Shown: in pieces, positions 1-64,000 of the stretch
Numbering within the stretch: the stretch's first letter is position 1
Layout of the letters: the number at the start of each line of letters is the position of its first letter
Assembly: GCA_964521295.1 (NCBI GenBank)
Contig: CAZFRF010000001.1
Span: forward strand, 705,016 to 769,015
From: an uncultured Gammaproteobacteria bacterium
Lineage (GTDB): Bacteria; Patescibacteriota; Microgenomatia; Levybacterales; UBA12049
Reading direction: 5' to 3'
DNA: 64,000 nt
Translations under genes and position numbers: made by a program
The notes under the pieces: model-generated
What the model was told of the DNA's origin: nothing
The model's input: the letters and a program-made list of their open reading frames with translations, nothing else
Database searches by the model: none

Positions 1-1659
1 GATTCATTTCAGAATTAAGAAACACAGCACTTGCAGCAGCACTTTTTGAAAAATCAATATCAAAGTTACTGTCTCTTAAGTACCAATTAACTGAGGGCAA
101 ATACCTTCTAACTGCAAATGGTGGCTCAACATGTGTTTTTAATTGCCCGTCCGCATCGTATACATCATAAATTTTAAACTCCTTAACTTTTCCGCTATCT
201 AGTTTTAATATTCCATATGAGCCTATAAATCCTCCGGTTGGTCTCAATTCCATGTTGTTCTGCAAAAGCACCATGTAGGTTTTGGGCTTATTAAAACCTA
301 GTATCTCTGGCCACAAGTCAACGGTTGTCGAACCAAGTTTTATTATTCCACCCAACTTTTCATCAATAGACTTTGGTATATTCCCATTCTCTTTTTGTTT
401 TTGATAAGTGATTAATGAGATTTTTAAATTTTGTAAGAGTTCTAGAAATTCTTCTTTATCATTTGCGCTTTTAGTAAACAAAGACTTCAACTTATCAACT
501 CCTGACAAAAGCGAAGCAGCAGAATTTGAAAGCTCAATTCCCTGATCCAGCTTGTCTGACACTTGCTCCACTTCAGACTCCTTCCCTATAATCCTTGCCT
601 CTTTTATTAAAAGCGTTGTTGAAAGCTTGGCATAGCTCAAAAATTGACTAGCCATAACAGCATCGTTTTTTGCATAATTTAACTTTTGATATTGAATATT
701 TGTTTTTAGATTTTGCAAACTATATAACCCAAGTGCGGAAAAAAGTGCAGTAGACAACAACGGAATTAAAATAAAAAAACCCATGATAAGTATTGTTGCT
801 GAAAATAAATACTTTAATTTAAAATCATACACAACCCCCTTTTGCTCCCTCACTCTCCTAATTTCAGTTATTACATTTGATGACAAATCTAATTTTTTAA
901 TTTTACTTGCTAAATCATATTCATCTCCAAACAGATATTCTCCTTCTGGCAATATATTTTTACTTATTTTTATTTTTTTTGCCTTTATAAAATCTATTTT
1001 TATATCGGGATTTTGCTTTTGAAATATATGCGCTAAGGTTAATAATGTGGGCCGATTTTTTGGCATCAACCAATAATAATTATTACTATCATTTTCTACG
1101 AATCCTATCTGCAAAATACCATCTACAGCATCGTCAATAAAAACAGGTTCCGTTTGCCTTGTCCCGTCTCCCTCTACCTCTATTTGTCGATTGGTTTTTA
1201 TTTGCTTAATAAATTTATTTATATCCGTAGTAGAATCAAAAAGAATATCTTTGCTAAAAATGTCCCCTACTACAATTAGTTTTGCATTTTTGTAAAATGA
1301 AATATACTTTCTAACAAATTTTTCGTCTATACAATACTTATTTGTAACTAATATCAAACGCGAGGCATCATGCTCGGCCTTATCCAAAAAAGAGCCAATA
1401 AAACTATTGGAAATTTTGCCATACTCGTCAATTACAAAGATATGGGAATAAGAATTATCAGGAATTGTAGGAACAGACTTTATAAAAGGTACGTGGACAA
1501 CATTATCCAGATCAATTTTTTTAGAACTAACAAAAATTACTAAAGCCTGTTTATTTAGAAGTAATGCTAATTTTTCTCCCAATTCCCCAACCTTATCTAC
1601 TATTAAAATTGGCAAATCTTGTTTTTTTGATAAAAAAGTACTGGCAGAAATACTCACAT
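1..1659 (-). CDS. DUF4012-like membrane protein, 3' partial (runs off the window start). It has a cytoplasmic N-terminal domain, one TM, and an extracellular domain with an RPTGGFIGSYG motif.
   Basis: Hand translation of the minus strand from the ATG at 1659 gives one uninterrupted frame down to position 1. The motif LLQNNMELRPTGGFIGSYG is recalled as typical of DUF4012. A TM segment ILIMGFFILIPLLSTALFSALGLY sits mid-protein. The ORF is absent from the ORF track because it is open at the window edge. Confidence 0.55.
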
Positions 1660-1675
1660 AAATATTGTAATTTTT

Positions 1676-2098
1676 CTAAATTACATTGTCCAGCGCGAGG
1701 TTAACAAGACGATCAGCTTTTTTGTTATTTTCCCTTGGCACATGCGCATAATTGACTTTTAAGCCAAGTTCTTTTTCCTTTGCTTTTATTTGTAATAATA
1801 TTTCCCTTAATTTCAAATTTTTAACTCTATATAATCCGATAAGCTGAGAATACGCTAACTGTGAATCCATAAAAAAATAAATTTCAGCTCCAGGACCCAG
1901 ATTTACTACGTTACTCAAAAGCCAGTCAAAAGCTTCAAGTATCGCTGAGTACTCAGCGATATTATTGGTGGTTATTCCAAGCCTCTTACCGATTCCAGCA
2001 AGCGTTTTTCCAGATTCGTCCTCAATATGAACTCCCAAAGCGCTTGGACCTGGATTTCCGCGTGATCCCCCATCCGTATAAATATAAACTTTATTCAT
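1676..2098 (-). CDS. rnhA: Ribonuclease HI
   Basis: N-terminus is YIYTDGGSRGNPGPSALGV, the canonical RNase H fold start with catalytic Asp. The length of about 140 aa fits. Confidence 0.8.
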   Translation of the reverse strand: MNKVYIYTDGGSRGNPGPSALGVHIEDESGKTLAGIGKRLGITTNNIAEYSAILEAFDWLLSNVVNLGPGAEIYFFMDSQLAYSQLIGLYRVKNLKLREILLQIKAKEKELGLKVNYAHVPRENNKKADRLVNLALDNVI

Positions 2099-3314
2099 TA
2101 AAATATTTTCTTTCCTGTATCAATTTAATAAAAAGCAAACTCAAGACTATTCCCTCTGACAACACTGTAATTATAGCTGATCCCATGTAGGAAAATACAG
2201 GGATATAGATAATATTTAAAACTATATTCACGATCAAAGATAGACCGTAAATATATAACAAATATTTTTGTTTTTCCAAAGCAATTAATACCCACTGCAA
2301 AAAACTGGATAAGAAAAAAAGCGGCAAAGATAAAAGTAAAACCTTAAACGGAAGTGAACTTTCCAAAAACTCTGGCTTAATTAAACTAAACAACGGAGTC
2401 GCAAACCAGAATGGAACTATTAATAGCATTGAGGACAATAAAAATACAAACATATATTTCTTGACAAAATTCATAAACATAAGTTTGTTACTCCTGTAGG
2501 CTAACAAATGAGGATAAATCGAATTGGATAAAAACAATGGAATAGCAATTAAAAAATCAAAAAACTTATACGCCAGGCCATAAACCCCCACCGCACTCGA
2601 ATCAGACAACACTGACAATAAAACCGTATCAATTCTAAAATAAATAAAATTAAAAACCAACATTAATCCAAGTGGTATGGCGGAAAAAATTTCCTGCTTG
2701 TATGCTTTTATATTTAAAGTTATTTTTAGTTTTTCTTCTTTTATGAACAGGAAGAATAATAAGCTACTGATTATTCCTCCGAATAAAAATGCAATGAAAA
2801 CGTAAAAAAGAGAAAAATTTAAGAATGCAAATGTGAAAACTAGTATTAGATTAACCAATGCTCCCCCTACTACTCCTAGAAGATAATGGAGATAACTAAG
2901 TTTCTTTTGAAAGTAATACCCCGCGCTATACAAAACACTTTGTGCAAAAAAAGAAAACGAATATATAAAGATGGCCATCTTTAATGTTAATGAAAATCCC
3001 TTACCCAACTCACCATCATAGGGTAAAAATAAAACAGAAAGATTACAAATCAAAAACAAGACAAGTGCAAAAATTAACCTTACTGACAAAATATCCTTAA
3101 ACTGTTTCGCATTGTCTTTTAAAAAGACTGCATTCAAACCGAAGTCTACAAACAAATAAAAAACAGATACAAAGGCTGTGACCTTTGTAAAGTCTCCATA
3201 ACCTAATACGCCAAACTCTCTTGCTATAATTAGAGTTATTAAAAATCCTACAAATGAGGTTATTAGTCTTGCAAGTGCCTGATAGAAAGTGTTAGTAAAT
3301 ATAAGCCTATGCAT
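2091..3314 (-). CDS. Polytopic membrane protein, probable Wzx/MOP-type oligosaccharide flippase
   Basis: 407 aa with 10 to 12 hydrophobic helices. It sits beside an O-antigen ligase-like gene and a DUF4012 gene. Confidence 0.4.
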   Translation of the reverse strand: MHRLIFTNTFYQALARLITSFVGFLITLIIAREFGVLGYGDFTKVTAFVSVFYLFVDFGLNAVFLKDNAKQFKDILSVRLIFALVLFLICNLSVLFLPYDGELGKGFSLTLKMAIFIYSFSFFAQSVLYSAGYYFQKKLSYLHYLLGVVGGALVNLILVFTFAFLNFSLFYVFIAFLFGGIISSLLFFLFIKEEKLKITLNIKAYKQEIFSAIPLGLMLVFNFIYFRIDTVLLSVLSDSSAVGVYGLAYKFFDFLIAIPLFLSNSIYPHLLAYRSNKLMFMNFVKKYMFVFLLSSMLLIVPFWFATPLFSLIKPEFLESSLPFKVLLLSLPLFFLSSFLQWVLIALEKQKYLLYIYGLSLIVNIVLNIIYIPVFSYMGSAIITVLSEGIVLSLLFIKLIQERKYFNE

Positions 3315-3331
3315 GCTTTTATAATAACAGA

Positions 3332-4657
3332 TTATCCTTCGTCTGACATTATGATCGCAACTGCTAACACAAAGAGGAGTTGTCCTTGTTGAAGAGTTAA
3401 TAAATAGTGATCAAAACTGCCTAATACAATAAGTGAAATAATGAGCATTAGAAAGTAAATATTTTTAGCATTACTAATCACTTTTTTAAAAAGAAAAATA
3501 AAAGCTGCAAATCCAACAATACCTGTTTCAGCTAAAATTAAAAGAAAAATATTATGAACCGGCTGCAATTGTCCGGGAGACAAAAAAGCTTTCCCTAAGT
3601 TAGGAATAAAATTTCCCAGACCTACTCCAAACACTGGGCTTTTAAAAAACATCTCAAGCGCTTCTTTTACAAAAAGGGTTCTTTGCAATATTGATTCATC
3701 AGTTAACCTGATGCCTAAAAATCTTTGAATAAATAAATTATTATTTTCAAAAATAAAATAAACAAGAGCTAGAGAAAGCCCGGCCATTAAGGCATAAATC
3801 AAATACCTAGGATTTGATTTACCTTTCTTATATTTTTCGAAAATCGTAATGCAAAAGAATATCGCAATACTGATTAGAAAAACCAATATACCCACACGCG
3901 ATAAGGAGACAAAGATTCCTATGGCGGCAAATAAAATAACTATAATATTTATCTTCTTAACTGAGCGCTGTAAGAAAAACAAATAAAACACAACAACTAT
4001 GTTTAAATATCCTGCCAAAACATTGGGGTGGGAAAATGTTGCATAGGGCCTGAGGACTAATGCTCCATTTATCGATGCGTTTGCGACTCCCGGCGTCTGA
4101 CCATTAAAAACTCTTTCTCCTAATATATAAAATATGCCTTGAAAAGATCCTTGATTTAAATACTGAAAAATTGCAAGTAAAGACTCAGATACAACCCCCA
4201 CACCAAAGCATGTTGCCAAAACCCGCTTACTTAAACTCTTGAAATTAATTACCGCAAAAAAACCTAAGTAACTAAATTCGATGAATTTTATTAAAATATA
4301 TAATCCAGCCTGATAATTTATTGACGCAAAAACTCCAACTAGTAAAAATAGCAAAAGAAGTAAATATAAAAACAAATTTTTTTTATATTTATTAAGGAGT
4401 ATGTGCAGAATATTTTTAAAGCTGAAAAGAAAAATTCCTAAAATTAAAATGTCGGTAAAATAAAAAGTAGGGGAGAGATAATCGATTCTTAATCCTTTTA
4501 CAAAAGAGAAGTCCATAAAAAAATGCTTGCCAAATTGTGTTGGTAAAAAAAGAACTAAGAGGTAAAAAAGAAGTCGAGAAACCTTATCTTGGTCTAATAA
4601 CCAAAACCCTGTCTCTACCTTCGCCGTTAGATTCTGAAACAACTTCTTTATCATCAA
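3332..4657 (-). CDS. O-antigen ligase (Wzy_C) family membrane protein. The start is uncertain because it overlaps the jag 3' end.
   Basis: Polytopic membrane protein with PTQFGKHFF near the N-terminus and a RPYATFSHPNVLAGYL loop. The H-N-x-x-L motif is typical of the O-antigen ligase family. Confidence 0.5.
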   Translation of the reverse strand: MMIKKLFQNLTAKVETGFWLLDQDKVSRLLFYLLVLFLPTQFGKHFFMDFSFVKGLRIDYLSPTFYFTDILILGIFLFSFKNILHILLNKYKKNLFLYLLLLLFLLVGVFASINYQAGLYILIKFIEFSYLGFFAVINFKSLSKRVLATCFGVGVVSESLLAIFQYLNQGSFQGIFYILGERVFNGQTPGVANASINGALVLRPYATFSHPNVLAGYLNIVVVFYLFFLQRSVKKINIIVILFAAIGIFVSLSRVGILVFLISIAIFFCITIFEKYKKGKSNPRYLIYALMAGLSLALVYFIFENNNLFIQRFLGIRLTDESILQRTLFVKEALEMFFKSPVFGVGLGNFIPNLGKAFLSPGQLQPVHNIFLLILAETGIVGFAAFIFLFKKVISNAKNIYFLMLIISLIVLGSFDHYLLTLQQGQLLFVLAVAIIMSDEG

Positions 4658-5012
4658 CTAGTAACATATGTATAACTCTTCTCTCCCAAGCTTTCAAGTC
4701 AGAAAGCACAACCTCTCTTTGTTGAGAAATTGCTTTTTCCTTAGAAGATGCAGCAAGATTATTTAGCCAATCTTCACGATTCTTTTTATAGTCTCCAACC
4801 TCAATTGACACTCTCTTAAAAACACCGTTGCTTTTAGCAAGCATAAGAGAAAGCACAAGCTGCAAAGCCTCTAGGGTTTCCCCATGATATCCAATAATCA
4901 TTCCACTATCTTCTGTTTCTAATACCAAGCTAATTTCTTCCTCGGTCTCAGAAAGATCAAAATTAGTATCGATTCCTAAGTTAACAAAAAATTCTTTTAT
5001 TTGTTTTTCCAT
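4584..5012 (-). CDS. jag: Jag/KhpB-like RNA-binding protein (KH plus R3H)
   Basis: It sits immediately downstream of yidC, the canonical position. It has IIGYHGETLEALQ and R3H-like motifs. Confidence 0.6.
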   Translation of the reverse strand: MEKQIKEFFVNLGIDTNFDLSETEEEISLVLETEDSGMIIGYHGETLEALQLVLSLMLAKSNGVFKRVSIEVGDYKKNREDWLNNLAASSKEKAISQQREVVLSDLKAWERRVIHMLLVDDKEVVSESNGEGRDRVLVIRPR

Positions 5013-5794
5013 TTTTTAATCCAATCCTCAAGGCCACCTAGCCCTGAAATTTTGTATTGCTGTATGATACCAAAAATCGTGAAAGTATTCCAGTATAAAG
5101 ATAAACCGATAGGGAAGTTATAAGACAAGAATCCAATCATTACAGGGAAAATATAAAGAGACTGTGTTTGGAATGCAGTTGCAAAATCATCTGGCTTTTT
5201 CTTCTCTTTGGGATCTTTCTTAACACCTGCTGGCATCATCATCTTTGACTGAATAAACTGGAAAACGCCTGTTAAGATTGGTATTAACAAAGCAACTCCT
5301 CCTAGTTGAGCAGGTGTCCCAGCCAAAGAAAGTCCAAAAAAATTAGTGTCCCATGGTTTTGTTAATCTGAGAGAGTCTGAATAAAGAACATGATTAATTT
5401 GTGTTGTTGAATATTTAACTATATCCTGCAAAACACCATACAAAGCCCAAATTAATGGTAGCTGCAAAAGAATAGGTAAACAGCCTGCGGCTGGATTTAT
5501 TCCAAATTCTTTATAAAGCTTCATTGTTTCTGCTTGCAATGTTTTTGCATCGCCCTTATGTTTTTCTTTTAACTTGGCAATATGAGGGGCAACTTCCTGC
5601 ATTTTTTTAGATGCTTTTAATTGAGATGCTGTAAGAGGATATAAAACAATTCTAATAAAAATTGTTAAAACTATTATTGAAAAACCAAGTGCAAAGGGAA
5701 CATGTAGGAAAAAGAGGGCGTGATAAATTAATACCAAGATATTTAGTATTGGGTGAGATAAAAATAAAAAATTTGATATGGTTGCTTCTGTCAT
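4997..5794 (-). CDS. yidC: Membrane protein insertase YidC (short Gram-positive/CPR type)
   Basis: Motif KLYKEFGINPAAGCLPILLQLPLIWALY. Several TM helices. Operon context rnpA-yidD-yidC-jag. Confidence 0.85.
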   Translation of the reverse strand: MTEATISNFLFLSHPILNILVLIYHALFFLHVPFALGFSIIVLTIFIRIVLYPLTASQLKASKKMQEVAPHIAKLKEKHKGDAKTLQAETMKLYKEFGINPAAGCLPILLQLPLIWALYGVLQDIVKYSTTQINHVLYSDSLRLTKPWDTNFFGLSLAGTPAQLGGVALLIPILTGVFQFIQSKMMMPAGVKKDPKEKKKPDDFATAFQTQSLYIFPVMIGFLSYNFPIGLSLYWNTFTIFGIIQQYKISGLGGLEDWIKKWKNK

Positions 5795-6006
5795 ACTGCT
5801 TTATTATAAAATGGCTGGCATTTTAATAATCTTATTAACGAAAGGTACCCGCCATAGATTATACCTTTTTCTTGAATTTTTTGCTTTGCGTATTCTGAGC
5901 AGGTGGGCGAGAACCTACAGATCTCATTTTGTCCAAAGACTTGCTTTAACAAATTTGAAAAAAGCGCCTGATATATGTTTATTAAAAAAACTGCAATTTT
6001 TTTCAT
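5791..6006 (-). CDS. yidD: Membrane protein insertion efficiency factor YidD
   Basis: Motifs CRFSPTCSEYA and GGYLSLIRLLKCQPF are typical of YidD. It is 71 aa and lies between rnpA and yidC. Confidence 0.85.
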   Translation of the reverse strand: MKKIAVFLINIYQALFSNLLKQVFGQNEICRFSPTCSEYAKQKIQEKGIIYGGYLSLIRLLKCQPFYNKAV

Positions 6007-6326
6007 TTCAAAAGCTTTAATTTTATAAATCCTTCTTCCAAAATTTTGTCAAGCTCCTGTTCCTTTTCCAGAATCTGGGCCCTTGCGACTATTACCACTT
6101 TGGATCCTTGATTAAAATTAGGCAGCATCTCTTCGACAAATCTTGCCATTTTCCTTTTAAGCCTATTTCTAACCACCGCTCTTTTATCTATCTTTTTAGA
6201 AATAATAAAACCAAACTTTGAATCTCCTGTTGCTTGGGTAGAGCTAATAGTCAAAAAAGGGGAGCTATATATTCTTGCTCCCGCTTCCTTTTTAAAACTT
6301 ACAAGACGACTAGATTTTTTTAACAT
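6003..6326 (-). CDS. rnpA: RNase P protein component
   Basis: 107 aa basic protein containing RLKRKMAR. It sits between rpmH and yidD. Confidence 0.8.
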   Translation of the reverse strand: MLKKSSRLVSFKKEAGARIYSSPFLTISSTQATGDSKFGFIISKKIDKRAVVRNRLKRKMARFVEEMLPNFNQGSKVVIVARAQILEKEQELDKILEEGFIKLKLLK

Positions 6327-6329
6327 TTA

Positions 6330-6464
6330 TTAAACCGTTAAGCTTAGTCTGCCTTTTTTCCTTCGATTTTTTAAGGTTTTTCTTCCGTCATTAGACTTGG
6401 ATCTTTTTAAGAATCCGTGTGTTCTTGCTCTTTTGCCTTTTTTAAGAGTTCTAAATTTTTCCAT
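6330..6464 (-). CDS. rpmH: 50S ribosomal protein L34
   Basis: Hand translation gives MEKFRTLKKGKRARTHGFLKRSKSNDGRKTLKNRRKKGRLSLTV (44 aa), the classic L34 sequence. It falls below the ORF-track length cutoff. Confidence 0.85.
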   Translation of the reverse strand: MEKFRTLKKGKRARTHGFLKRSKSNDGRKTLKNRRKKGRLSLTV

Positions 6465-6552
6465 TAAAGGTAATTATAGCAAAAACTGCTTAAATATTAA
6501 AGGTATTTTAAAAACGATCTAGTTTTATCTACTTATTCATCTTGACAAAAAG

Positions 6553-6561
6553 TTATCCACA
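6553..6561 (+). promoter_or_regulatory. Perfect consensus DnaA box TTATCCACA upstream of dnaA, in the oriC-side rpmH-dnaA intergenic region
   Basis: Exact 9-mer TTATCCACA sits 20 bp upstream of the dnaA ATG in an AT-rich stretch. A TTGACA -35-like hexamer lies at 6542-6547. Confidence 0.6.
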
Positions 6562-6580
6562 TTATTAAACTGCCACTACT

Positions 6581-7939
6581 ATGGATCTTAACCAAATTTG
6601 GAAAACTGTGCTCTCAGAAATCGAAATTGAAATTTCAAAAGCCAATTTTTTAACACTTTTTAAATCAACCTCGCTTTTATCTCTTGATGACAACGTCGCA
6701 ACAGTTGCGGCGCCATCCGTGATGATTATTGATCTTTTACAGAGAAAGTTCTATGGAATAATTAAAGCCTCGCTCGATAAACACACGGGAAAAGATGTAA
6801 AAATTACCTTTGTTCCTAAAGCTGCTGTGAACATTATCAAAACAGAGGAGGGGACAGACACTTTGTTCTCTACGCAATCGGCTGATAAACCAAAACAAAC
6901 AGTTGGTCATCTCCCTAGAGTCAGAGCGGATTATACTTTTGAAAACATGGCCGTTTCTTCAAGCAACCAACTCGCTTTTGTTTCAGCCACAACCGTTGCT
7001 AAAAACCCCGGAACAACCTATAACCCTCTTTTTATCTACGGCCCTGTAGGAGTAGGAAAAACTCATTTAATGCATGCCATTGCAAACGAGGTTTATGTCA
7101 ATAACCCACAAAGTAAAATCGCATATATTACCAGCGAGGAATTTACGAATGACGTAGTAGAGGCAATCAGGGGCAACAGCACAGCAAGCATGAAAAGAAG
7201 ATTTAGAGAACTTGATCTTTTAATCATCGATGATATTCAATTTGTCGCAGGCAAAGAAAGGGTTCAAGAGGAGCTTTTCCACACTTTCAACGCCCTGGTC
7301 GATCAAGGTGCACAAATCGTTTTATCCTCAGACAGACCACCTTCGGAGATAAAACAGGTAGAAAAAAGGCTTTTATCCAGATTCTCAGGGGGACTTACTG
7401 TTGATGTTGAATCCCCAGATTTTGAACTAAGAACCGCAATCCTTTTAATAAAAGCAAAAAAATATGGCGTTGGACTATCCATTGAACTAGCCAAGTTAAT
7501 TGCGCAAAAATCTCAAGACGCCCGAGGAATTGAGGGACTCTTATTAAGAATAATGACACAGGCTCAAGCTGAGGGAGAGAACAATATTACAGAAAATGCT
7601 GTTTACTCTGTACTCGCCATCTCAAAAGAAGAAAAGCCTGCTAATCAGCATCCCGATGAAATCATTGAGGGCGTTTGCTCCTTCTACAATGTCAAATTAA
7701 CTCAAATAAAAAGCGCCAAAAGAGACGCTTTCCTTGTAAGACCTAGGCAGGTGGCAATGTTTCTATTAAAGAAAAAGCTTAACCTAACCTTCGTTGAAAT
7801 TGGCAACCTTTTGGGCGGCAGAGATCATACCACGGTTATGCACGGTGTGGAAAAAGTGGAAAAAATGTTGGAAAGTGCACAAATCTCGGAGGATATCTTG
7901 GGGATTGCTAATCTACCAATGGGGAAAACTGTAAATTAA
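6581..7939 (+). CDS. dnaA: Chromosomal replication initiator DnaA
   Basis: Walker A GPVGVGKTH, the box VII region, and a C-terminal DNA-binding domain ending VMHG. Length is 452 aa. Confidence 0.95.
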   Translation: MDLNQIWKTVLSEIEIEISKANFLTLFKSTSLLSLDDNVATVAAPSVMIIDLLQRKFYGIIKASLDKHTGKDVKITFVPKAAVNIIKTEEGTDTLFSTQSADKPKQTVGHLPRVRADYTFENMAVSSSNQLAFVSATTVAKNPGTTYNPLFIYGPVGVGKTHLMHAIANEVYVNNPQSKIAYITSEEFTNDVVEAIRGNSTASMKRRFRELDLLIIDDIQFVAGKERVQEELFHTFNALVDQGAQIVLSSDRPPSEIKQVEKRLLSRFSGGLTVDVESPDFELRTAILLIKAKKYGVGLSIELAKLIAQKSQDARGIEGLLLRIMTQAQAEGENNITENAVYSVLAISKEEKPANQHPDEIIEGVCSFYNVKLTQIKSAKRDAFLVRPRQVAMFLLKKKLNLTFVEIGNLLGGRDHTTVMHGVEKVEKMLESAQISEDILGIANLPMGKTVN

Positions 7940-7952
7940 AAGCAGCATGGGT

Positions 7953-7984
7953 TTATCAACAATTTGTCCACATTTTTATCCACT
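7953..7984 (+). promoter_or_regulatory. Cluster of three DnaA-box-like 9-mers in the dnaA-dnaN intergenic region, a candidate oriC core
   Basis: TTATCAACA (7953-7961), TTGTCCACA (7964-7972) and TTATCCACT (7976-7984) follow head to tail. Confidence 0.5.
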
Positions 7985-8065
7985 CCTTTTCAACAAAAAT
8001 TTAGGCACGGCTCCTTGCTTTTTTCCACTTTTCCATATACACTACAACAACTACAAAAATATATT

Positions 8066-9169
8066 ATGTTAGTTTCCGTTCTTTCTGAAAACCTTTCCAA
8101 AAAAATTTCTTTTTTAAACCATGCAATCTCTTCCAGAGCTCAACTCCCTATACTCTCTAATTTTCTAATTGAGGCAAAAGACAATAAATTGGTACTTAGT
8201 GCAACCGATCTAGAGATAGGAATAATCGTAAGTTTTGCGGCAAATGTTGAGAAAGAGGGAAGCGCTGTTATTCCAGCGAGGAACTTCTTGGATTTAGTCA
8301 CAAATATTGGAAATAAAAAAATTACTTTAGAATTAATAGACGGTGTGGTTAAGTTAAAAGGGGATAAGGTTAAGGCATCTTTTCCAACCGTTCCTGCAGA
8401 AGACTTCCCAAAGATATATGAATCTAAGGGTAGCCATTTTCTAAAACTTAGCAAAAAAGACATTGAGACATTCTTTCTAAGAACAGCTTTTTCAGTTTCT
8501 GTTGATTCTTCAAGGGTTTCTTTAACAGGGCTTTTGCTGGAAGCTCAGAAGGAGGGTTTAGTCTTGGTGTCGACTGATCAGTATAGGTTGTCTATGCAAA
8601 AAACACCGTTAACGGCTAAGGAAGAGCTTGAGAAGCCTATTATAGTTCCGGGTAGAGTAATAAAAGAAGTCATGTCAATGAAAGATGATGGAGATGTTGA
8701 TTTTTATATAGCTAAAGACAGTAATCAGATAACTGTTTCCCAAGAAGACGTAATTTTAGTTGGTAGAATAATTGATGAAGATTTCCCTCCATACGGGAAA
8801 ATAATTCCGGCAGAACTGGCAACAAAAACAGAGTTTAATAGAGAAGAGCTTTTAAATGCGGTTAAGATCTGTTCTGTTTTCGCAAGAGAGACGGCAAATG
8901 TAGTAAAGATGTCATTAGAAAAAGATAAAATTATTGTTTCAGCAAACACTCCGGCAGCAGGGGAAGATAGCGTAGAGGTTGATGCTAAAACAACCGGAGA
9001 AGCTAACGAAATTGCTTTTAACGCCAAATATTTGATTGACGTATTGTCTGTTCTAGTTGAGGACGATTTAACCTTCGAGATGAACGGTCCATTGAATTCA
9101 GGAGTTTTTCGAATCGTAAAAGATACTACTTATCTTCATTTAATAATGCCTATTAAGATTCAAGAATAG
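8066..9169 (+). CDS. dnaN: DNA polymerase III beta sliding clamp
   Basis: The beta-clamp three-domain fold begins MLVSVLSENLSKKISFLNHAISSRAQLPILSNFLIEAKDNKL. The ORF-track start at 7964 would read through the DnaA boxes. The internal ATG at 8066 gives a typical 367 aa protein. Confidence 0.85.
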   Translation: MLVSVLSENLSKKISFLNHAISSRAQLPILSNFLIEAKDNKLVLSATDLEIGIIVSFAANVEKEGSAVIPARNFLDLVTNIGNKKITLELIDGVVKLKGDKVKASFPTVPAEDFPKIYESKGSHFLKLSKKDIETFFLRTAFSVSVDSSRVSLTGLLLEAQKEGLVLVSTDQYRLSMQKTPLTAKEELEKPIIVPGRVIKEVMSMKDDGDVDFYIAKDSNQITVSQEDVILVGRIIDEDFPPYGKIIPAELATKTEFNREELLNAVKICSVFARETANVVKMSLEKDKIIVSANTPAAGEDSVEVDAKTTGEANEIAFNAKYLIDVLSVLVEDDLTFEMNGPLNSGVFRIVKDTTYLHLIMPIKIQE

Positions 9170-9604
9170 TTATTTTGAAGAGATTGATAGGTTTTGCAAG
9201 TCTTCTTTTGTTAGATCAAGAGGCTTTAAGAAGGTTTCAAGGTCGCCATCTGCTTGCTGAGGATTGCTAGCATCAAGAGTAAGGTTAAAACTGTCTGTTT
9301 CATATTCATAACTTAGCTCAAAAAATACCCCTTTATGCGGCAATTTTAGCAGAAGACTTCCCAGGTTTCTTTCTTTTTTTGTTTCTTCTACTTCTTGGTT
9401 GGTAAAGTCAACAGAGCTATTTTGATTTGGGACGCTGTTAGGGTTTGTTTGAATCTCTACGCTGGTTGGGGTAGGGAGCGAGGGGTTTTTTGACAAAATA
9501 GGATTATTTGACTGCGAGTTAAAGAATATTAATATCATTAATATTAAATAGACAATTACAATAGTCGAAGCGATAATTAAGAATTTTTTGTTAATATTTA
9601 TCAT
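9170..9604 (-). CDS. Small single-pass membrane or secreted protein, hypothetical, at the last position of the T4SS-like operon
   Basis: N-terminal TM, then a Pro/Ser/Asn-rich segment. No recognisable domain. Confidence 0.3.
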   Translation of the reverse strand: MININKKFLIIASTIVIVYLILMILIFFNSQSNNPILSKNPSLPTPTSVEIQTNPNSVPNQNSSVDFTNQEVEETKKERNLGSLLLKLPHKGVFFELSYEYETDSFNLTLDASNPQQADGDLETFLKPLDLTKEDLQNLSISSK

Positions 9605-10356
9605 TTTAATTTAACTGGAACTAAAGACATAAACGTGGTTCCTTTTCTATTCAAAGCAGGGATTGTTGTGGAGAATTTCCAGCCATTGCCTTGCTCATAG
9701 CAATCGCTTGGGGAAGCAGTAATGATTTTGTCTGTTGCTGGATCAGCGTCTACTATAACAAAGGTGTGAGCGCAAGAATTGCAACCAATCCAGTTCTTGG
9801 TAGAGGCAAGTATATACCAGCCCGCATTCGTAAAGCTACGAATCTGCATAATATCGGTGTGGGTTAAGGGTTTACCATCAACGGTATATTCACCCATGAT
9901 ATCCATTTGAGCTCTTTTGAGACCAACCGAGGAGAGAAAGCTTGGTTCAGTCATTTTTCGAGGACTAGATCCAACGCAGTCAATCCCCCCAGTACAGCTG
10001 CGGTTTCCCGGAAACCAAGCGATGCCCTTTTCTTCAAAAAGCCTAGATACAGTAACCGGGTTAGCTATGTTTGCATCAGATTGCTTTGCTTTTAGGCCAT
10101 ATGTCGCAAGAACCATAGCTACGCTTGATGGTCCACAACCAGAGCTTGCTATTGTGCCCGAATCGTATTTATTTGAATAATTAGACTGACAGTAAAATTT
10201 GAAATCTCCGTCTGCGTTTCCGCCAGAGCCGATGATAATTTCAAGGTCGGAAGATTGTGCAAAAACACGTTGAATAAGAAAAGCAGAGGAAAGGATTACT
10301 CCAACCAGGAATAGTATGGTAAAGACAGCAATTTTGTTTTTCATATTATCTGCCAC
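9601..10356 (-). CDS. Secreted peptidase C39-like (Peptidase_C39_2/CHAP-like papain-fold) protein, a putative cell-wall hydrolase of the T4SS-like locus
   Basis: Signal peptide, then SSGCGPSSVAMVLATYG, which closely matches the catalytic-Cys motif of the C39_2 family. A His-containing downstream motif (CAHTFVIV) follows. Confidence 0.5.
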   Translation of the reverse strand: MADNMKNKIAVFTILFLVGVILSSAFLIQRVFAQSSDLEIIIGSGGNADGDFKFYCQSNYSNKYDSGTIASSGCGPSSVAMVLATYGLKAKQSDANIANPVTVSRLFEEKGIAWFPGNRSCTGGIDCVGSSPRKMTEPSFLSSVGLKRAQMDIMGEYTVDGKPLTHTDIMQIRSFTNAGWYILASTKNWIGCNSCAHTFVIVDADPATDKIITASPSDCYEQGNGWKFSTTIPALNRKGTTFMSLVPVKLK

Positions 10357-11746
10357 TAATGGCTGGACAGCTATTATTACAATTATATCTTATATAGCTG
10401 CAGCTTGAAGCTTTATTGTTTTTTTCGCAAGTCCTTTGCTTCTCCCAGAGTTTTGCACATACGGGTTGGTCTTTGTATTTTTTAGTTCCGCACATGCATC
10501 TTGCGGTTCCCCAGTATTCAAAACTGTTGTCTTGTTGCTTGTTGGTCCAGATTGCATTTTGAATTTGTCTTTGCCATGTAACATCTCCTCTGTAGGAAAG
10601 CTTCTTCCAAGGCTGACCAGGGGGATTATTGCTGCACATTTGAAATCTTCCCCAAGTTCCTAGCGCAGCGCAGTTTCCGCTGGAATTATGATTTCCGGCA
10701 TCATGTCCATTTGGACTACCAGATTCGCAGTCTGCAAGATCAGACCAAAAGTCAACCATGGAGTCAGTAATTGGCTTATTTAAAGTATCTGCTATTACTT
10801 GCTTAAATTTTTTTTCTGTGTAGGTGCATTCAGGGTCGCCAAAATTTGCTGGTTTAAGTTGCTCTTTGAAAGGCGAAAGCTTGGTGTCTACCTCAATGAT
10901 GTTCATTATTCCACCATACTTATTGCAGGTCTTATCTGAAGGAGGGCTATCCATACCAGAGTACAGATCTCCTTCGGTGGTATCTATGTCATCGGTTGCC
11001 GTTACATCACCAAACCCACTTAACTTAAGAGAGACAGTTGTTGTTCCGTTCTTAACGCCAGGAGCAATTTTGTCAGAAATTGAGATTAAATAACTGTTGC
11101 CTGGACCCTTTTGTAGGGTACTTAGTTTCCAGCCATATCTAAATTGATTTTTAGCGCTAATTATTCCTCCAGAAGAAAGACTGTCGTATGCGGGATTTGT
11201 GCTATTTTTAGTTAAACTACTAAAGAACGCGGTGTTAATCGTGATATATACCCAGGCTTTATTTGGATCTACCTTTATTTTACTTTTATCAGCAAACACA
11301 AAGGCATACACGGTTATGTTTAAATTTCCTGTTTTGTTGTCTAGTACAGGGCAGTTCGTTCGAGAAGAGCTGCTGCAGCTAAGATATGCGTATCCACCAT
11401 TGAAGGTGAGTATTTTGGGTAGATTGGACGGAGGATTGTTTTGCGAGGATTCTGTTGTTTGTTGGGTAGTGCCTAATCCTCCTCCGCCGCCAAGTATGCT
11501 TAATAGCAGGGTGGTTACAAATAGAGCTACAAATACCCCTATTACTCCCCAAACCGCTGGAGAAAGTCCTGAGACAAGCGATTGAACGGTCTGTGCAGTA
11601 GAGTAAGCTCTTTGAGTGCTTTTAACAAATCTCCAGGCATTTCGTGCTTGTTTGGCTCTGTTGAGATTTTGTTCTAAAAACGATTTGTCATTTTGATTAG
11701 AGCCTTTATCTTCCTGAGCGTTTATTTTTATCTCATCGTCTTGCAT
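10346..11746 (-). CDS. Membrane-anchored protein with a C-terminal lysozyme-like/SLT (GH23-like) motif, a VirB1-like lytic transglycosylase candidate
   Basis: Cytoplasmic N-terminus, one TM followed by a Gly run, and a large Cys-rich ectodomain. CESGSPNGHDAGNHNSSGNCAALGTWGRFQM resembles the ES-x-NP...S-x-GA-x-GLMQ catalytic signature of SLT domains. Confidence 0.4.
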   Translation of the reverse strand: MQDDEIKINAQEDKGSNQNDKSFLEQNLNRAKQARNAWRFVKSTQRAYSTAQTVQSLVSGLSPAVWGVIGVFVALFVTTLLLSILGGGGGLGTTQQTTESSQNNPPSNLPKILTFNGGYAYLSCSSSSRTNCPVLDNKTGNLNITVYAFVFADKSKIKVDPNKAWVYITINTAFFSSLTKNSTNPAYDSLSSGGIISAKNQFRYGWKLSTLQKGPGNSYLISISDKIAPGVKNGTTTVSLKLSGFGDVTATDDIDTTEGDLYSGMDSPPSDKTCNKYGGIMNIIEVDTKLSPFKEQLKPANFGDPECTYTEKKFKQVIADTLNKPITDSMVDFWSDLADCESGSPNGHDAGNHNSSGNCAALGTWGRFQMCSNNPPGQPWKKLSYRGDVTWQRQIQNAIWTNKQQDNSFEYWGTARCMCGTKKYKDQPVCAKLWEKQRTCEKNNKASSCSYIRYNCNNSCPAISGR

Positions 11747-11748
11747 TG

Positions 11749-13530
11749 TTAAGCCTCCTTATTTTTCAGTATTTCTTGCGGGTTTGACGTAATCATTTCA
11801 TGCTCAAAAGGAGCTGCTACGATTTGTATGGCTACATGATTTTGTCCTGCGAAAAACAACCCTTCTCCAATATTGGCAGAGAGAAGTAGTTCTTTTTCAC
11901 CTTGAGTTAAGTAAAACACGTCTGAAACTAGGTCAATTTCTGATGGACTTTGCTTTAAAATCATTTGGATAGAAGAGTTAGACAAAACAGCCTTTCCATA
12001 GTCTGTGGAAAGGAAGTCCTGAACGTCCTGTGTGGCAGTAGTAAGCCCCAGGTAGTACTTTCTCGATCTTTTGGCAATAGAATACACAAATGAGGCAGAG
12101 TCTTCATATTTCATCATGTACCAGGCCTCATCTAGTATTAATAACCTTTTTTTTAGATCTTTTCTAACCTTTGTCCAAACAAAGTCTAAGATTATATGCA
12201 TCGCAATTGGCCTTAACTCCTCTTCTAGTCCGCGCAGGTTAAAAACGGTGAAGGGGTTAGAGATGTCAAAGTTTGACTGTTGGTTAAAAATCCCGGACAA
12301 AGAACCCTTGATAAATTTTTCAAGCATTAGGGCGAGTTCTTTGGCTTTTTCTTCTTCCATCCCAAGCAAGACTTTGTATAGATCCTCCATGATTGGCGGC
12401 GTCCTCTTTTGGGTGGATGGTTCAACCGTAATGCCTTTTTGCCTATATGTTTCAACAAGCGCTCTATCTAGTATTGCATCGTGGGCTGGGTCTAGTTTGC
12501 CTAGAACTATTTTTAATAATCCATGGAGACTAAGTATTTTGAGCCCCAGTTCGTTTTCGCCCTCTTCGTAGAGACCGGTTAAATCAAAGGGGTTAATTTT
12601 AATAGCCGATGAGGCATTAAAGCTAACTTGTTCTCCGCCTAGGGTCTGAGCTAATTTTTCATACTCTCCTTCGGGATCGATGATTATGACTTCTGTTCCA
12701 AAGATAAACTGGCGCATTGCTTCAAGTTTAATTAAGTAAGATTTTCCGGATCCAGATTTGCCGAGAACAACCTCGTTGGCATTTTCTAGGCTAAATCTGT
12801 CAAAGATAATTAAGGATCCGTTTTGTTGATTTATTCCATACATTATTCCTCTATCTTGAGTAAGGGTTGCAGATGTAAAAGGAAAAGTAGACGCAAGTGA
12901 GGTCGTGTCCATATTGTGGGTAATCAATAGTTTATCTGATGCAATTGGAATTGAAGACTTAAACCCATCCTCCATTTGTAACGTGGCAGTTTTGGATAAA
13001 AGGAGGAGGGAGCTAAGCGTTGAATTTAGATTTTTTGACGCTTCGTGTAGTTCCTCTAATGAATCAGATGCAAGGGATACGTATAGGCTAACCTGGAAAA
13101 ATCTTTCCATCCCTTTTGCTAATTCTTCTTGTACGCTAAGCGCGTCTTCCAACGATGCTTGAACAGTAGGGTTTGTCTCTAATCCTTCTTCCTCGTCGGA
13201 GGCAAGGGTCGCTTCCATTTCAGCAATTTTTCTTCTTAAATCAGATAAAACATCTGGCGTCGAGGAGGGGTAGATGAACATAGAGACGTTCATTGAATGA
13301 TCAAAGTTTATTAGTGGTGCAAGCCAGTTTGGATTAACATACCTTGGGTAGCCTGCTATAAACAAAGTTTTGTGAACCTTTTCTCCTACTCGAATATTGT
13401 TGAAATCAACCTCAACAGATGAAGGGGCAATAATATCTGGGATTGAGTTTGTCCCTCTTTGTAGCGCTTGGAGTCGAGGATCTGTTACGACCTGATTTGT
13501 TTCTTTATTTTGCTTTTTTTTGCCAAACAT
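11749..13530 (-). CDS. VirB4/TrbE/CagE-family T4SS ATPase (C-terminal ATPase domain)
   Basis: Walker A GKSGSGKS and Walker B LLILDEAW. The DEAW motif is characteristic of VirB4. Confidence 0.8.
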   Translation of the reverse strand: MFGKKKQNKETNQVVTDPRLQALQRGTNSIPDIIAPSSVEVDFNNIRVGEKVHKTLFIAGYPRYVNPNWLAPLINFDHSMNVSMFIYPSSTPDVLSDLRRKIAEMEATLASDEEEGLETNPTVQASLEDALSVQEELAKGMERFFQVSLYVSLASDSLEELHEASKNLNSTLSSLLLLSKTATLQMEDGFKSSIPIASDKLLITHNMDTTSLASTFPFTSATLTQDRGIMYGINQQNGSLIIFDRFSLENANEVVLGKSGSGKSYLIKLEAMRQFIFGTEVIIIDPEGEYEKLAQTLGGEQVSFNASSAIKINPFDLTGLYEEGENELGLKILSLHGLLKIVLGKLDPAHDAILDRALVETYRQKGITVEPSTQKRTPPIMEDLYKVLLGMEEEKAKELALMLEKFIKGSLSGIFNQQSNFDISNPFTVFNLRGLEEELRPIAMHIILDFVWTKVRKDLKKRLLILDEAWYMMKYEDSASFVYSIAKRSRKYYLGLTTATQDVQDFLSTDYGKAVLSNSSIQMILKQSPSEIDLVSDVFYLTQGEKELLLSANIGEGLFFAGQNHVAIQIVAAPFEHEMITSNPQEILKNKEA

Positions 13531-14183
13531 TATTTTACCTCCTTTCCTTTTACAATCGCCTTACCCTCTGTTTCATGTTTGGGGGTAAGGGACATCTCAT
13601 TGAAAATGTCATAATAGAGCTTTATTAGCTTATTTCGATCTAATATTTCCGATTTTAAGCCAATTCGTCCAAGTTGATTTCGAACGGTTTCTGCTTTAGA
13701 TCTTAAAACAGGCCCTGCTTGTTTGGAAAACTCTTCTAGAGCGCTAAGTCCAGCTACTTGCTTTGCTCCAAACACGCCTTTTTCTAAAGAAGAATAGGGA
13801 ACAACAATATAAAAGTTCTTGTCTAGTACGGAATTAACCTTAATTAGTTCTGCGACAAAATTTCTATACATCTGAATATGCTGAGAGAAGTTAGGGTTAA
13901 GTGTTTTTCTGGCCTCTTCGGTTAGCGCGTCCAGATAGCTTGAGATATTTAAAAGCTTGCTTCTTACAACTATTTGAATAGAAAAAGAAAGAGAGTTTAA
14001 CAGAGCTGAGTATGCATAGATTTTGGCATTTTGTTCTTGTTCCGATAGTAAATCGAAGTTAGTTGCTTCTACTTTTATTACCATGCAGGCGTTTCCGCCT
14101 GGAAGCACAACTACGTCATCAAATATATCTTGAATCTCAATAAATTTTTGGGTTGAGTTTGGTTTTATGCTTGCTTTGCCCAT
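13530..14183 (-). CDS. Hypothetical 217 aa soluble protein translationally coupled to VirB4. It is probably the detached N-terminal domain of VirB4.
   Basis: Its stop overlaps the VirB4 ATG (TAATG). 217 + 593 = 810 aa, the canonical VirB4 size. No TM. Confidence 0.35.
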   Translation of the reverse strand: MGKASIKPNSTQKFIEIQDIFDDVVVLPGGNACMVIKVEATNFDLLSEQEQNAKIYAYSALLNSLSFSIQIVVRSKLLNISSYLDALTEEARKTLNPNFSQHIQMYRNFVAELIKVNSVLDKNFYIVVPYSSLEKGVFGAKQVAGLSALEEFSKQAGPVLRSKAETVRNQLGRIGLKSEILDRNKLIKLYYDIFNEMSLTPKHETEGKAIVKGKEVK

Positions 14184-15361
14184 TAGTTAAAAAGAGACCT
14201 CCTTAGCTCTTCTCTTTGATCGGTAGAGATAACCTCAATAGGCATAATTACTTCTCCTTTGGTTTCAAATGCAACAGAGTCAAATCGATTTTGTCCTTTT
14301 GGATCCTCAAAACTAATGGTATATTTCCCATTGTTAAGAGCTGTGGCTGAGGCAAAATGTCCTAGGGCATTAGTTTTAAAAGCTCTTACAGCGTTTCCTT
14401 CTTCATCTTTAACCTCGACTAAAACATTAGCTAAGGGGTTTCCCCTAGGATCTTTAATGATTCCCGTAAGTAAGTTGGGGAATTCAGGGACACTTGGAAG
14501 TCCTACACTTTGGCTCATTGAATGAGGAATACTTCTTACAAATTTAGTCTCTTTTGCAGGAGCAGTCGTAGCAGTAGAAGGAGTAAAAACAGGCGAGCTT
14601 GAGCTATTCATATTTTTTTGAATCTCAATTAGTTTTTTCTCTAATTCTTCTTTTTGAGTTAGCATCTCATTCATTTGTTTTTGCAATTCCAAGACCTTTT
14701 GATGTGCGTCTAAAAGAGCTTGGGGATCAGCTTGGGCCTGTTTTTGTTCATTTACCTTTGCTTGAGCAAGCTCTTTTTCGAGTAAAGCAGCTGTTTTAAT
14801 TAATTCTTGGTTTTCTTCTGGCGCTTTAATTTTCTCTGGAGCTTGGGAAGAAGGCATTGGTTGGGCCACGGGTTGTCCTTGCCTAGCGTAGTAGTGCGAG
14901 GGAATACTGTTGGGAACGTTAATGTTGGAAGTTTGAGCTGAATATGCATTTAGATTTTGAAAAAATACAGATTCTTTTTGATCTAGTTTATTTTTTGGCT
15001 TATTTTTTATAAAGTTTTTAAACTGTTGGCTAGCTAGGGCATTTGGGTCTTCTTGTTTTGCCCATAGGCTTGCTCCCTGTTTTTGATATATATATTGAGT
15101 TGGGCTAAACACGGCTTTAAAAAAATGGGCAATCATTAAGTCTAAAGGCCGCCCAGATACTTGTAAAAAGGCAAAGCCTGCGCCAATTGCTCCAAAAGCT
15201 ATAGCTAAAGGAGCCTTGATAACAAAAGGCAAGGGCAAGATGTATGTAATCCAACCAATAATAGCCCCAGCTGCAATATAGGCAAACTGCTTTACCGTCA
15301 TGTCTCCAATTAGCTTGAATTGAAAACCTGTAATGTCTTGTGGAATAGGATGATTTTCCAT
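14183..15361 (-). CDS. Two-TM, VirB3-like membrane protein fused to a long coiled coil and a C-terminal CarboxypepD_reg-like beta-sandwich domain
   Basis: Two N-terminal TM helices lie directly upstream of VirB4, the usual VirB3 position. A Gln/Glu/Lys-rich coiled coil follows. The C-terminal region GIIKDPRGNPLANVLVEVKDEEGNAVRAFKTNALGHFASATALNNGKYTISFEDPKG matches the CarboxypepD_reg pattern. Confidence 0.4.
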   Translation of the reverse strand: MENHPIPQDITGFQFKLIGDMTVKQFAYIAAGAIIGWITYILPLPFVIKAPLAIAFGAIGAGFAFLQVSGRPLDLMIAHFFKAVFSPTQYIYQKQGASLWAKQEDPNALASQQFKNFIKNKPKNKLDQKESVFFQNLNAYSAQTSNINVPNSIPSHYYARQGQPVAQPMPSSQAPEKIKAPEENQELIKTAALLEKELAQAKVNEQKQAQADPQALLDAHQKVLELQKQMNEMLTQKEELEKKLIEIQKNMNSSSSPVFTPSTATTAPAKETKFVRSIPHSMSQSVGLPSVPEFPNLLTGIIKDPRGNPLANVLVEVKDEEGNAVRAFKTNALGHFASATALNNGKYTISFEDPKGQNRFDSVAFETKGEVIMPIEVISTDQREELRRSLFN

Positions 15362-15463
15362 AATAAATACCTCTATTTCTAGTATTTACCGTGAAAAATA
15401 TCATTTCAAGGTTATCAAAATATAACAAACCTCAAATTAAGTGGATCTACTTTTGCGTGAAAA

Positions 15464-15784
15464 CTATTTAAAGGAAAAATTATCTAAACCAGAAACTCCA
15501 GTTATGCGACCAATTAAATTGACGATAGCAAAAGAAGCAAAAATTAAAATCAGCCCAAGTAGAGAGTAGAGGAAGGTTTTTCTTGCAGAGTCAATGGATT
15601 TTGAATCTCCTCCTGAATTGATAAATTTAATTCCTGAATAAATTATCATAAATAGAGCAATAGTTCCTGCGCCAGCAAGTAGCCAATTTACAGCTAGGGC
15701 TATTAAATCAGGAATACAAGTAAGGTTGGGGATACCATGTCCTCTGCCTGCCATTTGAGTGCAAGACCAATCCATCTTAAACAT
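15464..15784 (-). CDS. VirB2/TrbC-like T4SS pilin (two-TM hairpin), paralog 1
   Basis: 106 aa. A hydrophobic helix, then the loop YSGIKFINSGGDSKSIDSARKTF, then a second helix. The same architecture is seen in the three neighbours. Confidence 0.5.
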   Translation of the reverse strand: MFKMDWSCTQMAGRGHGIPNLTCIPDLIALAVNWLLAGAGTIALFMIIYSGIKFINSGGDSKSIDSARKTFLYSLLGLILIFASFAIVNLIGRITGVSGLDNFSFK

Positions 15785-15828
15785 AATAAATATACAATAT
15801 CATTCCTAAGTAGTTTTAACAATAGATT

Positions 15829-16251
15829 TTAACGGCCGATTGATGGAAGGACAAAGAAGTTTGCTGTTTGTCCAGGAATAAAGAATCCAAGTAAGATATT
15901 CAATATAAAGTAGGATAAGAATATTATGACTAAGCCAATTACGGCTGCAATAATATGCTCTCTCGCTGCTCCAACTGCAGATTTGTCTCCACCTGAGGTT
16001 AACCATTTAAATCCACCCCAGATTAGGTAGAAAAGAGCAACAATTATTGAGATAACAAAGATAAAAGAAATGATTGCTGGAATAGCATTACTAACGGAGA
16101 ATCCACATAAAGGATTAAATTGCCCAGCTGGGCAAAGCTCAACTCTGGTTGCTCCTGCTGGAACAGTTGGGGTAGGGGTAGCCGCCATTGCTACGTTAGC
16201 TAATAATAAATATGCTGGCGTTAGGACTGAGGTAGATAATAATTTTTTCAT
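15829..16251 (-). CDS. VirB2-like T4SS pilin with signal peptide, paralog 2
   Basis: Signal peptide ending AMA, a Cys pair in the N-terminal segment, and the core LYLIWGGFKWLTSGGDKSAVGAAREHII between two TM helices. Confidence 0.5.
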   Translation of the reverse strand: MKKLLSTSVLTPAYLLLANVAMAATPTPTVPAGATRVELCPAGQFNPLCGFSVSNAIPAIISFIFVISIIVALFYLIWGGFKWLTSGGDKSAVGAAREHIIAAVIGLVIIFLSYFILNILLGFFIPGQTANFFVLPSIGR

Positions 16252-16294
16252 GTATATATTTAGACTAAACAGTTTTTAAATAATTGTCAAGAGT

Positions 16295-16810
16295 CTATTT
16301 ACAGCTATATGCAATAGCTCCGCCGGTAACGTTAGATGCTTGACATGTTTGTCCTGCGTTACAGCATTTTGGTCCACAAGCAAACTTTGACCCTGTACAT
16401 GTTGCACCGCTTGTTGTGCTATTCGTTATTGAGGGTATGGTAAAGTTGCTCAAACTAAAGCCTGGGATAAAGAAGTTTATTACAATATTTAGGATTAAAT
16501 AAGATAAAAAGATAACAATAAGGCCAATGATTGATGCAATAATATGCTCTCTCGCTGCTCCAACTGCAGATTTGTCTCCACCTGAGGTTAACCATTTAAA
16601 TCCTCCCCAGATTAAATAAAGCAGGGCAACAATTGTTGAGAGAACGAAGATAAAGTTTATAAAACTAGCTATAAGTTTCGCAGGGTCTCCCGCTGCATTA
16701 CAGATTACACCAAAGCTTCCAGTTGGGCATAATGTGCTAGCTGCAAAAACAGGAGAGGTTAATCCAAAAAAGCTGAAGGAAAAGATAAGGCCTGTGAGTA
16801 GTTTTTTCAC
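16295..16810 (-). CDS. VirB2-like T4SS pilin with signal peptide and a C-terminal Cys-rich extension, paralog 3
   Basis: Its core is identical to paralog 2. The 16541-16610 nt stretch is nearly identical to 15951-16020. It adds a tail with 7 Cys. Confidence 0.5.
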   Translation of the reverse strand: MKKLLTGLIFSFSFFGLTSPVFAASTLCPTGSFGVICNAAGDPAKLIASFINFIFVLSTIVALLYLIWGGFKWLTSGGDKSAVGAAREHIIASIIGLIVIFLSYLILNIVINFFIPGFSLSNFTIPSITNSTTSGATCTGSKFACGPKCCNAGQTCQASNVTGGAIAYSCK

Positions 16811-16851
16811 CTTAAATAAATCTTAGGCACAATTTACTGGTTTGTCAAGTC

Positions 16852-17199
16852 CTAGGGTAGTTTTAGTAAGTTTACCCCAAAATAGACGCCTAAAATATTT
16901 AGTATAAAGTAGGAAATAAAAACAATTACTAATCCTACAATCGTAAATCCGATTCTTTGTCTTGCCTGTTGAACTTTTTGCTTGTCTCCAGCGGAGGTCA
17001 TCCATTGCCAGCCTGAGTAAATTAATATTATTAATCCAAAAACAATAGCAAAGAGCGTGATAAATGCAAGGCCTGTTTTAATTGCCTTAATTAAAGTATC
17101 AAGTCCTCCCGTCGGCATACCACTTACACTTTGAACCTTTATTGGTTGCTTATCTGGGCCCATTATTGAGAGCGCAATTAGTTTCATGTTATTTTCCAA
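16852..17199 (-). CDS. VirB2-like T4SS pilin, paralog 4
   Basis: Core motif IYSGWQWMTSAGDKQKVQQARQRI flanked by two TM helices. Confidence 0.45.
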   Translation of the reverse strand: MENNMKLIALSIMGPDKQPIKVQSVSGMPTGGLDTLIKAIKTGLAFITLFAIVFGLIILIYSGWQWMTSAGDKQKVQQARQRIGFTIVGLVIVFISYFILNILGVYFGVNLLKLP

Positions 17200-18379
17200 A
17201 TCCAGGCAATCTTAGTATGTCATATCCAATAGTTTGTAATATCACTAAGGAAAAGATTGTAAAAAGAAGACCGATAATGGCAGCGGTTAGTTGGTCTTTC
17301 GCTCCTTGTATTTTTTCAGGATTTCCCTGCGAAACCATGAGTCTGTAGCCTGAAAAAATAATTAAAATAGTGGCAATTCCGCCAATGACGCCAAATAAAA
17401 TTCCCATTAAAGTTTTTATAAACTCTCCAGGTCCACCTGTAAAGTTTATTTTTATGCCTAGGCCTGTTTGTATTTGGCAATTCTTATTTTTTACCTGATC
17501 TTCGCTACAAATGGGGGTAGGCGTGTTGTATCTGTATTTTGGACTTTCAAATGTAATTGCGGATTTAACAACAGAGCACTTTTCCTGTCTATCGTTAGCG
17601 CATCTGCATTCGTAGTTGCTGCATACGCTGGTGGATTTTCCGCAGGTACCGGAGGTTATGCATCCTTTTAGACATTTTCCTGATATGCAGGCATCTCCTA
17701 ATGATCCTCCCGTTTGGCAGTAGTAGCCAGAAGCGCAATTTCCTCTAGGCTTAGAGTTGCCTGCTCCGTTTTGACTGCACATGTTGTAGTCTTCGGAGTC
17801 TGGAGTGATCCTGCAATCTTGATTATTTCCTTGTCCATCTCCTGGGGGAGGCTTGGGCTCCGAGCCATCTGAATTATTAATAGTTAGGCTGCTTTTGCAG
17901 ATAGCAAATCCTTCGTCATCGCAGGTTGCTGGAGACGTGTTTTGTCCAAATACAGCATTGCAGAGCTTAAGAGTGTATTTGCCGCTTTTAAGAGTGTTAA
18001 TGTCTTGTAGGGTGTCTGTACGGAAAACCAAAGGCTCCCCAGATTGCTTGTCTTCCACCCACGTTGCACATCCTAAGCCAAACTGATCTGACAGGTTGGG
18101 GTTTGGAGTGCAAAACTCCCCGGTAGCATCCCCAATGATAACTGCGAAGTACTGGTTTCCATTAGAATCATTATCCGAAATATTGTTAAAAGTAAGCTCT
18201 TTAACAGATCCTGGATTTATTTTGGAGTTTTTAGTATTAGGGTTAAAAGAAAAAGAGCATTCGCTTATTGCAAGAGCCTGATCTTTTAAAACAAAGAATA
18301 GGCAAGAAACAAAAAAGAATAATAAAAAAATTTTTCTTAACACCTTTTTATCGTAACGCAACAATGAGGTAAATTTCAA
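17189..18379 (-). CDS. Large secreted Cys-rich protein with a C-terminal VirB2-like pilin module, a putative pilus-associated adhesin or minor pilin
   Basis: Signal peptide, then about 300 aa with more than 30 Cys. The C-terminal 75 aa (IFSGYRLMVSQGNPEKIQGAKDQLTAAIIGLLFTIFSLVIL) repeat the pilin hairpin architecture. Confidence 0.45.
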   Translation of the reverse strand: MKFTSLLRYDKKVLRKIFLLFFFVSCLFFVLKDQALAISECSFSFNPNTKNSKINPGSVKELTFNNISDNDSNGNQYFAVIIGDATGEFCTPNPNLSDQFGLGCATWVEDKQSGEPLVFRTDTLQDINTLKSGKYTLKLCNAVFGQNTSPATCDDEGFAICKSSLTINNSDGSEPKPPPGDGQGNNQDCRITPDSEDYNMCSQNGAGNSKPRGNCASGYYCQTGGSLGDACISGKCLKGCITSGTCGKSTSVCSNYECRCANDRQEKCSVVKSAITFESPKYRYNTPTPICSEDQVKNKNCQIQTGLGIKINFTGGPGEFIKTLMGILFGVIGGIATILIIFSGYRLMVSQGNPEKIQGAKDQLTAAIIGLLFTIFSLVILQTIGYDILRLPGFGK

Positions 18380-18380
18380 G

Positions 18381-19739
18381 TTAACTTGTGAATCTGAATC
18401 CCCTGCCTTTGATTGTTTGGATTAGTTTAGGCTCATTTGGATTATCTTCAATTTTTTTTCTAAGTCGGAAGATTAATTGATCTACGGCTTGATCTGTGAC
18501 TCCTAAAACTGTTTTTTGATCTCCCCAAACAGCGCTAATTACGTCTTCTTTTGTGACAAGAGTGTCTTTTTGGGTAATTAGGAATTTTAGTAATTTATAT
18601 TCTAAACTGGTTAGGAGTTCAGAAATGATGGTCTCGCCTTTTAATATTTCTCCTCTTTCATTTAAATTAATTTTGGTAAGTTCTGGGGGAATAGATTTAT
18701 CTTTAATATAATCAGCAAGTAGAGAAATGGTTAATAAATTATTTTTAACCAATCCTACGCTTTCTAGGTATTCAGCATTGTCTATTTTCCCTTTCATGAT
18801 CATAATTTGCTCTGATGGAGAGAGAAAGTTCCAGATTGCAAACAATGCACTTCTTATTGGTTTTTGTTCAATTAAATATTTTCTAAGTTCTAGTTTATTT
18901 TTAAAATTTTGTCCAGAGGAGAGGAGGGTCTCTGCGGAAAGGCGCATTAGATTACTGTGTCCTCCTGTTAGCTCGAAAACATTTTCTCTAAGTTCCTGAT
19001 CTATTTTTTTACCTGTAATTTTTTCTAAATATTCTAATCTAAAATTAATTCCAATTTCATTATAAATAGGTAGGTAAATAATTTTTCCGGCAACAAAATC
19101 ATAAAAATCTGCAAATAAAGTGGGTTCTAGAATTTCTTCGAGTGGACGGTTTAAGCTAAAAACTGCAGAAAACTTATACTTAGCTCTATTTCTGAGAATT
19201 CTTAAATTTGCAAAAAATTCGCTATCTAATACGCTGATATAATCTTCAAACCTATCAAAAAGCAAAACAATTGTTAGTCCCTTTTCTAGGGCTAAATAAT
19301 CTATTGCCTTTTTTAATCCAGCAAAGATAACTAAATCATCCTTAATCTGCATAGACTCCTTAAAAATTTTATTAATTTCTTCATAATCTTTTTGCATTTG
19401 CCTTTCTCTTAGCGAATCGATAATTCCTAGAAATATAAATTTAGTTGTTTCAGCAAGGGGCTTTTTGCGAATTTCAGAAAAATTTAAATAGACAAAATGG
19501 AAAAGCTTGTTGTCTTCATCCAAATGTTTTACGCGAACATTTTTGTTGTAGGACAAAAGTCCTAAAATATTAGATCTCCCAACTCCAGGAAGGGAAACAA
19601 TTTGACAAGAATTCCCTTCTTTTATGTAGTTTAGTATTTTTTCTATTTCTTGATCTCTTGTTCCATCTGGATAGAGGGCTTCAAAGTGTTGATCCATAAG
19701 TTTATTGTAATTTTTTTGTAAGGCAAATATCAAGCTCAA
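18381..19739 (-). CDS. Transcriptional regulator with an N-terminal ATPase-like domain and a C-terminal OmpR/PhoB-type winged helix
   Basis: C-terminus ...VWGDQKTVLGVTDQAVDQLIFRLRKKIE...IQTIKGRGFRF is the Trans_reg_C signature. A degenerate P-loop-like SLPGVGRSN lies near the N-terminus. Confidence 0.5.
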   Translation of the reverse strand: MSLIFALQKNYNKLMDQHFEALYPDGTRDQEIEKILNYIKEGNSCQIVSLPGVGRSNILGLLSYNKNVRVKHLDEDNKLFHFVYLNFSEIRKKPLAETTKFIFLGIIDSLRERQMQKDYEEINKIFKESMQIKDDLVIFAGLKKAIDYLALEKGLTIVLLFDRFEDYISVLDSEFFANLRILRNRAKYKFSAVFSLNRPLEEILEPTLFADFYDFVAGKIIYLPIYNEIGINFRLEYLEKITGKKIDQELRENVFELTGGHSNLMRLSAETLLSSGQNFKNKLELRKYLIEQKPIRSALFAIWNFLSPSEQIMIMKGKIDNAEYLESVGLVKNNLLTISLLADYIKDKSIPPELTKINLNERGEILKGETIISELLTSLEYKLLKFLITQKDTLVTKEDVISAVWGDQKTVLGVTDQAVDQLIFRLRKKIEDNPNEPKLIQTIKGRGFRFTS

Positions 19740-19769
19740 AAGGCATTTTAGGCTTAAACTGCAAGTGTT

Positions 19770-22700
19770 ATGAGAGTAGAGATATATAGAAGATTAAATC
19801 AAGCTAATCCAGAATTGACAATAGGCTCAGTTAAACCTAAACTGGAATCAGGAGATATTTTTATGGCAAAAGTAGATGGTGGTGGAGAGCAGCCAGGTCA
19901 AATTCCAGAGAAAAAAATAACACAAGAAATTGTTCCTCCTCAGGGTAGAGTTGGAAGGGCAAGGCGGGCATTGAGTTCTCGAGCAGAGCCTCCTCGAATT
20001 GCCCATGCATTGCTGGATGATCCATCAGAGCCAATTGTGCCCCCCGTCGCTCCCTTGTCTAGTCCAGATATTCCCGTAATTCCCGACGAAGCTCCAGGGG
20101 TTCCAGAGCATGGAGCCCCTATCCCAGCAGCTCCCGAAGAGGGATCTATTCCAGAGCAAATAAGGTTAGCTTGGGAATCGGCAGTACCAATTTCTGATCA
20201 AGCATCTGAGACCGAAAGAAAAGTAAGAGATGTAATTATAGAGGCGGCAGTGCTAAGAGGGTTTAGTCCCGTGGATCAAGCGGAGACTGTCAGAAGATTA
20301 AAAAGTTATTTAAGAACTAAGCAGACAGGAAGAGAGGCGGGTTTTGATGAGATTCCAGAAAATGAAGAGAGAATAACTAAAGAAGTACTTAAGGAAATAA
20401 TCAAAGTTATGACGAGTGGATTTAGCTTTACCGAAGAGGAGCTCGATGCTTACTCCGGTATGATAGAAAGTCTTGATACTAATGCCCCTGATTATGTAGA
20501 GAGAGCAAAAAAAATAATTCAAGTAATCCATTCTAAGCAAGAAGAATACGCAATTGATGAAGATACTAATTTGAACGAGGAGCAGGGAGAGGAAGGTTTT
20601 TATGAAGAGTCTGCAGAGGGACGATCTCAAATTGAGGGTGAAGAGCGGGTCTCACTTTTCGATGGTGTTTATAGAGCTCTGGATGCGTTAGAGGATGCTC
20701 CAGATGATGCAACGAGAGAGAGTATGGAGAGAGGAATACGCAGGGCTTTAGCTACGGACTTAACGGTTAATGGCGCATTAATTGAATCTTCTGCAGTCAG
20801 GCCCGGGGAAGGTGTAAGGTTAAGGAATGGAAGATGGGTTCATCCAGAAGATTACGAAAGATATAGGGCAACTTGGGCAAGTATAACAGCAGATCCGAAC
20901 CTTGATTCTATGCGCGCAAGGGCAAAGAAATTTATTAATGAACTAGAATTCAAGCTAGACGAGAGGGGTCGAGAGGTTGCCGGAGACAGAATTCAAAACG
21001 TTCAAGATCTTGCAAAATTTATTGTTACAAAACAAAATGCTGAAATATATGGAGTAGGTAAGAGGTTTGAGCTTGTAGATTCTGAAGGAAATTTTCATCC
21101 AGAAAACTTTTTAATTTGGCTTAGGGAACAATCAATTGCAATTCATAACGATAACAAGAATGATCAGCTTAGTCCATTGACATCTGTAGTTATTGAAACC
21201 ACATTCAGAACCATTTCTATTTATATGATGACACGTTTTAGAGAGCAGTATTTTAGAGATAAAAAAAGCGGCGAGGTTATGCATGATCTCGCAAATAGGG
21301 TTCTGATGGAGGCTTTTATGTTTGGAGTTTTCAGAAATTCAGATATTGCATATAGGTCAGTTATGGGTGAGGACAAAAGATTACCTGAGGCTTTGCCGCA
21401 AATTCATTCCAGAAATGATTTGACCAGTTCAGACAATTGGCAATATATGCTAAATGCTCCAGCTGAATTTGGCACTGAACATGATATGCGAGTTGGCGAA
21501 GCTGTAATGTTTTGTAACGATTTTTATTACAACATTTCAGATAAAGAGGAATTAATTAAGCTATTGGGCGACCGCCCGATTACAAGGCAAGATTTTGAAG
21601 ATGCTTTATTGCTACTTAGCGGTAAACATGAATGGGAACGAGACCAAATTAAATTTGATGCTCATTTTGATCCTGAGGATCCAAATGGACCTTTTTATCT
21701 AAACGATGATAAACAAAGAGTTTATTTCTTTATGGACTCTAATGGACAAATGCAAGACACTGTAAATATTGATGCTTTTATTGATGGGTTAAATACCTTC
21801 AATATGGCAACGCCTAAGACTAGCACGGTAAATTTATTAAGGGAAATTGTAAGAGTTAAAGCGGCTCAGAAGTATGGGTTAAACGATGGAATAGCTAGGG
21901 GAGAAAAAGCAGAAGAGAAAAAAAGACAGTATGACGAGGCAGTTGCGCGTCATAAAGTCATTCTGAGAAGAATTACTCGAGATGGTCAAGAACTGAGTCA
22001 AGCTGAAATTGATAGAAGAGCAAAAGATAGGGCAAACTCAGAATTTAAAAAGGAACAGAGCGCAGACAGAACAAATCTTGAATATGCTGAAACAACCTCT
22101 TGGATTTTTCAAAGACCCTATGGAATTGCAGCTAGAAACGATACTTTACGAAGGGGCTTTGATGCAGCGACGAAATTATATTTATATGACTATATTCTTA
22201 GGCAATCAAAAGAAGGAACTGGTGGTCCGATAGGTATTCCAGAAATGATGGGAATCTTTAGGCTTTTGAGCCCAGATCTAGTAGAGGGTTTACTTACTGA
22301 GTCAGGGGTTAGTCCAAGACAGTTAATGCTTCAAATTAGAGAGGTAGATTTGATGCCAGGAGGTACCCCAGAGCAAGAAGCTGAGAAAGCTAAGAAAAAA
22401 GCAGAAATATTGTCACATTTAAGATTTGCTGAAAGAGCTGAGATGGATTTCACATCAAACCAGCAATCTAGAGGATTTCAAATATACCATTCCTTCACGG
22501 AAGGAGATGATCTTGATTTACACGATGTTATAACCCATAGCTTCTGGGAAGGAATAAAAGTAAAACTGAGTAAGGCCGAAGAGGTTGTAAAAGATAAATG
22601 GATGAAGCCTGTGAGATATTTGCTTTCTTCAAATAATGCTTTGAATTTTGCTGCAAAAGCAAGAATGCTAGATTTTGTTAAAACGGGTAAATTAAAGCCT

Positions 22701-23303
22701 GCAGCAGCTCCAGAGGCTATTGTTCAAGAAAGAAATGCTTTAAATCAGCAAAGAGTGAAGGAAGGTAAGGCTACATTGCCACAGGTGGCAATGCCCAAGC
22801 CTGCTCCTATATATTCTACGGTTACTCTTGCTGAAAAAATGCTGAGTCCGGATGTTACAGACAGGGATTATATATCAGATGACGGTAAGGTAATAAAGAT
22901 TAGGGAGGCTTTAATGGACCCGGCAAAATATGAGCAAAATAGAGCCAATGTTAGAAAGGCATTAGCAAAAAATGCCATTACAACAAGAATAGCATTCGTT
23001 TTGAAATTTCATAGAGAATTGTATGGATTAGGAGAAAGATGGGGCTATGAAAGAGTTCAGGCGCTTTACCATTATCTTCACAGAATAAGAGAATGGGAGC
23101 CAGTTGAGGGTAAGCCAGGTCGGGTAAAGGAAAATCCCGAAAAGGGTTTTTTCTCTCACCATGATCTAGAATGGATGAGAGGGCTTAGTAATACTAAAGA
23201 GTATAATATGATCATGGAAGAGCTTGGTAAGCAAGGTGGCGTAGCAGCTCTTGGCGCAGGAAAAGATGCATTGTCAGCGTTTATACAAGCTATATTAAAA
23301 TAA
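19770..23303 (+). CDS. Large (1177 aa) acidic hydrophilic protein with a proline-rich N-terminal region and no TM or recognisable catalytic motif. Hypothetical, possibly a T4SS substrate.
   Basis: Long uninterrupted ORF. PxxP-rich tract near residues 60-130. No Walker motifs and no His-triad relaxase motif were seen. Local GC is above the window average. Confidence 0.4.
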   Translation: MRVEIYRRLNQANPELTIGSVKPKLESGDIFMAKVDGGGEQPGQIPEKKITQEIVPPQGRVGRARRALSSRAEPPRIAHALLDDPSEPIVPPVAPLSSPDIPVIPDEAPGVPEHGAPIPAAPEEGSIPEQIRLAWESAVPISDQASETERKVRDVIIEAAVLRGFSPVDQAETVRRLKSYLRTKQTGREAGFDEIPENEERITKEVLKEIIKVMTSGFSFTEEELDAYSGMIESLDTNAPDYVERAKKIIQVIHSKQEEYAIDEDTNLNEEQGEEGFYEESAEGRSQIEGEERVSLFDGVYRALDALEDAPDDATRESMERGIRRALATDLTVNGALIESSAVRPGEGVRLRNGRWVHPEDYERYRATWASITADPNLDSMRARAKKFINELEFKLDERGREVAGDRIQNVQDLAKFIVTKQNAEIYGVGKRFELVDSEGNFHPENFLIWLREQSIAIHNDNKNDQLSPLTSVVIETTFRTISIYMMTRFREQYFRDKKSGEVMHDLANRVLMEAFMFGVFRNSDIAYRSVMGEDKRLPEALPQIHSRNDLTSSDNWQYMLNAPAEFGTEHDMRVGEAVMFCNDFYYNISDKEELIKLLGDRPITRQDFEDALLLLSGKHEWERDQIKFDAHFDPEDPNGPFYLNDDKQRVYFFMDSNGQMQDTVNIDAFIDGLNTFNMATPKTSTVNLLREIVRVKAAQKYGLNDGIARGEKAEEKKRQYDEAVARHKVILRRITRDGQELSQAEIDRRAKDRANSEFKKEQSADRTNLEYAETTSWIFQRPYGIAARNDTLRRGFDAATKLYLYDYILRQSKEGTGGPIGIPEMMGIFRLLSPDLVEGLLTESGVSPRQLMLQIREVDLMPGGTPEQEAEKAKKKAEILSHLRFAERAEMDFTSNQQSRGFQIYHSFTEGDDLDLHDVITHSFWEGIKVKLSKAEEVVKDKWMKPVRYLLSSNNALNFAAKARMLDFVKTGKLKPAAAPEAIVQERNALNQQRVKEGKATLPQVAMPKPAPIYSTVTLAEKMLSPDVTDRDYISDDGKVIKIREALMDPAKYEQNRANVRKALAKNAITTRIAFVLKFHRELYGLGERWGYERVQALYHYLHRIREWEPVEGKPGRVKENPEKGFFSHHDLEWMRGLSNTKEYNMIMEELGKQGGVAALGAGKDALSAFIQAILK

Positions 23304-23308
23304 AGCTT

Positions 23309-25150
23309 TTATGAATGAGGCGGTGGTGGAGGAGTTCCTCCAGTATTTCCGGGATTTTGTGGATTATTATCTTCGTCTTGAGCATTATCTATGCCTAGTT
23401 TAGTTCTTATCTGTTTTCTTCTTCGATTTGCCGCATCGTCAACTCTTTCCCTAAACTGTCCAAAGCGAAGACCCACTCTGCTTTCAGCAAATTTATTAGA
23501 AATAACTGCTCTACCAATCTTTGCTTCTCCTCTTCTATTTTCGCCAAAGATTTCATGATTTATTCTTCTAATAGGAGCGGCAATTATTCCAGTTGCAGGG
23601 CCTAGTGCTCCTCCTAAGCCAAAGCCAGTCTTGGGAGCCTTAATTGCAGATTTAATCATCTTAGCTGCTTCAGGAGTCATGAAGAGTAGCCCGAGGCTTG
23701 TAATTGCTCCTAAAAATCCTGGCGCAAGACTATTGCCTAATAAGGGTGGGGTAAATGAACCATTTGGAGCAGCGTTGCTTGGGCCCGCGGACATAGCTGC
23801 TCCAATTACGTTTGCGAGCAGAATCATTCCATATACTGTTGGAAATACTGCTAAATTAGCAACTACGTCTTTTAGCCATGGGCCAAAGCCTAAAGATGAA
23901 TTTCCTGGAATTAAGGCTCCGATTATCCAAATTGGAGCAAAGACTACGTCAAGTAAAAGAGAAACATAAGAACGAAGTAGCATCAGTAGGATTCTAAAGA
24001 GTGTAATTAAGACACCTACGATAACAATGAGCCATATTATTAAGAATGGCAAAATATCTGTAAAAAAGAAATGAATTCCTAAAAATGCTCCAGTTGATTC
24101 TATTGCTGTTTGTCCTGTGCAAAGAAGTCCCCCTACAAATGGGACTCCTGATCCTGCGCAGGGTATTAGTGAGGAAAATTTGAGAGCTCCATATATGCTT
24201 GCAACGTTATACAACATGTCAACAACGCTAAAATTAATCCAGTCCCCGACTCCAAAATTAAAAGCTTTTCCTATCATGTCCATGATACTTCCTGCTCCAC
24301 CAGTAAGTCCGGAATGAGAGCTTGGTCCGATCAGTATTGCATTGAGGCTATCTTTTCCGGCAACGGCAATATTGTTAACTATTCCAAAGATATTTAAATT
24401 ACCAGCAGCATTAAGAATCGTTTGCCCTTCGATGCTAGCTGGAGAAAGGCTTGTATTTAATCCTGGAAGTCCTGAGAAAAGACTATAGATTAAATACATA
24501 GAGAAAAACATTAAATCAATCAAAAGGCCAACTATTGCAAACGAAAAGGTGATAAGAATGAGTGCAATTATTATTTTAGGAATTTGATTTTGAATTCCCA
24601 TGACTGTTCGGGGATCAATCCTTGCTCTTAACATGATTCCTACGCCAATTAATATAAAAGCAATAACAAAAATAAGATAAGTTAAATTTCTAAAAATTGT
24701 CCAAATATTAATAAGCGGAGATAGGGCTTTAAAGCCTATTCCTTGCGCATAGCTTGGCTTCGCAACTCCAAAGCTTTGAGTTGCATAGGAGATAAAATCT
24801 GAAGTATGTACTGGAGGAGTAAATAGCATTCCGATTCCTTGAATGGTCAATCCCAATGCTCCTCCGCCTTTTTCCGTATAGCCAATTTTATTTGTTTTTG
24901 GATTGATACCCAAACACCCTTGTTTTGGATTAATAGGATCGATTCCTGATAGTTGACATATAAATGCTGACATGGTTTCGATTAGGGCACTTTGTGTATA
25001 GTTATGAAGATTTTTAGATACATTCGCATCTGTATCTGGGGCTAAATAATTGTTTGACTGAGTTGTCTCTTGCGCAAATGAAGGCTTTAAAAAGCTAAAA
25101 ATTAAGACAAATGCAAAAAAAACTGCAAGGATTCGAGCAGGAAATTTCAT
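23309..25150 (-). CDS. Polytopic membrane protein, VirB6/TrbL-like T4SS channel component candidate
   Basis: Signal peptide, at least 8 TM helices, a Gly-rich periplasmic loop and a hydrophilic proline-rich C-terminal tail (TPPPPPHS). This is the architecture of the TrbL/VirB6 family. Confidence 0.4.
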   Translation of the reverse strand: MKFPARILAVFFAFVLIFSFLKPSFAQETTQSNNYLAPDTDANVSKNLHNYTQSALIETMSAFICQLSGIDPINPKQGCLGINPKTNKIGYTEKGGGALGLTIQGIGMLFTPPVHTSDFISYATQSFGVAKPSYAQGIGFKALSPLINIWTIFRNLTYLIFVIAFILIGVGIMLRARIDPRTVMGIQNQIPKIIIALILITFSFAIVGLLIDLMFFSMYLIYSLFSGLPGLNTSLSPASIEGQTILNAAGNLNIFGIVNNIAVAGKDSLNAILIGPSSHSGLTGGAGSIMDMIGKAFNFGVGDWINFSVVDMLYNVASIYGALKFSSLIPCAGSGVPFVGGLLCTGQTAIESTGAFLGIHFFFTDILPFLIIWLIVIVGVLITLFRILLMLLRSYVSLLLDVVFAPIWIIGALIPGNSSLGFGPWLKDVVANLAVFPTVYGMILLANVIGAAMSAGPSNAAPNGSFTPPLLGNSLAPGFLGAITSLGLLFMTPEAAKMIKSAIKAPKTGFGLGGALGPATGIIAAPIRRINHEIFGENRRGEAKIGRAVISNKFAESRVGLRFGQFRERVDDAANRRRKQIRTKLGIDNAQDEDNNPQNPGNTGGTPPPPPHS

Positions 25151-25228
25151 ACAATACCAGTTTCTATTATTTTGGAATTGATGTCAAGTTTGTTAAAACC
25201 TCTAAATTGAAGTAAAATAGCCTTAGAA

Positions 25229-25301
25229 GTGCCCGTAGTTCAACGGATAGAACACCTGGTTGCGGTCCAGGCGGTTGGAGGTTCAATTCCTCTCGGGCAT
25301 A
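25229..25301 (+). tRNA. tRNA-Arg, anticodon GCG
   Basis: Hand-folded cloverleaf: acceptor GTGCCCG/CGGGCAT, D stem GTTC/GAAC, anticodon stem CCTGG/CCAGG, loop TTGCGGT, T arm GGAGG-TTCAATT-CCTCT. Confidence 0.6.
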
Positions 25302-25302
25302 C

Positions 25303-25386
25303 GGAGGGTTCGCATAGTGGCCAATTGCACGAGTTTCGAAAACTCGAGGACTTAGTCCTCCGCAGGTTCGAATCCTGCACCCTCCG
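25303..25386 (+). tRNA. tRNA-Ser, anticodon CGA (class II, long variable arm)
   Basis: Acceptor GGAGGGT/ACCCTCC, anticodon stem-loop CGAGT-TTCGAAA-ACTCG, T arm GCAGG-TTCGAAT-CCTGC, discriminator G. Confidence 0.65.
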
Positions 25387-25395
25387 CTTTTACTT

Positions 25396-25833
25396 ATGCT
25401 ACAGACAAAACAAATGAAAATTCAAATTAGCGCTGGTGGGGTGGTATATAAAAGAGAAAAAGGTGATTTGTATATTTTAGTTTCCCAACATTCTGGTCAT
25501 CATGGTTGGGTTTTTCCCAAGGGTTTAATAGGGGACAAAGTTGAAAACGAAGATAAGGAGACAACAGCTTTAAGGGAAGTTAGGGAAGAGACTGGTGTTA
25601 ATGGAAAAATTATTCAACCTTTAAAACCAGTAGTTTTTTGGTTTGTAATGGATGGGGTAAAAATTAAAAAAACAGTCCATTACTTTCTAATGGAATATGT
25701 CTCGGGAGAAATTACAGATCATGACTGGGAAATGGAAAATGTAGAATGGCTAGAAGAGTCAAAAATATTAGAGCGCTTAACTTATCCTTCAGATAAAAAA
25801 GTTTGGCTGGAGGCACAAAAACTCCTTAGTTAA
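25396..25833 (+). CDS. NUDIX hydrolase
   Basis: Nudix box G...ETTALREVREETGV. Confidence 0.75.
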   Translation: MLQTKQMKIQISAGGVVYKREKGDLYILVSQHSGHHGWVFPKGLIGDKVENEDKETTALREVREETGVNGKIIQPLKPVVFWFVMDGVKIKKTVHYFLMEYVSGEITDHDWEMENVEWLEESKILERLTYPSDKKVWLEAQKLLS

Positions 25834-25851
25834 TGTTATAATACTTCTCGT

Positions 25852-25941
25852 GGAGAGATCGCATAGTGGCCTAGTGCGTTCGCTTGGAAAGCGGATGTTG
25901 TCGTGAGACAACCGGGAGTTCGAATCTCCCTCTCTCCGCCA
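25852..25941 (+). tRNA. tRNA-Ser, anticodon GGA, with encoded CCA
   Basis: Acceptor GGAGAGA/TCTCTCC, anticodon loop TTGGAAA, long variable arm, T arm GGGAG-TTCGAAT-CTCCC, G73 then CCA. Confidence 0.65.
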
Positions 25942-25942
25942 A

Positions 25943-26458
25943 TTATTTTTCCATCGGAAAATTTCTTGATAACCAATCTGCAGATTTTTCTACAAATGTC
26001 GGTTTAATAACTTCCCTAAAGGGTAAAAATTGAATTATGGCTTTTTTGACATTTTCTTTATCTAGTGGGTTTAATGTTAAAATTATTTCTCCAGGGAAAA
26101 AATCCTCTGTTCGTATATGAACAGTCTCGACTCCATCAGTTTTTTTAAAGTAAAAATCATACAGCTCTTTCCATAAGAAGAATCTATCTTCGATCATTAT
26201 TCCTTCAGAGCTAATTTTATAATGAAAATCCTTAGGAGGAACAATGGTTAAGGCAAAAGAGACAAAGACAAGAGAAATAACTACGACCATGAGCATATAT
26301 TGAGAAAAAAGAAACAGAATGAGTTCAACAAAGACCATTAGAAGAAGTGCTGTTAAAAAATATTGCTTAGTTCTTTTTTTATATGGTCTGCCTGCAGAAT
26401 GCCATTCAAAAAGAGTAACTACGTCATGAATATTGTTGTTATTTTCTTCGTGGGGCAT
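25943..26458 (-). CDS. Hypothetical two-TM membrane protein
   Basis: 171 aa with two adjacent hydrophobic helices. No motif recognised. Confidence 0.3.
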   Translation of the reverse strand: MPHEENNNNIHDVVTLFEWHSAGRPYKKRTKQYFLTALLLMVFVELILFLFSQYMLMVVVISLVFVSFALTIVPPKDFHYKISSEGIMIEDRFFLWKELYDFYFKKTDGVETVHIRTEDFFPGEIILTLNPLDKENVKKAIIQFLPFREVIKPTFVEKSADWLSRNFPMEK

Positions 26459-26496
26459 AAATTAACTCTACGAGATTTTGGGGTTTTAGTCAAATG

Positions 26497-26584
26497 CGGA
26501 GAGGGCGAGATTCGAACTCGCGAAGAGCAAAAAACTCTTAGCGGTTTTCAAGACCGCCGCACTAGTCCACTATGCGACCTCTCC
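26497..26584 (-). tRNA. tRNA-Ser, anticodon TGA
   Basis: Reverse complement folds as acceptor GGAGAGG/CCTCTCC, anticodon stem-loop GCGGT-CTTGAAA-ACCGC, long variable arm, T arm GCGAG-TTCGAAT-CTCGC. Confidence 0.6.
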
Positions 26585-26633
26585 GTAAGTGTAATTATAA
26601 TTGAATTTAAGGCTAATTACTAGTTTTAGAAGG

Positions 26634-28460
26634 TCATCTACTTGATCTTAATGCGTTGATAATAACTGCGACATCAATTGCTTCTTGTAAGAATGCTCCT
26701 CCAATTGGAGGGATTAAGCCAACAGAGGCAAATATCATGCCAACAACGCTTATGCCAATTCCCCACATGATGCTTTGTTTGGCAATTTTTATTGTCCTCT
26801 TAGCAATACTTAGGCTCTCTATTACCAAAGAGAAATTGCCTCCTAAAAAGACAATATCTGCTGCCTCAGAGGCTGCAGTTTGTTCTTCATTGCTAAAGAC
26901 CATTCCAACATCAGCAAGAGCTAAGGCAGGAGCGTCATTTATACCGTCTCCAACCATAACGGTTACTTTGCCTTGTTTTTTAAGTTCAGCAATTCCTTTT
27001 TGTTTATCTTCTGGAAGAGCTTCTGCTTTTATAATTATATTTTCACCTAAGGTTTTAGTTACTTTTTCAGCTGCTTCTTTTTTGTCTCCAGTAAAAATAA
27101 ACAAATCAAAACCTAACTTTTTAAGATCTTGAATGCTTTGCCTAGAGTCCTCTTTGATTTCATCTTCAAAAATAAAATGAGCAATTTCAGTTTTGCCTTC
27201 AAAAAGTCCAATATTCATTCCTTGAAGAGAAGGGAGTTTAGAGAGTGTATAGGTTTTAGAATTTACTTTTCCGGAAATTCCATGTCCAATTTTTTCCTCT
27301 ATGTTTTCTGCATGTAATAATTTAGCTTTATTGTCTTTTGCAAAATCAACAATTGCTTTAGCTAAGGGATGCAAAGAGTTTCTTTCAATAGCTTCAGCAA
27401 TTGCTAAAAGGTCTGCTTTTGAATCTTTAGAATTTAGAATTTTAAATTCAGTAACTATTGGTTTTCCTAAAGTAATTGTTCCTGTTTTGTCAAAAATTAA
27501 ACTTTTTGCTCTTGATAGCATTTCTAGGCTAGCTAACTTTTTAACAATAATATTTTTCTTTGAAGCTTTATTTACTCCTCCTAGGAGGGCAATTGGAGTA
27601 GCGATAATTAAAGGACAAGGGGTGGCAATAGCTAGTACTGCTAAGGCTCGGGTTAAGTCAAAGCCAGAGAAAATATAAGAAAACCCTGTAATCAATAGGG
27701 TTGTGATTGTAAAAAAACCTGAGTATTTATCTGCAAGTCGAATAAATGGCGATTTTTCTTCCTGAGCTTTCTTAACCATCTCAACAATTTTATTGTATGA
27801 AGAATCTTTTTGAGTCTTAGTAATCTTAACTATAATTAGCTCTCCCACATTAATAGTTCCGCTTCTAATTGGATCGTTTTTTATTTTTTCAATTGCATAT
27901 GGCTCTCCGGTTAAGGATGATTCGTCGGTTAAGCCAGATTCTGAGATTAAAATTCCATCTAGGGGTATGACTTCGCCTTTTCTAACTATTATTTCTTGAT
28001 CCTTAGTAACATCGTCAATACTTTTTTTATCGCCTATTTTCCCATTTTCGCAAAGTGTAACTTCATTGGGTATTCTTTCTGCTAGTTTAGTTAGAGATTT
28101 TTTAGCTTGAGCAATACCATAGTCTTCTAAGGTCCTACCACTTGAGATCATAAGAGCTAATATTTGAGCAACTAAATACTCTTTGGTAAAAAGGGCTACA
28201 ACAATGGCTAGAATTGCAATGTAGTCAAGGGCAAAGTGCTTCTTAAGAAGAGAGGCAATTGTTTCCTGAAAAAGCCTATATGATCCCAGGAGTGTTGCTA
28301 AGATTCCTACTAAGGCCGCCAAATTATTTTGCTTTAACACTGATAGGGCGATATACAGAAAAATTAAACTAAGAATAAGAGTCGGAATTTTAAAGGTCGA
28401 CAGGAGGCTAACTTTTTGCTGCATACACAAAGAGTATACATCTTTTAATATGCCTAGCAA
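26634..28460 (-). CDS. P-type cation-transporting ATPase, compact (probably P1B-like with a CPx-type TPCPL motif)
   Basis: DKTGTIT phosphorylation motif and GDGINDAPALA hinge motif. About 8 TM helices. Length is 608 aa. Confidence 0.75.
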   Translation of the reverse strand: MLGILKDVYSLCMQQKVSLLSTFKIPTLILSLIFLYIALSVLKQNNLAALVGILATLLGSYRLFQETIASLLKKHFALDYIAILAIVVALFTKEYLVAQILALMISSGRTLEDYGIAQAKKSLTKLAERIPNEVTLCENGKIGDKKSIDDVTKDQEIIVRKGEVIPLDGILISESGLTDESSLTGEPYAIEKIKNDPIRSGTINVGELIIVKITKTQKDSSYNKIVEMVKKAQEEKSPFIRLADKYSGFFTITTLLITGFSYIFSGFDLTRALAVLAIATPCPLIIATPIALLGGVNKASKKNIIVKKLASLEMLSRAKSLIFDKTGTITLGKPIVTEFKILNSKDSKADLLAIAEAIERNSLHPLAKAIVDFAKDNKAKLLHAENIEEKIGHGISGKVNSKTYTLSKLPSLQGMNIGLFEGKTEIAHFIFEDEIKEDSRQSIQDLKKLGFDLFIFTGDKKEAAEKVTKTLGENIIIKAEALPEDKQKGIAELKKQGKVTVMVGDGINDAPALALADVGMVFSNEEQTAASEAADIVFLGGNFSLVIESLSIAKRTIKIAKQSIMWGIGISVVGMIFASVGLIPPIGGAFLQEAIDVAVIINALRSSR

Positions 28461-28464
28461 AGTT

Positions 28465-28552
28465 TGGCGGAGAAGGTGGGATTCGAACCCACGAAATCTT
28501 GCGATTTGGCGGTTTAGTAAACCGCTACACTAGGCCACTATGTGACTTCTCC
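28465..28552 (-). tRNA. Class II Ser-type tRNA with apparent anticodon ACT (A34)
   Basis: Reverse complement is GGAGAAGTCACATAGTGGCCTAGTGTAGCGGTTTACTAAACCGCCAAATCGCAAGATTTCGTGGGTTCGAATCCCACCTTCTCCGCCA. Perfect anticodon stem GCGGT/ACCGC with loop TTACTAA, G73, and encoded CCA. Confidence 0.5.
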
Positions 28553-28568
28553 AATTGTTGTGTTTGTG

Positions 28569-28653
28569 CGGAGGGTACAGGATTCGAACCTGTGGGCGGC
28601 TATTCACCGCCACGGCTTAGCAAGCCGCTCTATTACCACTCTAGCAACCCTCC
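28569..28653 (-). tRNA. tRNA-Ser, anticodon GCT
   Basis: Reverse complement is GGAGGGTTGCTAGAGTGGTAATAGAGCGGCTTGCTAAGCCGTGGCGGTGAATAGCCGCCCACAGGTTCGAATCCTGTACCCTCCGCA. Anticodon loop TTGCTAA, long variable arm. Confidence 0.6.
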
Positions 28654-28693
28654 TTGTGTGAATTATACCAATCTAAGCTCTTGGGCTCAACCT

Positions 28694-29254
28694 TTAAGTA
28701 GTGTATTCGTAGATTTTGCCAGGGATGTTTTCATAGGAGCACATCTCCTCAATCGTTAAATGTTCAAAGAATCTACGCATTGGTCTGATTGAATTTCCAT
28801 GAGCAGACATAAAGATAATATCGTTTTCTTTCCATTTGGGCATTTCCTCTTCTAAAAATTCTAAAACTCTTTTTTCAACATCTTTAATACTTTCTCCATT
28901 GGGTGGGGGAACATCATAGCTTCGATGCCATAATTTATAATCTTCTGGATCAATTGCTTCTAATTCATCCTTATTTAGTCCAGTTAAATCTCCATAATCT
29001 CTTTCTCTGATTCTTGGATCCGTTACGATTTCTATATTTGAGTTATGTCCAGACAGGACTATATCTAAGGTGTGTTGTGAGCGTATTTGATTTGATTGAT
29101 AGGCTATCGTGACTAGTTCGTTTCTTAATTTTTCTCTAATTCCTTCGGCTTCTTTTATTCCAGCTTGGGTTAAATCAGCGTCGTGGACGCCTGAAAAATC
29201 ATGTTTAAGATTGTCTGTAGTTTGTCCGTGTCTAAAAATATAGAGTTTAGCCAT
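28694..29254 (-). CDS. Histidine phosphatase family protein (phosphoglycerate mutase-like)
   Basis: N-terminal LYIFRHGQTTDN (RHG catalytic motif) and a downstream His motif (SAHGNSIR). Confidence 0.7.
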   Translation of the reverse strand: MAKLYIFRHGQTTDNLKHDFSGVHDADLTQAGIKEAEGIREKLRNELVTIAYQSNQIRSQHTLDIVLSGHNSNIEIVTDPRIRERDYGDLTGLNKDELEAIDPEDYKLWHRSYDVPPPNGESIKDVEKRVLEFLEEEMPKWKENDIIFMSAHGNSIRPMRRFFEHLTIEEMCSYENIPGKIYEYTT

Positions 29255-29310
29255 ATATTTACTTATTACAATTTAACACTTACTATTTAATTAATAAATA
29301 GGTAAATAGG

Positions 29311-29919
29311 ATGGGAATTTTAGATTTTATTTTTCCCAAAAGGTGTATTAATTGTCAAAAGATAGGGGAGTATGTCTGTTCTGGTTGTTTTGTCTTTTTA
29401 TCTTTTGATACTAAATCTCAATGCTTAGTTTGTAGAAGACAAAGTTTAAATAATTTAACTCATAAAGCTTGCTTAAAGAAAGACAAAATAGACGGATATT
29501 TTAGTGGAATTGCTCCAAATAGATTAAGCTATAAATTACTTTCTCGATTTAAGTCAAAACCATATCTAAGTGATTTGGCTGATTTTTTAAGTGAACTTTT
29601 TTATGAGAGCTTAATTCAAAATGAAAATTTCATGAATTTAATTGAAAAAGATAAATTTGCAATGTCTTCTGTTTCGCTTAATAGCTCAAAGCTTAAAAAA
29701 CGTGGGTATAACCAAGCAACGTTACTCGCTAAAAAACTGAGTAAAAAATTAAATATTCCTTTTGTAGAATTATCTCAAAAAGCTAAAATTAGAGGTAATA
29801 ATATTTTAATTGTTGATGATATTGTTAAAACTGGATCTACTTTAAAAGCTATAGCGTTTGTCTTGAAACAAAGTGGAGCAAGAAAAGTGTTTGGTTTAAC
29901 TTTAATTGGGATAAAATAA
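29311..29919 (+). CDS. comF: ComF-family protein (double zinc ribbon plus phosphoribosyltransferase domain)
   Basis: N-terminal CxxC...CxxC...CxxC pairs. C-terminal PRTase motif ILIVDDIVKTGSTL. Confidence 0.65.
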   Translation: MGILDFIFPKRCINCQKIGEYVCSGCFVFLSFDTKSQCLVCRRQSLNNLTHKACLKKDKIDGYFSGIAPNRLSYKLLSRFKSKPYLSDLADFLSELFYESLIQNENFMNLIEKDKFAMSSVSLNSSKLKKRGYNQATLLAKKLSKKLNIPFVELSQKAKIRGNNILIVDDIVKTGSTLKAIAFVLKQSGARKVFGLTLIGIK

Positions 29920-29945
29920 AAACCGCCTTGCGGCGGTTTATTTGT
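29919..29945. terminator. Bidirectional rho-independent terminator between comF and the tmRNA 3' end
   Basis: Hairpin AACCGCC-TTG-CGGCGGTT is followed by a T-run on the plus strand and by TTTTTATTTT on the minus strand. Confidence 0.6.
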
Positions 29946-30306
29946 GGAGATGTCCGAGAGTGACTCGGAGTCCAAGAAAGTTTTTTAAAAAATTCTACAA
30001 GCTTAGTTTATTATTTTTTTGATTACTTTACCCGTTAGTAATAAACAACTGTAAGTAAAGCCAAGGTTATAAATTCGAATAAGGTTCTAACCAGTTTCCT
30101 TATTTATTCTTAGGCTAAGTTTGTGCCTAAAATGTCTCACCTAAGAAAAACATTAAAGACAGCTTACTTAAGCGTATAAAGGCTGTGCGTAAGCATAAGC
30201 TGGAGTTTGAGCTCTAGCATTTATTTTTTGACCTGAGTTTACGGCATTAGGTCTTGCCGGCTTGCAGTTTTTAAAGTGCGAATCTTGTCGATGCAATTGC
30301 ATCCCC
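29945..30306 (-). ncRNA. ssrA: tmRNA (ssrA), about 362 nt, adjacent to smpB
   Basis: The minus-strand 5' end GGGGATGCAATTGCATCGACAAG resembles the conserved tmRNA start GGGG.UG...GGAUUCGAC. The 3' end ...CATCTCC-A pairs with the 5' GGGGATG to form a tRNA-like acceptor. An internal AAAAAATAAAT-GCT AGA GCT CAA ACT CCA GCT TAT GCT TAC GCA CAG CCT TTA TAC GCT TAA is a tag-like ORF ending in a stop. It lies immediately beside smpB. Confidence 0.6.
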
Positions 30307-30345
30307 GTGAATAAATATTACCATTTTTAGCTTCAAAAGTCAAGT

Positions 30346-30798
30346 TTATGAAGCTAATTCTTGCTCTAAGTTGCGCTCAATATCTTTCTTTTTAATACTT
30401 TGTCTCTTATCAAATTGCTTTTTGCCCTTTCCTAAAGCAATTTCAAGTTTTACAAAACCATTTTTAAGATACATACTAACTGGAACTAGTGTTAAATTTG
30501 CCCCCTCCACTCTTGATTTAAGGGTAATAATTTCTTTTTTGTGAAGCAAAAGCTTTCTTGTTCTGTGCTCGTCGTAGCCTTCGACCTGGCCTGGTTGGTA
30601 AGGGAATATTTTTGCATTAACCAAGTATGCTTCAGAACCAATAATTCTGACAAAGCTACTTGATAAATCTGCTTTACCAAGTCTAATAGATTTAACTTCA
30701 TGGCCATACAAATTAATTCCGGCTTCAAAGCGGTCGGTTAATTCGTAATTAAAAAAAGCCTTTTTATTGCTGATTTTCATGTCCTCATCATAAAACAA
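30346..30798 (-). CDS. smpB: SsrA-binding protein SmpB
   Basis: The FNYELTDRFEAGINLYGHEVKSIRLGKADL region is the canonical SmpB core. Confidence 0.85.
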   Translation of the reverse strand: MFYDEDMKISNKKAFFNYELTDRFEAGINLYGHEVKSIRLGKADLSSSFVRIIGSEAYLVNAKIFPYQPGQVEGYDEHRTRKLLLHKKEIITLKSRVEGANLTLVPVSMYLKNGFVKLEIALGKGKKQFDKRQSIKKKDIERNLEQELAS

Positions 30799-30838
30799 AT
30801 CACTTTAAATGTAAATTAAAGGTGATATAATTCTTCGA

Positions 30839-31426
30839 ATGAGAAGAATTGAAGCTAAGTCAAGGTTTATTTCAGCAGTGAAAAGGCATCAAGCCGCTCT
30901 TGAGGCAGCTGTTACTTCGGTACAGACTGAGCCTGCTATGTTAAGAGTTGATCCGGCAGTTGAGGAAGCTAGGCTGCGTTCTTTATTTTTCCTAAACACT
31001 AGTGGGATTCCAGAATTAATGGATAGGTTTACTGAGTTGGTTGATGGCCAAGTTGCTAGAGGGAGAGAGTGTTTGACTAGAATGCCCGTTATTGAAGAAG
31101 ATAAGGATGATGTTAGAGAAGCGGTTGAATTGAATTGGCCAGTTTCAGATACCAGCTCATTGCTTATTGCCCTATGGAACCCTGAAGGAGAAGAGGAATA
31201 TTTTGATTCCAATGCGATTATTGTTGAGGCAATGTCTCAGGGCGGAATAATAATCCATGGAGATGAACAATTTGGTACAACCTTTTTAGATTATGATCAG
31301 TGGAGAAAAAAACCTATCTTGATAGAAAAAGCATTAGAAAGAGCCTATCATGTTCCTAGGGTAATTAGCTGCGGGAAAGAAGAAGGTCAAGTATTCGTAT
31401 ACGGTAATTCTGGCTCTAAAGATTAA
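30839..31426 (+). CDS. Hypothetical protein (195 aa) in a locally GC-elevated segment
   Basis: ORF only. No motif recognised. Confidence 0.3.
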   Translation: MRRIEAKSRFISAVKRHQAALEAAVTSVQTEPAMLRVDPAVEEARLRSLFFLNTSGIPELMDRFTELVDGQVARGRECLTRMPVIEEDKDDVREAVELNWPVSDTSSLLIALWNPEGEEEYFDSNAIIVEAMSQGGIIIHGDEQFGTTFLDYDQWRKKPILIEKALERAYHVPRVISCGKEEGQVFVYGNSGSKD

Positions 31427-33254
31427 TTTTGTAGATTTTTCCAGAGGATAATACGTAAGCTATTTTACCAGCCTCATCAATATCAAAATCTACGGCTCCT
31501 TTTATGATACTTGCAACAATCTCACCTTTAAAGCTACCTGTTTTATCCAATTTTACAATTCTTGAGTTACCCAAATCCAAGACATAAAGATAATCAAAGT
31601 CAGGAGTTGAGTAAATTTTTGTCGGATTTACTAATTCTTTATTTAATCCTTTAACGCTAAAGTCAACGCTATTGCCTTTGAAATATTTATCAATGCTTCC
31701 ATCGGAGTAGAGAACATAGATATTATTATCAATGGTTGCGCTAACAGCTTTTGCAAAATCTGCTTTTACATTAGCGGTTAAGTAGTCAGACTTTGTGTAT
31801 GCTGCACCATTATTTAGGAATTTATAGATTTGATTATCGCTTTTATCTAAGACATACATATTTGTATTGTATGTCGCTAGTCCGCCAACCTTTGTCCAAT
31901 CATCGTCATTTTTGATAATCTCACTAGTTGAGTTAGAGCCATTTTTAACTGAGTAAATTCCTTTGGAGTTAATAAAGTAGGTAAATTTATCGTCTTTTGT
32001 AAACGCAGTTCCGGTTTGAGATTTTACGGTTTCAAGGTATGGACTATCTCCATTTTTGGCGGTTTCAGTAGTTGCTGTTGTTGTTTTTGGAGCTTGACCT
32101 AAGGCTTGGTTAACTTTTGTTAAAAGTTCATTTATTTGTTTTGCTTGATCTGAATCAGCGGGGAATTTATCTTTACCATTTTCTAAGATTTTTTTAGCTT
32201 CTACAAAGCTATCTTGGGCAAGGGATTGGTTAAGATCAGTTAGGCTTTGACCTTCTTCAAACTTTTTCTCCGCTTGAGGATAAACTGTTGAAAAATCTTG
32301 AGTTAGTTTTTGCGTATCTTGTTTTTTAAGTGCAAAGAAAAGGCTAGCGGCAAAAATTAAAATAATTAATACCACAACTAATAAGATCATTTTACGAGTT
32401 TTGGTAAGGCCTTTGGGATTAAGATTACCAAGTTTTGATCCTAAAGAGCCGAAGAAGCCAAAAAAAGAACCTATGATATTGATGCTTGGCTTGGTATTCT
32501 CATATGTATCAAAAGGTTGTTCTGCGTTAACATATTCTGCTGGTTTTTCGACTGGGAGCTCTGATCTCGTTTCATTAATTGCTTCAACTTCTTCCGTCTC
32601 GTCCAATGAAGCGAATAATTGATTTTTGACTGGTTGCGTATATTGAATAAGAATCGCTGCTGCGGTAGGATTTTCTTTTTCATGAACTAAAGGAGCAAGA
32701 TTTTCAGCTGCCTCTGAGATTGCTGGGTTGTCTAGAAACTCGGAGAGAGTAGTGTCTGAAATTGTTTCACTAAAATCTTTAGTTTGCAGAATAATTACGT
32801 CTTCTTCTTGAAGATAGCCTGAAGCTTCTTTTAGAGAATTATTCATTTGATCTTTAACTTCAAGTAAGGTGCCAATTGTTCCAACTCTTTTAATGCTTAC
32901 TTTGCCGTTGCCTAAGATATAGAGGTAGAGAATATTGCCAATAACAGCGCCGATAACAAAAGAAAGATTTACATCGGTTGGGATTTTTTCAGAGGTTGTT
33001 AAGACAGCTTGCCTAATTGATTCAAGATCTTTGGTTTCCAGGGTAAAGAATTCTTGCTCTAAGTTGTTTAGTATTTCTTTACCTAAGATATTTAAATGAT
33101 CTTTTTCTTGATTCTCATCATTTTTTAAAAGTGAAATAGCAGCAAATAATTTTCCAGCACTATAAACTTGAGACCAGCCAGAATTGGTAGGACTAGCTAC
33201 GATTTTTGCAACATGTAAGTTAGAGTCGCTCATTTTACGCTTATAGTATAACAA
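31416..33254 (-). CDS. Single-pass membrane protein with a cytoplasmic N-terminal domain and a large extracellular C-terminal repeat (beta-propeller-like) domain, hypothetical
   Basis: TM helix MILLVVVLIILIFAASLFFAL at about residue 290. The C-terminal half has repeated YVLD/YKF-like segments. Confidence 0.3.
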   Translation of the reverse strand: MLYYKRKMSDSNLHVAKIVASPTNSGWSQVYSAGKLFAAISLLKNDENQEKDHLNILGKEILNNLEQEFFTLETKDLESIRQAVLTTSEKIPTDVNLSFVIGAVIGNILYLYILGNGKVSIKRVGTIGTLLEVKDQMNNSLKEASGYLQEEDVIILQTKDFSETISDTTLSEFLDNPAISEAAENLAPLVHEKENPTAAAILIQYTQPVKNQLFASLDETEEVEAINETRSELPVEKPAEYVNAEQPFDTYENTKPSINIIGSFFGFFGSLGSKLGNLNPKGLTKTRKMILLVVVLIILIFAASLFFALKKQDTQKLTQDFSTVYPQAEKKFEEGQSLTDLNQSLAQDSFVEAKKILENGKDKFPADSDQAKQINELLTKVNQALGQAPKTTTATTETAKNGDSPYLETVKSQTGTAFTKDDKFTYFINSKGIYSVKNGSNSTSEIIKNDDDWTKVGGLATYNTNMYVLDKSDNQIYKFLNNGAAYTKSDYLTANVKADFAKAVSATIDNNIYVLYSDGSIDKYFKGNSVDFSVKGLNKELVNPTKIYSTPDFDYLYVLDLGNSRIVKLDKTGSFKGEIVASIIKGAVDFDIDEAGKIAYVLSSGKIYKINL

Positions 33255-33471
33255 GAGCTGTCAAAAAAAGCGAAATGGAAATTATTAATAAGGCTCCTGC
33301 GCTAAAATTTAATATTCTGTCATCGCTTTTATCTTTAATTAGTTTTTCCATTGATAGAGTTTGTTTGTAAACTACTACTAAAAATAAAGTGAATAAAAAG
33401 ACAACAACTAAAAAGAAGATCTTAGCTAATAAAAGCTGTACAGTAGTTCCAAAAATAAATCCTAAATTCAT
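33241..33471 (-). CDS. Small hydrophobic membrane protein (76 aa)
   Basis: Two predicted helices. Overlaps neighbouring genes by a few bases, operon-like. Confidence 0.3.
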   Translation of the reverse strand: MNLGFIFGTTVQLLLAKIFFLVVVFLFTLFLVVVYKQTLSMEKLIKDKSDDRILNFSAGALLIISISLFLTALVIL

Positions 33472-34127
33472 AGATTATTCTCCTGTCCTATTAAATCTTC
33501 GATAATATGAACGGCTTTTCCGGGTTGGGGGATTGCTAAGAATTCAAAATTTTCCATAGTTCCCGCTGTTTGAACATAGACATCTCCGTAATCAAGCAAA
33601 GTTCTTAGGGCTCCCACCTGTTGATAACTAACGTCTTGGACAAGATTTAATTTTGTGGCTGCAAGATTTTTATATATTAAATTAGAAAAATCGATATCAA
33701 TTACTCTTATATTAGTAACCAGAGAAACATTAAAATACCAGGTTATGAAGCTAATATGAATGTAAGTAAAAACTATTAGATAATAAAAAATTACAAAAAA
33801 CAAAACATATCGAAAAGGAAAACCAAATGGTGAGCTGAAGGGATTAATGAATAATGATAATAAAAGAGGAACTGTTAATAAGATAATTGATCCGATTACC
33901 CATTTGATATTAGTAAACAAGGATTTTCGTAAAAAAAGAAGTATTTCTTCATCTTTTTCTTGATTTATGACTCGAATATATTTGGGTTTTTCATGAAAAG
34001 CAGTAAATAAATGCATTCCTCCTTCTGATTCGTGTTTAGTGGTTGTTTCCTCATTAGAACTTAAATAAGTTGGATACTCATTGGGAACAGGTTTTGCTTC
34101 TGATTTGGCTAAAAAAATATCTGGCAT
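33468..34127 (-). CDS. Hypothetical membrane protein (219 aa)
   Basis: Two central TM helices. No motif recognised. Confidence 0.3.
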   Translation of the reverse strand: MPDIFLAKSEAKPVPNEYPTYLSSNEETTTKHESEGGMHLFTAFHEKPKYIRVINQEKDEEILLFLRKSLFTNIKWVIGSIILLTVPLLLSLFINPFSSPFGFPFRYVLFFVIFYYLIVFTYIHISFITWYFNVSLVTNIRVIDIDFSNLIYKNLAATKLNLVQDVSYQQVGALRTLLDYGDVYVQTAGTMENFEFLAIPQPGKAVHIIEDLIGQENNL

Positions 34128-34130
34128 AAT

Positions 34131-35867
34131 TTATCGTTGCTCTACATTATACAACGGACCAACGATCTGTATATTAGATGGCGCACGTAGGTTGAAGTAA
34201 GTTTTGAAAAAGTCTCCAGAAAAACTTTTTGAACCAGCATCACCATTAATTGTTACATTAGTTGTTTTGCCGCTGCCAAAGTCAGCGCTAACACTTACTG
34301 AAGATACAGAATTAAATGGCGTTTGATTTCGATTCCTAAGCTCAGACTTAACCTTGTCAGCATTCCAAGTTTCTGTTCCAGCGGGATTTGGTTTATCGGG
34401 TTGATATAAATGTTCTTTGGTTGAAGAATCCGCTTGAACTAAGAGCATGACGTTGGCCATGTCGGCAACTTCCTCACTTTTTAGCCAAGCAGTTTTATTG
34501 TAGTCACTTCTGGATCCCCAGTCGCAATAAAACCAAGGGGAGTCTTTATCGTATGCATTGTTATTTAAGTCAGAAAAACTATTAATGCTTCCGCTGGCAT
34601 CTTGAGCATTTTTTGTCCAACCCGTGTCGGACCAGCCAATATCTCCAGATGAATGTACATAGCCACCATGAGTAGAAGAGAACCAGGCTTTAATAGGCGT
34701 TCCTCCTTGAGTCATAACTTTTCCTGCAGTATCATTAACTGCTTGTACCCAAGCATCTGAATTTTGCTCTTGTTTAACTACTTGGCAACTCTGGCTTGGG
34801 CAGATTGAGCCGCTACCGTTATTTGTATATGAAAGAGCATAAGACCTAGCAGCAATTGCCTGTGCTCTCAGGGCTTTAATGTCCCAATTGGTTGGCATCT
34901 CGTAGATGTGTTTAACGTAAGTTTCAATATCCCAGTTAGTATCAAAAGATTGACCGTATTCATTTGAACCCACAACATGGATATTGGTAGATGTACTTAC
35001 GGTGTCAAAAGACACATTGTTGTAATAAGCGCTAAGAATGTCTTCTGCGCTTTGACCGTTTTCAGCTCTTTTTTTAGCTCCGTATTGATTTAAGCCAACT
35101 CTATTTGGGACTCCATAGCTAAAAAAACCTAGAGCAGGACTAAATCCCGGGCTTTTAAAGGGGCTTATGTCCGAAGAGCATCCTCCTTGAGTATTATATG
35201 CATATAAAGGGATATTAAGGCTTGCAAGTCTTTGTGCGAGTAATGACTTTTGAACAGCAGATAGTGATGAGATTTGACTAGATAATTTTGCTTGATAGGC
35301 TTTTGCATCAGTGACTACTTTAGAAAGTTTTTCTTTAACAATAACAATGTTAGCTTTTTCATCCTCTAATACTTTTTTTCGTTGCTCAAGAGTCGTTACG
35401 GAGATAACGATACTAGTAATAATTGCTTTATCTCTGTCAGCTGTAGCTTTTTGGTACCCGAGTATTTGAGTAAGTTCTTGAGCAGATTTTGCAGTAAGTA
35501 AGATGAGGAGTGGGGAATTGTAATAGCTCTTAATATAATAATCCCTAATTGTTTGATTTAATATTTGTTGTTCTCTTTCTAAATTTTTATATCCATCATT
35601 AATACTTTTTTCTTTATTAGCAACATCTCTTTCAATAAAATTAACCCTTTGGCTAATTGCATTTACCTGGTCTTCTAGGGGCTTTGTTGCTTTTTCAGAT
35701 TCATTTTTAGCTTGATTTAGAGTATCAAGGCAGGTATTGATTTGATCAAGACTAAGTGAGCTTGGATTAGTACAGTCTGGAGTTTGCGCATTAGATAAAT
35801 GAACAGATACAAGTAAGATAGCAATACTAAGAATGATTATGGAGAATATTTTTTTCACTAATTTCAT
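34131..35867 (-). CDS. SpoIID/LytB-domain protein with an N-terminal coiled-coil region
   Basis: RAQAIAARSYALSYT...CQVV...AVNDTAGKVMTQGGTPIKAWFSSTHGGY matches the SpoIID/LytB amidase-enhancer signature. Confidence 0.65.
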   Translation of the reverse strand: MKLVKKIFSIIILSIAILLVSVHLSNAQTPDCTNPSSLSLDQINTCLDTLNQAKNESEKATKPLEDQVNAISQRVNFIERDVANKEKSINDGYKNLEREQQILNQTIRDYYIKSYYNSPLLILLTAKSAQELTQILGYQKATADRDKAIITSIVISVTTLEQRKKVLEDEKANIVIVKEKLSKVVTDAKAYQAKLSSQISSLSAVQKSLLAQRLASLNIPLYAYNTQGGCSSDISPFKSPGFSPALGFFSYGVPNRVGLNQYGAKKRAENGQSAEDILSAYYNNVSFDTVSTSTNIHVVGSNEYGQSFDTNWDIETYVKHIYEMPTNWDIKALRAQAIAARSYALSYTNNGSGSICPSQSCQVVKQEQNSDAWVQAVNDTAGKVMTQGGTPIKAWFSSTHGGYVHSSGDIGWSDTGWTKNAQDASGSINSFSDLNNNAYDKDSPWFYCDWGSRSDYNKTAWLKSEEVADMANVMLLVQADSSTKEHLYQPDKPNPAGTETWNADKVKSELRNRNQTPFNSVSSVSVSADFGSGKTTNVTINGDAGSKSFSGDFFKTYFNLRAPSNIQIVGPLYNVEQR

Positions 35868-35894
35868 TATAGCAAATTGAAGCTAATTTAATAA

Positions 35895-36539
35895 TTGAAA
35901 ATATATTTTCGTTGTGTTACTCTTGGTTACGCAAACATGGAAGAAAATCAATTTGAAGCCTCTCCACAATTTGCATCTGCCCCAAAGAAGAAGATTAATA
36001 AAAGATTTATCTATCTTCTAGCTGCATTTGGTTTTATTGTAATAGCGATTATTGGCTATAAATTAATTGGTGGTTCAGCAAAGTCAGATAATTTTCCTCA
36101 AGAACCTGTATCATTAACCCCAACTCTCGGTGAAGCTCCTACAGATACCCCAACTCCAACTATTGAAGAAACCCCAACAACTGCTCCTACTGGTGAGCCA
36201 ACAGATACCCCAACTCCTAAAGTTACATCTGCTCCAGTTGATAACGCTTCTGGTCTTGATAGGAGCGATTTAACTATTACCGTTCAAAACGGGAGCGGAG
36301 AAGCAGGAGTAGCAGGGACTGCAAAAGATTTTTTAACGGAACTAGGTTATACAGTATCTTCAACTGCAAATGCTGATAATTATGATTATGTAAATGTATC
36401 AATAAGAATTAAAAAATCTTCCCAAGAATTTTTATCTTTGCTTAAAAAAGATTTAAATACTAAATATACAGTTGGAGATACGGCTACTGATTTGGAAGAT
36501 AGCAATTCTTCAGATGCATTGGTTATAATAGGTAAATAA
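35895..36539 (+). CDS. LytR_C (LytR cell-envelope-related attenuator C-terminal) domain protein with TM and a Pro/Thr-rich linker
   Basis: N-terminal TM, a PT-rich linker, and a C-terminal LTITVQNGSGEAGVAGTAKDFLTELGY...VNVSIRIKK LytR_C-like domain. Confidence 0.5.
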   Translation: MKIYFRCVTLGYANMEENQFEASPQFASAPKKKINKRFIYLLAAFGFIVIAIIGYKLIGGSAKSDNFPQEPVSLTPTLGEAPTDTPTPTIEETPTTAPTGEPTDTPTPKVTSAPVDNASGLDRSDLTITVQNGSGEAGVAGTAKDFLTELGYTVSSTANADNYDYVNVSIRIKKSSQEFLSLLKKDLNTKYTVGDTATDLEDSNSSDALVIIGK

Positions 36540-36979
36540 TGAAAGTTTATCTTGCATCAGACCACGCAGGATTTAAATTAAAAAATAAAGTTTTAGATTA
36601 TTTGAAATACAATAATATCTCCTTTGAAGACTGTGGTGATTTTAATCCAGAACCGGGCGATGATTACCCTTTGTTTATAGCTAAAGCAGCTGAGAAGGTG
36701 TCTCAGAGTAAAGATGCAAAAGGAATTGTTTTTGGAAAATCAGGAGCTGGAGAAGAGATTGTGGCAAACAAATTTCCAAACGTAAGAGCAGTGCTAGGGT
36801 TTAGTAAGGAAAACGTTAGGCTTGCCAGGGAAGATAATGATGCAAATGTTTTGTCTTTAGGGAGTGAATTTATAAGCGAAGGTGAAGCTTTAGAGTTGGT
36901 TGAAATATTTTTAAATACTCCATTTTCAAATCAACAAAGACACATTAGAAGAATTGAGGAAATTAAAGATTTAGAATGA
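36539..36979 (+). CDS. rpiB: Ribose-5-phosphate isomerase B
   Basis: N-terminus MKVYLASDHAGFKLK is the RpiB/LacAB family start. Length is 146 aa. Confidence 0.8.
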   Translation: MKVYLASDHAGFKLKNKVLDYLKYNNISFEDCGDFNPEPGDDYPLFIAKAAEKVSQSKDAKGIVFGKSGAGEEIVANKFPNVRAVLGFSKENVRLAREDNDANVLSLGSEFISEGEALELVEIFLNTPFSNQQRHIRRIEEIKDLE

Positions 36980-37599
36980 TAATTCCTGGAATATTAGAAA
37001 AAGAAGAAGAAGCAATTGCTGAGAAAATAAATCAAGTTAGGCATTTTGCAAAAACTTTACACATAGATTTAATCGATGGAGTATTTTCCCCACAAGCAAC
37101 ATTTCAAGATCCTCAGGCCTTTAGTAAATATAAAGAAGAATTTAATTTAGAAGTTCATTTAATGGTTAATAACCCTCTAGAATATTTAGAGTCTTTTGCG
37201 AATGCTGGATTTAGGCGTTTCATAGGCCATATTGAAATGATGCAAGATTTAGAAGAATTTATTGCAAAAGGGCAAATTTTAGGAGAAGTAGGGCTGGCTT
37301 TAGATTTAGATACAGATTTAAGTAAAATCACTGTTTCATTAGAAGATTTAGATGTAATTTTACTTATGAGTGTGAAAGCCGGAGCATCAGGTCAGGAGTT
37401 TAATAAAAGTGTTCTAGAAAAAATTAAAGCCTTAAGAGAAAAAAGCTTTATACCTATTGAGATCGATGGGGGAATAACTGATGATACTATAGTTTTAGCA
37501 AAAGAAGCTGGCGCGAATAGATTTGTAACTACAAGTTTTCTTTTTTCCCAAAATCCAACTGAAGCATTTGAAAAATTAAATCGAGCTCTTAATTCTTAA
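36976..37599 (+). CDS. rpe: Ribulose-phosphate 3-epimerase
   Basis: LHIDLIDGVFSP (HxD..DG.F.P), VHLMV, MSVKAGASGQ and IEIDGGI motifs in RPE order. Confidence 0.7.
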   Translation: MIIPGILEKEEEAIAEKINQVRHFAKTLHIDLIDGVFSPQATFQDPQAFSKYKEEFNLEVHLMVNNPLEYLESFANAGFRRFIGHIEMMQDLEEFIAKGQILGEVGLALDLDTDLSKITVSLEDLDVILLMSVKAGASGQEFNKSVLEKIKALREKSFIPIEIDGGITDDTIVLAKEAGANRFVTTSFLFSQNPTEAFEKLNRALNS

Positions 37600-39883
37600 A
37601 GCTTGCGCTTGGCGTTGCGCTGGAAATACATGAACCCTCTGTTCCTTTAATAAAGTATTCAATTCCTCCAAAGCAATTTCTAGTAACAATATTTTCAGGC
37701 ATTCGAGGTGGTACAGTATTTTGATTTGCAAGCAGATTGGTCATCAACTTATTCCAAATAGGAGCAGCGCCTGTTATTCCAGAGGCTAGATTTTGACTCA
37801 TAGGTGTGTTGTCATTATTTCCAACCCAAACCGCTACTAGATAAGAAGGCGTAAAGCCAATAGTCCAATTGTCTCTTTTGTTATCTGTAGTTCCGGTTTT
37901 AACAGATACCACTTTTCCGGGAATATTAAGTGGAGAATTTGAGCCAAACTCCATTGATCTTGCCTTATTATCAGCCAAAATATTTGCAAGAATATAGGCA
38001 ACTGATTCATCTAAAATCTTTTCACCACTTGGGTTGTTTTTTTGATATAAAACATTTCCAGAATAATCACTGACTTTAAGTAAGGGATTGACTTCGACCT
38101 TTTTACCTAAGTTGGCAATAGTTCCATATACGGTAGCCATGTCAGTCATTTTTACTTCTGCAGCGCCTAGGGTAATAGAGAGTCCGTAATTTTGTGAATC
38201 TTTCCAAGTGGTAATGCCCATTTTTTTAGCTAAATTTACCATTGTTGGTACTCCCATTTTATTTAAAAGTTTTACAGCAGGAATATTGAAGGAATTTGCA
38301 AGTGCAAGTCTTAAGGGAACTCTTCCGTGAAAGGCGCCATCATAGTTTACAGGTGAGTAAGAAGGTCCACCAGGGTTAGTAAAGGTAATGGGTGTATCTT
38401 CTAGAATTGAAGCAGCAGTGTAGCCATTAGATAAGGCTGCGGCATAAGTTATTGGTTTAATAGATGATCCAGGTTGTCTTAGAGATGTAGTTAAATTGAC
38501 AGCTCCAAAGCTAGGTTCATTATAATCTTTTGATCCCACCATGGCTAGAATGTCTCCGTTTTTGGGATTTGTAATTAAAGCTGCTCCGTTAGATATGTTT
38601 AGATTAAAGTCGTTATCGATTTCTTCTTTAACAATATCCTCAGCTACATTCTGAGTATTTAAATCAAGACTGGTGATTACATTTAAACCACCTTTTTCAA
38701 CTATGTTTAGGCCATATTTTTTAATTAGTAAGTCCTTAACATACATTACAAAATGGGGTGCATAAATTGGGGTTTGGGGTGATTCAAAGATTAATTCTTC
38801 GGTTTCAGCTTGTTCCTTTTCTTGTTTAGTAATGTATTTTAATTCATACATTTTTCTTAAAACATCTAATTGTCTTTTTTTCCATAAGTTTGGGTTTTGT
38901 CCATAAGGTGAATAGTCGCTTGGTGCTTGGGGCATTCCTGCTAGAAATGTACTTTGGGCTAGGTTTAGGTTTTTGACGGGTTTACCAAAGTATGTTTCAG
39001 CTGCAGACTCTACTCCCCAGGCAGTTCCTCCATAAGGAACTTGATTAAAATACATTTCCAAAATTTGATTTTTGGTATAAATTTTTTCTGCCCAGAAAGC
39101 TAATACAATTTCCTTAATTTTTCTTTCTATGGTAATTTCTGGTGTAAGTAGAGTTGATTTAATTAACTGTTGCGTTATTGTTGATCCTCCTTGAATTGGT
39201 TTACCAGATAAGTCGGCAATGGCTGCTCTAGTTATTGCGTTGATATCGAATCCGGGGTTTTTATAAAAATCTTTATCTTCAATAGCAATAGTTGCATCAA
39301 TTAAGTCCTGGGGAAGAGTAGATAAAGGCACTAAAGTTCTATTTTCATTAGCATAAATTTGATACAAAAGCTTACCATGACGATCATAAATCTTGGTAGT
39401 TTGAGGAATTGCCCTTTCAGATAGTTGTTTTGGGTTAGGAAGTGAGTTTAGGAAAAAGTAAATATAAACAGGAATTAAAACAAATATGAAACAAACTAGA
39501 AAACCAAAAAAGAAAAATTTAAATTTTAGTTTTAAATAGCGAGGAACAGGATAAATTGTAATTTGATTTCTTTCAATTTCTTTCTCAAGTTTAGTTTTTT
39601 TTAAGTTTTTCTTTTTCTGATTTACATTCCTTTTGAAGGACTTAAATGACAAAAATAGTCTAAAACTTGCCATTTTAGTTTTTGTATCAATAGCTTTAAT
39701 AGCATTTACAAATGCATTAATTGTGTTTTTTATTAATCTAAAAAATCCAAGTATTTTACCGAAACCAAATTTTATTATGGAAAAAATGAGGCTAAATATT
39801 AATTTTGCTAGCAAAATCACAACCTCGCCTATGGTTGATAAAACCACAAGAATGATATTCAAAATTAAGATTAAGATTTGCAT
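37589..39883 (-). CDS. Class A penicillin-binding protein (glycosyltransferase GT51 plus transpeptidase)
   Basis: GT51 motifs EDKDFY, GGSTITQQL. Transpeptidase motifs SxxK (SSIKP), KTGTT. Confidence 0.85.
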   Translation of the reverse strand: MQILILILNIILVVLSTIGEVVILLAKLIFSLIFSIIKFGFGKILGFFRLIKNTINAFVNAIKAIDTKTKMASFRLFLSFKSFKRNVNQKKKNLKKTKLEKEIERNQITIYPVPRYLKLKFKFFFFGFLVCFIFVLIPVYIYFFLNSLPNPKQLSERAIPQTTKIYDRHGKLLYQIYANENRTLVPLSTLPQDLIDATIAIEDKDFYKNPGFDINAITRAAIADLSGKPIQGGSTITQQLIKSTLLTPEITIERKIKEIVLAFWAEKIYTKNQILEMYFNQVPYGGTAWGVESAAETYFGKPVKNLNLAQSTFLAGMPQAPSDYSPYGQNPNLWKKRQLDVLRKMYELKYITKQEKEQAETEELIFESPQTPIYAPHFVMYVKDLLIKKYGLNIVEKGGLNVITSLDLNTQNVAEDIVKEEIDNDFNLNISNGAALITNPKNGDILAMVGSKDYNEPSFGAVNLTTSLRQPGSSIKPITYAAALSNGYTAASILEDTPITFTNPGGPSYSPVNYDGAFHGRVPLRLALANSFNIPAVKLLNKMGVPTMVNLAKKMGITTWKDSQNYGLSITLGAAEVKMTDMATVYGTIANLGKKVEVNPLLKVSDYSGNVLYQKNNPSGEKILDESVAYILANILADNKARSMEFGSNSPLNIPGKVVSVKTGTTDNKRDNWTIGFTPSYLVAVWVGNNDNTPMSQNLASGITGAAPIWNKLMTNLLANQNTVPPRMPENIVTRNCFGGIEYFIKGTEGSCISSATPSASFKN

Positions 39884-39943
39884 AAAAAATAATAAAACCT
39901 GAAGCTAACCTATTATACTATAGGTATAAAAAAAATTAAAGTA

Positions 39944-42154
39944 TTATTGTCCTGGGGTCGGAGAAGGCGATGGACTAGGGTGGGGGCAGGTTAAACAGTA
40001 TTGATCTCCTGTTGGATCAGTATAAATAACTTGATCTTTTTGCTCAAGATTATCGGTCTGGCCTTTTTTAGGAAGATCTTGGGTATTTTTATCAACAAAA
40101 ATTGGCGTGCTGGCAGAAGCACCTGTTTTGGGCTCACTTCCTTTAATAAAATATTCCTGCTTTGTTGGGCAAGATGAACTTGATCCAGGTGGTGGCGGGA
40201 GTAGTCCAGTGTCTGAGCAAATGGTTTTTTGAATTACATTGGCTGGTTGAGGTATGGATTCTGGGGTTTTACCCCTTAGAAGATAGGACATAATGTCATT
40301 CCAAATAGGGGCAGCGCCTGTGACTCCTGAAACAACCCCGTTCATCTGACTATTGTCGTTATTTCCCACCCAAGTTGCTACGAGTACGGATGGTGTATAG
40401 CCAATTGTCCAGTTATCGCGATAATCGTTAGTAGTGCCAGTCTTAACAGATACAATTTGACCTGGAATTCTTAATTCCGAACTAGGACCAAAGGCAGCTA
40501 ATCTTGCTCCGTTGTCAGCTAACATGTCAGAAATAATAAAAGCAACTCCATCCGGTAAAACTTTTTTACCAAAAATTGGACTTTTTGGTGCGTCATATTT
40601 TTCTAAAACTTTACCATTTTTGTCTACAATTTTAAGAACTGGATGTAGATTGACTTTGTAGCCATTATTGGCAAAAACTCCAAAGGCCTGTGCCATATCA
40701 AGCATTCTTACTTCTCCTCCTCCTAGGGTTAACGATAGGCCATAGTCAGTAGAGTTGTTGAAGGTGGTGATTCCCATCGCTGAAGCTGTTGCAATCATTG
40801 CTTTTAAGCCATTTAGTTTTAGCATTTTTACAGCTGGTATATTGAAAGAATTCCCTAGAGAAATACGCATTGAGGCTAATCCATGCCATTTACCATCATA
40901 ATTCGCAGGGCAATATTCTTTTCCTCCTTGATTAGGGAAGCAAATGGGTTGGTCTATAAAGGTTGTGGCAGCGCTGTAATTATTAATAAGTCCAACAGCA
41001 TAATTAACTGGTTTAATTGAAGATCCGGGTTGTCTAAGTGCTGTTGTAATATTTACATTACCATCAATACTTGTGTCAAAATAGTCTTTTGACCCAACCA
41101 TAGCTAAAATTTCTCCAGTTGCTGGATTGGTCACGATCGCAGCACCATTTGTAACATGATAATAATTAGGTAAAGAATTAACTTCTGCAGCAACTGAAGC
41201 TTGTGCCATATCTTGAATATCTAAATCTAGGCTGGTTGTAACCTTAAGTCCACCTTCTTCGACAACTTTTTCACCATATTTTTGAATTAATAGATCTTTA
41301 ATATATAAAACAAAATGTGGCGCCTCAATACTATTAGAGATTTTTTTATATTTTAAATTAGCGGTAGCAGCTTTTTTCTCTTGTGCAGCAGTTATATAAC
41401 CTTGTTCTCGCATGGCTTTTAAGACTTCAAGTTGCCTTCTTTTAGCCAAATCTGGTCTTGACCCAAAAGGAGAGTAATAAGTAGGAGATTGGGGAAGTCC
41501 AGCAAGAAGTGCAGATTCTTCCAAATTTAATTCTTTAGCATGTTTGCCAAAATATGTCTGAGATGCTGCCTCTATTCCGTAGGCGGGTCCACCGTAAGGA
41601 CTTTGATTTAGATACATTTCTAGAATTTGATTTTTAGAGTAAATAAATTCAGTAGCAAAAGATAATAAAATTTCTTTGGCTTTTCTAGGCAATGTCCGTT
41701 CCTGAGTTAGCAAGCTGTTTTTAACGAGTTGCTGGGTTAGAGTAGACCCTCCTTGAACTTGTTTGTGAAGAATCGTTGAAAAAAATGCTCTAGTAATTCC
41801 CCTCAGATCGATTGCGCCGTGTTGATAAAAATTTCTGTCCTCAATTGCAATTGTTGCTTGCTGCATATATTTAGGAATGGTTGAGAGCGGAATAAAGGTT
41901 TGATTCTTTTTGTCATAAATATTGTATAAAAGTTTTCCATTACGATCATAAATTAATGTTGATTGCGGAGCAGAGTTGCTGCTTAGCTTAGTAGGAAGTG
42001 GTAAGTCTTTTAAGATAAAAAAATAGAAACCTACGCAAAAAGCAATTATAAGTATTGCGAAGATTATCTTAAATTTATTGTTAACAATTGTTTTTAAATT
42101 AATTTTTGTATACGTTTTAATTGATAAATACTTAGATTTTGTTAGTTTTTCCAT
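39944..42154 (-). CDS. Class A penicillin-binding protein, second tandem paralog
   Basis: EDRNFY, GGSTLTQQL, SSIKP, KTGTTND. Confidence 0.85.
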   Translation of the reverse strand: MEKLTKSKYLSIKTYTKINLKTIVNNKFKIIFAILIIAFCVGFYFFILKDLPLPTKLSSNSAPQSTLIYDRNGKLLYNIYDKKNQTFIPLSTIPKYMQQATIAIEDRNFYQHGAIDLRGITRAFFSTILHKQVQGGSTLTQQLVKNSLLTQERTLPRKAKEILLSFATEFIYSKNQILEMYLNQSPYGGPAYGIEAASQTYFGKHAKELNLEESALLAGLPQSPTYYSPFGSRPDLAKRRQLEVLKAMREQGYITAAQEKKAATANLKYKKISNSIEAPHFVLYIKDLLIQKYGEKVVEEGGLKVTTSLDLDIQDMAQASVAAEVNSLPNYYHVTNGAAIVTNPATGEILAMVGSKDYFDTSIDGNVNITTALRQPGSSIKPVNYAVGLINNYSAATTFIDQPICFPNQGGKEYCPANYDGKWHGLASMRISLGNSFNIPAVKMLKLNGLKAMIATASAMGITTFNNSTDYGLSLTLGGGEVRMLDMAQAFGVFANNGYKVNLHPVLKIVDKNGKVLEKYDAPKSPIFGKKVLPDGVAFIISDMLADNGARLAAFGPSSELRIPGQIVSVKTGTTNDYRDNWTIGYTPSVLVATWVGNNDNSQMNGVVSGVTGAAPIWNDIMSYLLRGKTPESIPQPANVIQKTICSDTGLLPPPPGSSSSCPTKQEYFIKGSEPKTGASASTPIFVDKNTQDLPKKGQTDNLEQKDQVIYTDPTGDQYCLTCPHPSPSPSPTPGQ

Positions 42155-42201
42155 TTCTAAATAATACCATTTGAGCTATACTTAATTCAATTAAGCTAAT
42201 T

Positions 42202-43233
42202 ATGGACTTTAATTTACTAACTAACATCTTGTCTATAGGAAAATATGGTGTTAATTGGATTGATATTCTACTTATATTAATTATTCTGGTTTTTGTAGTT
42301 GAGGGTTATTTTTTGGGTTTTTTTTCGGCTTTAATAGATTTTGTTAGTTTTATTTTGTCTTTTGTTTTAGGTCTGGCTTTGTATAGCGTAATTGCTAAGC
42401 TTTTAGTTCAGTTATTAAATATTCCTCAGGGTTTTGCAAACGCAATAGGATTTTTGGTAATCGCAATTTTGTTTGAAATTTTACTTAATGTAATTTTAAA
42501 AAAAGTAGCTTTAAATATTCCCATTTTTATTAAAAATAATCCTAGAACAAATAATCTAATGTTTGTAGAGAAATTGTTGGGCACTATTCCTGGATTTTTT
42601 TCGGGTTTGGTTTTGTCAGCTTTTATTTTTAGTTTACTAATCGCTTTGCCATTTTCAGTTTTTCTAAAACATTCAGTAACAAATTCAAGGTTTGGTAGTT
42701 TAGTAGTAGCTAACACCCAGGTATTTGCCAAAAGCTTAAGTGAAGTTTTTGGTGGAGCAGTGAATGATACACTTTCTTTTTTAACAATAGAGCCCAAAAG
42801 TAATCAAGTTGTTGATTTAAAATTCAAATTAAAACCAAAAGAGATAACAATCGACAAAGAGGCTGAGAAAGAGATGCTGGTTTTAGTTAATAAGGAAAGA
42901 AAATTAAGAAATTTAAAAGAAGTTACTTTTTCTGAATCATTAACAAATTTAGCCAGAATACACTGTAAAGATATGTTTGTCAGGGGATATTTTTCTCACT
43001 ACACTCCAGAAGGATTGACTCCCTTTGATCGTATGACGCAGTATGATATTGCCTTTAATTTTGCTGGAGAAAATTTAGCGCTAGCTCCTAATACAGACTT
43101 GGCCATGCGAGGCTTAATGCAGAGTCCTGGGCACAAAGCTAATATCTTGTCCTCAGATTTTGCTAAGCTAGGAGTAGGAGTATTAGATGGTGGAATTTAT
43201 GGACAAATGTTTTGTCAGGAGTTTACAGATTAA
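42202..43233 (+). CDS. CvpA-like membrane domain fused to a C-terminal CAP/SCP (PR-1-like) domain
   Basis: Four N-terminal TM helices of CvpA type. The C-terminal portion has HYTPEG...GENLA...SPGHKANIL, characteristic of CAP domains. Confidence 0.5.
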   Translation: MDFNLLTNILSIGKYGVNWIDILLILIILVFVVEGYFLGFFSALIDFVSFILSFVLGLALYSVIAKLLVQLLNIPQGFANAIGFLVIAILFEILLNVILKKVALNIPIFIKNNPRTNNLMFVEKLLGTIPGFFSGLVLSAFIFSLLIALPFSVFLKHSVTNSRFGSLVVANTQVFAKSLSEVFGGAVNDTLSFLTIEPKSNQVVDLKFKLKPKEITIDKEAEKEMLVLVNKERKLRNLKEVTFSESLTNLARIHCKDMFVRGYFSHYTPEGLTPFDRMTQYDIAFNFAGENLALAPNTDLAMRGLMQSPGHKANILSSDFAKLGVGVLDGGIYGQMFCQEFTD

Positions 43234-44267
43234 TGAAGCTTAAAAAAATACAAGAAACAGATGTAGCTGGAAAAATTGTCTTACTCAGGGCTGATTTAGA
43301 CGTGCCGATTGAAAACGGTGATATTGTTGATGATTCAAGATTAAATGCTTGGTTTCCAACTCTTGAGTATTTAGTAAGACAAGGTGCCCAGGTTGTTGTC
43401 GCTGGTCATTTAGGAAGACCTGAGGGGGTTTACGATAAATATTCCCTAGCTCCTGTTGCGTTGTGGATTGCTAAAAAGATTAATTCTCATGCAGAGGAAG
43501 TTGACTTGGAAGGTTTTAAGGCTTGGAAGTTAGCGCAAAATGTTTTTGTTTTAGAAAATTTAAGGTTTTATAAAGAAGAAGAGGAGAATGAAGTTGAATT
43601 TAGTAAAAAACTTGCTTCTCTTGCGCAGGTTTTTGTTAACGATGCTTTTGCTTCCTCGCACAGAAAACACGCCTCAGTAGTTGGAATTACAGAGTATCTA
43701 CCTTCATTTGCAGGCTTAAGGTTAGAAAAGGAAATAGAAGAACTATCAAAAGTAATAACAAATCCTGCTAGACCCCTAACTATTATTATAGGTGGAGCAA
43801 AAATAGAGACAAAACTTCCTTTGGTTGAAAAAATGCATCGTTTTGCAGATTTAGTTGTGGTAGGTGGAGAGCTTGCTGAGAATACTAAGGTTTTAGCTAA
43901 AGTAGCTCATGAGAAAATTGAAGGGCAAAAATCTGAGTTATTAATCGGAGACTTAATTACAAACGGAAAAGATTTGACGATTGAAAGCGTAGAAAAATTT
44001 ATAGAAGCAGCTTCTAAATCTGCGACAATTGTTTGGAATGGTCCCATGGGCTTAATAGAGGCTGAAGATTATGCAGGAGCAACCCATGTTCTAGCAGAGG
44101 GTATTTCAAAGTTAAGTGCATATAAGATAGTTGGGGGAGGAGATACCGTAGCGTTTTTACAAAAACAAAATTTACTGAGTCTTTTTGATTTTGTTTCTAT
44201 TGGCGGAGGAGCGATGCTTGAGTTTTTGAGTGGAGAAACCTTGCCTGGAATAGAAGTCCTGCAATAG
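43212..44267 (+). CDS. pgk: Phosphoglycerate kinase (compact form)
   Basis: N-terminus ...GKIVLLRADLDVP and an overall PGK layout. Adjacent to gap. Confidence 0.8.
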   Translation: MSGVYRLMKLKKIQETDVAGKIVLLRADLDVPIENGDIVDDSRLNAWFPTLEYLVRQGAQVVVAGHLGRPEGVYDKYSLAPVALWIAKKINSHAEEVDLEGFKAWKLAQNVFVLENLRFYKEEEENEVEFSKKLASLAQVFVNDAFASSHRKHASVVGITEYLPSFAGLRLEKEIEELSKVITNPARPLTIIIGGAKIETKLPLVEKMHRFADLVVVGGELAENTKVLAKVAHEKIEGQKSELLIGDLITNGKDLTIESVEKFIEAASKSATIVWNGPMGLIEAEDYAGATHVLAEGISKLSAYKIVGGGDTVAFLQKQNLLSLFDFVSIGGGAMLEFLSGETLPGIEVLQ

Positions 44268-44309
44268 GCTGCTTGTTTAGATTTTAAATCCTTTGTATAC
44301 TTAAATTAT

Positions 44310-45392
44310 ATGATCCGCACTGCCATTAACGGATATGGAAGAATTGGAAGGGTTGCTCACCGAGTAATTCTTGAAAAATACCTAGATCAGGTTGAAATAG
44401 TTGCTATTAATGCTGGATCCTCTACTGATATTAAGGGATGGATGTATCTTTTAAAATATGATACTTCTTATGGTCCTATATATAGTATGGATGTTACATA
44501 TCAGGAGAAAGAAGAGAACTCTAAGTATCCTGATTTAATAGGATACCTTCTTATAGATAATAAAAAGATACCTGTGTTCTCCCAAAAAGATCCAACTCTT
44601 CTTCCCTGGAAAGATTTAAATGTGGATGTCGTAATTGAATCAACTGGGCATTTTACGAGCGAAGAAGATTTAAAAAAGCATTTGGGAGCAGGAGCAAGAT
44701 CGGTTGTTTTATCCGCGCCTGCTAAAGAGGGAAATGTGCCTACGTATGTAATTTCTGTAAACGAAAAGAAGTATCAAGGTGAAAATATTATCAACAATGC
44801 TTCATGTACGACTAATTGTATTACTCCGGTTGCTAAAGTGATTTCTGATACCTTTGGGGTGGAGAAGGCAATGATGACAACTATTCATGGTTATACCTCG
44901 GATCAGGAGCTGCAGGATGGTGGGCATAAAGATTATAGAAGAGCCCGGGCTGCCGCGCAAAACATAGTACCAACAACGACAGGCGCAACCATTGCAGCTG
45001 CTCAAGTCTTACCAGAGCTTTCAGGTTTATTTAATGGCTTATCAGTTAGGGTTCCCGTTGCTGTTGGATCTTTGTCAGATTTTACTTTTCTACTTAAAAG
45101 AGAAACAACTAAAGAAGAGGTAAACAGCGCTTTAAGAAATGCTGCTAAATTACCTGCTTTTTCAGGTATTTTAGCCGTGACAGACGACCCATTAGTATCA
45201 GCTGATATTATTGGTAGTCCATATTCTTCGATCGTTGATCTGTCTTTGACTCAGGTTGTTGGTAATATGGTAAAAATTGTGGCTTGGTATGACAATGAAT
45301 ATGGCTATGCAAATAGATTAGTGGAGGAAGTTATAATGCTTGGGCAAAGCAGGTCAGAACTTGAGCCCAAAATTGCTCCTTTATCTGCCTAA
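44310..45392 (+). CDS. gap: Glyceraldehyde-3-phosphate dehydrogenase
   Basis: INGYGRIGR NAD-binding start and the ASCTTNC catalytic Cys motif. Confidence 0.9.
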   Translation: MIRTAINGYGRIGRVAHRVILEKYLDQVEIVAINAGSSTDIKGWMYLLKYDTSYGPIYSMDVTYQEKEENSKYPDLIGYLLIDNKKIPVFSQKDPTLLPWKDLNVDVVIESTGHFTSEEDLKKHLGAGARSVVLSAPAKEGNVPTYVISVNEKKYQGENIINNASCTTNCITPVAKVISDTFGVEKAMMTTIHGYTSDQELQDGGHKDYRRARAAAQNIVPTTTGATIAAAQVLPELSGLFNGLSVRVPVAVGSLSDFTFLLKRETTKEEVNSALRNAAKLPAFSGILAVTDDPLVSADIIGSPYSSIVDLSLTQVVGNMVKIVAWYDNEYGYANRLVEEVIMLGQSRSELEPKIAPLSA

Positions 45393-45434
45393 GATTCTTC
45401 TTGAATCACTTTTGAAAAGATGTATAATGAGTGA

Positions 45435-45971
45435 GTGAAAAAGCTCTTCTTAGCCTCATTATTATTCTTTCTGCTCTTTTTAAAAAGTGAAGTTGTTGTG
45501 GCTAAGGAAGCAACTGCTTCAGCAGCTCCTGTGCGCGTAGAATATGAGCTTCCTTATCCAGGACTTCTTCCTGATAATCCTTTATATTTCTTAAAAGCTA
45601 TAAGAGATAATTTGCAGAAGTTTTTTATCTCTGACCCCTTAAGAAAAGCAGAATTCGACTTATTACAAGCAAACAAGAGACTCAAAGCGGGGGAAATATT
45701 AATAATGAAGGGTAAATTTGATTTAGGTTTTACAACTTTATCTAAAGCAGGAAATTATTTTGAAGATGGATTAGTGAAAGTTCAACTTGCAAAAAAACAA
45801 GGAAATGATGTTAATTCACTTCTTTCAGAAATGTTTACTGCAGCAAAAAAACAACAAGAAGTAATGCAAAATTTAGAAAAAAATAAAAAAGGGGATGAAT
45901 TAAGAAACTTAAGATTCTTGGAAGAACGGGCTAGAGACTTTTCAGAAAGGGTATTAATAATTAAGTCTTAA
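45435..45971 (+). CDS. Secreted hypothetical protein (178 aa)
   Basis: Signal peptide. No motif recognised. Confidence 0.3.
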   Translation: MKKLFLASLLFFLLFLKSEVVVAKEATASAAPVRVEYELPYPGLLPDNPLYFLKAIRDNLQKFFISDPLRKAEFDLLQANKRLKAGEILIMKGKFDLGFTTLSKAGNYFEDGLVKVQLAKKQGNDVNSLLSEMFTAAKKQQEVMQNLEKNKKGDELRNLRFLEERARDFSERVLIIKS

Positions 45972-46134
45972 ATATATTAATAATTTATATTTTAGAACAC
46001 ATTTTTTGTACTTATTTTTTAAGACTTTTAAGCATCTAGAATATCTTTTTTATCCTATTTTTTGGTCTTCTAAAAACGGCTAAAAAATCGAGGCTAAAAA
46101 AAATACTGACTCTTTTTGATATAGAAATTTATAG

Positions 46135-46190
46135 TTGACACCCTGTTACTAGTGCCATATGATTTTTTTGGCACTAAATATAGGGATCGA
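46135..46190 (+). promoter_or_regulatory. Putative sigma70-type promoter (TTGACA-17-TATGAT) overlapped by two NrdR-box-like palindromic elements upstream of nrdR-nrdJ
   Basis: TTGACA at 46135-46140 and TATGAT at 46158-46163. Elements TAGTGCCATATGA and GGCACTAAATATAGGG resemble the NrdR box consensus (acaCwAtATaTwGtgt). Confidence 0.4.
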
Positions 46191-46211
46191 AAAATTCAGT
46201 GCAAAAAATAT

Positions 46212-46661
46212 ATGAAGTGTCCATATTGCGGTAGTAAAGAGACGGAAGTAGTTGAGACCAGAGATAGCGAAGATTTAGAGACGATACGCAGAAGAAGAGA
46301 ATGCACGAAGTGCAACAAGAGATTCACTACTTACGAGAGGATTGAAAACGTTCATTTAATAGTAATAAAAAAAGACGGAAAAAGAGAGCAGTTTGACCGC
46401 GATAAGTTAAAAAGAGGAATTTTAAGTTCTTGTCAGAAAACTAAAATTACCTTAGCGGATGTAGAAAGAATAGTAGTCGAAATTGAAAGAGAGCTGAGGA
46501 CAGCGGATAGCGTTGAAGTAGAAAGTAAGAGAATCGGACAAATGGTTGCAACTAGACTAAAATCTCTAGACAAAGTTGCTTATATCAGATTCTCAAGTGT
46601 TTTTAAAAGATTTGTAGACATAGAAGACTTTGAAAAAGAAGTCAAAAAATTAATTAAATAA
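46212..46661 (+). CDS. nrdR: Transcriptional repressor NrdR (zinc ribbon plus ATP cone)
   Basis: MKCPYCGS...ECTKCNKRFTTYERIE zinc ribbon and an ATP-cone region. The internal ATG at 46212 gives the canonical 149 aa. Confidence 0.85.
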   Translation: MKCPYCGSKETEVVETRDSEDLETIRRRRECTKCNKRFTTYERIENVHLIVIKKDGKREQFDRDKLKRGILSSCQKTKITLADVERIVVEIERELRTADSVEVESKRIGQMVATRLKSLDKVAYIRFSSVFKRFVDIEDFEKEVKKLIK

Positions 46662-46666
46662 ATATT

Positions 46667-49099
46667 ATGAAATTAGACGGCGTAAGACAAAAAGTATTTT
46701 TAGACAGATATAGCTTAAAAGATGTAGCTGGTAGTCCAATGGAAAAAACACCAGAGGAAATGTGGAGAAGAGTAGCTAAGGGAATTGCAGGTGTTGAAAA
46801 GCCAAAGGATCGCAAAAAATGGGAAGATAAGTTTTTCGATGTAATGACAGATTTCAAATTTCTTCCCGGTGGTAGAATTTTAGCAGGAGCAGGTACTGGT
46901 TTTGATGTTACCTATTACAACTGTTTTGTTATTCCAAATCCTCCAGACTCAAGAGGTGGAATCATGGAAAATCTAACTCAAATGATTGAGATCATGGCTC
47001 ACGGTGGAGGCGTAGGTCTTAATCTTTCTTCTTTAAGACCAAGAGGTTCAAGAGTCAAGAAAGTAAATGGTTTTTCCTCAGGTCCTATTAACTGGGCAGA
47101 GCTTTATTCACTAGCTACTAAAGATATAGTCCAGCAAGGTGGATCAAGAAGAGGAGCTTTAATGTTAATGCTTCATGATTGGCATCCAGATATCGAAGAA
47201 TTTATTACTGTTAAAGAGGATTTAACTAAAATTAACGGTGCTAATCTATCAGTTTGCGTGTCTGATGGTTTAATGGAAGCAATAAAAAAAGATGCAGATT
47301 GGGATTTGGTATATCCAGAATTAGATGATCCAAAATATGATAAAAAATGGGCAGGCGATATAAATGAATGGAGAAAAATTGGGGGTAAAGTAAAGGTTTA
47401 TAAAACAGTTAAGGCTAGATATTTATGGGATTTAATTTGTACAGCAGCTTGGAGATCAGCTGAGCCTGGTCTTCACTTCTTAGAAAGATCAAACAAAAGA
47501 TCAAATACTTGGTATTTTGAAACCTTAACAGCAACAAATCCTTGTGGAGAGCAGCCACTTTCTCCTTGGGCAGTTTGTAACTTAGGAGCAATGAATTTGT
47601 CTGCTTATGTTAAAAAAGGTGAATTTGACTATGATAATTTTGGTAAAGATGTTCAAGTAGCTGTAAGATTCTTAGATAACGTTATTGATGATACCCATTA
47701 TTTCTACAAAGAAAACGAAAAGGTAGCCAAAGATATTAGAAGACAAGGATTGGGAATAATGGGACTAGCTGATGCGCTTATAAAAATGAAGGTCAGATAT
47801 GGCGCAGAAGAGTCTTTACCAGTTATTGAGAAAATCTTTAAGACCTTAAGAGACAATGCATATATTGCTTCTTCAAATATTGCAGCAGAAAAGGGAAGCT
47901 TCCCTAAATTTAATAAAGAAAAATATTTACAAGGTTTCCATGTCCAAAGACTTCCCGAAGATATTAGAAAAAGAATTGCCAAACAGGGAATGAGAAACGC
48001 AGTCGTCTTGACTATCGCTCCAACAGGCTCAACTGGTCTTTTAGCTGGTGCATCTTCTGGAGTAGAGCCAGTTTATGAATTTGAATTCATCAGACGCGAT
48101 AGGCTGGGTGAACACAAGATGTATCATCCTCTTTTTGATGAGTGGAGAGCGGCAAATCCAAATGATGAGAGACCAGGCTATTTTGTTTCAGCAAATGATT
48201 TAACCCCTGAAGATCATGTAAAAGTTCAGGCTATTGCCCAGGATTATATTGATTCATCAATTTCAAAAACAGTTAACGCACCAAAAACTCATACAGTTGA
48301 TGATGTAAAAAGACTTTATGAAATGGCATATGACTCTGGTCTTAAAGGAATTACTTATATGAGAGATGGTTCAAGACAGGGAGTTTTGGAAAGAATTGAT
48401 GATAAAAAAGAGGAGAAGAAAATTATTCCTCAAGTTCAAACCAGTATGCCAATTTTACCAAGGCCAATGATGGTTGAAGGAGTAACTTATGGAACTGATA
48501 CTCCAGTTGGAAAAACCTACATTACTATTAATCATGATGAAAACAAACAACCATTTGAAGTATTCATCACAGTAGGCAAATCAGGATCAGATGTTGCAGC
48601 TATGGCTGATGCATTAGGCAGAATGATTTCTCTTAATTTAAGAGTAAATGGAGTTCTTGCTCCAAGAGATAGAGTTAAACAAGTTGTTGCTCAGCTTATT
48701 GGAATTGGCGGGGCAAGAAGCGTAGGGTTTGGGGAAAATAGGGTAAGATCCTTACCGGATGCAATTGCCAAAGTATTATCTAGACATTTTGAATTCAGAG
48801 TAAATGGTGTAGTAGAGGATAAGAAGGTAGCTCTTAATGGAGCAACTAATGGAAATTCCTTACCAAGCAATTTGACTGCCAATACTCACGTCCCAGTCGC
48901 AGCTGATTCTGGAGTAGAGGAAAAAACAGAACAAATTGTAAAAATTGAGCAATTAAGCTTGTCTGCAAAACCAATGCAAGCAAGTGAAGCAATGACAACA
49001 ACTGGACTTTATGATTTCTGCCCAGACTGCGGTGGAGCATCTCTTGCCTATGAAGAAGGCTGCAAGAAATGCTATGCTTGCGGTTACTCCGAGTGTTAG
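46667..49099 (+). CDS. nrdJ: Adenosylcobalamin-dependent ribonucleotide reductase (class II, NrdJ)
   Basis: VFLDRYS N-terminus, active-site TNPCGEQPL, and a C-terminal Cys-rich tail CPDCGG...CKKCYACGYSEC. Confidence 0.85.
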   Translation: MKLDGVRQKVFLDRYSLKDVAGSPMEKTPEEMWRRVAKGIAGVEKPKDRKKWEDKFFDVMTDFKFLPGGRILAGAGTGFDVTYYNCFVIPNPPDSRGGIMENLTQMIEIMAHGGGVGLNLSSLRPRGSRVKKVNGFSSGPINWAELYSLATKDIVQQGGSRRGALMLMLHDWHPDIEEFITVKEDLTKINGANLSVCVSDGLMEAIKKDADWDLVYPELDDPKYDKKWAGDINEWRKIGGKVKVYKTVKARYLWDLICTAAWRSAEPGLHFLERSNKRSNTWYFETLTATNPCGEQPLSPWAVCNLGAMNLSAYVKKGEFDYDNFGKDVQVAVRFLDNVIDDTHYFYKENEKVAKDIRRQGLGIMGLADALIKMKVRYGAEESLPVIEKIFKTLRDNAYIASSNIAAEKGSFPKFNKEKYLQGFHVQRLPEDIRKRIAKQGMRNAVVLTIAPTGSTGLLAGASSGVEPVYEFEFIRRDRLGEHKMYHPLFDEWRAANPNDERPGYFVSANDLTPEDHVKVQAIAQDYIDSSISKTVNAPKTHTVDDVKRLYEMAYDSGLKGITYMRDGSRQGVLERIDDKKEEKKIIPQVQTSMPILPRPMMVEGVTYGTDTPVGKTYITINHDENKQPFEVFITVGKSGSDVAAMADALGRMISLNLRVNGVLAPRDRVKQVVAQLIGIGGARSVGFGENRVRSLPDAIAKVLSRHFEFRVNGVVEDKKVALNGATNGNSLPSNLTANTHVPVAADSGVEEKTEQIVKIEQLSLSAKPMQASEAMTTTGLYDFCPDCGGASLAYEEGCKKCYACGYSEC

Positions 49100-49102
49100 C
49101 TT

Positions 49103-49651
49103 ATGTCTATATATACTAAGTTTGGTGATAAAGGTAAGACCTCTTTGTATGGCGGTAAAACCGTTTCTAAAGGCAGCGTTAGAGTAGAAGCTTATGGAAA
49201 CCTAGATGAATTAAATAGCTTCTTAGGAGTCGCTGTAAGTCTTTTAAAAGATAAAGAGGTAAAAAAGGAAATTATCAGTATTCAAAACGATCTATTTGAG
49301 ATTGGATCGTCAATTGCCTCAACTGCAACCAATAAGCATAAGATTTTAGGTGTATATTTGAAGCAAAGAGTTATTGAATTTGAAGAGGAAATTGATAAAA
49401 TAACTAAAAAATTACCAGAGCTTGAAAATTTTATCTTACCAGGAGGCTCAGAAACAGGTTCAAGGTTACATTTTGCTAGAACCATAGCTAGAAGAGCAGA
49501 GAGAAGGATAGTAACTTTAGCTGAAAAAGAAAAAGTTTTATCAGAAGTACTTATTTATTTAAATAGAGTTTCAGATTTGTTATTTATGTACGCAAGACTT
49601 ATAAATTTAAAAGAAAAGAAAAAAGAAATAATTTGGAAAACTAGAGATTAG
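49103..49651 (+). CDS. ATP:cob(I)alamin adenosyltransferase, PduO-type
   Basis: MSIYTKFGDKGKTSL...EAYGNLDELNS is the PduO/MMAB family start. Confidence 0.75.
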   Translation: MSIYTKFGDKGKTSLYGGKTVSKGSVRVEAYGNLDELNSFLGVAVSLLKDKEVKKEIISIQNDLFEIGSSIASTATNKHKILGVYLKQRVIEFEEEIDKITKKLPELENFILPGGSETGSRLHFARTIARRAERRIVTLAEKEKVLSEVLIYLNRVSDLLFMYARLINLKEKKKEIIWKTRD

Positions 49652-49782
49652 TTTTCAACGGGTGAAAGCAGGCGAAAATCCTGCGCTGTGCCGCAACTGT
49701 ATAGTCAGAGCCCCGAATATAAATCTTCCGAGCAGAAGTATGTTTTTTAGCATACAACTTCTCGGAGACGAGGAGTTTTTTT

Positions 49783-51084
49783 ATGCACGAATTACCAAGA
49801 ACAGAGGCAAAATTACAACCAGCCTTCAGAGAACCAGGTTCACAAGTTTTAAGTGCTCCTTCATTTGAAGGATCGGTTAAAAGAGCAAAGACTCTAGTAT
49901 ATGAGCCTGAATTTGATAGGCAAATGTACAGGGCTTACTCAGGATTGTCTCCTGAAGATCAACGAATATTAAGACAATATACGACTCAGCAAGTAGAGAC
50001 TTATGTTGGAGAAAGATTAGGCGTGGTTGAATCAAGAATTAGGTGGAATATTGTTGAGGGAAAAATTATTCCCGAAGGAGTTGATACGCCTCTAGAAACA
50101 ATTATTGCTAATGGTGTTAACTGGAGAAGGTCATTTAACGAAAACGGAGAATTAAATGGAAACCCTGTAGATTTTACTAGGGAAGAGGCAGAGTATGAAG
50201 GTTTTTTAAAAAGCCAAGCTAGACTTACTGATCCCGAAACACCAGTTGGCGCAATTGACCTATCTGTTTCTCCTCCCGGCGGAGAAGGGTCAGATTATAA
50301 GCATAAATTTTTTGATGTTCGGGTTGTAAAAGAAGATGCAAGCGGGACAAGATATATTGAAGCAACTCGTTTTCTTTCAGATTTAAATGTCGAGGGATAT
50401 AGAGAGCAATTGGCTCCAGTTAAAGAATTTGCTGAGACCCCAACTCCTGAAGATTTCTTGAAAGACCCAATAGTTTTAGATGGAATATTTAGCGATGCTT
50501 CTGAGGTTGGTACATATTTATCAGGTGGAGTAAGAGCATTGGAAGTTCAAAGATTTGCTGAAATAAAATCCTTACTTAGGCCTTATATAATAAGTTACAT
50601 TAATTCTTTAATTAATAATCCTTACGCTATTTTAGATCATAATTTACGTTTAAATGCTATTGTTAATGAAGCTGATGCTGTTCATGATGCACAAGAATTA
50701 AAAGACCATCTATTGTTAAGAGCTAAGCGTCATTTTGCAGATTTTGCACCAAGCTCAATGGTTGAGCAAGCCGTTCAGATTCTTGGGCGTCAGAGGGTGA
50801 GACAAGCTGTAGTTCCTTGTCCGGGTGAGAGTGGCGGTTTAGATGTTGGCGGAGATCCTAATTTGGTTAGGGATCCTTTTTCGGTCGGAGATTTCGGTAA
50901 ACCGCCAATGAGCGAAGTGGAAAAAGCTAAGAAAGATCCTAATTTATGTAAGTGCTTAGGAAAGGACAATCCCCATTTTCATTGTCCTGGAAAAACCGAG
51001 GCTGGGAAAAAGTGTGAATCTGTAATTATAGTTGGCCAAGGTGTTTCAAGATGTCTAAAGTGTGGAGAAGGAAAGAAATGTTAA
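49783..51084 (+). CDS. Hypothetical protein with a C-terminal multi-Cys zinc-ribbon-like tail
   Basis: 433 aa ending CKCLGKDNPHFHCPGK...CESVIIVGQGVSRCLKCGEGKKC. Confidence 0.3.
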   Translation: MHELPRTEAKLQPAFREPGSQVLSAPSFEGSVKRAKTLVYEPEFDRQMYRAYSGLSPEDQRILRQYTTQQVETYVGERLGVVESRIRWNIVEGKIIPEGVDTPLETIIANGVNWRRSFNENGELNGNPVDFTREEAEYEGFLKSQARLTDPETPVGAIDLSVSPPGGEGSDYKHKFFDVRVVKEDASGTRYIEATRFLSDLNVEGYREQLAPVKEFAETPTPEDFLKDPIVLDGIFSDASEVGTYLSGGVRALEVQRFAEIKSLLRPYIISYINSLINNPYAILDHNLRLNAIVNEADAVHDAQELKDHLLLRAKRHFADFAPSSMVEQAVQILGRQRVRQAVVPCPGESGGLDVGGDPNLVRDPFSVGDFGKPPMSEVEKAKKDPNLCKCLGKDNPHFHCPGKTEAGKKCESVIIVGQGVSRCLKCGEGKKC

Positions 51085-51218
51085 AAAAAGATAAAGATTG
51101 TACTGAGTGCTATAAAATAAAGTGTAGAAATTGTGGCTGGGAACCGACAGTCGAACAAGAAAGGCAAGTTTTAAGCGGTTTACTAACTAAGTGTCCAGAC
51201 TGTGGTGGGGGAAAATAA
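51078..51218 (+). CDS. Small zinc-ribbon protein (46 aa) overlapping the preceding stop
   Basis: Hand translation gives MLKKDKDCTECYKIKCRNCGWEPTVEQERQVLSGLLTKCPDCGGGK with three CxxC pairs. It is below the ORF-track cutoff. Confidence 0.3.
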   Translation: MLKKDKDCTECYKIKCRNCGWEPTVEQERQVLSGLLTKCPDCGGGK

Positions 51219-51280
51219 TATAAGGAACTTGTTAGGTTAATTTAATTGTTCAAAGTTTGCCAAAATGCTATTATTAACCT

Positions 51281-51685
51281 ATGGATAATAGTTCAAAACA
51301 AAAACCAATTTTTGATCCTAATCAACAAGCTACTAACCAGTCACAGTCTAATAGCTTTATTCCGGGAGTAAACAAGGAGCATGAAGTAAGTGGTGGAAAT
51401 TTTATTAGAGCTTCTGAGCCAGAGCATGTTTTGGATCAAGAAGTAAGAGAGATAGGCGTGCAAACGGTTTCTGATAAGCCTAATTTAACAGATGTACATT
51501 CTCAAGTTGGAATATCACATTCTTTACAAAATACAGATCCAGTTACTAAAAATCCTAAAACAATAGAGTTTCCCTTAAATGATAGCGAAGTAGGAGGTTT
51601 GTTGCAAAACAAAGATGAAAAATCATCAGCCTATTGGTTAGCAGTGTTAATAGATAAAGTAAAAAAAGTATTGACTTTAAAATAA
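51281..51685 (+). CDS. Hypothetical Gln/Asn-rich protein (134 aa)
   Basis: ORF only. Confidence 0.25.
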   Translation: MDNSSKQKPIFDPNQQATNQSQSNSFIPGVNKEHEVSGGNFIRASEPEHVLDQEVREIGVQTVSDKPNLTDVHSQVGISHSLQNTDPVTKNPKTIEFPLNDSEVGGLLQNKDEKSSAYWLAVLIDKVKKVLTLK

Positions 51686-51686
51686 T

Positions 51687-54059
51687 ATGTTTATTTTTAA
51701 TCAAGTATTGCTATTAATTTACGCACTAATAATAACCATTATTTTAATGGGTATTCTTGCTATATTTGGTGCTGTTTTGGGTTATTTATTTGTATTGTGG
51801 CAAAGAAATAAAGATAAAGAAAAATATTCCTTAGATTCGATTCTTTTGCAAATCGCTCTTCCTAGGGATAATGAGGTTAAGATAGATGCTGCAGAGCAGT
51901 TCTTTAATGCTTTTGCCGGCATTAAAATAGGTGGTAGATTTGCTTCATTAAAATATCGACCCCATATTTCGTTTGAAATTGTAGGAACCCCTGGAGATAT
52001 TAGGTTTTACGTGTATGTTCCAAATAAGTATCGAGACATGCTAGAAAAACAAATTAACGCTTCGTATCCCGATGCAGAAATCTCAGTAGTTGAAGAAGGT
52101 GCTTCTAAAAGCGTTAGGGAGGGTCAAATTATTGGTAATGAATATAATATATTTTCTTCTCAAGGTCATGTTGCTCATAAAACTCTAAAGTTAAAAGATT
52201 CAAACTATAAACCGATTAAAGTTTTTAAAGAATATGCAGTCGATCCTTTATCTGCTTTAACTTCTGTTTTGGCTAAAATGGGAGAGGGAGAAGGGGCAGC
52301 GGTTCAGATTTTAATTACCGGAGCAGACTCTAAATGGAGTAAGTTAGGTAGGGCTCATATCGCTGAAACTAAAAAAAGAGAATCTAATCCAGAAACTGCT
52401 AAATATTCTTCAGACCCTAAAGAGCTCGAGGGAATTGAAAATAAGATTTCTAAGCCAGGTTTCTATGCAGTTGTTAGATTAGTTGTTTCCTCAACTAGTA
52501 AAGAAGCAGCTGAGGCTCATTTAAATAATTTAGAAAATGCTTTTGAACAGTTCGGCGGCGTAAATTCATTTACTAAAGATAAAACCAGATTCCAGGGAAA
52601 TTTTGTAACTGAGTTTATTTATCGTCATTTTCCAACAAGAGGAACGTTATCTGTATTAACAAGCGAGGAATTGGCAACGATTTGGCACTTACCAAACAAA
52701 TCCATTTCTACACCTAATATTTATTGGCTAAATGCTAAAAGAGCGCCAGCGCCTGCTCAGATTCCAACAAGTGGTTTGTATCTAGGAATGAGTAGTTTTA
52801 GAGGAATAGCCAAGCCAGTTTATATGACTGAGGATGATAGACGAAGGCATATGTATATTATTGGTAAAACTGGTGTTGGTAAGTCTCAGCTTTTAAAACA
52901 GATGGTAATTCAAGATGTTCAGGAGGGTAAAGGAGTTGCGGTTATTGATCCCCACGGAGATTTAATTGAAGATATTTTGTTAAGAATTCCTCCTGAAAGA
53001 GCAGAGGATGTTATTTTATTTGATCCATCCGACACGGATAGACCTCTTGGCTTGAATATGCTAGAGGCACAAACCGAGCAGGAAAAACATTATATCGTCA
53101 GCTCAATCGTTGGGCTCATGTACAAGCTGTATGATCCGAATAAAACAGGTATTATCGGTCCAAGATTTGAGCATGCAATTAGAAACGCAATGTTAACCGT
53201 TATGAGTGAACGTGGTAGTACTTTTATTGAAGTTGTTAGAGCTTTAACAGATTCTAATTTTGTTCAAGAATTATTGCCTAAAGTTCAAGATCCAATTATT
53301 AGACGTTACTGGACAGATCAGATTGCTCAAACTAATGATTTTCATAAATCTGAAACTTTAGACTACATTGTTTCTAAATTCGGTAGATTTGTTACCAATA
53401 AAATGATTAGAAATATTATTGGCCAAAGTAAATCATCTTTTGATTTTAGAAAAGCAATGGATGAAGGAAAAATCTTATTGGTTAATTTATCTAAAGGAAA
53501 AATCGGAGAAGAGAACGCAGCTTTCTTAGGTTTAGTTTTAGTTCCCAGAATTTTAGTTGCTGCTATGAGTAGGCAAGATATTCCTCAAGAACAAAGACGA
53601 GATTTCTATCTTTATGTTGATGAGTTCCAAAATTTTGCTACTCCAGATTTTGCTCAGATTTTGTCTGAGGCAAGAAAATATCGCTTGAATTTAATCGTTG
53701 CTAATCAATTCGTAGGCCAGATGGATGAAGAGGTTAAAAACGCTATTTTTGGAAACGTAGGTACAATTATGGCTTTTAGAGTTGGTGTTACTGATGCAAA
53801 TTATCTGCAGCATGAATTCCAGCCTGTTTTCTCAGAGGCTGATTTAATCAATATCGACGTCTTTAACGCTTACGTTAAAACGATCGTAGGTAATGCTCCC
53901 GTTACGCCTTTTTCGATGGACACGACTAAAGATATTAGTAAAGAACAAGCCTTGGACAATCCTAGAGTTGCAGAGCTAATCAAGGAACTTTCAAGAATTA
54001 AGTATGGAAGAGATGTAAACGAACTTGAGATTGAGATTGCCCAGAGAGCAAGGCTTTAG
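51687..54059 (+). CDS. Membrane-anchored P-loop ATPase, VirD4/TraG/TraD-like type IV coupling protein candidate
   Basis: N-terminal TM helices. Walker A GKTGVGKS followed by VIDPHGDL (the T4CP-like DP.G motif). Walker B LYVDEFQNF. Length is 790 aa. Confidence 0.5.
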   Translation: MFIFNQVLLLIYALIITIILMGILAIFGAVLGYLFVLWQRNKDKEKYSLDSILLQIALPRDNEVKIDAAEQFFNAFAGIKIGGRFASLKYRPHISFEIVGTPGDIRFYVYVPNKYRDMLEKQINASYPDAEISVVEEGASKSVREGQIIGNEYNIFSSQGHVAHKTLKLKDSNYKPIKVFKEYAVDPLSALTSVLAKMGEGEGAAVQILITGADSKWSKLGRAHIAETKKRESNPETAKYSSDPKELEGIENKISKPGFYAVVRLVVSSTSKEAAEAHLNNLENAFEQFGGVNSFTKDKTRFQGNFVTEFIYRHFPTRGTLSVLTSEELATIWHLPNKSISTPNIYWLNAKRAPAPAQIPTSGLYLGMSSFRGIAKPVYMTEDDRRRHMYIIGKTGVGKSQLLKQMVIQDVQEGKGVAVIDPHGDLIEDILLRIPPERAEDVILFDPSDTDRPLGLNMLEAQTEQEKHYIVSSIVGLMYKLYDPNKTGIIGPRFEHAIRNAMLTVMSERGSTFIEVVRALTDSNFVQELLPKVQDPIIRRYWTDQIAQTNDFHKSETLDYIVSKFGRFVTNKMIRNIIGQSKSSFDFRKAMDEGKILLVNLSKGKIGEENAAFLGLVLVPRILVAAMSRQDIPQEQRRDFYLYVDEFQNFATPDFAQILSEARKYRLNLIVANQFVGQMDEEVKNAIFGNVGTIMAFRVGVTDANYLQHEFQPVFSEADLINIDVFNAYVKTIVGNAPVTPFSMDTTKDISKEQALDNPRVAELIKELSRIKYGRDVNELEIEIAQRARL

Positions 54060-54073
54060 TATAATGCACCCAC

Positions 54074-54145
54074 GCGTCTGTAGCTCAGTGGTAGAGCGCT
54101 ACTCTTATAAAGTAGATGTCCTTGGTCCGATCCCAAGCAGACGCA
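54074..54145 (+). tRNA. tRNA-Ile, anticodon TAT (UAU)
   Basis: Acceptor GCGTCTG/CAGACGC, D arm GCTC-AGTGGTA-GAGC, anticodon stem-loop CTACT-CTTATAA-AGTAG, T arm CTTGG-TCCGATC-CCAAG. Confidence 0.6.
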
Positions 54146-54160
54146 CTTTATAGCCTCAAA

Positions 54161-54493
54161 TTAACGAAGAATAATTTTTTTATTAAACCCAGGTAAAACA
54201 AACCCTTTTTCCATTTGAATTTGACCTAACAAAATATCATCAATTGGAAACATCCTGGGTGTTTGGTCTGGTTCTTTAATTGCTGACCATGTCGCCATTG
54301 CCTGAACCCTTGGTCCATCAGGAGCAATGAGAACTGTTCTAATTTCATCGTATCTTGCGCCTGGATCTTTTTTGGCCTTAGAATACCAATGCCTAGAAAA
54401 GGTAAGAGAGTTATCGGGTGTTACTTCTTGTGGTCTTTTTAGAAATCTTCCTAGAAATCCAGTATCGACCACATATAGCGATCGTTCATTCAT
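54161..54493 (-). CDS. Hypothetical protein (110 aa) co-oriented with the recombinase
   Basis: ORF only. Confidence 0.25.
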   Translation of the reverse strand: MNERSLYVVDTGFLGRFLKRPQEVTPDNSLTFSRHWYSKAKKDPGARYDEIRTVLIAPDGPRVQAMATWSAIKEPDQTPRMFPIDDILLGQIQMEKGFVLPGFNKKIILR

Positions 54494-54494
54494 T

Positions 54495-55355
54495 TTATAA
54501 TTCTGTTAATGTAGAGGTTTCTTTACCTCTTTCTGGTACATATTGGAGATATCTTTCAGTTGTGGAGAGTCTTTTATGGCCTAAAACCTTAGATAAGACT
54601 AGGAGTGATACTCCATGTTTTAGGTGATGGGCAACAAAGGTATGTCTTAAATCATTTACTTTAGCACTTTTAATTTCAGCTAGCCTAAAATATCTCTCAA
54701 CTGCGGTTCTGATGTTTCTAATTAGGAAAGGTTTACCACTTTTAGTAACAAAAACATGCTCATCGGTTACTTTTGGTCTTAATTCTAAATATCTATCTAG
54801 AGCTTCTTTTGCTCTTTTATTTAAAGGAACATTTCTTTCTTCGTGTTTTTCGAATGGGGAAATGTGCAAAGTATCTTTATTAATATCTGAGAGTTTTAAA
54901 TTAGCGAGTTCGCCAATTCTAATACCGGTTTGTAGTAAAAGCTCAATAACAGCAAACATTCTAGCGTCATTTCTAGCAGCGTCTCTTAAGGCTCTGTATT
55001 CGGTTGGAGTTAATATTCTAGGTGGTGCAAGCTGGTACTTAGGGTGTGAGACTAAAAGTGAAGGATCATCGGTTATATATTCGCTGATTTTTAAGAATCT
55101 ATAGAAGGTTCTGGTTGAGTTAATTTTTCTAGATACTGATTTAGGAGTATATCCTTCCTGAGCAAGCTTTGCTAAAAAGGCATCTAAATCTTCCTTGGTA
55201 ACTTCATGAATATTAGCTCTTTTGAGCTCTTCTAAGAAGGAAATTAACTGATCAATATCCTTGCCGTAAGCAACAATTGTTGAATTGGATTTCTGATTAC
55301 CATGAAGGTAATTTTTGAATTCATCGTGGGCATTTCTTAAGCCAATTTGCTTCAT
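54495..55355 (-). CDS. Tyrosine site-specific recombinase (XerC/XerD-like or integrase)
   Basis: C-terminal RHTFVAHHL...LGHKRLSTTERYLQ catalytic R-H-R-Y region. An N-terminal SAM-like core-binding domain. Length is 286 aa. Confidence 0.75.
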   Translation of the reverse strand: MKQIGLRNAHDEFKNYLHGNQKSNSTIVAYGKDIDQLISFLEELKRANIHEVTKEDLDAFLAKLAQEGYTPKSVSRKINSTRTFYRFLKISEYITDDPSLLVSHPKYQLAPPRILTPTEYRALRDAARNDARMFAVIELLLQTGIRIGELANLKLSDINKDTLHISPFEKHEERNVPLNKRAKEALDRYLELRPKVTDEHVFVTKSGKPFLIRNIRTAVERYFRLAEIKSAKVNDLRHTFVAHHLKHGVSLLVLSKVLGHKRLSTTERYLQYVPERGKETSTLTEL

Positions 55356-55469
55356 AATAAAATAAGATCCTTACTAAAAGTTTGGATCACAATGTCCTAT
55401 AATATCACCAATTTAAATACACGTCAAGCACGAAATTGATCAAAATATGTTAAGATAAATGTACTTCAA

Positions 55470-55802
55470 ATGAAAAAAGCTGCGTATCTAATCGTAATAA
55501 TTGGACTCTGTTTAGTTATAAATAGTTTAGCTCACTCAATCTATAATTTGTGGCACAAGCAAGATCTTTTAGTTTCAGCACAGAGAAATTTAGCTTTAGC
55601 AAAGCAAAAAAACCAAGAACTTAAGGCTAAATACAAAATTGTTACGACTAAGGAATTTGTTGAAGAGGAGGCGCATGACAAGTTATTTATGGTTAGAAGT
55701 GGGGAACATCAAGTTATTATTACTGACAAAGCTAAAACTAACGCTAAGAAAGAATTTGCTCCTCATCCAAATTGGCAACAGTGGTTAGATTTATTTTTGT
55801 AA
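55470..55802 (+). CDS. FtsB/DivIC-like septum formation initiator (TM plus coiled coil)
   Basis: N-terminal TM, then a short leucine-zipper-like coiled coil (LALAKQKNQELKAKY). Confidence 0.35.
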   Translation: MKKAAYLIVIIGLCLVINSLAHSIYNLWHKQDLLVSAQRNLALAKQKNQELKAKYKIVTTKEFVEEEAHDKLFMVRSGEHQVIITDKAKTNAKKEFAPHPNWQQWLDLFL

Positions 55803-55804
55803 AG

Positions 55805-55876
55805 TACCAGGGGCGAGGATCGAACTCGCGACCACCGGGATATGAATCCGGAGCTCTACCACTAAGCTACCCTGGC
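55805..55876 (-). tRNA. tRNA with CAT anticodon (elongator Met or Ile2)
   Basis: Reverse complement is GCCAGGGTAGCTTAGTGGTAGAGCTCCGGATTCATATCCCGGTGGTCGCGAGTTCGATCCTCGCCCCTGGTA. Anticodon loop TTCATAT, T arm GCGAG-TTCGATC-CTCGC, G1-U72 wobble. Confidence 0.55.
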
Positions 55877-55916
55877 GCACACTGTATTTTATCATCTGAA
55901 TTAAAATGAGGCAAAT

Positions 55917-56339
55917 TTAGGGCATTACGCAGTTTAAATCAACAATCAAATGCGTTGTTTCCTGGGCTCCTTTGGATACAGCAATATTATAATGAATATT
56001 GTCTTGATTATAAGAAAAATTTCCTGTTGCTGAATCAAAAATTACTTCAGGTGGAACTTGCAAAAAAGAAAATAATCCATTGCCTTTAGATGTAATGGCA
56101 ACATCTGCTATTGTTGTTCCCCAACCTCTATGATTGCTTATTTCTAAGGATTTACCTTCAGGCAAATCGAATGTTTGAGAATTGGTTAGTGGGCCTTTCT
56201 GGCAATCAACTAAATCGGTTGAGCCAACTTGTCCGTCAGCAGCTCCTTTGCACCCAGCTGCTACCAAAGCAAGACTAGCTAATGCAATCCCTGCTTGCCT
56301 ACGATTAACTCTGTTTTTAAATCTTTCTAGGCCAACCAT
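55917..56339 (-). CDS. Secreted or lipoprotein-like hypothetical protein (140 aa)
   Basis: Signal peptide with an AAGC lipobox-like segment. Confidence 0.3.
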   Translation of the reverse strand: MVGLERFKNRVNRRQAGIALASLALVAAGCKGAADGQVGSTDLVDCQKGPLTNSQTFDLPEGKSLEISNHRGWGTTIADVAITSKGNGLFSFLQVPPEVIFDSATGNFSYNQDNIHYNIAVSKGAQETTHLIVDLNCVMP

Positions 56340-56424
56340 AATTAAGATTTATTATAAATCTAGTTTTATAAAAGTCAATTAAAGATTGATCTGAAGCTAA
56401 AAATAAAGTATAATAGCTTTTACG

Positions 56425-56493
56425 CGCGGGGTAGTGTACAGTGCACGTGAGGCTCATAATCTCACAGGCTAGGCGCAACTCCTAGCCCCGCAA
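56425..56493 (+). tRNA. Initiator tRNA-fMet (CAT) with C1-A72 mismatch and an atypical T loop
   Basis: CGCGGGG...CCCCGCA-A acceptor with the C1xA72 mismatch typical of bacterial initiators. Anticodon loop CTCATAA. T arm CTAGG-CGCAACT-CCTAG lacks the usual TTC. Confidence 0.5.
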
Positions 56494-56511
56494 CATAGTC
56501 CCCAAATCTAT

Positions 56512-57294
56512 ATGAATAATAATCCAATTGGCATAATTGACTCAGGTCTGGGTGGTTTATCTATAGCCTCAAATTTAATTACTAATTTATCTTCGGAAAG
56601 TTTTATTTATCTTGGTGATTCTTTAAATTGTCCGTATGGTCAAAAGAGTAGGGAGGAGATTCTAAGCTTGACAAAAAAAATGATTGATTTTTTAGTTTGC
56701 CAAGAGATTAAGCTTTTGGTTGCAGCATGCAATACGATTACAGTTACCTGTATTGAGGACTTGAGAAAAGCTTATCCAAATTTTCCAATCGTAGGTATAG
56801 TTCCAGTAATAAAAACAGCAGCTAAAGTTTCTAAGAATAAAAAAATAGGCATCTTTTCAACTAAAGTAACTGCAGATAGTAAATATCAGCTAGATCTAAT
56901 TGAGAAGTTTCATAATGGTTGTGAAGTAGTAAATATTGGTTCAAGTGATTTAGTTAAGGCTATTGAAGCTTTAGATTTTGAATATGTTGATAGGGTTTTG
57001 GATCAAGAATTGGCGGTTTTCAGAGAAAAAGAAATCGATACTTTAGCCTTAGGCTGCTCTCATTTTCCGCTAATTAAGGCTAAAATTAAGGCAGATTTAC
57101 CAGGAGTTGCGATCTTAGACTCTGGCGAAGCAGTTTCGCATCAAGTTAAAAGAATATTAGAGCATAATCAACTGGTATCAAAACAAACAAATCCGAGCTA
57201 TAATTTTTATACAACTGGGAATCTGGAGCCAGTAACATATTTTGTTAATAAATTGACAAATAAGGCTAAAATCTCTAGAATTACGCTTCAATGA
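56512..57294 (+). CDS. murI: Glutamate racemase
   Basis: IGIIDSGLGGLS N-terminus and second catalytic Cys motif GCSHFP. Confidence 0.85.
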   Translation: MNNNPIGIIDSGLGGLSIASNLITNLSSESFIYLGDSLNCPYGQKSREEILSLTKKMIDFLVCQEIKLLVAACNTITVTCIEDLRKAYPNFPIVGIVPVIKTAAKVSKNKKIGIFSTKVTADSKYQLDLIEKFHNGCEVVNIGSSDLVKAIEALDFEYVDRVLDQELAVFREKEIDTLALGCSHFPLIKAKIKADLPGVAILDSGEAVSHQVKRILEHNQLVSKQTNPSYNFYTTGNLEPVTYFVNKLTNKAKISRITLQ

Positions 57295-58586
57295 AAGACT
57301 TTAAAGGATTAAAAATTGCAGTATTAGGCGCAGGGGTAGAGGGTTTATCTAGCGCAAAATACTTAGAAGCTAAAGGCGCGATAGTTGCCTTATTAGATGA
57401 AAAAGAAAATAAGGATTATTTAAGTGACCTAGAAAAGTATGATCTGATTGTTAGAAGTCCTGGTGTGAATCCTAAGCTTTTAAAAGATCTTCCCAAAGAA
57501 AAAGTTACCTCTCAAACTCGTCTTTTTATGGAACTTTGTCCAGCAAAAATCATCGGTGTAACTGGCACGAAAGGTAAGGGAACAACATCCTCGCTTATTT
57601 ATGAAATGCTTAGAAAGCAAGGATTTGATGCATATCTAGGAGGTAATATAGGAAAACCCCCATTTGACTTTTTGGACAATTTAAATGTTCACTCAGTAGT
57701 AGTACTAGAGCTCTCTAGTTTTCAATTAATTGATGTAGATAAAAGTCCAAATATCTCTGTTATGTTAATGATTACGTCAGAACATCTAAATTGGCATAGT
57801 GATTTAGAAGATTATATTTCTGCTAAGAGAAATATTTTTAGATTTCAGACGGAAAAAGACTTTGCAATTATTAATAAAGATTATCCAGAAAGTAGAGAAT
57901 CAGATATGGAGACTAATGGAAAAGTTTATTTTGTTTCTACAGAGGACGAATGTGAGAGAGGTGCTTTTATTAGACAAAATAGTGTTTGGATTAAGGATCA
58001 GGATCTAGAGGAAATGGTTATAAATACTAAGGATATTTTGCTTCCTGGTACCCACAATCTAGAAAATGTAACAGCAGCTTCAATGGCAGCGTATTTAGCA
58101 GGCGTTTCTATAAATAATATTGCGTATGTTTTGAAAAATTTTAAAGGCCTAGAGCACAGATTGGAATTAGTAGCAACAGTAAATGGAGTTAAATATTATG
58201 ATGATTCATTTTCAACTACTCCAGAAAGCACTATTGCTGCCATTAAAGCTTTTAAAAATCCAGAGATTTTGATTCTTGGTGGAGCTTCTAAAAATTCAGA
58301 TTTTGCAGAATTAGGAAGAGTAATAACAGAGGCTACAAATATTAAAGCAATTATTGGAATTGGAGAAGAATGGGAAAAAATTAAAGCACATTTAACCAAC
58401 TTAAATCAGGATGTTTTAGTTTTGGAAGGCGCAAAAGATATGGAAACAATTGTTTCGGCTGCTTCTAAATTAGTGGTTCCTGAAGATGTTGTTATTTTAA
58501 GTCCAGCCTGTGCTTCATTTGGAATGTTTAAAGATTATAAAGATAGGGGAAATCAATTTAAACTTCAAGTCTCTTCACTTAAATGA
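57291..58586 (+). CDS. murD: UDP-N-acetylmuramoylalanine--D-glutamate ligase
   Basis: Rossmann N-terminus IAVLGAGVEGLS and Mur ligase P-loop GVTGTKGKGTT. Adjacent to murI. Confidence 0.8.
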   Translation: MKDFKGLKIAVLGAGVEGLSSAKYLEAKGAIVALLDEKENKDYLSDLEKYDLIVRSPGVNPKLLKDLPKEKVTSQTRLFMELCPAKIIGVTGTKGKGTTSSLIYEMLRKQGFDAYLGGNIGKPPFDFLDNLNVHSVVVLELSSFQLIDVDKSPNISVMLMITSEHLNWHSDLEDYISAKRNIFRFQTEKDFAIINKDYPESRESDMETNGKVYFVSTEDECERGAFIRQNSVWIKDQDLEEMVINTKDILLPGTHNLENVTAASMAAYLAGVSINNIAYVLKNFKGLEHRLELVATVNGVKYYDDSFSTTPESTIAAIKAFKNPEILILGGASKNSDFAELGRVITEATNIKAIIGIGEEWEKIKAHLTNLNQDVLVLEGAKDMETIVSAASKLVVPEDVVILSPACASFGMFKDYKDRGNQFKLQVSSLK

Positions 58587-59758
58587 ATAAAGTAACTTTT
58601 AAAATAGTTAAAAAAGATTCTCAAACTAAAGCTAGGGCAGGTGTAATTTCAACTCCACATGGTGATGTTCACACTCCAATTTTTGTTCCTGTTGGTACTA
58701 AGGCAACTGTTAAGGCATTGTCGAGTAGAGATTTAAAAGAACTAGGAGCAGATATGGTTTTGGCTAATACATATCACTTACATTTAAGACCAGGTGAGGA
58801 TTTGGTTGATAGATTTGGAGGTCTAGCTAAATTCATGAGTTGGAATGGTCCAACTATGACAGATTCAGGAGGGTTCCAGGTTTTTTCCTTAGGAGTTGGT
58901 CTTGAGCATGGAGTAGGAAAGCTTTTGAGAGAAGAAGAGGCAGAGGCAAAACCAAGGCTTAATAAAATAACTCCAGAAGGTGTTACTTTTCAATCGCATA
59001 TTGATGGAAGCAAGCAATTTCTGTCTCCTGAGGTTTCAATTGCCATTCAAGAGAAAATTGGAGCAGATTTAATTGTGGCTTTTGATGATTTAGAGTCGCC
59101 TAAATACTCATATGAAGATACCGAAAAGTCTTTAAGGCTCACAGAGGAATGGTTAGTTAGATCAAAAAAAGCTCATAAAAGAACAGACCAGCTTTTATAC
59201 GGAGTAACTCATGGAGGAAGTTTTAAGGATTTAAGAGAAGAAAGCGCTAAGTTTAACAATGAGCATTTTGACGCTATAGCTTTAGGTGGAGCACATAGAA
59301 ATAAAGAAAATTTATATGAAGTTTTGGATTGGACAGTCCCACACTTAGACGAGGATAAGCCAAGACATCTGCTTGGTATTGGTGAAATTGATGATATATT
59401 TGAAGGCGTTGAGAGGGGAATGGATACTTTTGATTGTGTTATCCCAACTCGTATAGGTAGAGCAGGGTACTTTTTTGTGTCTCCAGATTTGGGAAATGTA
59501 AAAAATAGATTTAGATTAAATATTAATAAACCTGAATTTAAATTAGATGAAAAACCTTTAGATGCAAATTGTGCATGCTATACGTGTCAAAATTACACTA
59601 GAGCTTATCTGCGTTACTTATTAACAAGTAGAGAGCTTTTAGCATATAACTTAATTAGTTTGCATAATGTTCATTTCTTAGTTAACTTAACTAAAAAGAT
59701 AAGAGAAGCTATTATTGACGGTAAGTTTTCAGATCTCAAAAAAGAGTGGTTGCCTTAA
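58583..59758 (+). CDS. tgt: Queuine tRNA-ribosyltransferase
   Basis: FVPVGT, LANTYHLHLRPG, and zinc site CxCxxC...H (CACYTCQNYTRAYLRYL). Confidence 0.85.
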   Translation: MNKVTFKIVKKDSQTKARAGVISTPHGDVHTPIFVPVGTKATVKALSSRDLKELGADMVLANTYHLHLRPGEDLVDRFGGLAKFMSWNGPTMTDSGGFQVFSLGVGLEHGVGKLLREEEAEAKPRLNKITPEGVTFQSHIDGSKQFLSPEVSIAIQEKIGADLIVAFDDLESPKYSYEDTEKSLRLTEEWLVRSKKAHKRTDQLLYGVTHGGSFKDLREESAKFNNEHFDAIALGGAHRNKENLYEVLDWTVPHLDEDKPRHLLGIGEIDDIFEGVERGMDTFDCVIPTRIGRAGYFFVSPDLGNVKNRFRLNINKPEFKLDEKPLDANCACYTCQNYTRAYLRYLLTSRELLAYNLISLHNVHFLVNLTKKIREAIIDGKFSDLKKEWLP

Positions 59759-59769
59759 CCCCATAACCC

Positions 59770-59798
59770 TTGACATCCGCATTAAATATCAGTATACT
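59770..59798 (+). promoter_or_regulatory. Putative sigma70-type promoter TTGACA-17-TATACT for the yerC-like gene
   Basis: TTGACA at 59770-59775 and TATACT at 59793-59798 with a 17-nt spacer. The ATG follows at 59802. Confidence 0.45.
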
Positions 59799-59801
59799 AG
59801 T

Positions 59802-60092
59802 ATGATGATATTTAAGAAAAACAGTGTAAATATTAACAAGGATATTTCAAGTCAGTTTGATAACCTTATAAATAAGTTTTTAGAGATTGATTCTAAAAAG
59901 GAAATGGAAGATTTTTTAAGAGGAATTTTAACTGATAAAGAATTAAGAGAAATACCTAATAGATTGGAAATAATTAAACTGTTAAAAAAAGAAATATCTC
60001 AGCATGAAATTGCTAGTCGTTTAGGAGTTGGAATTGCGACTGTTACCAGAGGATCAAAAGAATTAAAAAAAGGAAGATTTAAGTATGTTTAA
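59802..60092 (+). CDS. YerC/YecD-family (TrpR-related) DNA-binding protein
   Basis: LTDKELREIPNRLEIIKLLKKEISQHEIASRLGVGIATVTRGSKEL matches the YerC/YecD family. The ORF-track start at 59715 lies inside tgt. The internal ATG gives about 96 aa. Confidence 0.65.
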   Translation: MMIFKKNSVNINKDISSQFDNLINKFLEIDSKKEMEDFLRGILTDKELREIPNRLEIIKLLKKEISQHEIASRLGVGIATVTRGSKELKKGRFKYV

Positions 60093-60115
60093 GATTTTGA
60101 TAAATAGAATTTGGC

Positions 60116-60202
60116 ACAAGCCTCTTTTGGGGGCTTGTATTTGCATGGAATAAAATCATTTTCTATCTGAAAACAAACCTCCAATAAATGGAGGTTTTTT
60201 TA
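60116..60202 (+). terminator. Two rho-independent terminator-like hairpins downstream of the yerC-like gene
   Basis: ACAAGCC-tcttttgg-GGCTTGT followed by ATTT. AAACCTCC-aataaat-GGAGGTTT followed by TTTTTT (60175-60202). Confidence 0.55.
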
Positions 60203-60219
60203 TTGGAAAGGAGGTGAGT

Positions 60220-61119
60220 ATGATAGAAAATATTTTTAAAACAAATTTGGAGATTGCAAAGAGGGTAGAGGTGCCAACAGAGTGCCCGTTTATTTTAGTT
60301 GCAGTCGCTCCATGTAGGAGTGGAACAACTGCGCAGCTAAGGGTATTTGCTGAGGCTGGTGTTCCAGCTCATTATCAACCACTTAAGGCAATACTTAGAG
60401 ATTTGGAGCAGGGAAAAGAATCTGCGTTTAGGATTCCTGAGGATAAGCCTAAGATCTTTATTAAAGAGACAGTTGGGCCATATACCGTAGGAGAATCAAC
60501 GCTTGATCCTTTAGCAATTTTGCTGAATGCGGGCGTGCCTAAAGATAGGATACATTTAATTCCGATGTTAAGGCAGCCTATGGCAACATTTGCGTCGTGG
60601 ATTAAGGTGAATCAAGCTGTCGAACGCTTTTTTGGTGGGGCTATTCCGACTGATGATTTATTGTCTAATTTAATAACTTCTTATGAAACAGTAGAGCAAA
60701 TTAGGCAGCAGGCATTAGATTTAGGCATTCCAACAACTACATTTGTGCAAGAATCGTTAAGAGATAATTCGCCAATAGATGTTGTTGAGTCTCTATTAAA
60801 TAAGACAGGCTTAAGTTTTAATAAAAATTCTGTTGAAGGATGGAGATCTTTGCCTCAAATGGGGTCTATGGGATCAAATATAATTTTTCATCCTGTAGAT
60901 AGTGAGCCAGAAAAAGACGAGGGTGCTCAGATAATTCATAAAATTTTGTTAAATTCCGATGGGTTGCAATATATCGCTAAGGAAGATAACGATGCTAGGA
61001 TAATTCAACCAGAGCAGAGAAGAAGACTTTTGGGCTCAAGGCTGGGGTCTATTTATGAAGGATTCAGGGGCGCTTCGGAAATTGATCTAGGGTTAAAGAT
61101 CAAGCCATTTAGAGTGTGA
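60220..61119 (+). CDS. Sulfotransferase-family-like protein (P-loop-like PCRSGTT PAPS-binding motif). Local GC is elevated.
   Basis: FILVAVAPCRSGTTAQLRVF resembles the sulfotransferase 5'-PSB motif (PKSGTT). An RBS GGAGGTGA lies 6 nt upstream of the ATG at 60220. Confidence 0.35.
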   Translation: MIENIFKTNLEIAKRVEVPTECPFILVAVAPCRSGTTAQLRVFAEAGVPAHYQPLKAILRDLEQGKESAFRIPEDKPKIFIKETVGPYTVGESTLDPLAILLNAGVPKDRIHLIPMLRQPMATFASWIKVNQAVERFFGGAIPTDDLLSNLITSYETVEQIRQQALDLGIPTTTFVQESLRDNSPIDVVESLLNKTGLSFNKNSVEGWRSLPQMGSMGSNIIFHPVDSEPEKDEGAQIIHKILLNSDGLQYIAKEDNDARIIQPEQRRRLLGSRLGSIYEGFRGASEIDLGLKIKPFRV

Positions 61120-61194
61120 TAATTAGAGGAAGCATTAATGCTTCCTCTAATTTCCTATGTTTGCTAATTAAAAGGTTGTGTATATAATAAGCGT

Positions 61195-62181
61195 ATGAGT
61201 AAAGTAATTTTTTCAGGAGTTCAACCGAGTGGCAATTTGCATATTGGTAATTTAATTGGAGCATTAAATCAGTGGAGAAATGTCCAAGAAGGAAATGATG
61301 CCTTGTTTTGTATTGTAGATTTGCATGCAATTACTGTTTATCAAAATCCAGAAGAATTAAGACAAAAAATTGAAGAAGTAGCTGCTTTATATATTGCTTG
61401 TGGTATTGATCCAGAAAAAGCCCATATTTTTGTACAAAGTCAAAATCCAGACCATGCAAATTTAGCCTGGATTTTAAACTGCATAACTCCTTTTGGTCAA
61501 CTTGAAAGAATGACTCAGTTTAAAGACAAGAGTCAATCTCAAGCTGATTCTACTACCGCAGGTTTGTTTGATTATCCAGTCTTAATGGCAGCAGATATTC
61601 TTTTATATCAAACTGATGAGGTTCCAGTTGGTGAAGATCAAAAGCAACATTTAGAATTAACGCGTGATTTAGCAGAAAAGTTTAATTCTAAATATGGTCA
61701 AGCGTTTAAATTGCCTAATCCAGTAATAAATAAAGATGTTGCTAGAATAATGAGCTTAACAGATCCAACAAAGAAGATGAGTAAATCCGATGAGAATCCA
61801 AATAGTAGAATCAATATTCTAGATACAGAAGAAGAGATTAGAGAAAAGATTAAAAAAGCAGTTACTGATTCTGGTTCTCAAATCTCAAGAGATAGTGGTT
61901 CAGAAGCAATCTCCAATTTAGTTGCTATTTATGCAGCTTTTGCAGGAGTAAGTTTTGATAAAGCCTATGAAGAGCTAGAGGGTAAATCATATGGAGAATT
62001 TAAGTCACTCCTAGCGGATTTAGTTGTTCAAAAATTATCTGATATTCAGAAAAAATATTCAGAAGTCATAAATAAACCAGAATATATTAAAGAGGTTTTA
62101 GAAAAGGGAAGAGAATATGCGGTATTTAAATCGTCTGAAACTTTAATTAATGTCAAGAAACTTGTTGGCCTCGTGTATTAG
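61195..62181 (+). CDS. trpS: Tryptophanyl-tRNA synthetase
   Basis: GVQPSGNLHIGNLIG (HIGH) and KMSKS motifs. Length is 328 aa. Confidence 0.9.
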   Translation: MSKVIFSGVQPSGNLHIGNLIGALNQWRNVQEGNDALFCIVDLHAITVYQNPEELRQKIEEVAALYIACGIDPEKAHIFVQSQNPDHANLAWILNCITPFGQLERMTQFKDKSQSQADSTTAGLFDYPVLMAADILLYQTDEVPVGEDQKQHLELTRDLAEKFNSKYGQAFKLPNPVINKDVARIMSLTDPTKKMSKSDENPNSRINILDTEEEIREKIKKAVTDSGSQISRDSGSEAISNLVAIYAAFAGVSFDKAYEELEGKSYGEFKSLLADLVVQKLSDIQKKYSEVINKPEYIKEVLEKGREYAVFKSSETLINVKKLVGLVY

Positions 62182-63043
62182 CTGCAAAAAAATCTTTTAA
62201 TTTATCAGCCCAAGCTTTGCTTTCATAATCCATTCCTGTGTCAATGAATAGCTGCGCAATGTCATCTGTCGCCATCTCGTCTATTGAATAATCATTATTT
62301 AGTAGGCCTGTTTCTGTAATAACAGATTTTGATAATCTTCCAAACAGTTCTGCTTGATATGCATCTGGTGTATTTTGAAAAGCAGTAATTCTAGCTTCTT
62401 TTTCAGCTAGGGAAAGGCTGTCTGGAAGAGATTTGAAATAATCCTCAATTATTTCCATACTTATGTTTGCAAAAGCAAAAGAATCTGCTAGAGTTAGGCT
62501 ACTTGATCCATCAATTATCTCCTGATATGACAGGCTTATTCCAAAATAGAGTTGTCCCAAACTATCAATTTGTCCTGTTGTAACAACTTTCATGTCTGGA
62601 TCGTTAACCACCTCTAAAACTACACGATCGTTATTTGATCCAATAAGAATATTTTCACCAGCTTGGCTATATTCTGCATTATCTGATTGAGGCATTTTAG
62701 AAAGAGTGTCAATTATTCTTGCTTCAGCTAGTTGACCTGCTTGATCTTCTGTTTGCAAGGCGAGTGAGGTATTTGGGTCAAATGAGTATCCATCTTTCCA
62801 AAGTTTTTTTTCAGATGCGCTAGGATTTACTCCTAATTCACGAGCTGCTTGTAAAAATACCTCAGCTTGGGTATGGGAGTTTGCTTCAGGCTGTACGGCA
62901 GCAGGATTAATGTCGGGATTATTCGGAGGAGTTGAGCAGGCTGCTAGATCTAATCCTGCTGAAAATATTAAAGTAGCAGCTATTCCCAAATTCCTTACTC
63001 TTTCTCTAGTTCTAATGTTTACTCTGTTTTTAAGTCTTTCCAT
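62153..63043 (-). CDS. Secreted or lipoprotein hypothetical protein (296 aa)
   Basis: Signal peptide with a LAACS lipobox. Acidic Asp/Glu-rich mature part. Confidence 0.3.
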   Translation of the reverse strand: MERLKNRVNIRTRERVRNLGIAATLIFSAGLDLAACSTPPNNPDINPAAVQPEANSHTQAEVFLQAARELGVNPSASEKKLWKDGYSFDPNTSLALQTEDQAGQLAEARIIDTLSKMPQSDNAEYSQAGENILIGSNNDRVVLEVVNDPDMKVVTTGQIDSLGQLYFGISLSYQEIIDGSSSLTLADSFAFANISMEIIEDYFKSLPDSLSLAEKEARITAFQNTPDAYQAELFGRLSKSVITETGLLNNDYSIDEMATDDIAQLFIDTGMDYESKAWADKLKDFFAANTRGQQVS

Positions 63044-63131
63044 CTTGGGTGGAAGTATAGCAGATAAGTAACTAAAAACAAAGCTCAGCAGCCTAGAAAA
63101 TAAAAGTATATTGTGCTATACTTTCCAGACT

Positions 63132-64000
63132 ATGGCAGGTATAAAAAGACCCAAGAAACTAAAGCAAGTTAAGGTGAAGATGAAGTTCTCCTGGAAAAAT
63201 ATAATTATTTATTTTGCCTTAATTTTATTTACTGGTTTCTTGTTTTTCGGCATTACTTCTCCTAATGGAACTAATTCTTTAGATGCAAATACGAAAACAG
63301 TTTCCTTATCCACTCTTATTGCCGATGTTAAAAATGGAAAAGTAAAATCAATTGAAGTATATCCGAATAAAATTGTTGCTAAAGAGGGAAAGGTAACTTT
63401 AGAAAGTTTCAAAGAGACAAGCTCTAATGTGTATCAGCTTTTTAAAGATGCTGGTGTTAATTTAAATAAAACTAATGTTGTTATTAAAGACGATACAACC
63501 TTAAATAATTGGTTGAATATTTTATCGGGTGTTTTACCAATAGTTTTAATGGTCGCATTCTTTTGGTTTATTTTTAGGCAAGCAAGGGGAGCACAGGAAA
63601 ACATTTTTAGTTTTGGTAAATCTAGTGCCAAGCTTTTTAGTAAAGATACTCCAAGAACTACATTTTCTGATGTAGCTGGTGTTGATGAGGCAAAGCAAGA
63701 ATTAACTGAAATAGTAGATTTCCTTAAAAATCCAGGTAAATACAAAGCTATGGGCGCAAGAACTCCAAAAGGTGTTTTGATGGTTGGCCCATCAGGAACT
63801 GGAAAAACACTACTTGCTAGAGCAACTGCTGGCGAAGCAGGAGTAGCTTTCTTTTCAATGGCAGGATCAGAATTTATGGAAATGTTGGTTGGAGTTGGCG
63901 CTTCAAGAGTTAGAGATTTGTTCAACAATGCTAAAAAAGCTCAGCCTGCAATTATCTTTATTGATGAGATTGATGCAATCGGAAGACAAAGAGGTAATGG
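63132..64000 (+). CDS. ftsH: ATP-dependent zinc metalloprotease FtsH, 3' partial
   Basis: Hand translation from the ATG at 63132 gives two TM helices and then the AAA module ...[35 protein letters not shown]...[15 protein letters not shown]. It is open at the window end. The two minus-strand ORFs in the track here are antisense artefacts. Confidence 0.85.

Follow-up and report, generated by a model that had tools for sequence, protein, structure and literature searches.

The largest open reading frame of the window (the whole stretch of 64,000 nucleotides that was analysed) starts with an ATG, encodes a protein of approximately 130 kDa, and lies within an origin-proximal T4SS locus, near dnaA and dnaN (Table 1). 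An earlier note on this DNA had reported both the reading frame and its rank, and both were upheld, the runners-up being of 810 and 790 aa. The genes follow one another in the order T4SS pilin array, NTPase-wHTH regulator, slot gene (as the gene under study is called here) and convergent polytopic protein of approximately 600 aa. Residues 376–450 of the regulator match the Pfam family Trans_reg_C (5e-19), and a receiver domain is absent.

Table 1. Coordinates of the slot gene, its control region, the encoded protein regions and the neighbouring genes (positions in the window)
Feature	Position	Strand	Evidence or details
T4SS gene block	9601..18379	-	Pfam and NCBIfam; order kept in L001, L002, L008
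VirB4	11749-13530	-	Pfam/NCBIfam
TrsD/VirB4-N-like	13530-14183	-	Pfam/NCBIfam
PrgI/VirB3-like with Ig-like domain	14183-15361	-	Pfam/NCBIfam
Five T4SS_pilin paralogs	15464-18379	-	pilin annotation of L001 orthologs
orf466 and orf251, no assigned function	within T4SS block 9601..18379	-	
Divergent regulator	18381..19697	-	N-terminal P-loop-like NTPase region, C-terminal OmpR/PhoB-type winged helix
Regulator promoter, -35 TTGATA	19733-19728	-	overlaps P1 ATCAAG box
P1 region	19729..19760	+	ATCAAG box 19729-19734, 20-nt spacer, -10 TAAACT 19755-19760
Long-form ORF including stop codon, 1177 aa from ATG1	19770..23303	+	ORF list
P2 with RBS	19815..19865	+	-35 TTGACA 19815-19820, 17 nt, -10 TAAACT 19838-19843
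P2 RBS AGGAG, 8 nt, then ATG2	19850-19854; ATG2 19863-19865	+	
Short form, 1146 aa from ATG2 (Met32), likely	19863..23303	+	consensus promoter and Shine-Dalgarno upstream
Disordered N-terminal region, to aa 124	19863..20141	+	pLDDT <50 over residues 1-124
Pro/acidic PxxP tract, aa 85-122	20022-20135	+	seven PxxP motifs, 61% GC
Variable helical region, aa 129-404, lineage-specific	20154..20981	+	helical, medium pLDDT
Conserved family core, aa 405-1157, mostly alpha-helical	20982..23240	+	block-mean pLDDT mostly >90
C-terminal tail, Gly-rich linker and amphipathic helix ending ...ILK	23241..23300	+	low pLDDT 1159-1177
Convergent 613-aa polytopic membrane protein with signal peptide, VirB6-like candidate	23309..25150	-	5 bp from slot-gene stop
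VirD4-type coupling protein homolog, 790 aa, unlinked, 28 kb off	51687..54059	+	TrwB_AAD_bind 8e-10, TraG-D_C, DUF87

The slot protein is hydrophilic (GRAVY -0.61) and has no TM segment (top Kyte-Doolittle 19-mer 1.35), and regex scans found neither a Walker A (P-loop) nor an HUH/His-triad motif, all of which agrees with the first description; HExxH and LPxTG motifs are likewise absent, and the N-terminus shows no hydrophobic stretch and no signal peptide. The description of the protein as acidic and proline-rich requires some qualification: it is acidic only mildly (pI 5.4), and it is rich in proline over its first 200 or so residues (25 Pro) but not as a whole, where Pro amounts to just 5%. 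The tract that had been singled out for its GC content (aa 90–125) is indeed encoded by DNA of 61% GC, against 35.8% for the window. Since GC3 is flat along the reading frame (0.23–0.34), the GC-richness of the tract is attributed to its Pro, Ala, Gly and Glu codons and not to foreign DNA.

A conserved control region of its own provides the slot gene with two promoters and two starts in the same reading frame. The gap of 30 bp between this gene and the regulator, as first described, is correct for the coordinates of the longest reading frames, but the starts probably differ: that of the regulator lies more probably at 19697, as judged by sequence comparison with its L001 ortholog, and a second, likely start of the slot protein is Met32. 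With the regulator starting at 19697 and the slot gene at 19770 or 19863, the control region spans 72–165 bp. The regulator itself is served by a minus-strand promoter-like site (TTGATA-18-TACAAT, which scores 10/12), 6 nt ahead of its ATG. The arrangement ATCAAG-N20-TAnnnT-N4..10-ATG1 was found in 11 of 12 loci, and ATG1 stands 9 nt past the TAAACT -10 box, a leaderless-type geometry that fits a leaderless start. P2 is the best promoter-like site of the region (10/12), and TTGAC[AT] is located at a fixed distance of 48 nt from ATG2 (45 in one locus) in 11 of 12 loci, L020 having a degenerate TTGCAA instead. Because TTG accounts for just 13% of Leu codons here, the constraint on this -35 box acts on the DNA. 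ATG1 and ATG2 are in frame, with no stop between them, in every locus examined, and several family members have been called from exactly the ATG2 methionine (MPEG.., MAEG.., MDEN..), which is followed, family-wide and also in the alternative slot proteins, by the peptide motif M-[AP]-[ED]-G-x-[GS]-G. The peptide between the two starts was considered as a conserved protein motif and rejected, as it is a sigma-70 promoter and a Shine-Dalgarno sequence read in frame. A promoter and ribosome-binding site posing as an N-terminal peptide is a caution for the motif-based discovery of secretion signals, as well as for the annotation of start codons in organisms rich in leaderless genes.

Searches of Pfam, NCBIfam, PHROGs, PADLOC and PDB sequences gave zero matches for the slot protein, and an exhaustive HMMER search retrieved 191 cluster representatives, most of them listed with lengths of 800–1650 aa and every one unannotated; the relatives that bear names are Candidatus Levybacteria. 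A family profile built from 47 sequences found only low-complexity noise among PDB sequences, and tblastn of 72,556 plasmids and 50,697 phages left the slot protein unmatched. The claim of novelty is thus borne out, the family being unannotated and without a Pfam, PDB or Foldseek relative, and a match to a housekeeping helicase or polymerase, named beforehand as the result that would speak against a T4SS role, was looked for and none appeared. Within Microgenomatia-type CPR bacteria, the slot protein founds an unannotated, lineage-specific family. Three known classes were considered and rejected for it. A canonical T4SS component (VirB1-B11, VirD4; PrgA-L, TrsD, TraG) finds no Pfam or NCBIfam homology and no structural likeness to solved subunits, although the same Pfam and NCBIfam searches do match the neighbours to T4SS_pilin, PrgI, P-loop_TraG and TrsD. 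A PrgB-type surface adhesin of Gram-positive T4SSs is contradicted by the lack of a signal peptide, LPxTG and adhesin Pfam domains, and an anti-phage defence or phage protein by the lack of PADLOC or PHROG matches, plasmid or phage records and a fold match in BFVD.

Structure prediction, which had been proposed as a check, gave confident AlphaFold models (the model of the domain at aa 760–1177 reaches a pLDDT of 91.6 and a pTM of 0.86), yet Foldseek yields no structural relative: nothing was found at E<=1e-3 in PDB and BFVD, and the non-significant neighbours are ARM/HEAT-like solenoids and nothing else. The variable region at aa 129–404 cannot be aligned to the closest relative, and homology across the family begins at about aa 360–410. 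The core contains six residues that are invariant across 47 sequences (W450, R452, G576, D791, G822 and K946) and about 20 that are nearly so, among them N446, R522, Y528, D591, R782, D798, K802, R949, Y950, R965 and H1081; because the core is conserved, the function of the protein appears to have been retained.

The tail is a family-wide feature as well. Its amphipathicity (0.546) exceeds that of internal controls (0.413; p=8e-32), a terminal [FILMVY][KR] is present in 83 of 134 family members against 29 of 134 controls, and Gly makes up 16% of the last 25 residues against 6.9% overall; in three family members and in the L018 slot protein the tail is TM-like. Both the N-terminal M[AP][ED]G motif and the Gly-rich, amphipathic tail persist where the body of the protein is unrecognisable. 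C-terminal secretion signals were sought, and neither a Pfam domain of the XVIPCD/BID type nor a canonical positively charged T4SS signal is evident. Membrane targeting of the MinD/FtsA type relies on a C-terminal amphipathic helix, and the slot protein, in a resemblance of sequence pattern only, has a flexible linker followed by a putative amphipathic helix of about 14 residues at its extreme C-terminus. Equally, this helix may serve as a signal for secretion or docking, or may insert into the host membrane.

The proposed check of conservation and synteny in related genomes strongly supports the association with the T4SS. All the related loci that are informative, of which at least 11 are independent, have a gene of similar size in the slot, and the order of pilins, regulator, slot gene and polytopic protein is held in Levybacteria genomes and metagenomic loci. 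Gene order is identical in L001, L002 and L003 (all three Ca. Levybacteria) and in L006/L007, L008, L010, L015, L018 and L020, even in metagenomic loci whose VirB4 is just 61–83% identical. The regulator is syntenic in all loci. The synteny of the slot with T4SS genes is kept in L006, where VirB4 and PrgI sit elsewhere. The convergence with the polytopic gene also stands as first described, and homologs of this neighbour are convergent and adjacent in all nine loci that are long enough to show them (phmmer 7e-51 to 1e-108). Its designation as VirB6-like is sustained by topology and position but not by homology, as Pfam, NCBIfam and PDB gave no match. Since linkage to the T4SS genes is equally tight for the polytopic gene and the slot gene, the latter lies inside the locus and not, as had been suggested, at its edge. 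The best explanation of these observations is that the slot protein is a dedicated part of a chromosomal, origin-proximal, monoderm-type T4SS locus.

The rate at which the body of this protein diverges is near-neutral, yet about 20 polar residues of the core remain fixed. Between the window and L001, VirB4 is 98% identical, PrgI 96% and the regulator 90%, whereas the slot protein is 32–42% identical where it can be aligned and unalignable at aa 107–407; between L008 and L010, the flanking genes are 78–91% identical and the slot protein 28% over 313 aa. Under no constraint at all, about 25% identity would be expected to remain. At a dS of about 0.7, relaxed constraint and positive selection are indistinguishable. 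Elsewhere in the locus, only one pilin paralog, the N-terminal portion of a second pilin paralog and the polytopic protein evolve fast, all of them presumably envelope- or host-facing elements.

The preferred reading, held with somewhat less than even confidence, is that the slot protein is a T4SS-dependent, host-facing exported substrate or translocator. It would be made in the cytoplasm and recruited to the T4SS by its disordered or amphipathic ends, perhaps with the unlinked VirD4-like ATPase or the VirB6-like neighbour as intermediary, and once exported it would act at or in the envelope of the host cell as the dedicated substrate or translocator of the system; its fast-changing surface would follow host-specific targets, and the invariant residues would carry a conserved activity or binding function. 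Any export must depend on the T4SS, because there is no signal peptide or TM segment, and linkage to a T4SS and the lack of a Sec/Tat signal, features expected of a substrate or effector, are both found. Near-neutral evolution, terminal disorder and the independent promoter favour an exported, host-facing role. Residues 1–124 and 1159–1177, disordered or modelled with low confidence, are segments of the type used by secretion signals, the expression signals (TTGACA-17-TAAACT and AGGAG) are independent and strong, and a VirD4-type coupling protein is encoded in the window. Effectors, however, are usually scattered and variably present, a fixed position being commoner for a machine component, and the slot gene keeps its position across class-level diversity. 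The C-terminal helix fits tethering to the bacterium's own membrane equally well, the channel would admit the well-packed helical core of 750 aa only after unfolding, and the T4CP gene is unlinked to the T4SS locus; a T4CP homolog of Saccharibacteria has been reported to be dispensable (PMC12102498). The Patescibacteria T4SS is described as essential and without a relaxase, as a system that "may instead export proteins", and as one whose role is "completely unknown" (PMC10633639; PMC11665869; PMC12102498). A cultured Microgenomatia parasite is host-specific, and T4SS-like tubes occur at its site of contact with the host (bioRxiv 10.64898/2026.06.21.733656).

The universal, fixed position beside the VirB6-like gene and the membrane-targeting-like helix favour instead a role associated with the machine. 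It is possible, though somewhat doubtful, that the slot protein stays inside the parasite cell and serves the T4SS from the cytoplasm as an adaptor or scaffold tethered to the membrane, much as if the hydrophilic domain of an "extended VirB6" had become detached. Its C-terminal helix would dock it on the inner membrane face beside the VirB6-like protein, where it would organise, gate or regulate the channel, or handle imported host material. The convergent gap of at most 5 bp, the Gly-linker and amphipathic helix, and the absence of a signal peptide are in agreement with this proposal, as is the fact that the two essential VirB6-like proteins of Southlakia epibionticum bear large, helical C-terminal "ARM repeat" domains (PMC10633639), whereas the polytopic protein here has only about 600 aa. 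The sole Foldseek neighbours of the slot protein, which are non-significant, are ARM/HEAT-like. Against it, an internal subunit would seldom diverge at a near-neutral rate when its presumed partners are 94–98% conserved; about 150 representatives include neither a fusion to a membrane domain nor a match to the profile of the polytopic protein; and the two genes are convergent and therefore not co-transcribed.

The notion of a passenger unrelated to T4SS function, weakly constrained and lodged in an origin-proximal variable spot, is improbable. Divergence near the neutral expectation, the acidic Pro-rich low-complexity N-terminus and the lack of any functional annotation would suit a cytoskeletal or attachment-organelle protein like HMW or P65 of Mycoplasma, or a gene in decay, but genomes of about 0.9 Mb retain an intact reading frame of 3.5 kb, the 191 representatives are mostly listed at 800–1650 aa, polar residues are invariant within a confidently predicted fold, the T4SS synteny is strict even when VirB4 and PrgI are located elsewhere (L006), and the promoter region is elaborate and conserved. 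Decidedly improbable is a polymorphic toxin-like antibacterial effector, comparable to the X-Tfe T4SS toxins of Xanthomonas, in which a conserved leader or trafficking end and a diversifying toxic body would kill or permeabilise the host bacterium. The conserved 5' leader and N-terminal motif, followed at this slot by a body that is highly divergent or not recognisable, the parasitism of the cultured relatives and the link to the T4SS all recall such proteins; nevertheless, no toxin domain is recognisable, Pfam gives no match to an XVIPCD-like C-terminal domain, conservation spans the whole core and is not limited to an N-terminal trafficking domain, and a small adjacent immunity gene is not conserved, the neighbours being the regulator and the polytopic protein, with an extra 360-aa ORF in L015 only. 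An unannotated housekeeping nucleic-acid enzyme (helicase, polymerase subunit or relaxase), which the large size, the proximity to dnaA and dnaN and the conserved Arg, Lys, Asp and His residues might suggest, is highly unlikely in view of the lack of Walker A, HUH or other nucleotide-enzyme motifs, of sequence matches in Pfam, NCBIfam and PDB (even by the 47-sequence profile), of a fold match for confident models and of any plasmid or phage match, as well as of a near-neutral evolution that is unlike that of housekeeping enzymes.

The closest functional analogy to an exported slot protein is offered by CagA, the soluble, dedicated substrate of the cag T4SS of Helicobacter pylori, which has approximately 130 kDa, no Sec signal, a gene within the T4SS cluster, a unique helical fold with a long disordered region, and strong polymorphism between strains. 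The two proteins may be likened in size, solubility, coding within a T4SS cluster, helical fold with disorder, and variability, by analogy of function only, since PDB sequence and Foldseek searches show no significant similarity of sequence or fold. CagA belongs to one species, targets eukaryotic cells and uses a C-terminal signal and the chaperone CagF; the slot family, in contrast, is found at one position throughout a lineage of bacterial epibionts of class rank, and it is only proposed to be exported. Large cytoplasmic proteins of the terminal organelle of Mycoplasma (HMW1, HMW3 and P65), from host-attached bacteria with reduced genomes, have acidic Pro-rich domains, and such low-complexity regions are found in the slot protein too; no Pfam homology was detected, and the slot protein, unlike them, is mostly a large, well-folded, conserved core linked to a T4SS.

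Another comparison is with extended VirB6 proteins. The C-terminal domain of F/SXT TraG is a large hydrophilic module of this kind, variable and specificity-determining. In Saccharibacteria, SEML1_0011 and SEML1_0013 (about 998 and 1088 aa, as inferred from genes of 2997 and 3267 nt) combine a VirB6-like part with an ARM-repeat domain, are essential, and are encoded near the origin, in a T4SS cluster that includes a pilin array (PMC10633639 supplements). These and the slot protein are large hydrophilic helical modules tied to a VirB6-type polytopic protein, the ARM domains being compared by description only; unlike them, the slot protein is made as a polypeptide of its own, its gene being convergent with that of the polytopic protein, with no fusion among the representatives, and the VirB6 identity of its neighbour is inferred. 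The locus as a whole matches the MPF-FATA-like T4SS described for Patescibacteria in VirB4, TrsD-like, PrgI/VirB3 and arrays of VirB2-like pilins, and also in the absence of a nearby relaxase, the unlinked T4CP and the proximity to dnaA and dnaN (PMC12102498). The accessible part of that survey makes no mention of a large soluble protein in the locus, and relative to it the slot family and its polytopic partner are unreported components of the Patescibacteria T4SS.

A more far-reaching form of the export proposal, speculative and rather unlikely as a whole, is that the product of the slot gene is the long-sought cargo or translocator of the Patescibacteria T4SS. After export through the pilus-bearing, monoderm-type system, the amphipathic or TM-like helix would insert into or through the host envelope, the near-neutrally evolving surface would set the host range, and the invariant R/D/K/H cluster would open or maintain a conduit for obtaining host macromolecules; the "alternative" slot proteins of L015, L018 and L020 would be the same module beyond sequence detection. 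If this were true, the slot protein would be among the fastest-evolving essential secretion-system components known.

The T4SS is, according to the published accounts, one of the few machines conserved across the Patescibacteria, essential for epibiotic growth in the sole genetically tractable member of the group, and without a known substrate or function (PMC10633639, PMC11665869, PMC12102498). VirB6 has been called "scarce" in Microgenomatia in one of them (PMC12102498), and the polytopic neighbour is a candidate for this "missing" component. The slot protein, being always encoded in the locus, large and soluble, provided with a strong control region of its own, new in fold and far faster in evolution than the remainder of the machine, is a leading candidate for what the Microgenomatia T4SS exports or uses for host contact, and it offers a concrete candidate to be tested in the newly available co-culture of a Microgenomatia bacterium with its host.

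The longest ORF of the window (19770-23303, plus strand) encodes a conserved, soluble, fast-evolving protein of 1177 aa and unknown fold, which looks expressed and is an integral genetic part of a Microgenomatia T4SS locus. The ORF is real and, as the earlier note had described it from the sequence, its product is hydrophilic and lacks TM segments (GRAVY -0.61, KD19 maximum 1.35); it is mildly acidic (pI 5.4), has a single Cys, and sequence analysis found no signal peptide. A motif scan of the protein agrees with the note on the absence of Walker A and HUH/His-triad motifs, and HExxH and LPxTG are absent as well. The proline-rich tract quoted in that note spans residues 90-125, with seven PxxP motifs within residues 85-122, and its DNA is indeed richer in GC than the window (61% vs 35.8%). 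GC3 shows no trend from one end of the gene to the other (0.23-0.34); this richness is therefore due to amino-acid composition and was rejected as a sign of foreign origin.

Upstream, on the minus strand, are located orf251, orf466, VirB4 (P-loop_TraG), a TrsD/VirB4-N-like protein, a PrgI/VirB3-like protein, five T4SS_pilin paralogs and a regulator. On the other side, a polytopic membrane protein converges with the ORF across a 5-bp gap, as expected from the earlier note's VirB6-like gene. The order of pilins, regulator, big ORF and convergent polytopic protein of ~600 aa is present in the related locus L001, in two Levybacteria genomes and at a distant family member (E = 3e-14; L006/L007), and the same order around the corresponding slot is found in the metagenomic loci L008, L010, L015, L018 and L020. 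Homologs of the polytopic protein are convergent and adjoining in 9/9 loci with enough sequence, which places the gene inside the T4SS locus and not at its edge, where it had been put before. Searching metagenomes for loci more closely related to this one gave none with a regulator identity above 68%.

The minimum of the cumulative GC skew (~6-7 kb) coincides with dnaA and dnaN (window 1-9200), with yidC upstream, so the T4SS locus is immediately origin-proximal, a location reported for many Patescibacteria. It is a chromosomal, origin-proximal system of the monoderm type known from Patescibacteria (PMC12102498). The polytopic protein has two conserved Cys in its N-terminal exported domain and a low-complexity, proline-rich C-terminal tail, and it found no match in Pfam, NCBIfam or PDB (the latter by profile against sequences). 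It is a candidate VirB6 of Microgenomatia, a group in which VirB6 is described as 'scarce' (PMC12102498). The regulator, which matches Trans_reg_C and is divergent from the big ORF, keeps its place beside the pilin array in every locus; its NTPase region has no Pfam match, and it is not a two-component response regulator, a receiver domain being absent. The spacing of 30 bp assigned to this divergent pair holds by longest-ORF coordinates, but the regulator probably starts 14 codons downstream of its longest-ORF start (19739).

Features of the window and predicted regions of the 1177-aa protein
Feature	Coordinates	Strand	Remarks
dnaA	6581-7939		adjoins T4SS locus region
dnaN	7964-9169		adjoins T4SS locus region
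VirB4	11749-13530	-	split arrangement with the 217-aa TrsD-like protein
TrsD/VirB4-N-terminal-like	13530-14183	-	separate 217-aa protein; 1-base overlap with VirB4 start
PrgI/VirB3-like	14183-15361	-	fused to CarboxypepD_reg/SdrD-B-type Ig-like domain
Five T4SS_pilin paralogs	15464-18379	-	array
Regulator	18381-19697	-	~370-aa N-terminal P-loop-like NTPase region (LPGVGRSN) and OmpR/PhoB-type winged helix
Regulator promoter	19697-19733		TTGATA-18-TACAAT, 6 nt before regulator ATG
Exact TTGACA-N16-18-TAnnnT promoters	6542-6581, 16251-16290, 16810-16848, 57253-57291		dnaA, two pilin genes, ORF 57291
Polytopic protein	23309-25150	-	613 aa, signal peptide, multiple TM helices
Six tRNA genes	25229-28653		five tRNA-Ser
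Adjacent tRNA pair	28465-28552, 28568-28653		anticodons ACU (unusual) and GCU
tmRNA	29942-30306	-
SpoIID-domain protein	34131-35867		near tandem penicillin-binding proteins
Tandem class A penicillin-binding proteins	37589-42154	-	Transgly and Transpeptidase; 764 and 736 aa
Ribonucleotide reductase	46667-49099		TSCPD domain; riboswitch downstream
AdoCbl-II riboswitch	49651-49720	+	41 bits (gathering threshold 36.5)
433-aa ORF	49783-51084		just downstream of riboswitch; no Pfam match
VirD4-type coupling protein homolog	51687-54059	+	790 aa; TrwB_AAD_bind, TraG-D_C; 28 kb away, unlinked; tRNA-Ile(UAU) after it
Protein, N-terminal region	aa 1-124		disordered (AlphaFold2 model)
Protein, second region	aa 129-404		helical, medium confidence (AlphaFold2 model)
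Protein, main body	aa 405-1157		helical with a few hairpins, pLDDT mostly >90 (AlphaFold2 model)
Protein, C-terminal end	aa 1159-1177		low confidence (AlphaFold2 model)

The protein has no match in Pfam, NCBIfam, PHROGs, PADLOC or the PDB sequences, and the PDB-sequence profile matches to TBP, SNF5 and Mediator were dismissed as low-complexity noise. A word-indexed protein search, with either the single sequence or a 47-sequence profile, returned the protein itself and one relative of 1353 aa and thus missed the family, which was recovered by exhaustive HMMER search only (191 cluster representatives at E<=1e-3, 129 at <=1e-10), with homology restricted to query residues ~360-1177. Most members among the matches listed have 800-1650 aa; the reference-genome matches belong to Ca. 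Levybacteria (Microgenomatia, CPR), and the plasmid and phage collections gave no match. This is a real family without annotation, whose members are recorded as 'hypothetical protein' (e.g., OGH10758.1 of Ca. Levybacteria), and the portions consulted of three papers on Patescibacteria T4SS (PMC10633639, PMC11665869, PMC12102498) make no mention of it. Six members of 1565-1651 aa carry no fused informative Pfam domain. By the membership features testable here the protein falls outside the known T4SS components, relaxases, adhesins, polymorphic toxins and defence/phage proteins, and we rate it as a kind of T4SS-associated accessory or substrate protein.

An AlphaFold2 model built on the 47-sequence alignment reached a pLDDT of 77 and a pTM of 0.70 (regions in the table). 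In these sequences (20-39% identity) W450, R452, G576, D791, G822 and K946 are invariant, and about 20 more residues are nearly so, including R782, D798, K802, R949, Y950, R965 and H1081. A C-terminal module is kept across the family, in which FFSxxDIxWIRKxSxT is followed by a Gly-rich linker (Gly is 16% of the last 25 aa vs 6.9% of the whole protein) and an aromatic, amphipathic helix whose last two residues are [FILMVY][KR]. This ending is found in 83/134 tails vs 29/134 controls, and the mean hydrophobic moment is 0.546 in tails vs 0.413 in controls (p=8e-32). The hydrophobicity of this helix reaches a TM-like level in three family members and one alternative slot protein.

The 5' end of the gene shows a second conserved arrangement. 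The motif LT-x(5-24)-M[APS][ED] is located near the N-terminus of 90/137 full-length members (vs 2-3/137 controls) and is specific to the big ORF within every locus. The form LT...G.IFM[AP][ED] was considered as a signal for secretion or a cleavage site of the Prp type, but this was rejected as the main explanation in favor of an invariant DNA-level signal at fixed spacing, TTGACA...TAnnnT...GGAG...ATG. The underlying DNA reads TTGAC[AT] - 17/18 nt - TAnnnT - ~6 nt - (A)GGAG - ~8 nt - ATG, with a constant 48 nt from TTGACA to ATG2, the Met32 codon (45 in one locus). TTG represents 13% of Leu codons here, and the use of this rare codon implies a constraint on the DNA. Judged from the nucleotide pattern, the conserved 'peptide' is a predicted sigma-70 promoter (P2) plus Shine-Dalgarno for the Met32 start at 19863, and an independent promoter scan ranked P2 as the top site of the region (10/12). 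In the upstream element, P1, a conserved ATCAAG box is separated by 20 nt from a TAnnnT -10 box, which stands 4-10 nt before ATG1 (19770). Scored in the window (19729-19865) and in loci L002-L006, L008, L010, L012, L015, L018 and L020, the composite P1+P2 is whole in 10/12 loci and one half is kept in the other two; ATG1 and ATG2 are in frame, with no stop between them, in every locus examined. ORF 57291, dnaA and two of the pilin genes also have a -10 box that stands 9-10 nt ahead of the start codon (6 nt at the regulator), and exact TTGACA-N16-18-TAnnnT promoters number 7 vs ~3 expected. With -10 boxes this close to several start codons, leaderless mRNAs appear to be common in this organism, and the big ORF is probably translated in two forms, a long one that is leaderless and comes from P1 and a short one that is led by an SD and comes from P2. 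Read on the other strand, the ATCAAG box forms the TTGATA -35 of the regulator promoter, which makes the control region compact and bidirectional.

The most variable element of the locus is the body of the protein. Between the window and L001, identity is 98% for VirB4, 96% for PrgI, 94% for the TrsD-like protein and 90% for the regulator, and in the big ORF protein it is 76% (residues 1-106), 42% (408-602) and 32% (599-1177), with residues 107-407 unalignable. Between L008 and L010 the flanking genes share 78-91%, the polytopic protein 66%, and the big ORF protein 28% over 313 aa. The polytopic protein is the second-fastest-evolving gene. Between the window and L001 the pilin paralogs range from 99% (pil140), 94% (pil106) and 83% (pil115) to only 55% (pil171), and in the 396-aa pilin-domain protein the C-terminal 160 aa alone are alignable. 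The drop from 90-98% to ~32% had suggested the recombinational replacement of a cassette, an idea that was withdrawn, as near-neutral divergence in situ suffices: the flanking genes differ at 46% of their four-fold degenerate sites (JC distance 0.71), and in a simulation a gene under no constraint at all retains ~25% identity, which implies that the body evolves near the neutral rate, fixed core positions excepted. Only the polytopic protein, a single pilin paralog and a portion of a second one share such a rate, and they do so to a lesser degree. The divergence could reflect diversifying selection or weak constraint, with no need for recombination.

Three loci, L015, L020 and L018 (to which the fragment L012 is related), have in the slot an ORF that measures 935-1101 aa from stop to stop and whose match to the family profile is limited to the N-terminal leader and linker. 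These proteins have no Pfam domain (one sub-threshold match of 30 residues) but resemble the family in size, position, 5' architecture and M[AP][ED]G N-terminus; those of L015 and L020 have a similar amphipathic tail and that of L018 a TM-like helix. They may be orthologs whose divergence has gone beyond recognition, or else different protein families that have replaced the original gene. In L015 the regulator and the slot gene are separated by an extra 360-aa ORF (8816-9895, minus strand), which takes the place of the P1 element; its C-terminal segment is strongly amphipathic (hydrophobic moment 0.75).

Regarding function, we tentatively propose that the protein may be a host-facing substrate or translocator exported by the T4SS. 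This is suggested by the lack of a Sec route, the disordered or amphipathic termini that are kept where the body is unrecognisable, its own strong promoter, and a near-neutral rate with its partial parallels in the pilins and the polytopic protein. The literature points the same way: Patescibacteria T4SS are without relaxase and of unknown role (PMC10633639, PMC11665869), and a cultured Microgenomatia member is a host-specific parasite with T4SS-like tubes (bioRxiv 10.64898/2026.06.21.733656). The main alternative, somewhat less probable, is that the protein stays in the cytoplasm as a partner of the VirB6-like protein, tethered to the membrane; its fixed, universal position and MinD-like C-terminal tail are consistent with this role, as are the large ARM-type helical domains carried by the essential VirB6-like proteins of Saccharibacteria (PMC10633639, supplements), but a Rosetta-stone search of ~150 family representatives found no fusion to a membrane domain. 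Toxin, passenger and housekeeping roles are less likely than either. If the protein is exported, it would function in the manner of CagA or a secretion-system translocator, and it offers a concrete way to approach the role of this T4SS.

Follow-up and report, generated by a model that had tools for sequence, protein, structure and literature searches.

The region between 49.8 and 55.4 kb of the window (the whole 64 kb stretch of DNA that was analysed) is best read as part of the core, vertically inherited chromosome of a Levybacteria-like member of the Patescibacteria, and its membrane-anchored P-loop ATPase as a Patescibacteria-wide "orphan" homologue of the VirD4-type coupling proteins; we give this reading a probability of roughly 60%. 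The locus lies about 45 kb from oriC and is not the boundary of a mobile element. Unlinked coupling-type ATPases have been known for Patescibacteria since 2025, and the locus is an ordinary core locus. What is added here is the predicted VirB4-N-terminal-like fold of the DUF8128 domain, a small partner ORF that appears coupled to the ATPase gene, and an AdoCbl-II riboswitch with a terminator-like hairpin heading the gene array (Table 1).

Table 1. Features of the locus and of the type IV secretion system (T4SS) cluster in the window.
Feature	Coordinates	Strand	Basis or remark
Chromosomal T4SS cluster adjoining dnaA/dnaN	9170..18379	-	VirB4-like, PrgI/VirB3-like and three T4SS-pilin ORFs
VirB4-like ATPase	11749-13530	-	P-loop_TraG 95.7 bits; only VirB4-like ATPase in window
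PrgI/VirB3-like ORF	14183-15361	-	In T4SS cluster
Left flank: class II (B12-dependent) ribonucleotide reductase (RNR) and PduO-type cob(I)alamin adenosyltransferase	46667..49651	+	Pfam, synteny
AdoCbl-II (cobalamin) riboswitch aptamer	49648..49725	+	Rfam RF01689 match at 49651-49720, 41.2 bits vs gathering score 36.5
Terminator-like hairpin (9 bp stem, then U run) between aptamer and first ORF	49756..49777	+	Consensus scan, minimum-free-energy fold
ORF X, 433 aa, C-terminal Cys4 zinc ribbon	49783..51084	+	ORF; fast-evolving, lineage-restricted
55-aa zinc-ribbon ORF overlapping end of X	51051..51218	+	Weak Zn_ribbon_8 match
Small partner ORF, 134 aa, stops 2 nt before ATPase start	51281..51685	+	Position and C-terminal motif
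Membrane-anchored P-loop ATPase, 790 aa	51687..54059	+	ORF, Pfam, motifs, AF2 model
Promoter-like site TTGCCC-17-TATAAT overlapping ATPase stop codon	54037..54065	+	Consensus scan
tRNA-Ile, anticodon UAU	54074..54146	+	ARAGORN, Rfam 70.1 bits
orf110, abuts recombinase gene 3' end	54161..54493	-	Three homologues, 72-83% identity
Xer-type tyrosine recombinase, 286 aa, convergent with ATPase	54495..55355	-	Pfam Phage_integrase 103.7 bits, Phage_int_SAM_1 57.7 bits
DivIC/FtsB-type septum protein	55470..55802	+	Pfam DivIC 42.9 bits, synteny

More than 7,600 close homologues of the ATPase were found, every named one in Patescibacteria. At least 596 species genomes hold relatives, whose identity drops in step with taxonomy, and the family comprises 23,751 cluster representatives at E <= 1e-3. 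The full syntenic order is RNR, PduO, variable segment, partner, ATPase, tRNA-Ile(UAU), second variable segment, recombinase (opposite strand), DivIC, MurI, MurD, a tRNA-Met standing between DivIC and MurI in the conserved right flank. The order of ATPase, tRNA, recombinase and DivIC is shared by Levy-, Gottesman-, Woese-, Davies-, Shapiro-, Collier- and Dojkabacteria as well as by some Saccharibacteria. Among the 51 loci with at least 4.5 kb of sequence downstream of the ATPase, tRNA-Ile(UAU) follows the ATPase in 36 and the convergent recombinase is present in 24. The identities of ATPase and recombinase co-vary (r = 0.88, n = 34).

The ATPase and its partner ORF

The original prediction described an ORF with transmembrane helices and three motifs, the only gene of type IV coupling protein (T4CP) type. 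The ORF, with a hydrophobic N-terminus, and its motifs were found as described (GKTGVGKS at residues 393-400, IDPHGDL at 420-426, VDEFQNF at 644-650), and the large ORFs scanned in the window include two VirB4/VirD4-type P-loop ORFs in all. In the AF2 model (pLDDT 88.4), residues 2-49 are predicted to form one long hydrophobic helix; residues ~50-365 correspond to the DUF8128 domain and residues ~370-790 to a nucleotide-binding domain of the TrwB/VirD4 type, into which an all-alpha segment (464-592) is inserted. Matches to TrwB_AAD_bind (38.5 bits), DUF87 and TraG-D_C all exceed the Pfam cut-offs, and the closest solved sequence relatives are TrwB (E 4e-7) and DotL. The Walker A and B, SEARK, ANQ and FGNxG motifs are invariant in 16-49 orthologues. 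Scores fall far short of the cut-offs of the curated equivalog models (51.8 vs 366 bits for TraD, 36.7 vs 250 bits for VirD4), and profile searches gave no signal for the FtsK_SpoIIIE, alpha or gamma domains. Since both sequence and fold side with the T4CPs, the family call was right, an FtsK/HerA assignment being the outcome that would have spoken against it. The protein is probably a hexameric membrane-anchored motor.

Foldseek searches with the whole model matched TrwK/VirB4, TrwB and Cag-beta, with the best E-values for TrwK, and the whole soluble part of TrwB was aligned (TMt 0.57-0.65). When DUF8128 was modelled alone, TrwK/VirB4 chains were the only matches (E 1.6e-8, TMq ~0.5), so that a VirB4-N-terminal-like fold is predicted for this domain. 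No sequence-level signal was found for this likeness, and the alignment of the ATPase with the window's own VirB4-like protein was confined to the P-loop region. As part of the joint explanation favoured here, the ATPase probably joins a TrwB-like nucleotide-binding and all-alpha module to a VirB4-like N-terminal domain. We know of no classical T4CP with a large domain of this kind.

The partner ORF combines a low-complexity N-terminus with a conserved C-terminal motif (LP.T..e..gl....W.a....k.k), found again in Levy-, Gottesman-, Woese-, Shapiro- and Dojka-type loci. Most loci have an ORF at this position, ending a few nucleotides from the ATPase start or overlapping the ATPase, and its position implies that the partner ORF and the ATPase gene are coupled in translation. 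Further upstream, ORF X has only 20 homologues in 5.8 billion proteins, with conserved SPPG, GER and GCGxSGG motifs, and gave no match in Pfam, NCBIfam, PHROG or PADLOC. Two loci (L008 and L082) encode a 49-aa counterpart at the position of the 55-aa zinc-ribbon ORF.

Secretion system and cobalamin riboswitch

If the ATPase is a true coupling protein, the machine that it would serve is the T4SS adjoining dnaA. The original prediction placed the VirB4 locus 26 kb away, which is wrong: the ATPase gene lies 38 kb from the VirB4-like gene and 33 kb from the edge of the cluster, and the ORFs some 26 kb off (19770-23303 and 23309-25150) have neither a Walker A motif nor a Pfam match. Across that distance, homology suggests a functional link, which we hold to be likely as another component of the joint explanation. 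PMC12102498 reports 5,713 VirD4-type homologues from 2,918 Patescibacteria genomes, only 148 of them close to virB4, with almost no relaxases and with the T4SS frequently in the vicinity of dnaA, as is also the case in the present genome. The ATPase would dock at the membrane, where its hydrolysis of ATP would power the recruitment or delivery of a protein or nucleic-acid substrate into this relaxase-less T4SS; the small partner, made together with it by translational coupling, could act as an adaptor.

The T4SS genes of Southlakia epibionticum are essential, but its T4CP-like gene SEML1_0293, whose product is a probable member of the family of the ATPase, is non-essential at all time points (PMC10633639 supplements; PMC12102498). 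This dispensability counts against a coupling-protein role, as do the scores far below the TraD and VirD4 equivalog cut-offs and the large VirB4-like N-terminal domain. Together with the separation from virB4 in nearly all genomes, it would suit an alternative in which the ATPase and its partner were exapted for a T4SS-independent job, for instance importing DNA, nucleotides or cofactor from the host. Levy- and Gottesman-type lineages would turn this function on under a shortage of adenosylcobalamin, with the B12-dependent ribonucleotide reductase starved. The ATPase is also better conserved than most of its neighbours, its identity among Levy-type loci being 67-73% against 43-55% for PduO and 35-46% for DivIC.

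The regulatory side, common to this alternative and to the favoured explanation, stems from the AdoCbl-II riboswitch, overlooked in the original prediction, which had called the genes behind it unannotatable. The aptamer, which scores 84.7 bits with a custom covariance model, follows directly on the gene for the PduO-type adenosyltransferase and stands at the head of the co-directional array of X, zinc-ribbon ORF, partner and ATPase. In 10 related loci the same model detected copies on the strand of the ATPase gene, 1.6-3.9 kb ahead of it, and in all 11 loci the array is tightly packed and co-directional. The hairpin behind the aptamer is a candidate expression platform. Because the array stands behind both elements, abundant adenosylcobalamin may lower its transcription; that a single transcript runs from the riboswitch to the ATPase is inferred from how the genes are packed and from the lack of predicted terminators. 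In L008, ORF X has a riboswitch of its own although another stands upstream. However, the riboswitch may control only the next gene (X, or DUF4430/DUF6580), and its closeness to the ATPase may merely reflect the conserved RNR-PduO neighbourhood. In three Woese-type loci (L024, L025 and L036) the sole copy detected is on the opposite strand, and the custom model found none in the other, more distant loci. Finally, the proposed substrate is purely hypothetical. We regard exaptation as unlikely, though worth keeping in mind, and the link between riboswitch and ATPase is the sole lead at the locus that we judge worth pursuing.

The tRNA-recombinase junction

The tRNA-Ile(UAU) predicted 14 nt past the ATPase stop was recovered by ARAGORN and Rfam alike. 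The promoter-like site upstream is probably its own, a TATAAT box being likewise placed before the tRNA in L018, L026 and L029, and the tRNA is an ordinary conserved neighbour. The 286-aa tyrosine recombinase anticipated on the opposite strand is also there, with both Pfam domains and, by consensus scan, a promoter-like site at 55427-55399. Its best profiles are XerC (171 bits), XerD (167) and XerA (157), its closest solved relatives are XerD and XerA, and R146, R237, H260 and Y269 are conserved, the His-II position being Asn in 35/35 orthologues. These matches support the second of the two readings offered in the original prediction, a chromosomal XerC/D-like enzyme beside a tRNA, which presumably resolves dimers at a dif site elsewhere and would act together with a canonical FtsK, so far shown for one Saccharibacterium.

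Variable islands between conserved genes are common. At the junction, the ATPase-tRNA and tRNA-recombinase intervals range from 0 to 3.8 kb and hold unrelated genes (PBP2, VapBC-like and RelE-like pairs, Nudix, GIY-YIG, Fic, MFS), the tRNA is inverted in L002, L006, L011, L020, L035 and others, and L029 retains 14 nt from the 3' end of another tRNA-Ile. Here the near-orphan orf110, found at the equal position in L082 and L083 and without a family match in Pfam, NCBIfam, PHROG or PADLOC, abuts the recombinase gene. Such features would fit a resident recombination hot spot where short pieces of cargo are acquired or inverted by the Xer-like enzyme. Yet islands of this sort are nothing unusual, insert-bounding repeats were not found in the window, recombinase and ATPase are just 34-240 nt apart with an empty interval in many lineages, and the recombinase scores as an ordinary Xer, so that a hot spot appears improbable.

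The adjacency, in many lineages, of a membrane-anchored motor of the FtsK-HerA superfamily to a convergent Xer gene and to DivIC, MurI and MurD might also point to a division-site DNA translocase that partners the recombinase in chromosome dimer resolution, as an analogue of FtsK. This is very improbable: besides the missing FtsK domain signals and the preference of sequence and fold for TrwB and VirB4, the two genes are convergent and not co-transcribed, and the locus is near the origin, distant from any expected dif site. Moreover, S. epibionticum owns a canonical, essential FtsK, SEML1_0096, with 4TM, alpha, motor and gamma domains, and its Xer-like SEML1_0117 is apart from SEML1_0293.

A tRNA adjoining a tyrosine recombinase is a classic signature of integrative elements. 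The other reading in the original prediction accordingly saw a remnant of an integrative conjugative or mobilisable element, with the tRNA-Ile as attachment site, the recombinase as integrase and the ATPase as a coupling protein now serving the chromosomal T4SS. The differing interval cargo, toxin-antitoxin pairs included, the tRNA remnant in L029 and distant ATPase relatives (23-30% identity) on Bacillus, Streptomyces, haloarchaeal and Sulfolobus plasmids and in large Bacillus phages could be cited for it, but it is contradicted, to the point of retaining hardly any credit, by the lack of an att repeat, no part of the tRNA-Ile being duplicated within the 64 kb window, by GC, GC3 and codon usage of ATPase and recombinase typical of the window, by the absence of relaxase, mating-pair and other conjugation genes beside the locus in profile searches, by the Xer-like recombinase and core-gene flanks, and by the co-divergence of ATPase and recombinase in an order (ATPase, tRNA, recombinase, DivIC) common to many Microgenomates lineages and kept even between groups that are by convention classed as separate candidate phyla. 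If the locus was ever acquired from a mobile element, this would have happened before the Microgenomates radiated.

Comparison with known systems

The ATPase resembles FtsK/SpoIIIE as a membrane-anchored hexameric motor of the same superfamily with an adjacent Xer gene, but lacks FtsK motor, alpha and gamma signal, and in the one Patescibacteria genome checked, that of the Saccharibacterium S. epibionticum, a canonical FtsK is encoded separately. The recombinase shares with XerD, XerC and XerA the SAM-like N-terminal and catalytic domains, the size and the R, R, H and Y residues, and differs in scoring under the curated equivalog cut-offs (171 vs 335 bits) and in the invariant Asn of its clade.

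With TrwK/VirB4 of R388 the ATPase has in common a two-domain layout in which an N-terminal alpha/beta domain precedes the ATPase domain; in contrast, its N-terminal domain has no sequence similarity, the protein has no VirB4-type Pfam match, it bears its own membrane helix, and its gene is not beside VirB3. Like TrwB (R388), Cag-beta and VirD4, it has an N-terminal membrane anchor and a RecA-like nucleotide-binding domain with Walker A and B motifs and an inserted all-alpha domain. Unlike them, it carries ~315 extra residues (DUF8128) between anchor and motor, lacks relaxase or T4SS linkage and falls far under the TraD and VirD4 equivalog cut-offs; its anchor, as predicted from the model, is a single helix, whereas classical T4CPs have two.

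Full-length architecture and fold are shared with Bacillus phage G gp156, proteins of phages JL and 0305phi8-36 and "DUF87 domain-containing" proteins of Bacillus plasmids (BFVD E-values 4e-49 and 6e-45, TMq up to 0.68; PHROG 5156, E 1e-86; tblastn over 80-90% of the protein at 22-25% identity). Those belong to mobile elements, whereas the Patescibacteria ATPase is a conserved chromosomal gene. The closest likeness is to the Patescibacteria VirD4-type T4CP homologues of Quinonero-Coronel et al. 2025 (PMC12102498), such as SEML1_0293, in Pfam architecture (PF10412, PF12696, PF01935), NCBI name and setting (chromosomal, without relaxase, far from virB4, with the T4SS beside dnaA). The tRNA-Ile(UAU)/Xer/DivIC linkage, the coupled partner ORF, the VirB4-like DUF8128 fold and the AdoCbl-II riboswitch are not described in the available text of that paper; nothing essential sets the present ATPase apart, and it is another member of the group.

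Gene content and setting of the ATPase region

The genes named in the original prediction were all recovered: the ATPase gene on the plus strand with its three quoted motifs, the tRNA gene 14 bp past its end, which both ARAGORN and Rfam identify as tRNA-Ile(UAU), and the 286-aa tyrosine recombinase gene on the opposite strand, with matching Pfam domains. Their coordinates are collected in the table below. The VirB4 locus had been placed 26 kb from the ATPase gene; since only one VirB4-like ATPase is encoded in the window, the actual distance is 38 kb, or 33 kb when measured from the edge of the T4SS cluster. At a distance of about 26 kb from the ATPase gene lie two large ORFs of 1177 and 613 aa (19770-25150), which have neither a P-loop nor any family match and may have been mistaken for the VirB4 locus. 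The 613-aa ORF shows a signal peptide and hydrophobic segments.

Features of the ATPase-recombinase region, of its setting in the window and of related loci from other genomes (L handles)
Feature	Locus	Positions	Strand	Remarks
dnaA	window	6581-7939
T4SS cluster	window	9170-18379		VirB4-like gene, PrgI/VirB3-like gene and three T4SS-pilin genes; directly adjoins dnaA and dnaN
VirB4-like ATPase	window	11749-13530	-	P-loop_TraG 95.7 bits
Class II (B12-dependent) ribonucleotide reductase (RNR)	window	46667-49099		left flank
PduO-type cobalamin adenosyltransferase	window	49103-49651		left flank
AdoCbl-II riboswitch (RF01689), predicted	window	49651-49720	+	41.2 bits (gathering threshold 36.5), full-length model match
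Terminator-like hairpin and U run	window	49756-49777		between riboswitch and ORF X
ORF X	window	49783-51084	+	433 aa
Partner ORF	window	51281-51685	+	134 aa
ATPase	window	51687-54059	+	790 aa; hydrophobic N-terminus; GKTGVGKS 393-400, IDPHGDL 420-426, VDEFQNF 644-650
tRNA-Ile(UAU)	window	54074-54146		14 nt past ATPase stop codon; Rfam 70.1 bits
orf110	window	54161-54493	-	110 aa; abuts 3' end of recombinase gene
Tyrosine recombinase	window	54495-55355	-	286 aa; Phage_integrase 103.7 bits, Phage_int_SAM_1 57.7 bits
DivIC	window	55470-55802		right flank; followed by tRNA-Met genes, MurI, MurD
Riboswitch copy	L003	8251-8328	as ATPase
Riboswitch copy	L004	7637-7715	as ATPase
Riboswitch copy	L006	6553-6623	as ATPase
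Riboswitch copies	L008	6000-6077; 7595-7667	as ATPase
Riboswitch copy	L009	7418-7548	as ATPase
Riboswitch copy	L010	7485-7563	as ATPase
Riboswitch copy	L012	7358-7435	as ATPase
Riboswitch copy	L014	6413-6491	as ATPase
Riboswitch copy	L019	7286-7371	as ATPase
Riboswitch copy	L082	8856-8933	as ATPase
DUF4430 and DUF6580 genes	L004	7677-9054
DUF4430 and DUF6580 genes	L008	6150-7061

The window adjoins oriC, as seen from dnaA and from the GC-skew minimum, which falls near 6-7 kb, and holds oriC-proximal core genes. The neighbours of the ATPase and recombinase genes are RNR, PduO, small proteins without assigned function, DivIC, MurI and MurD. Contiguous relaxase, oriT or mating-pair genes were not found among them, and Pfam and NCBIfam profile searches of the ATPase neighbours gave no relaxase-like match. 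GC content is flat throughout the region, and the closest homologues of the ATPase bear the names Levybacteria or Patescibacteria.

Elsewhere in the window, dnaA and most genes of the T4SS cluster (9601-18379) have GC and GC3 values above the rest, by up to z = +2, the GC3 z-scores of the PrgI/VirB3-like gene and two pilin ORFs being only about +0.4 to +0.9. Six tRNA genes, five for tRNA-Ser and one for tRNA-Arg(GCG), are clustered at 25229-28653; they include a tRNA-Ser with the unusual anticodon ACU (28465-28552, minus strand) adjoining tRNA-Ser(GCU). A tmRNA gene lies at 29942-30306 on the minus strand (Rfam, 96.1 bits). ARAGORN also called a 70-nt tRNA-Met(CAU) at 56425-56494, for which Rfam reported nothing at its gathering threshold.

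The recombinase and the question of an element boundary

Two readings had been proposed for the succession of tRNA and recombinase: the remnant of an integrative conjugative or mobilisable element, or a chromosomal XerC/D-like recombinase that happens to lie beside a tRNA gene. The recombinase comprises a SAM-like core-binding domain and a tyrosine-recombinase catalytic domain and is closest to Xer profiles, with scores of 171 bits for XerC, 167 for XerD and 157 for XerA, against 65 bits for the integron integrase model and 16 bits for a generic integrase model. These Xer scores are below the curated equivalog cut-offs of 335, 330 and 220 bits, respectively. In a PDB search its best solved relatives were E. 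coli XerD and archaeal XerA. Among its orthologues R146, R237, H260 and Y269 are kept in 34 to 35 of 35 sequences, the Lys column of the alignment being unreliable. The His-II position (N234) is occupied by Asn in the window recombinase and all 34 orthologues, so that HxxR becomes NxxR. Judged from its sequence, the recombinase is thus Xer-like.

The 64-kb window was searched for direct repeats of tRNA-Ile segments of 17, 22 and 24 nt (3' end, 17-nt tip and anticodon arm), allowing up to 3 mismatches. The sole match was the tRNA itself, and general repeat finding over 44-64 kb returned only pairs at chance level. The composition of the ATPase gene is native (GC z = -0.04, GC3 z = -0.20), its codon usage (RSCU) is among the least distant from the window mean, and the recombinase gene is equally ordinary.

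A scan with one genome per species showed that at least 596 genomes encode a relative of the ATPase; its identity is 73% in Levybacteria and declines to some 40% in Saccharibacteria and Doudnabacteria. Among 80 loci fetched for comparison, the recurring gene order was RNR, PduO, a variable interval of 0.2-2.7 kb, the ATPase, tRNA-Ile(UAU), a variable interval of 0-3.8 kb, the recombinase on the opposite strand, DivIC, MurI and MurD. Where at least 4.5 kb was available downstream (51 loci), tRNA-Ile(UAU) was present in 36 and the convergent recombinase in 24. The recurring order was found in Levybacteria, Gottesmanbacteria, Woesebacteria, Daviesbacteria, Shapirobacteria, Collierbacteria, Dojkabacteria and some Saccharibacteria, and a closer relative on a JGI metagenome contig (L082) has the identical eleven genes in identical order, orf110 included. 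Identities of the ATPase and of the recombinase to the window proteins are correlated (r = 0.88, n = 34), as vertical co-inheritance of the two predicts. Besides this, orf110 has just three homologues (72-83% identity), all at the same position.

An integrative conjugative or mobilisable element is therefore not supported as the origin of this segment: no att repeat within the 64 kb, no foreign composition, no patchy distribution and no contiguous conjugation genes were found, and the recombinase is of the Xer type. These four negative tests (repeat, composition, synteny and recombinase type) leave standing the chromosomal Xer beside a tRNA, which the Xer profiles and PDB matches support. Where genomes are reduced and gene order is strongly conserved, the succession of a tRNA and a tyrosine recombinase does not by itself justify calling an integrative element.

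Two further readings of the region were discarded. The ATPase matches PHROG 5156 (E = 1e-86) and Bacillus phage homologues without assigned function, in a neighbourhood devoid of phage genes. PADLOC returned a 59-bit 'mad8' match and weak HerA matches for the ATPase; as it returned nothing for any of the neighbours, no defence system could be called.

The variable intervals between ATPase and recombinase carry unrelated cargo in other genomes (L001, L003, L004, L008, L009, L013, L017, L019, L028, L050, L062, L068 and L070): PBP2, VapBC-like and RelE-like toxin-antitoxin pairs, Nudix, GIY-YIG and Fic proteins, an MFS transporter and a methyltransferase-like protein. Relative to the ATPase, tRNA-Ile(UAU) has the reverse orientation in L002, L006, L011, L020, L035, L049, L061, L068 and L076, some of them close relatives of loci where it is oriented as usual. 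In L029, at about 12400, a 14-nt remnant of the 3' end of an L026-type tRNA-Ile immediately follows the locus's own, different tRNA-Ile. We regard cargo, inversions and remnant as signs of a local hot spot of gene turnover and not of an ICE. Group I intron matches of 66-67 bits were also obtained in two Levybacteria loci (L003, 18078-18278; L001, 7094-7287), a few kb past the recombinase region.

Family and predicted fold of the ATPase

The Pfam matches of the ATPase are TrwB_AAD_bind (38.5 bits, cut-off 20.5, residues 380-699), TraG-D_C (27 bits, cut-off 22) and DUF87; the VirB4-type profiles P-loop_TraG, CagE_TrbE_VirB and AAA_10 are absent from them, and NF045975 scored 20 bits against a cut-off of 590. 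Its best solved sequence matches are TrwB and DotL. Since the curated TraD/VirD4 equivalog cut-offs are far from reached (TIGR03743, 51.8 against 366 bits; NF045973, 36.7 against 250; TIGR03754, 37.7 against 647), the ATPase represents a distant branch. The FtsK domains PF01580, PF17854 and PF09397 gave no match at E <= 0.01, and no FtsK chain appeared among the PDB sequence matches or the best 50 PDB fold matches. On the choice between FtsK/HerA and T4CP left by the original prediction, the ATPase thus sides, by sequence, with the coupling proteins, the FtsK signal being nil.

The family is large, with more than 7,600 close homologues and 23,751 cluster representatives at E <= 1e-3. No variation among the orthologues is seen in the Walker A, Walker B, SEARK and ANQ motifs. 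Some relatives are fused into proteins of 1,400-2,000 aa (our entries P0136-P0253), the motor being either C-terminal after about 950 extra residues or N-terminal before a long tail.

An AlphaFold model computed from 49 sequences (pLDDT 88.4, pTM 0.78) shows one long hydrophobic helix (residues 2-49, hydrophobic stretch 5-37), an anchor kept in the orthologues; an alpha/beta domain at about 50-365 corresponding to Pfam DUF8128 (PF26449); and a RecA-like domain with an all-alpha insertion at 464-592, made of eight helices between strands 442-445 and 596-600. In structure comparison the motor part matched the entire soluble portion of TrwB (TMt 0.57-0.65) as well as Cag-beta, and the whole chain gave its best E-values to TrwK/VirB4. 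For DUF8128 modelled alone (pLDDT 90.4), the 14 top fold matches were all TrwK/VirB4 (E = 1.6e-8 to 1e-5, TMq about 0.5) and the next one was unrelated. No likeness to VirB4 was detected at the sequence level, either by hhalign against the N-terminus of the window VirB4 or by hmmsearch of the PDB. DUF8128 is thus predicted to be VirB4-like at the level of the fold. Because of the TrwB superposition and the DUF8128 fold matches, the modelled ATPase is best seen as a TrwB-type motor that also has an N-terminal domain like that of VirB4 and a membrane helix of its own.

Several mobile elements encode proteins that share this architecture over their full length, at 22-30% identity: Bacillus plasmids (as 'DUF87 domain-containing protein'), Streptomyces, haloarchaeal and Sulfolobus plasmids, and the large Bacillus phages G (gp156), JL and 0305phi8-36 (PHROG 5156). 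From these distant full-length relatives on plasmids and phages we place the deep roots of the family in monoderm and archaeal mobile elements, the Patescibacteria gene now being part of the core chromosome.

Upstream genes and possible roles of the ATPase

The partner ORF stops 2 nt short of the ATPase start. Most lineages examined have an ORF at this position whose N-terminus is of low complexity and whose C-terminus carries a conserved motif, LP.T..e..gl....W.a....k. The motif is amphipathic and is kept across distant lineages. The partner ORF is translationally coupled to the ATPase and probably encodes a dedicated partner or adaptor.

The predicted riboswitch lies right after PduO, 63 nt before ORF X and on the same strand. 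A covariance model of seven instances detected further copies in ten related loci, on the ATPase strand and 1.6-3.9 kb upstream of its gene; L024, L025 and L036 each have a copy on the opposite strand, immediately upstream of the ATPase gene. Of the two copies in L008, the second directly precedes an ORF X homologue. In L004 and L008 the riboswitch past the RNR gene precedes genes for a DUF4430 secreted protein and a DUF6580 membrane protein, which look like candidate B12 binding or uptake genes and are missing at the corresponding position of the window. ORF X has a C-terminal Cys4 zinc ribbon, conserved SPPG, GER and GCGxSGG motifs and just 20 detectable homologues; searches of Pfam, NCBIfam, PHROGs, PADLOC and PDB profiles returned only zinc-ribbon noise. 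From its position, ORF X is apparently a direct target of the cobalamin riboswitch, and it could be an unrecognised B12-related protein.

The ATPase has an intact P-loop motor whose catalytic motifs do not vary, a membrane anchor and a TrwB-/VirB4-like predicted fold, and is encoded by a slowly evolving core gene. Such a protein would form a membrane hexamer and, at the expense of ATP, recruit a substrate or push it onward, in the simplest case into the chromosomal T4SS. The site at which VirB4 docks could also receive the VirB4-like N-terminal domain of the ATPase; the predicted fold suggests docking on VirB4's own membrane complex.

A role independent of the T4SS appears rather unlikely to us. 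It would fit the lack of linkage between the ATPase and T4SS genes, and the situation in Southlakia epibionticum, where the T4CP-like SEML1_0293, a candidate orthologue, is non-essential and the T4SS essential.

One particular form of such a role involves the riboswitch. The genes from riboswitch to ATPase are co-directional and tightly packed, and sequence prediction gave no convincing internal promoter or terminator between them, so B12-dependent read-through into the ATPase is possible. The ATPase and its partner might then be no T4SS device but the downstream half of a riboswitch-gated operon (ORF X, partner, ATPase), switched on when AdoCbl is scarce and offering auxotrophic epibionts a back-up route, e.g. 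uptake of host DNA, deoxynucleotides or cofactors, once the sole, B12-dependent RNR fails. We consider this very improbable. Should the riboswitch link prove functional, cofactor status would be coupled to a motor for secretion or uptake, in organisms that rely on their hosts in almost every respect.

An FtsK analogue serving the adjacent Xer was rejected: the ATPase has no gamma domain, the two genes are convergent, the locus is origin-proximal, and S. epibionticum, the sole Patescibacteria genome checked, has a canonical essential FtsK (SEML1_0096, with 4TM, alpha, motor and gamma domains; PMC10633639). A tblastn search with the E. coli FtsK motor found a match neither in the window nor in 80 related loci (1.36 Mb), a result of little weight since these cover some 2.5% of each genome.

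For service of the T4SS as for the alternatives, the coupled partner, the VirB4-like N-terminal domain and the AdoCbl riboswitch found upstream in several lineages offer handles on the function of the ATPase. The modest interest of the locus rests mainly on this question and on the riboswitch lead.

In S. epibionticum the essential T4SS cluster has no recognisable coupling protein (Wang et al. 2023). SEML1_0293 has the same Pfam architecture as the window ATPase (Wang et al. 2023 tables, PMC10633639); it was classed NE at all three time points, and its Tn-seq read counts dropped roughly 4-fold over time, a hint of a mild fitness cost. The Xer-like recombinase of that species, SEML1_0117, is encoded elsewhere in the genome (PMC10633639). 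Quinonero-Coronel et al. (2025, PMC12102498) report 5,713 VirD4-type homologues in 2,918 Patescibacteria genomes, just 148 of them near virB4, and describe relaxases as nearly absent and the T4SS as frequently beside dnaA. They place the S. epibionticum t4cp homologue far from virB4, as non-essential, and add that 'exaptation cannot be ruled out'. Epibiotic growth thus requires the T4SS and can do without the coupling-type ATPase. With its T4SS at dnaA, a coupling-type ATPase tens of kb away and no relaxase, the window therefore conforms to the published norm, and its ATPase is one more case of the already reported unlinked VirD4-type ATPases of Patescibacteria.
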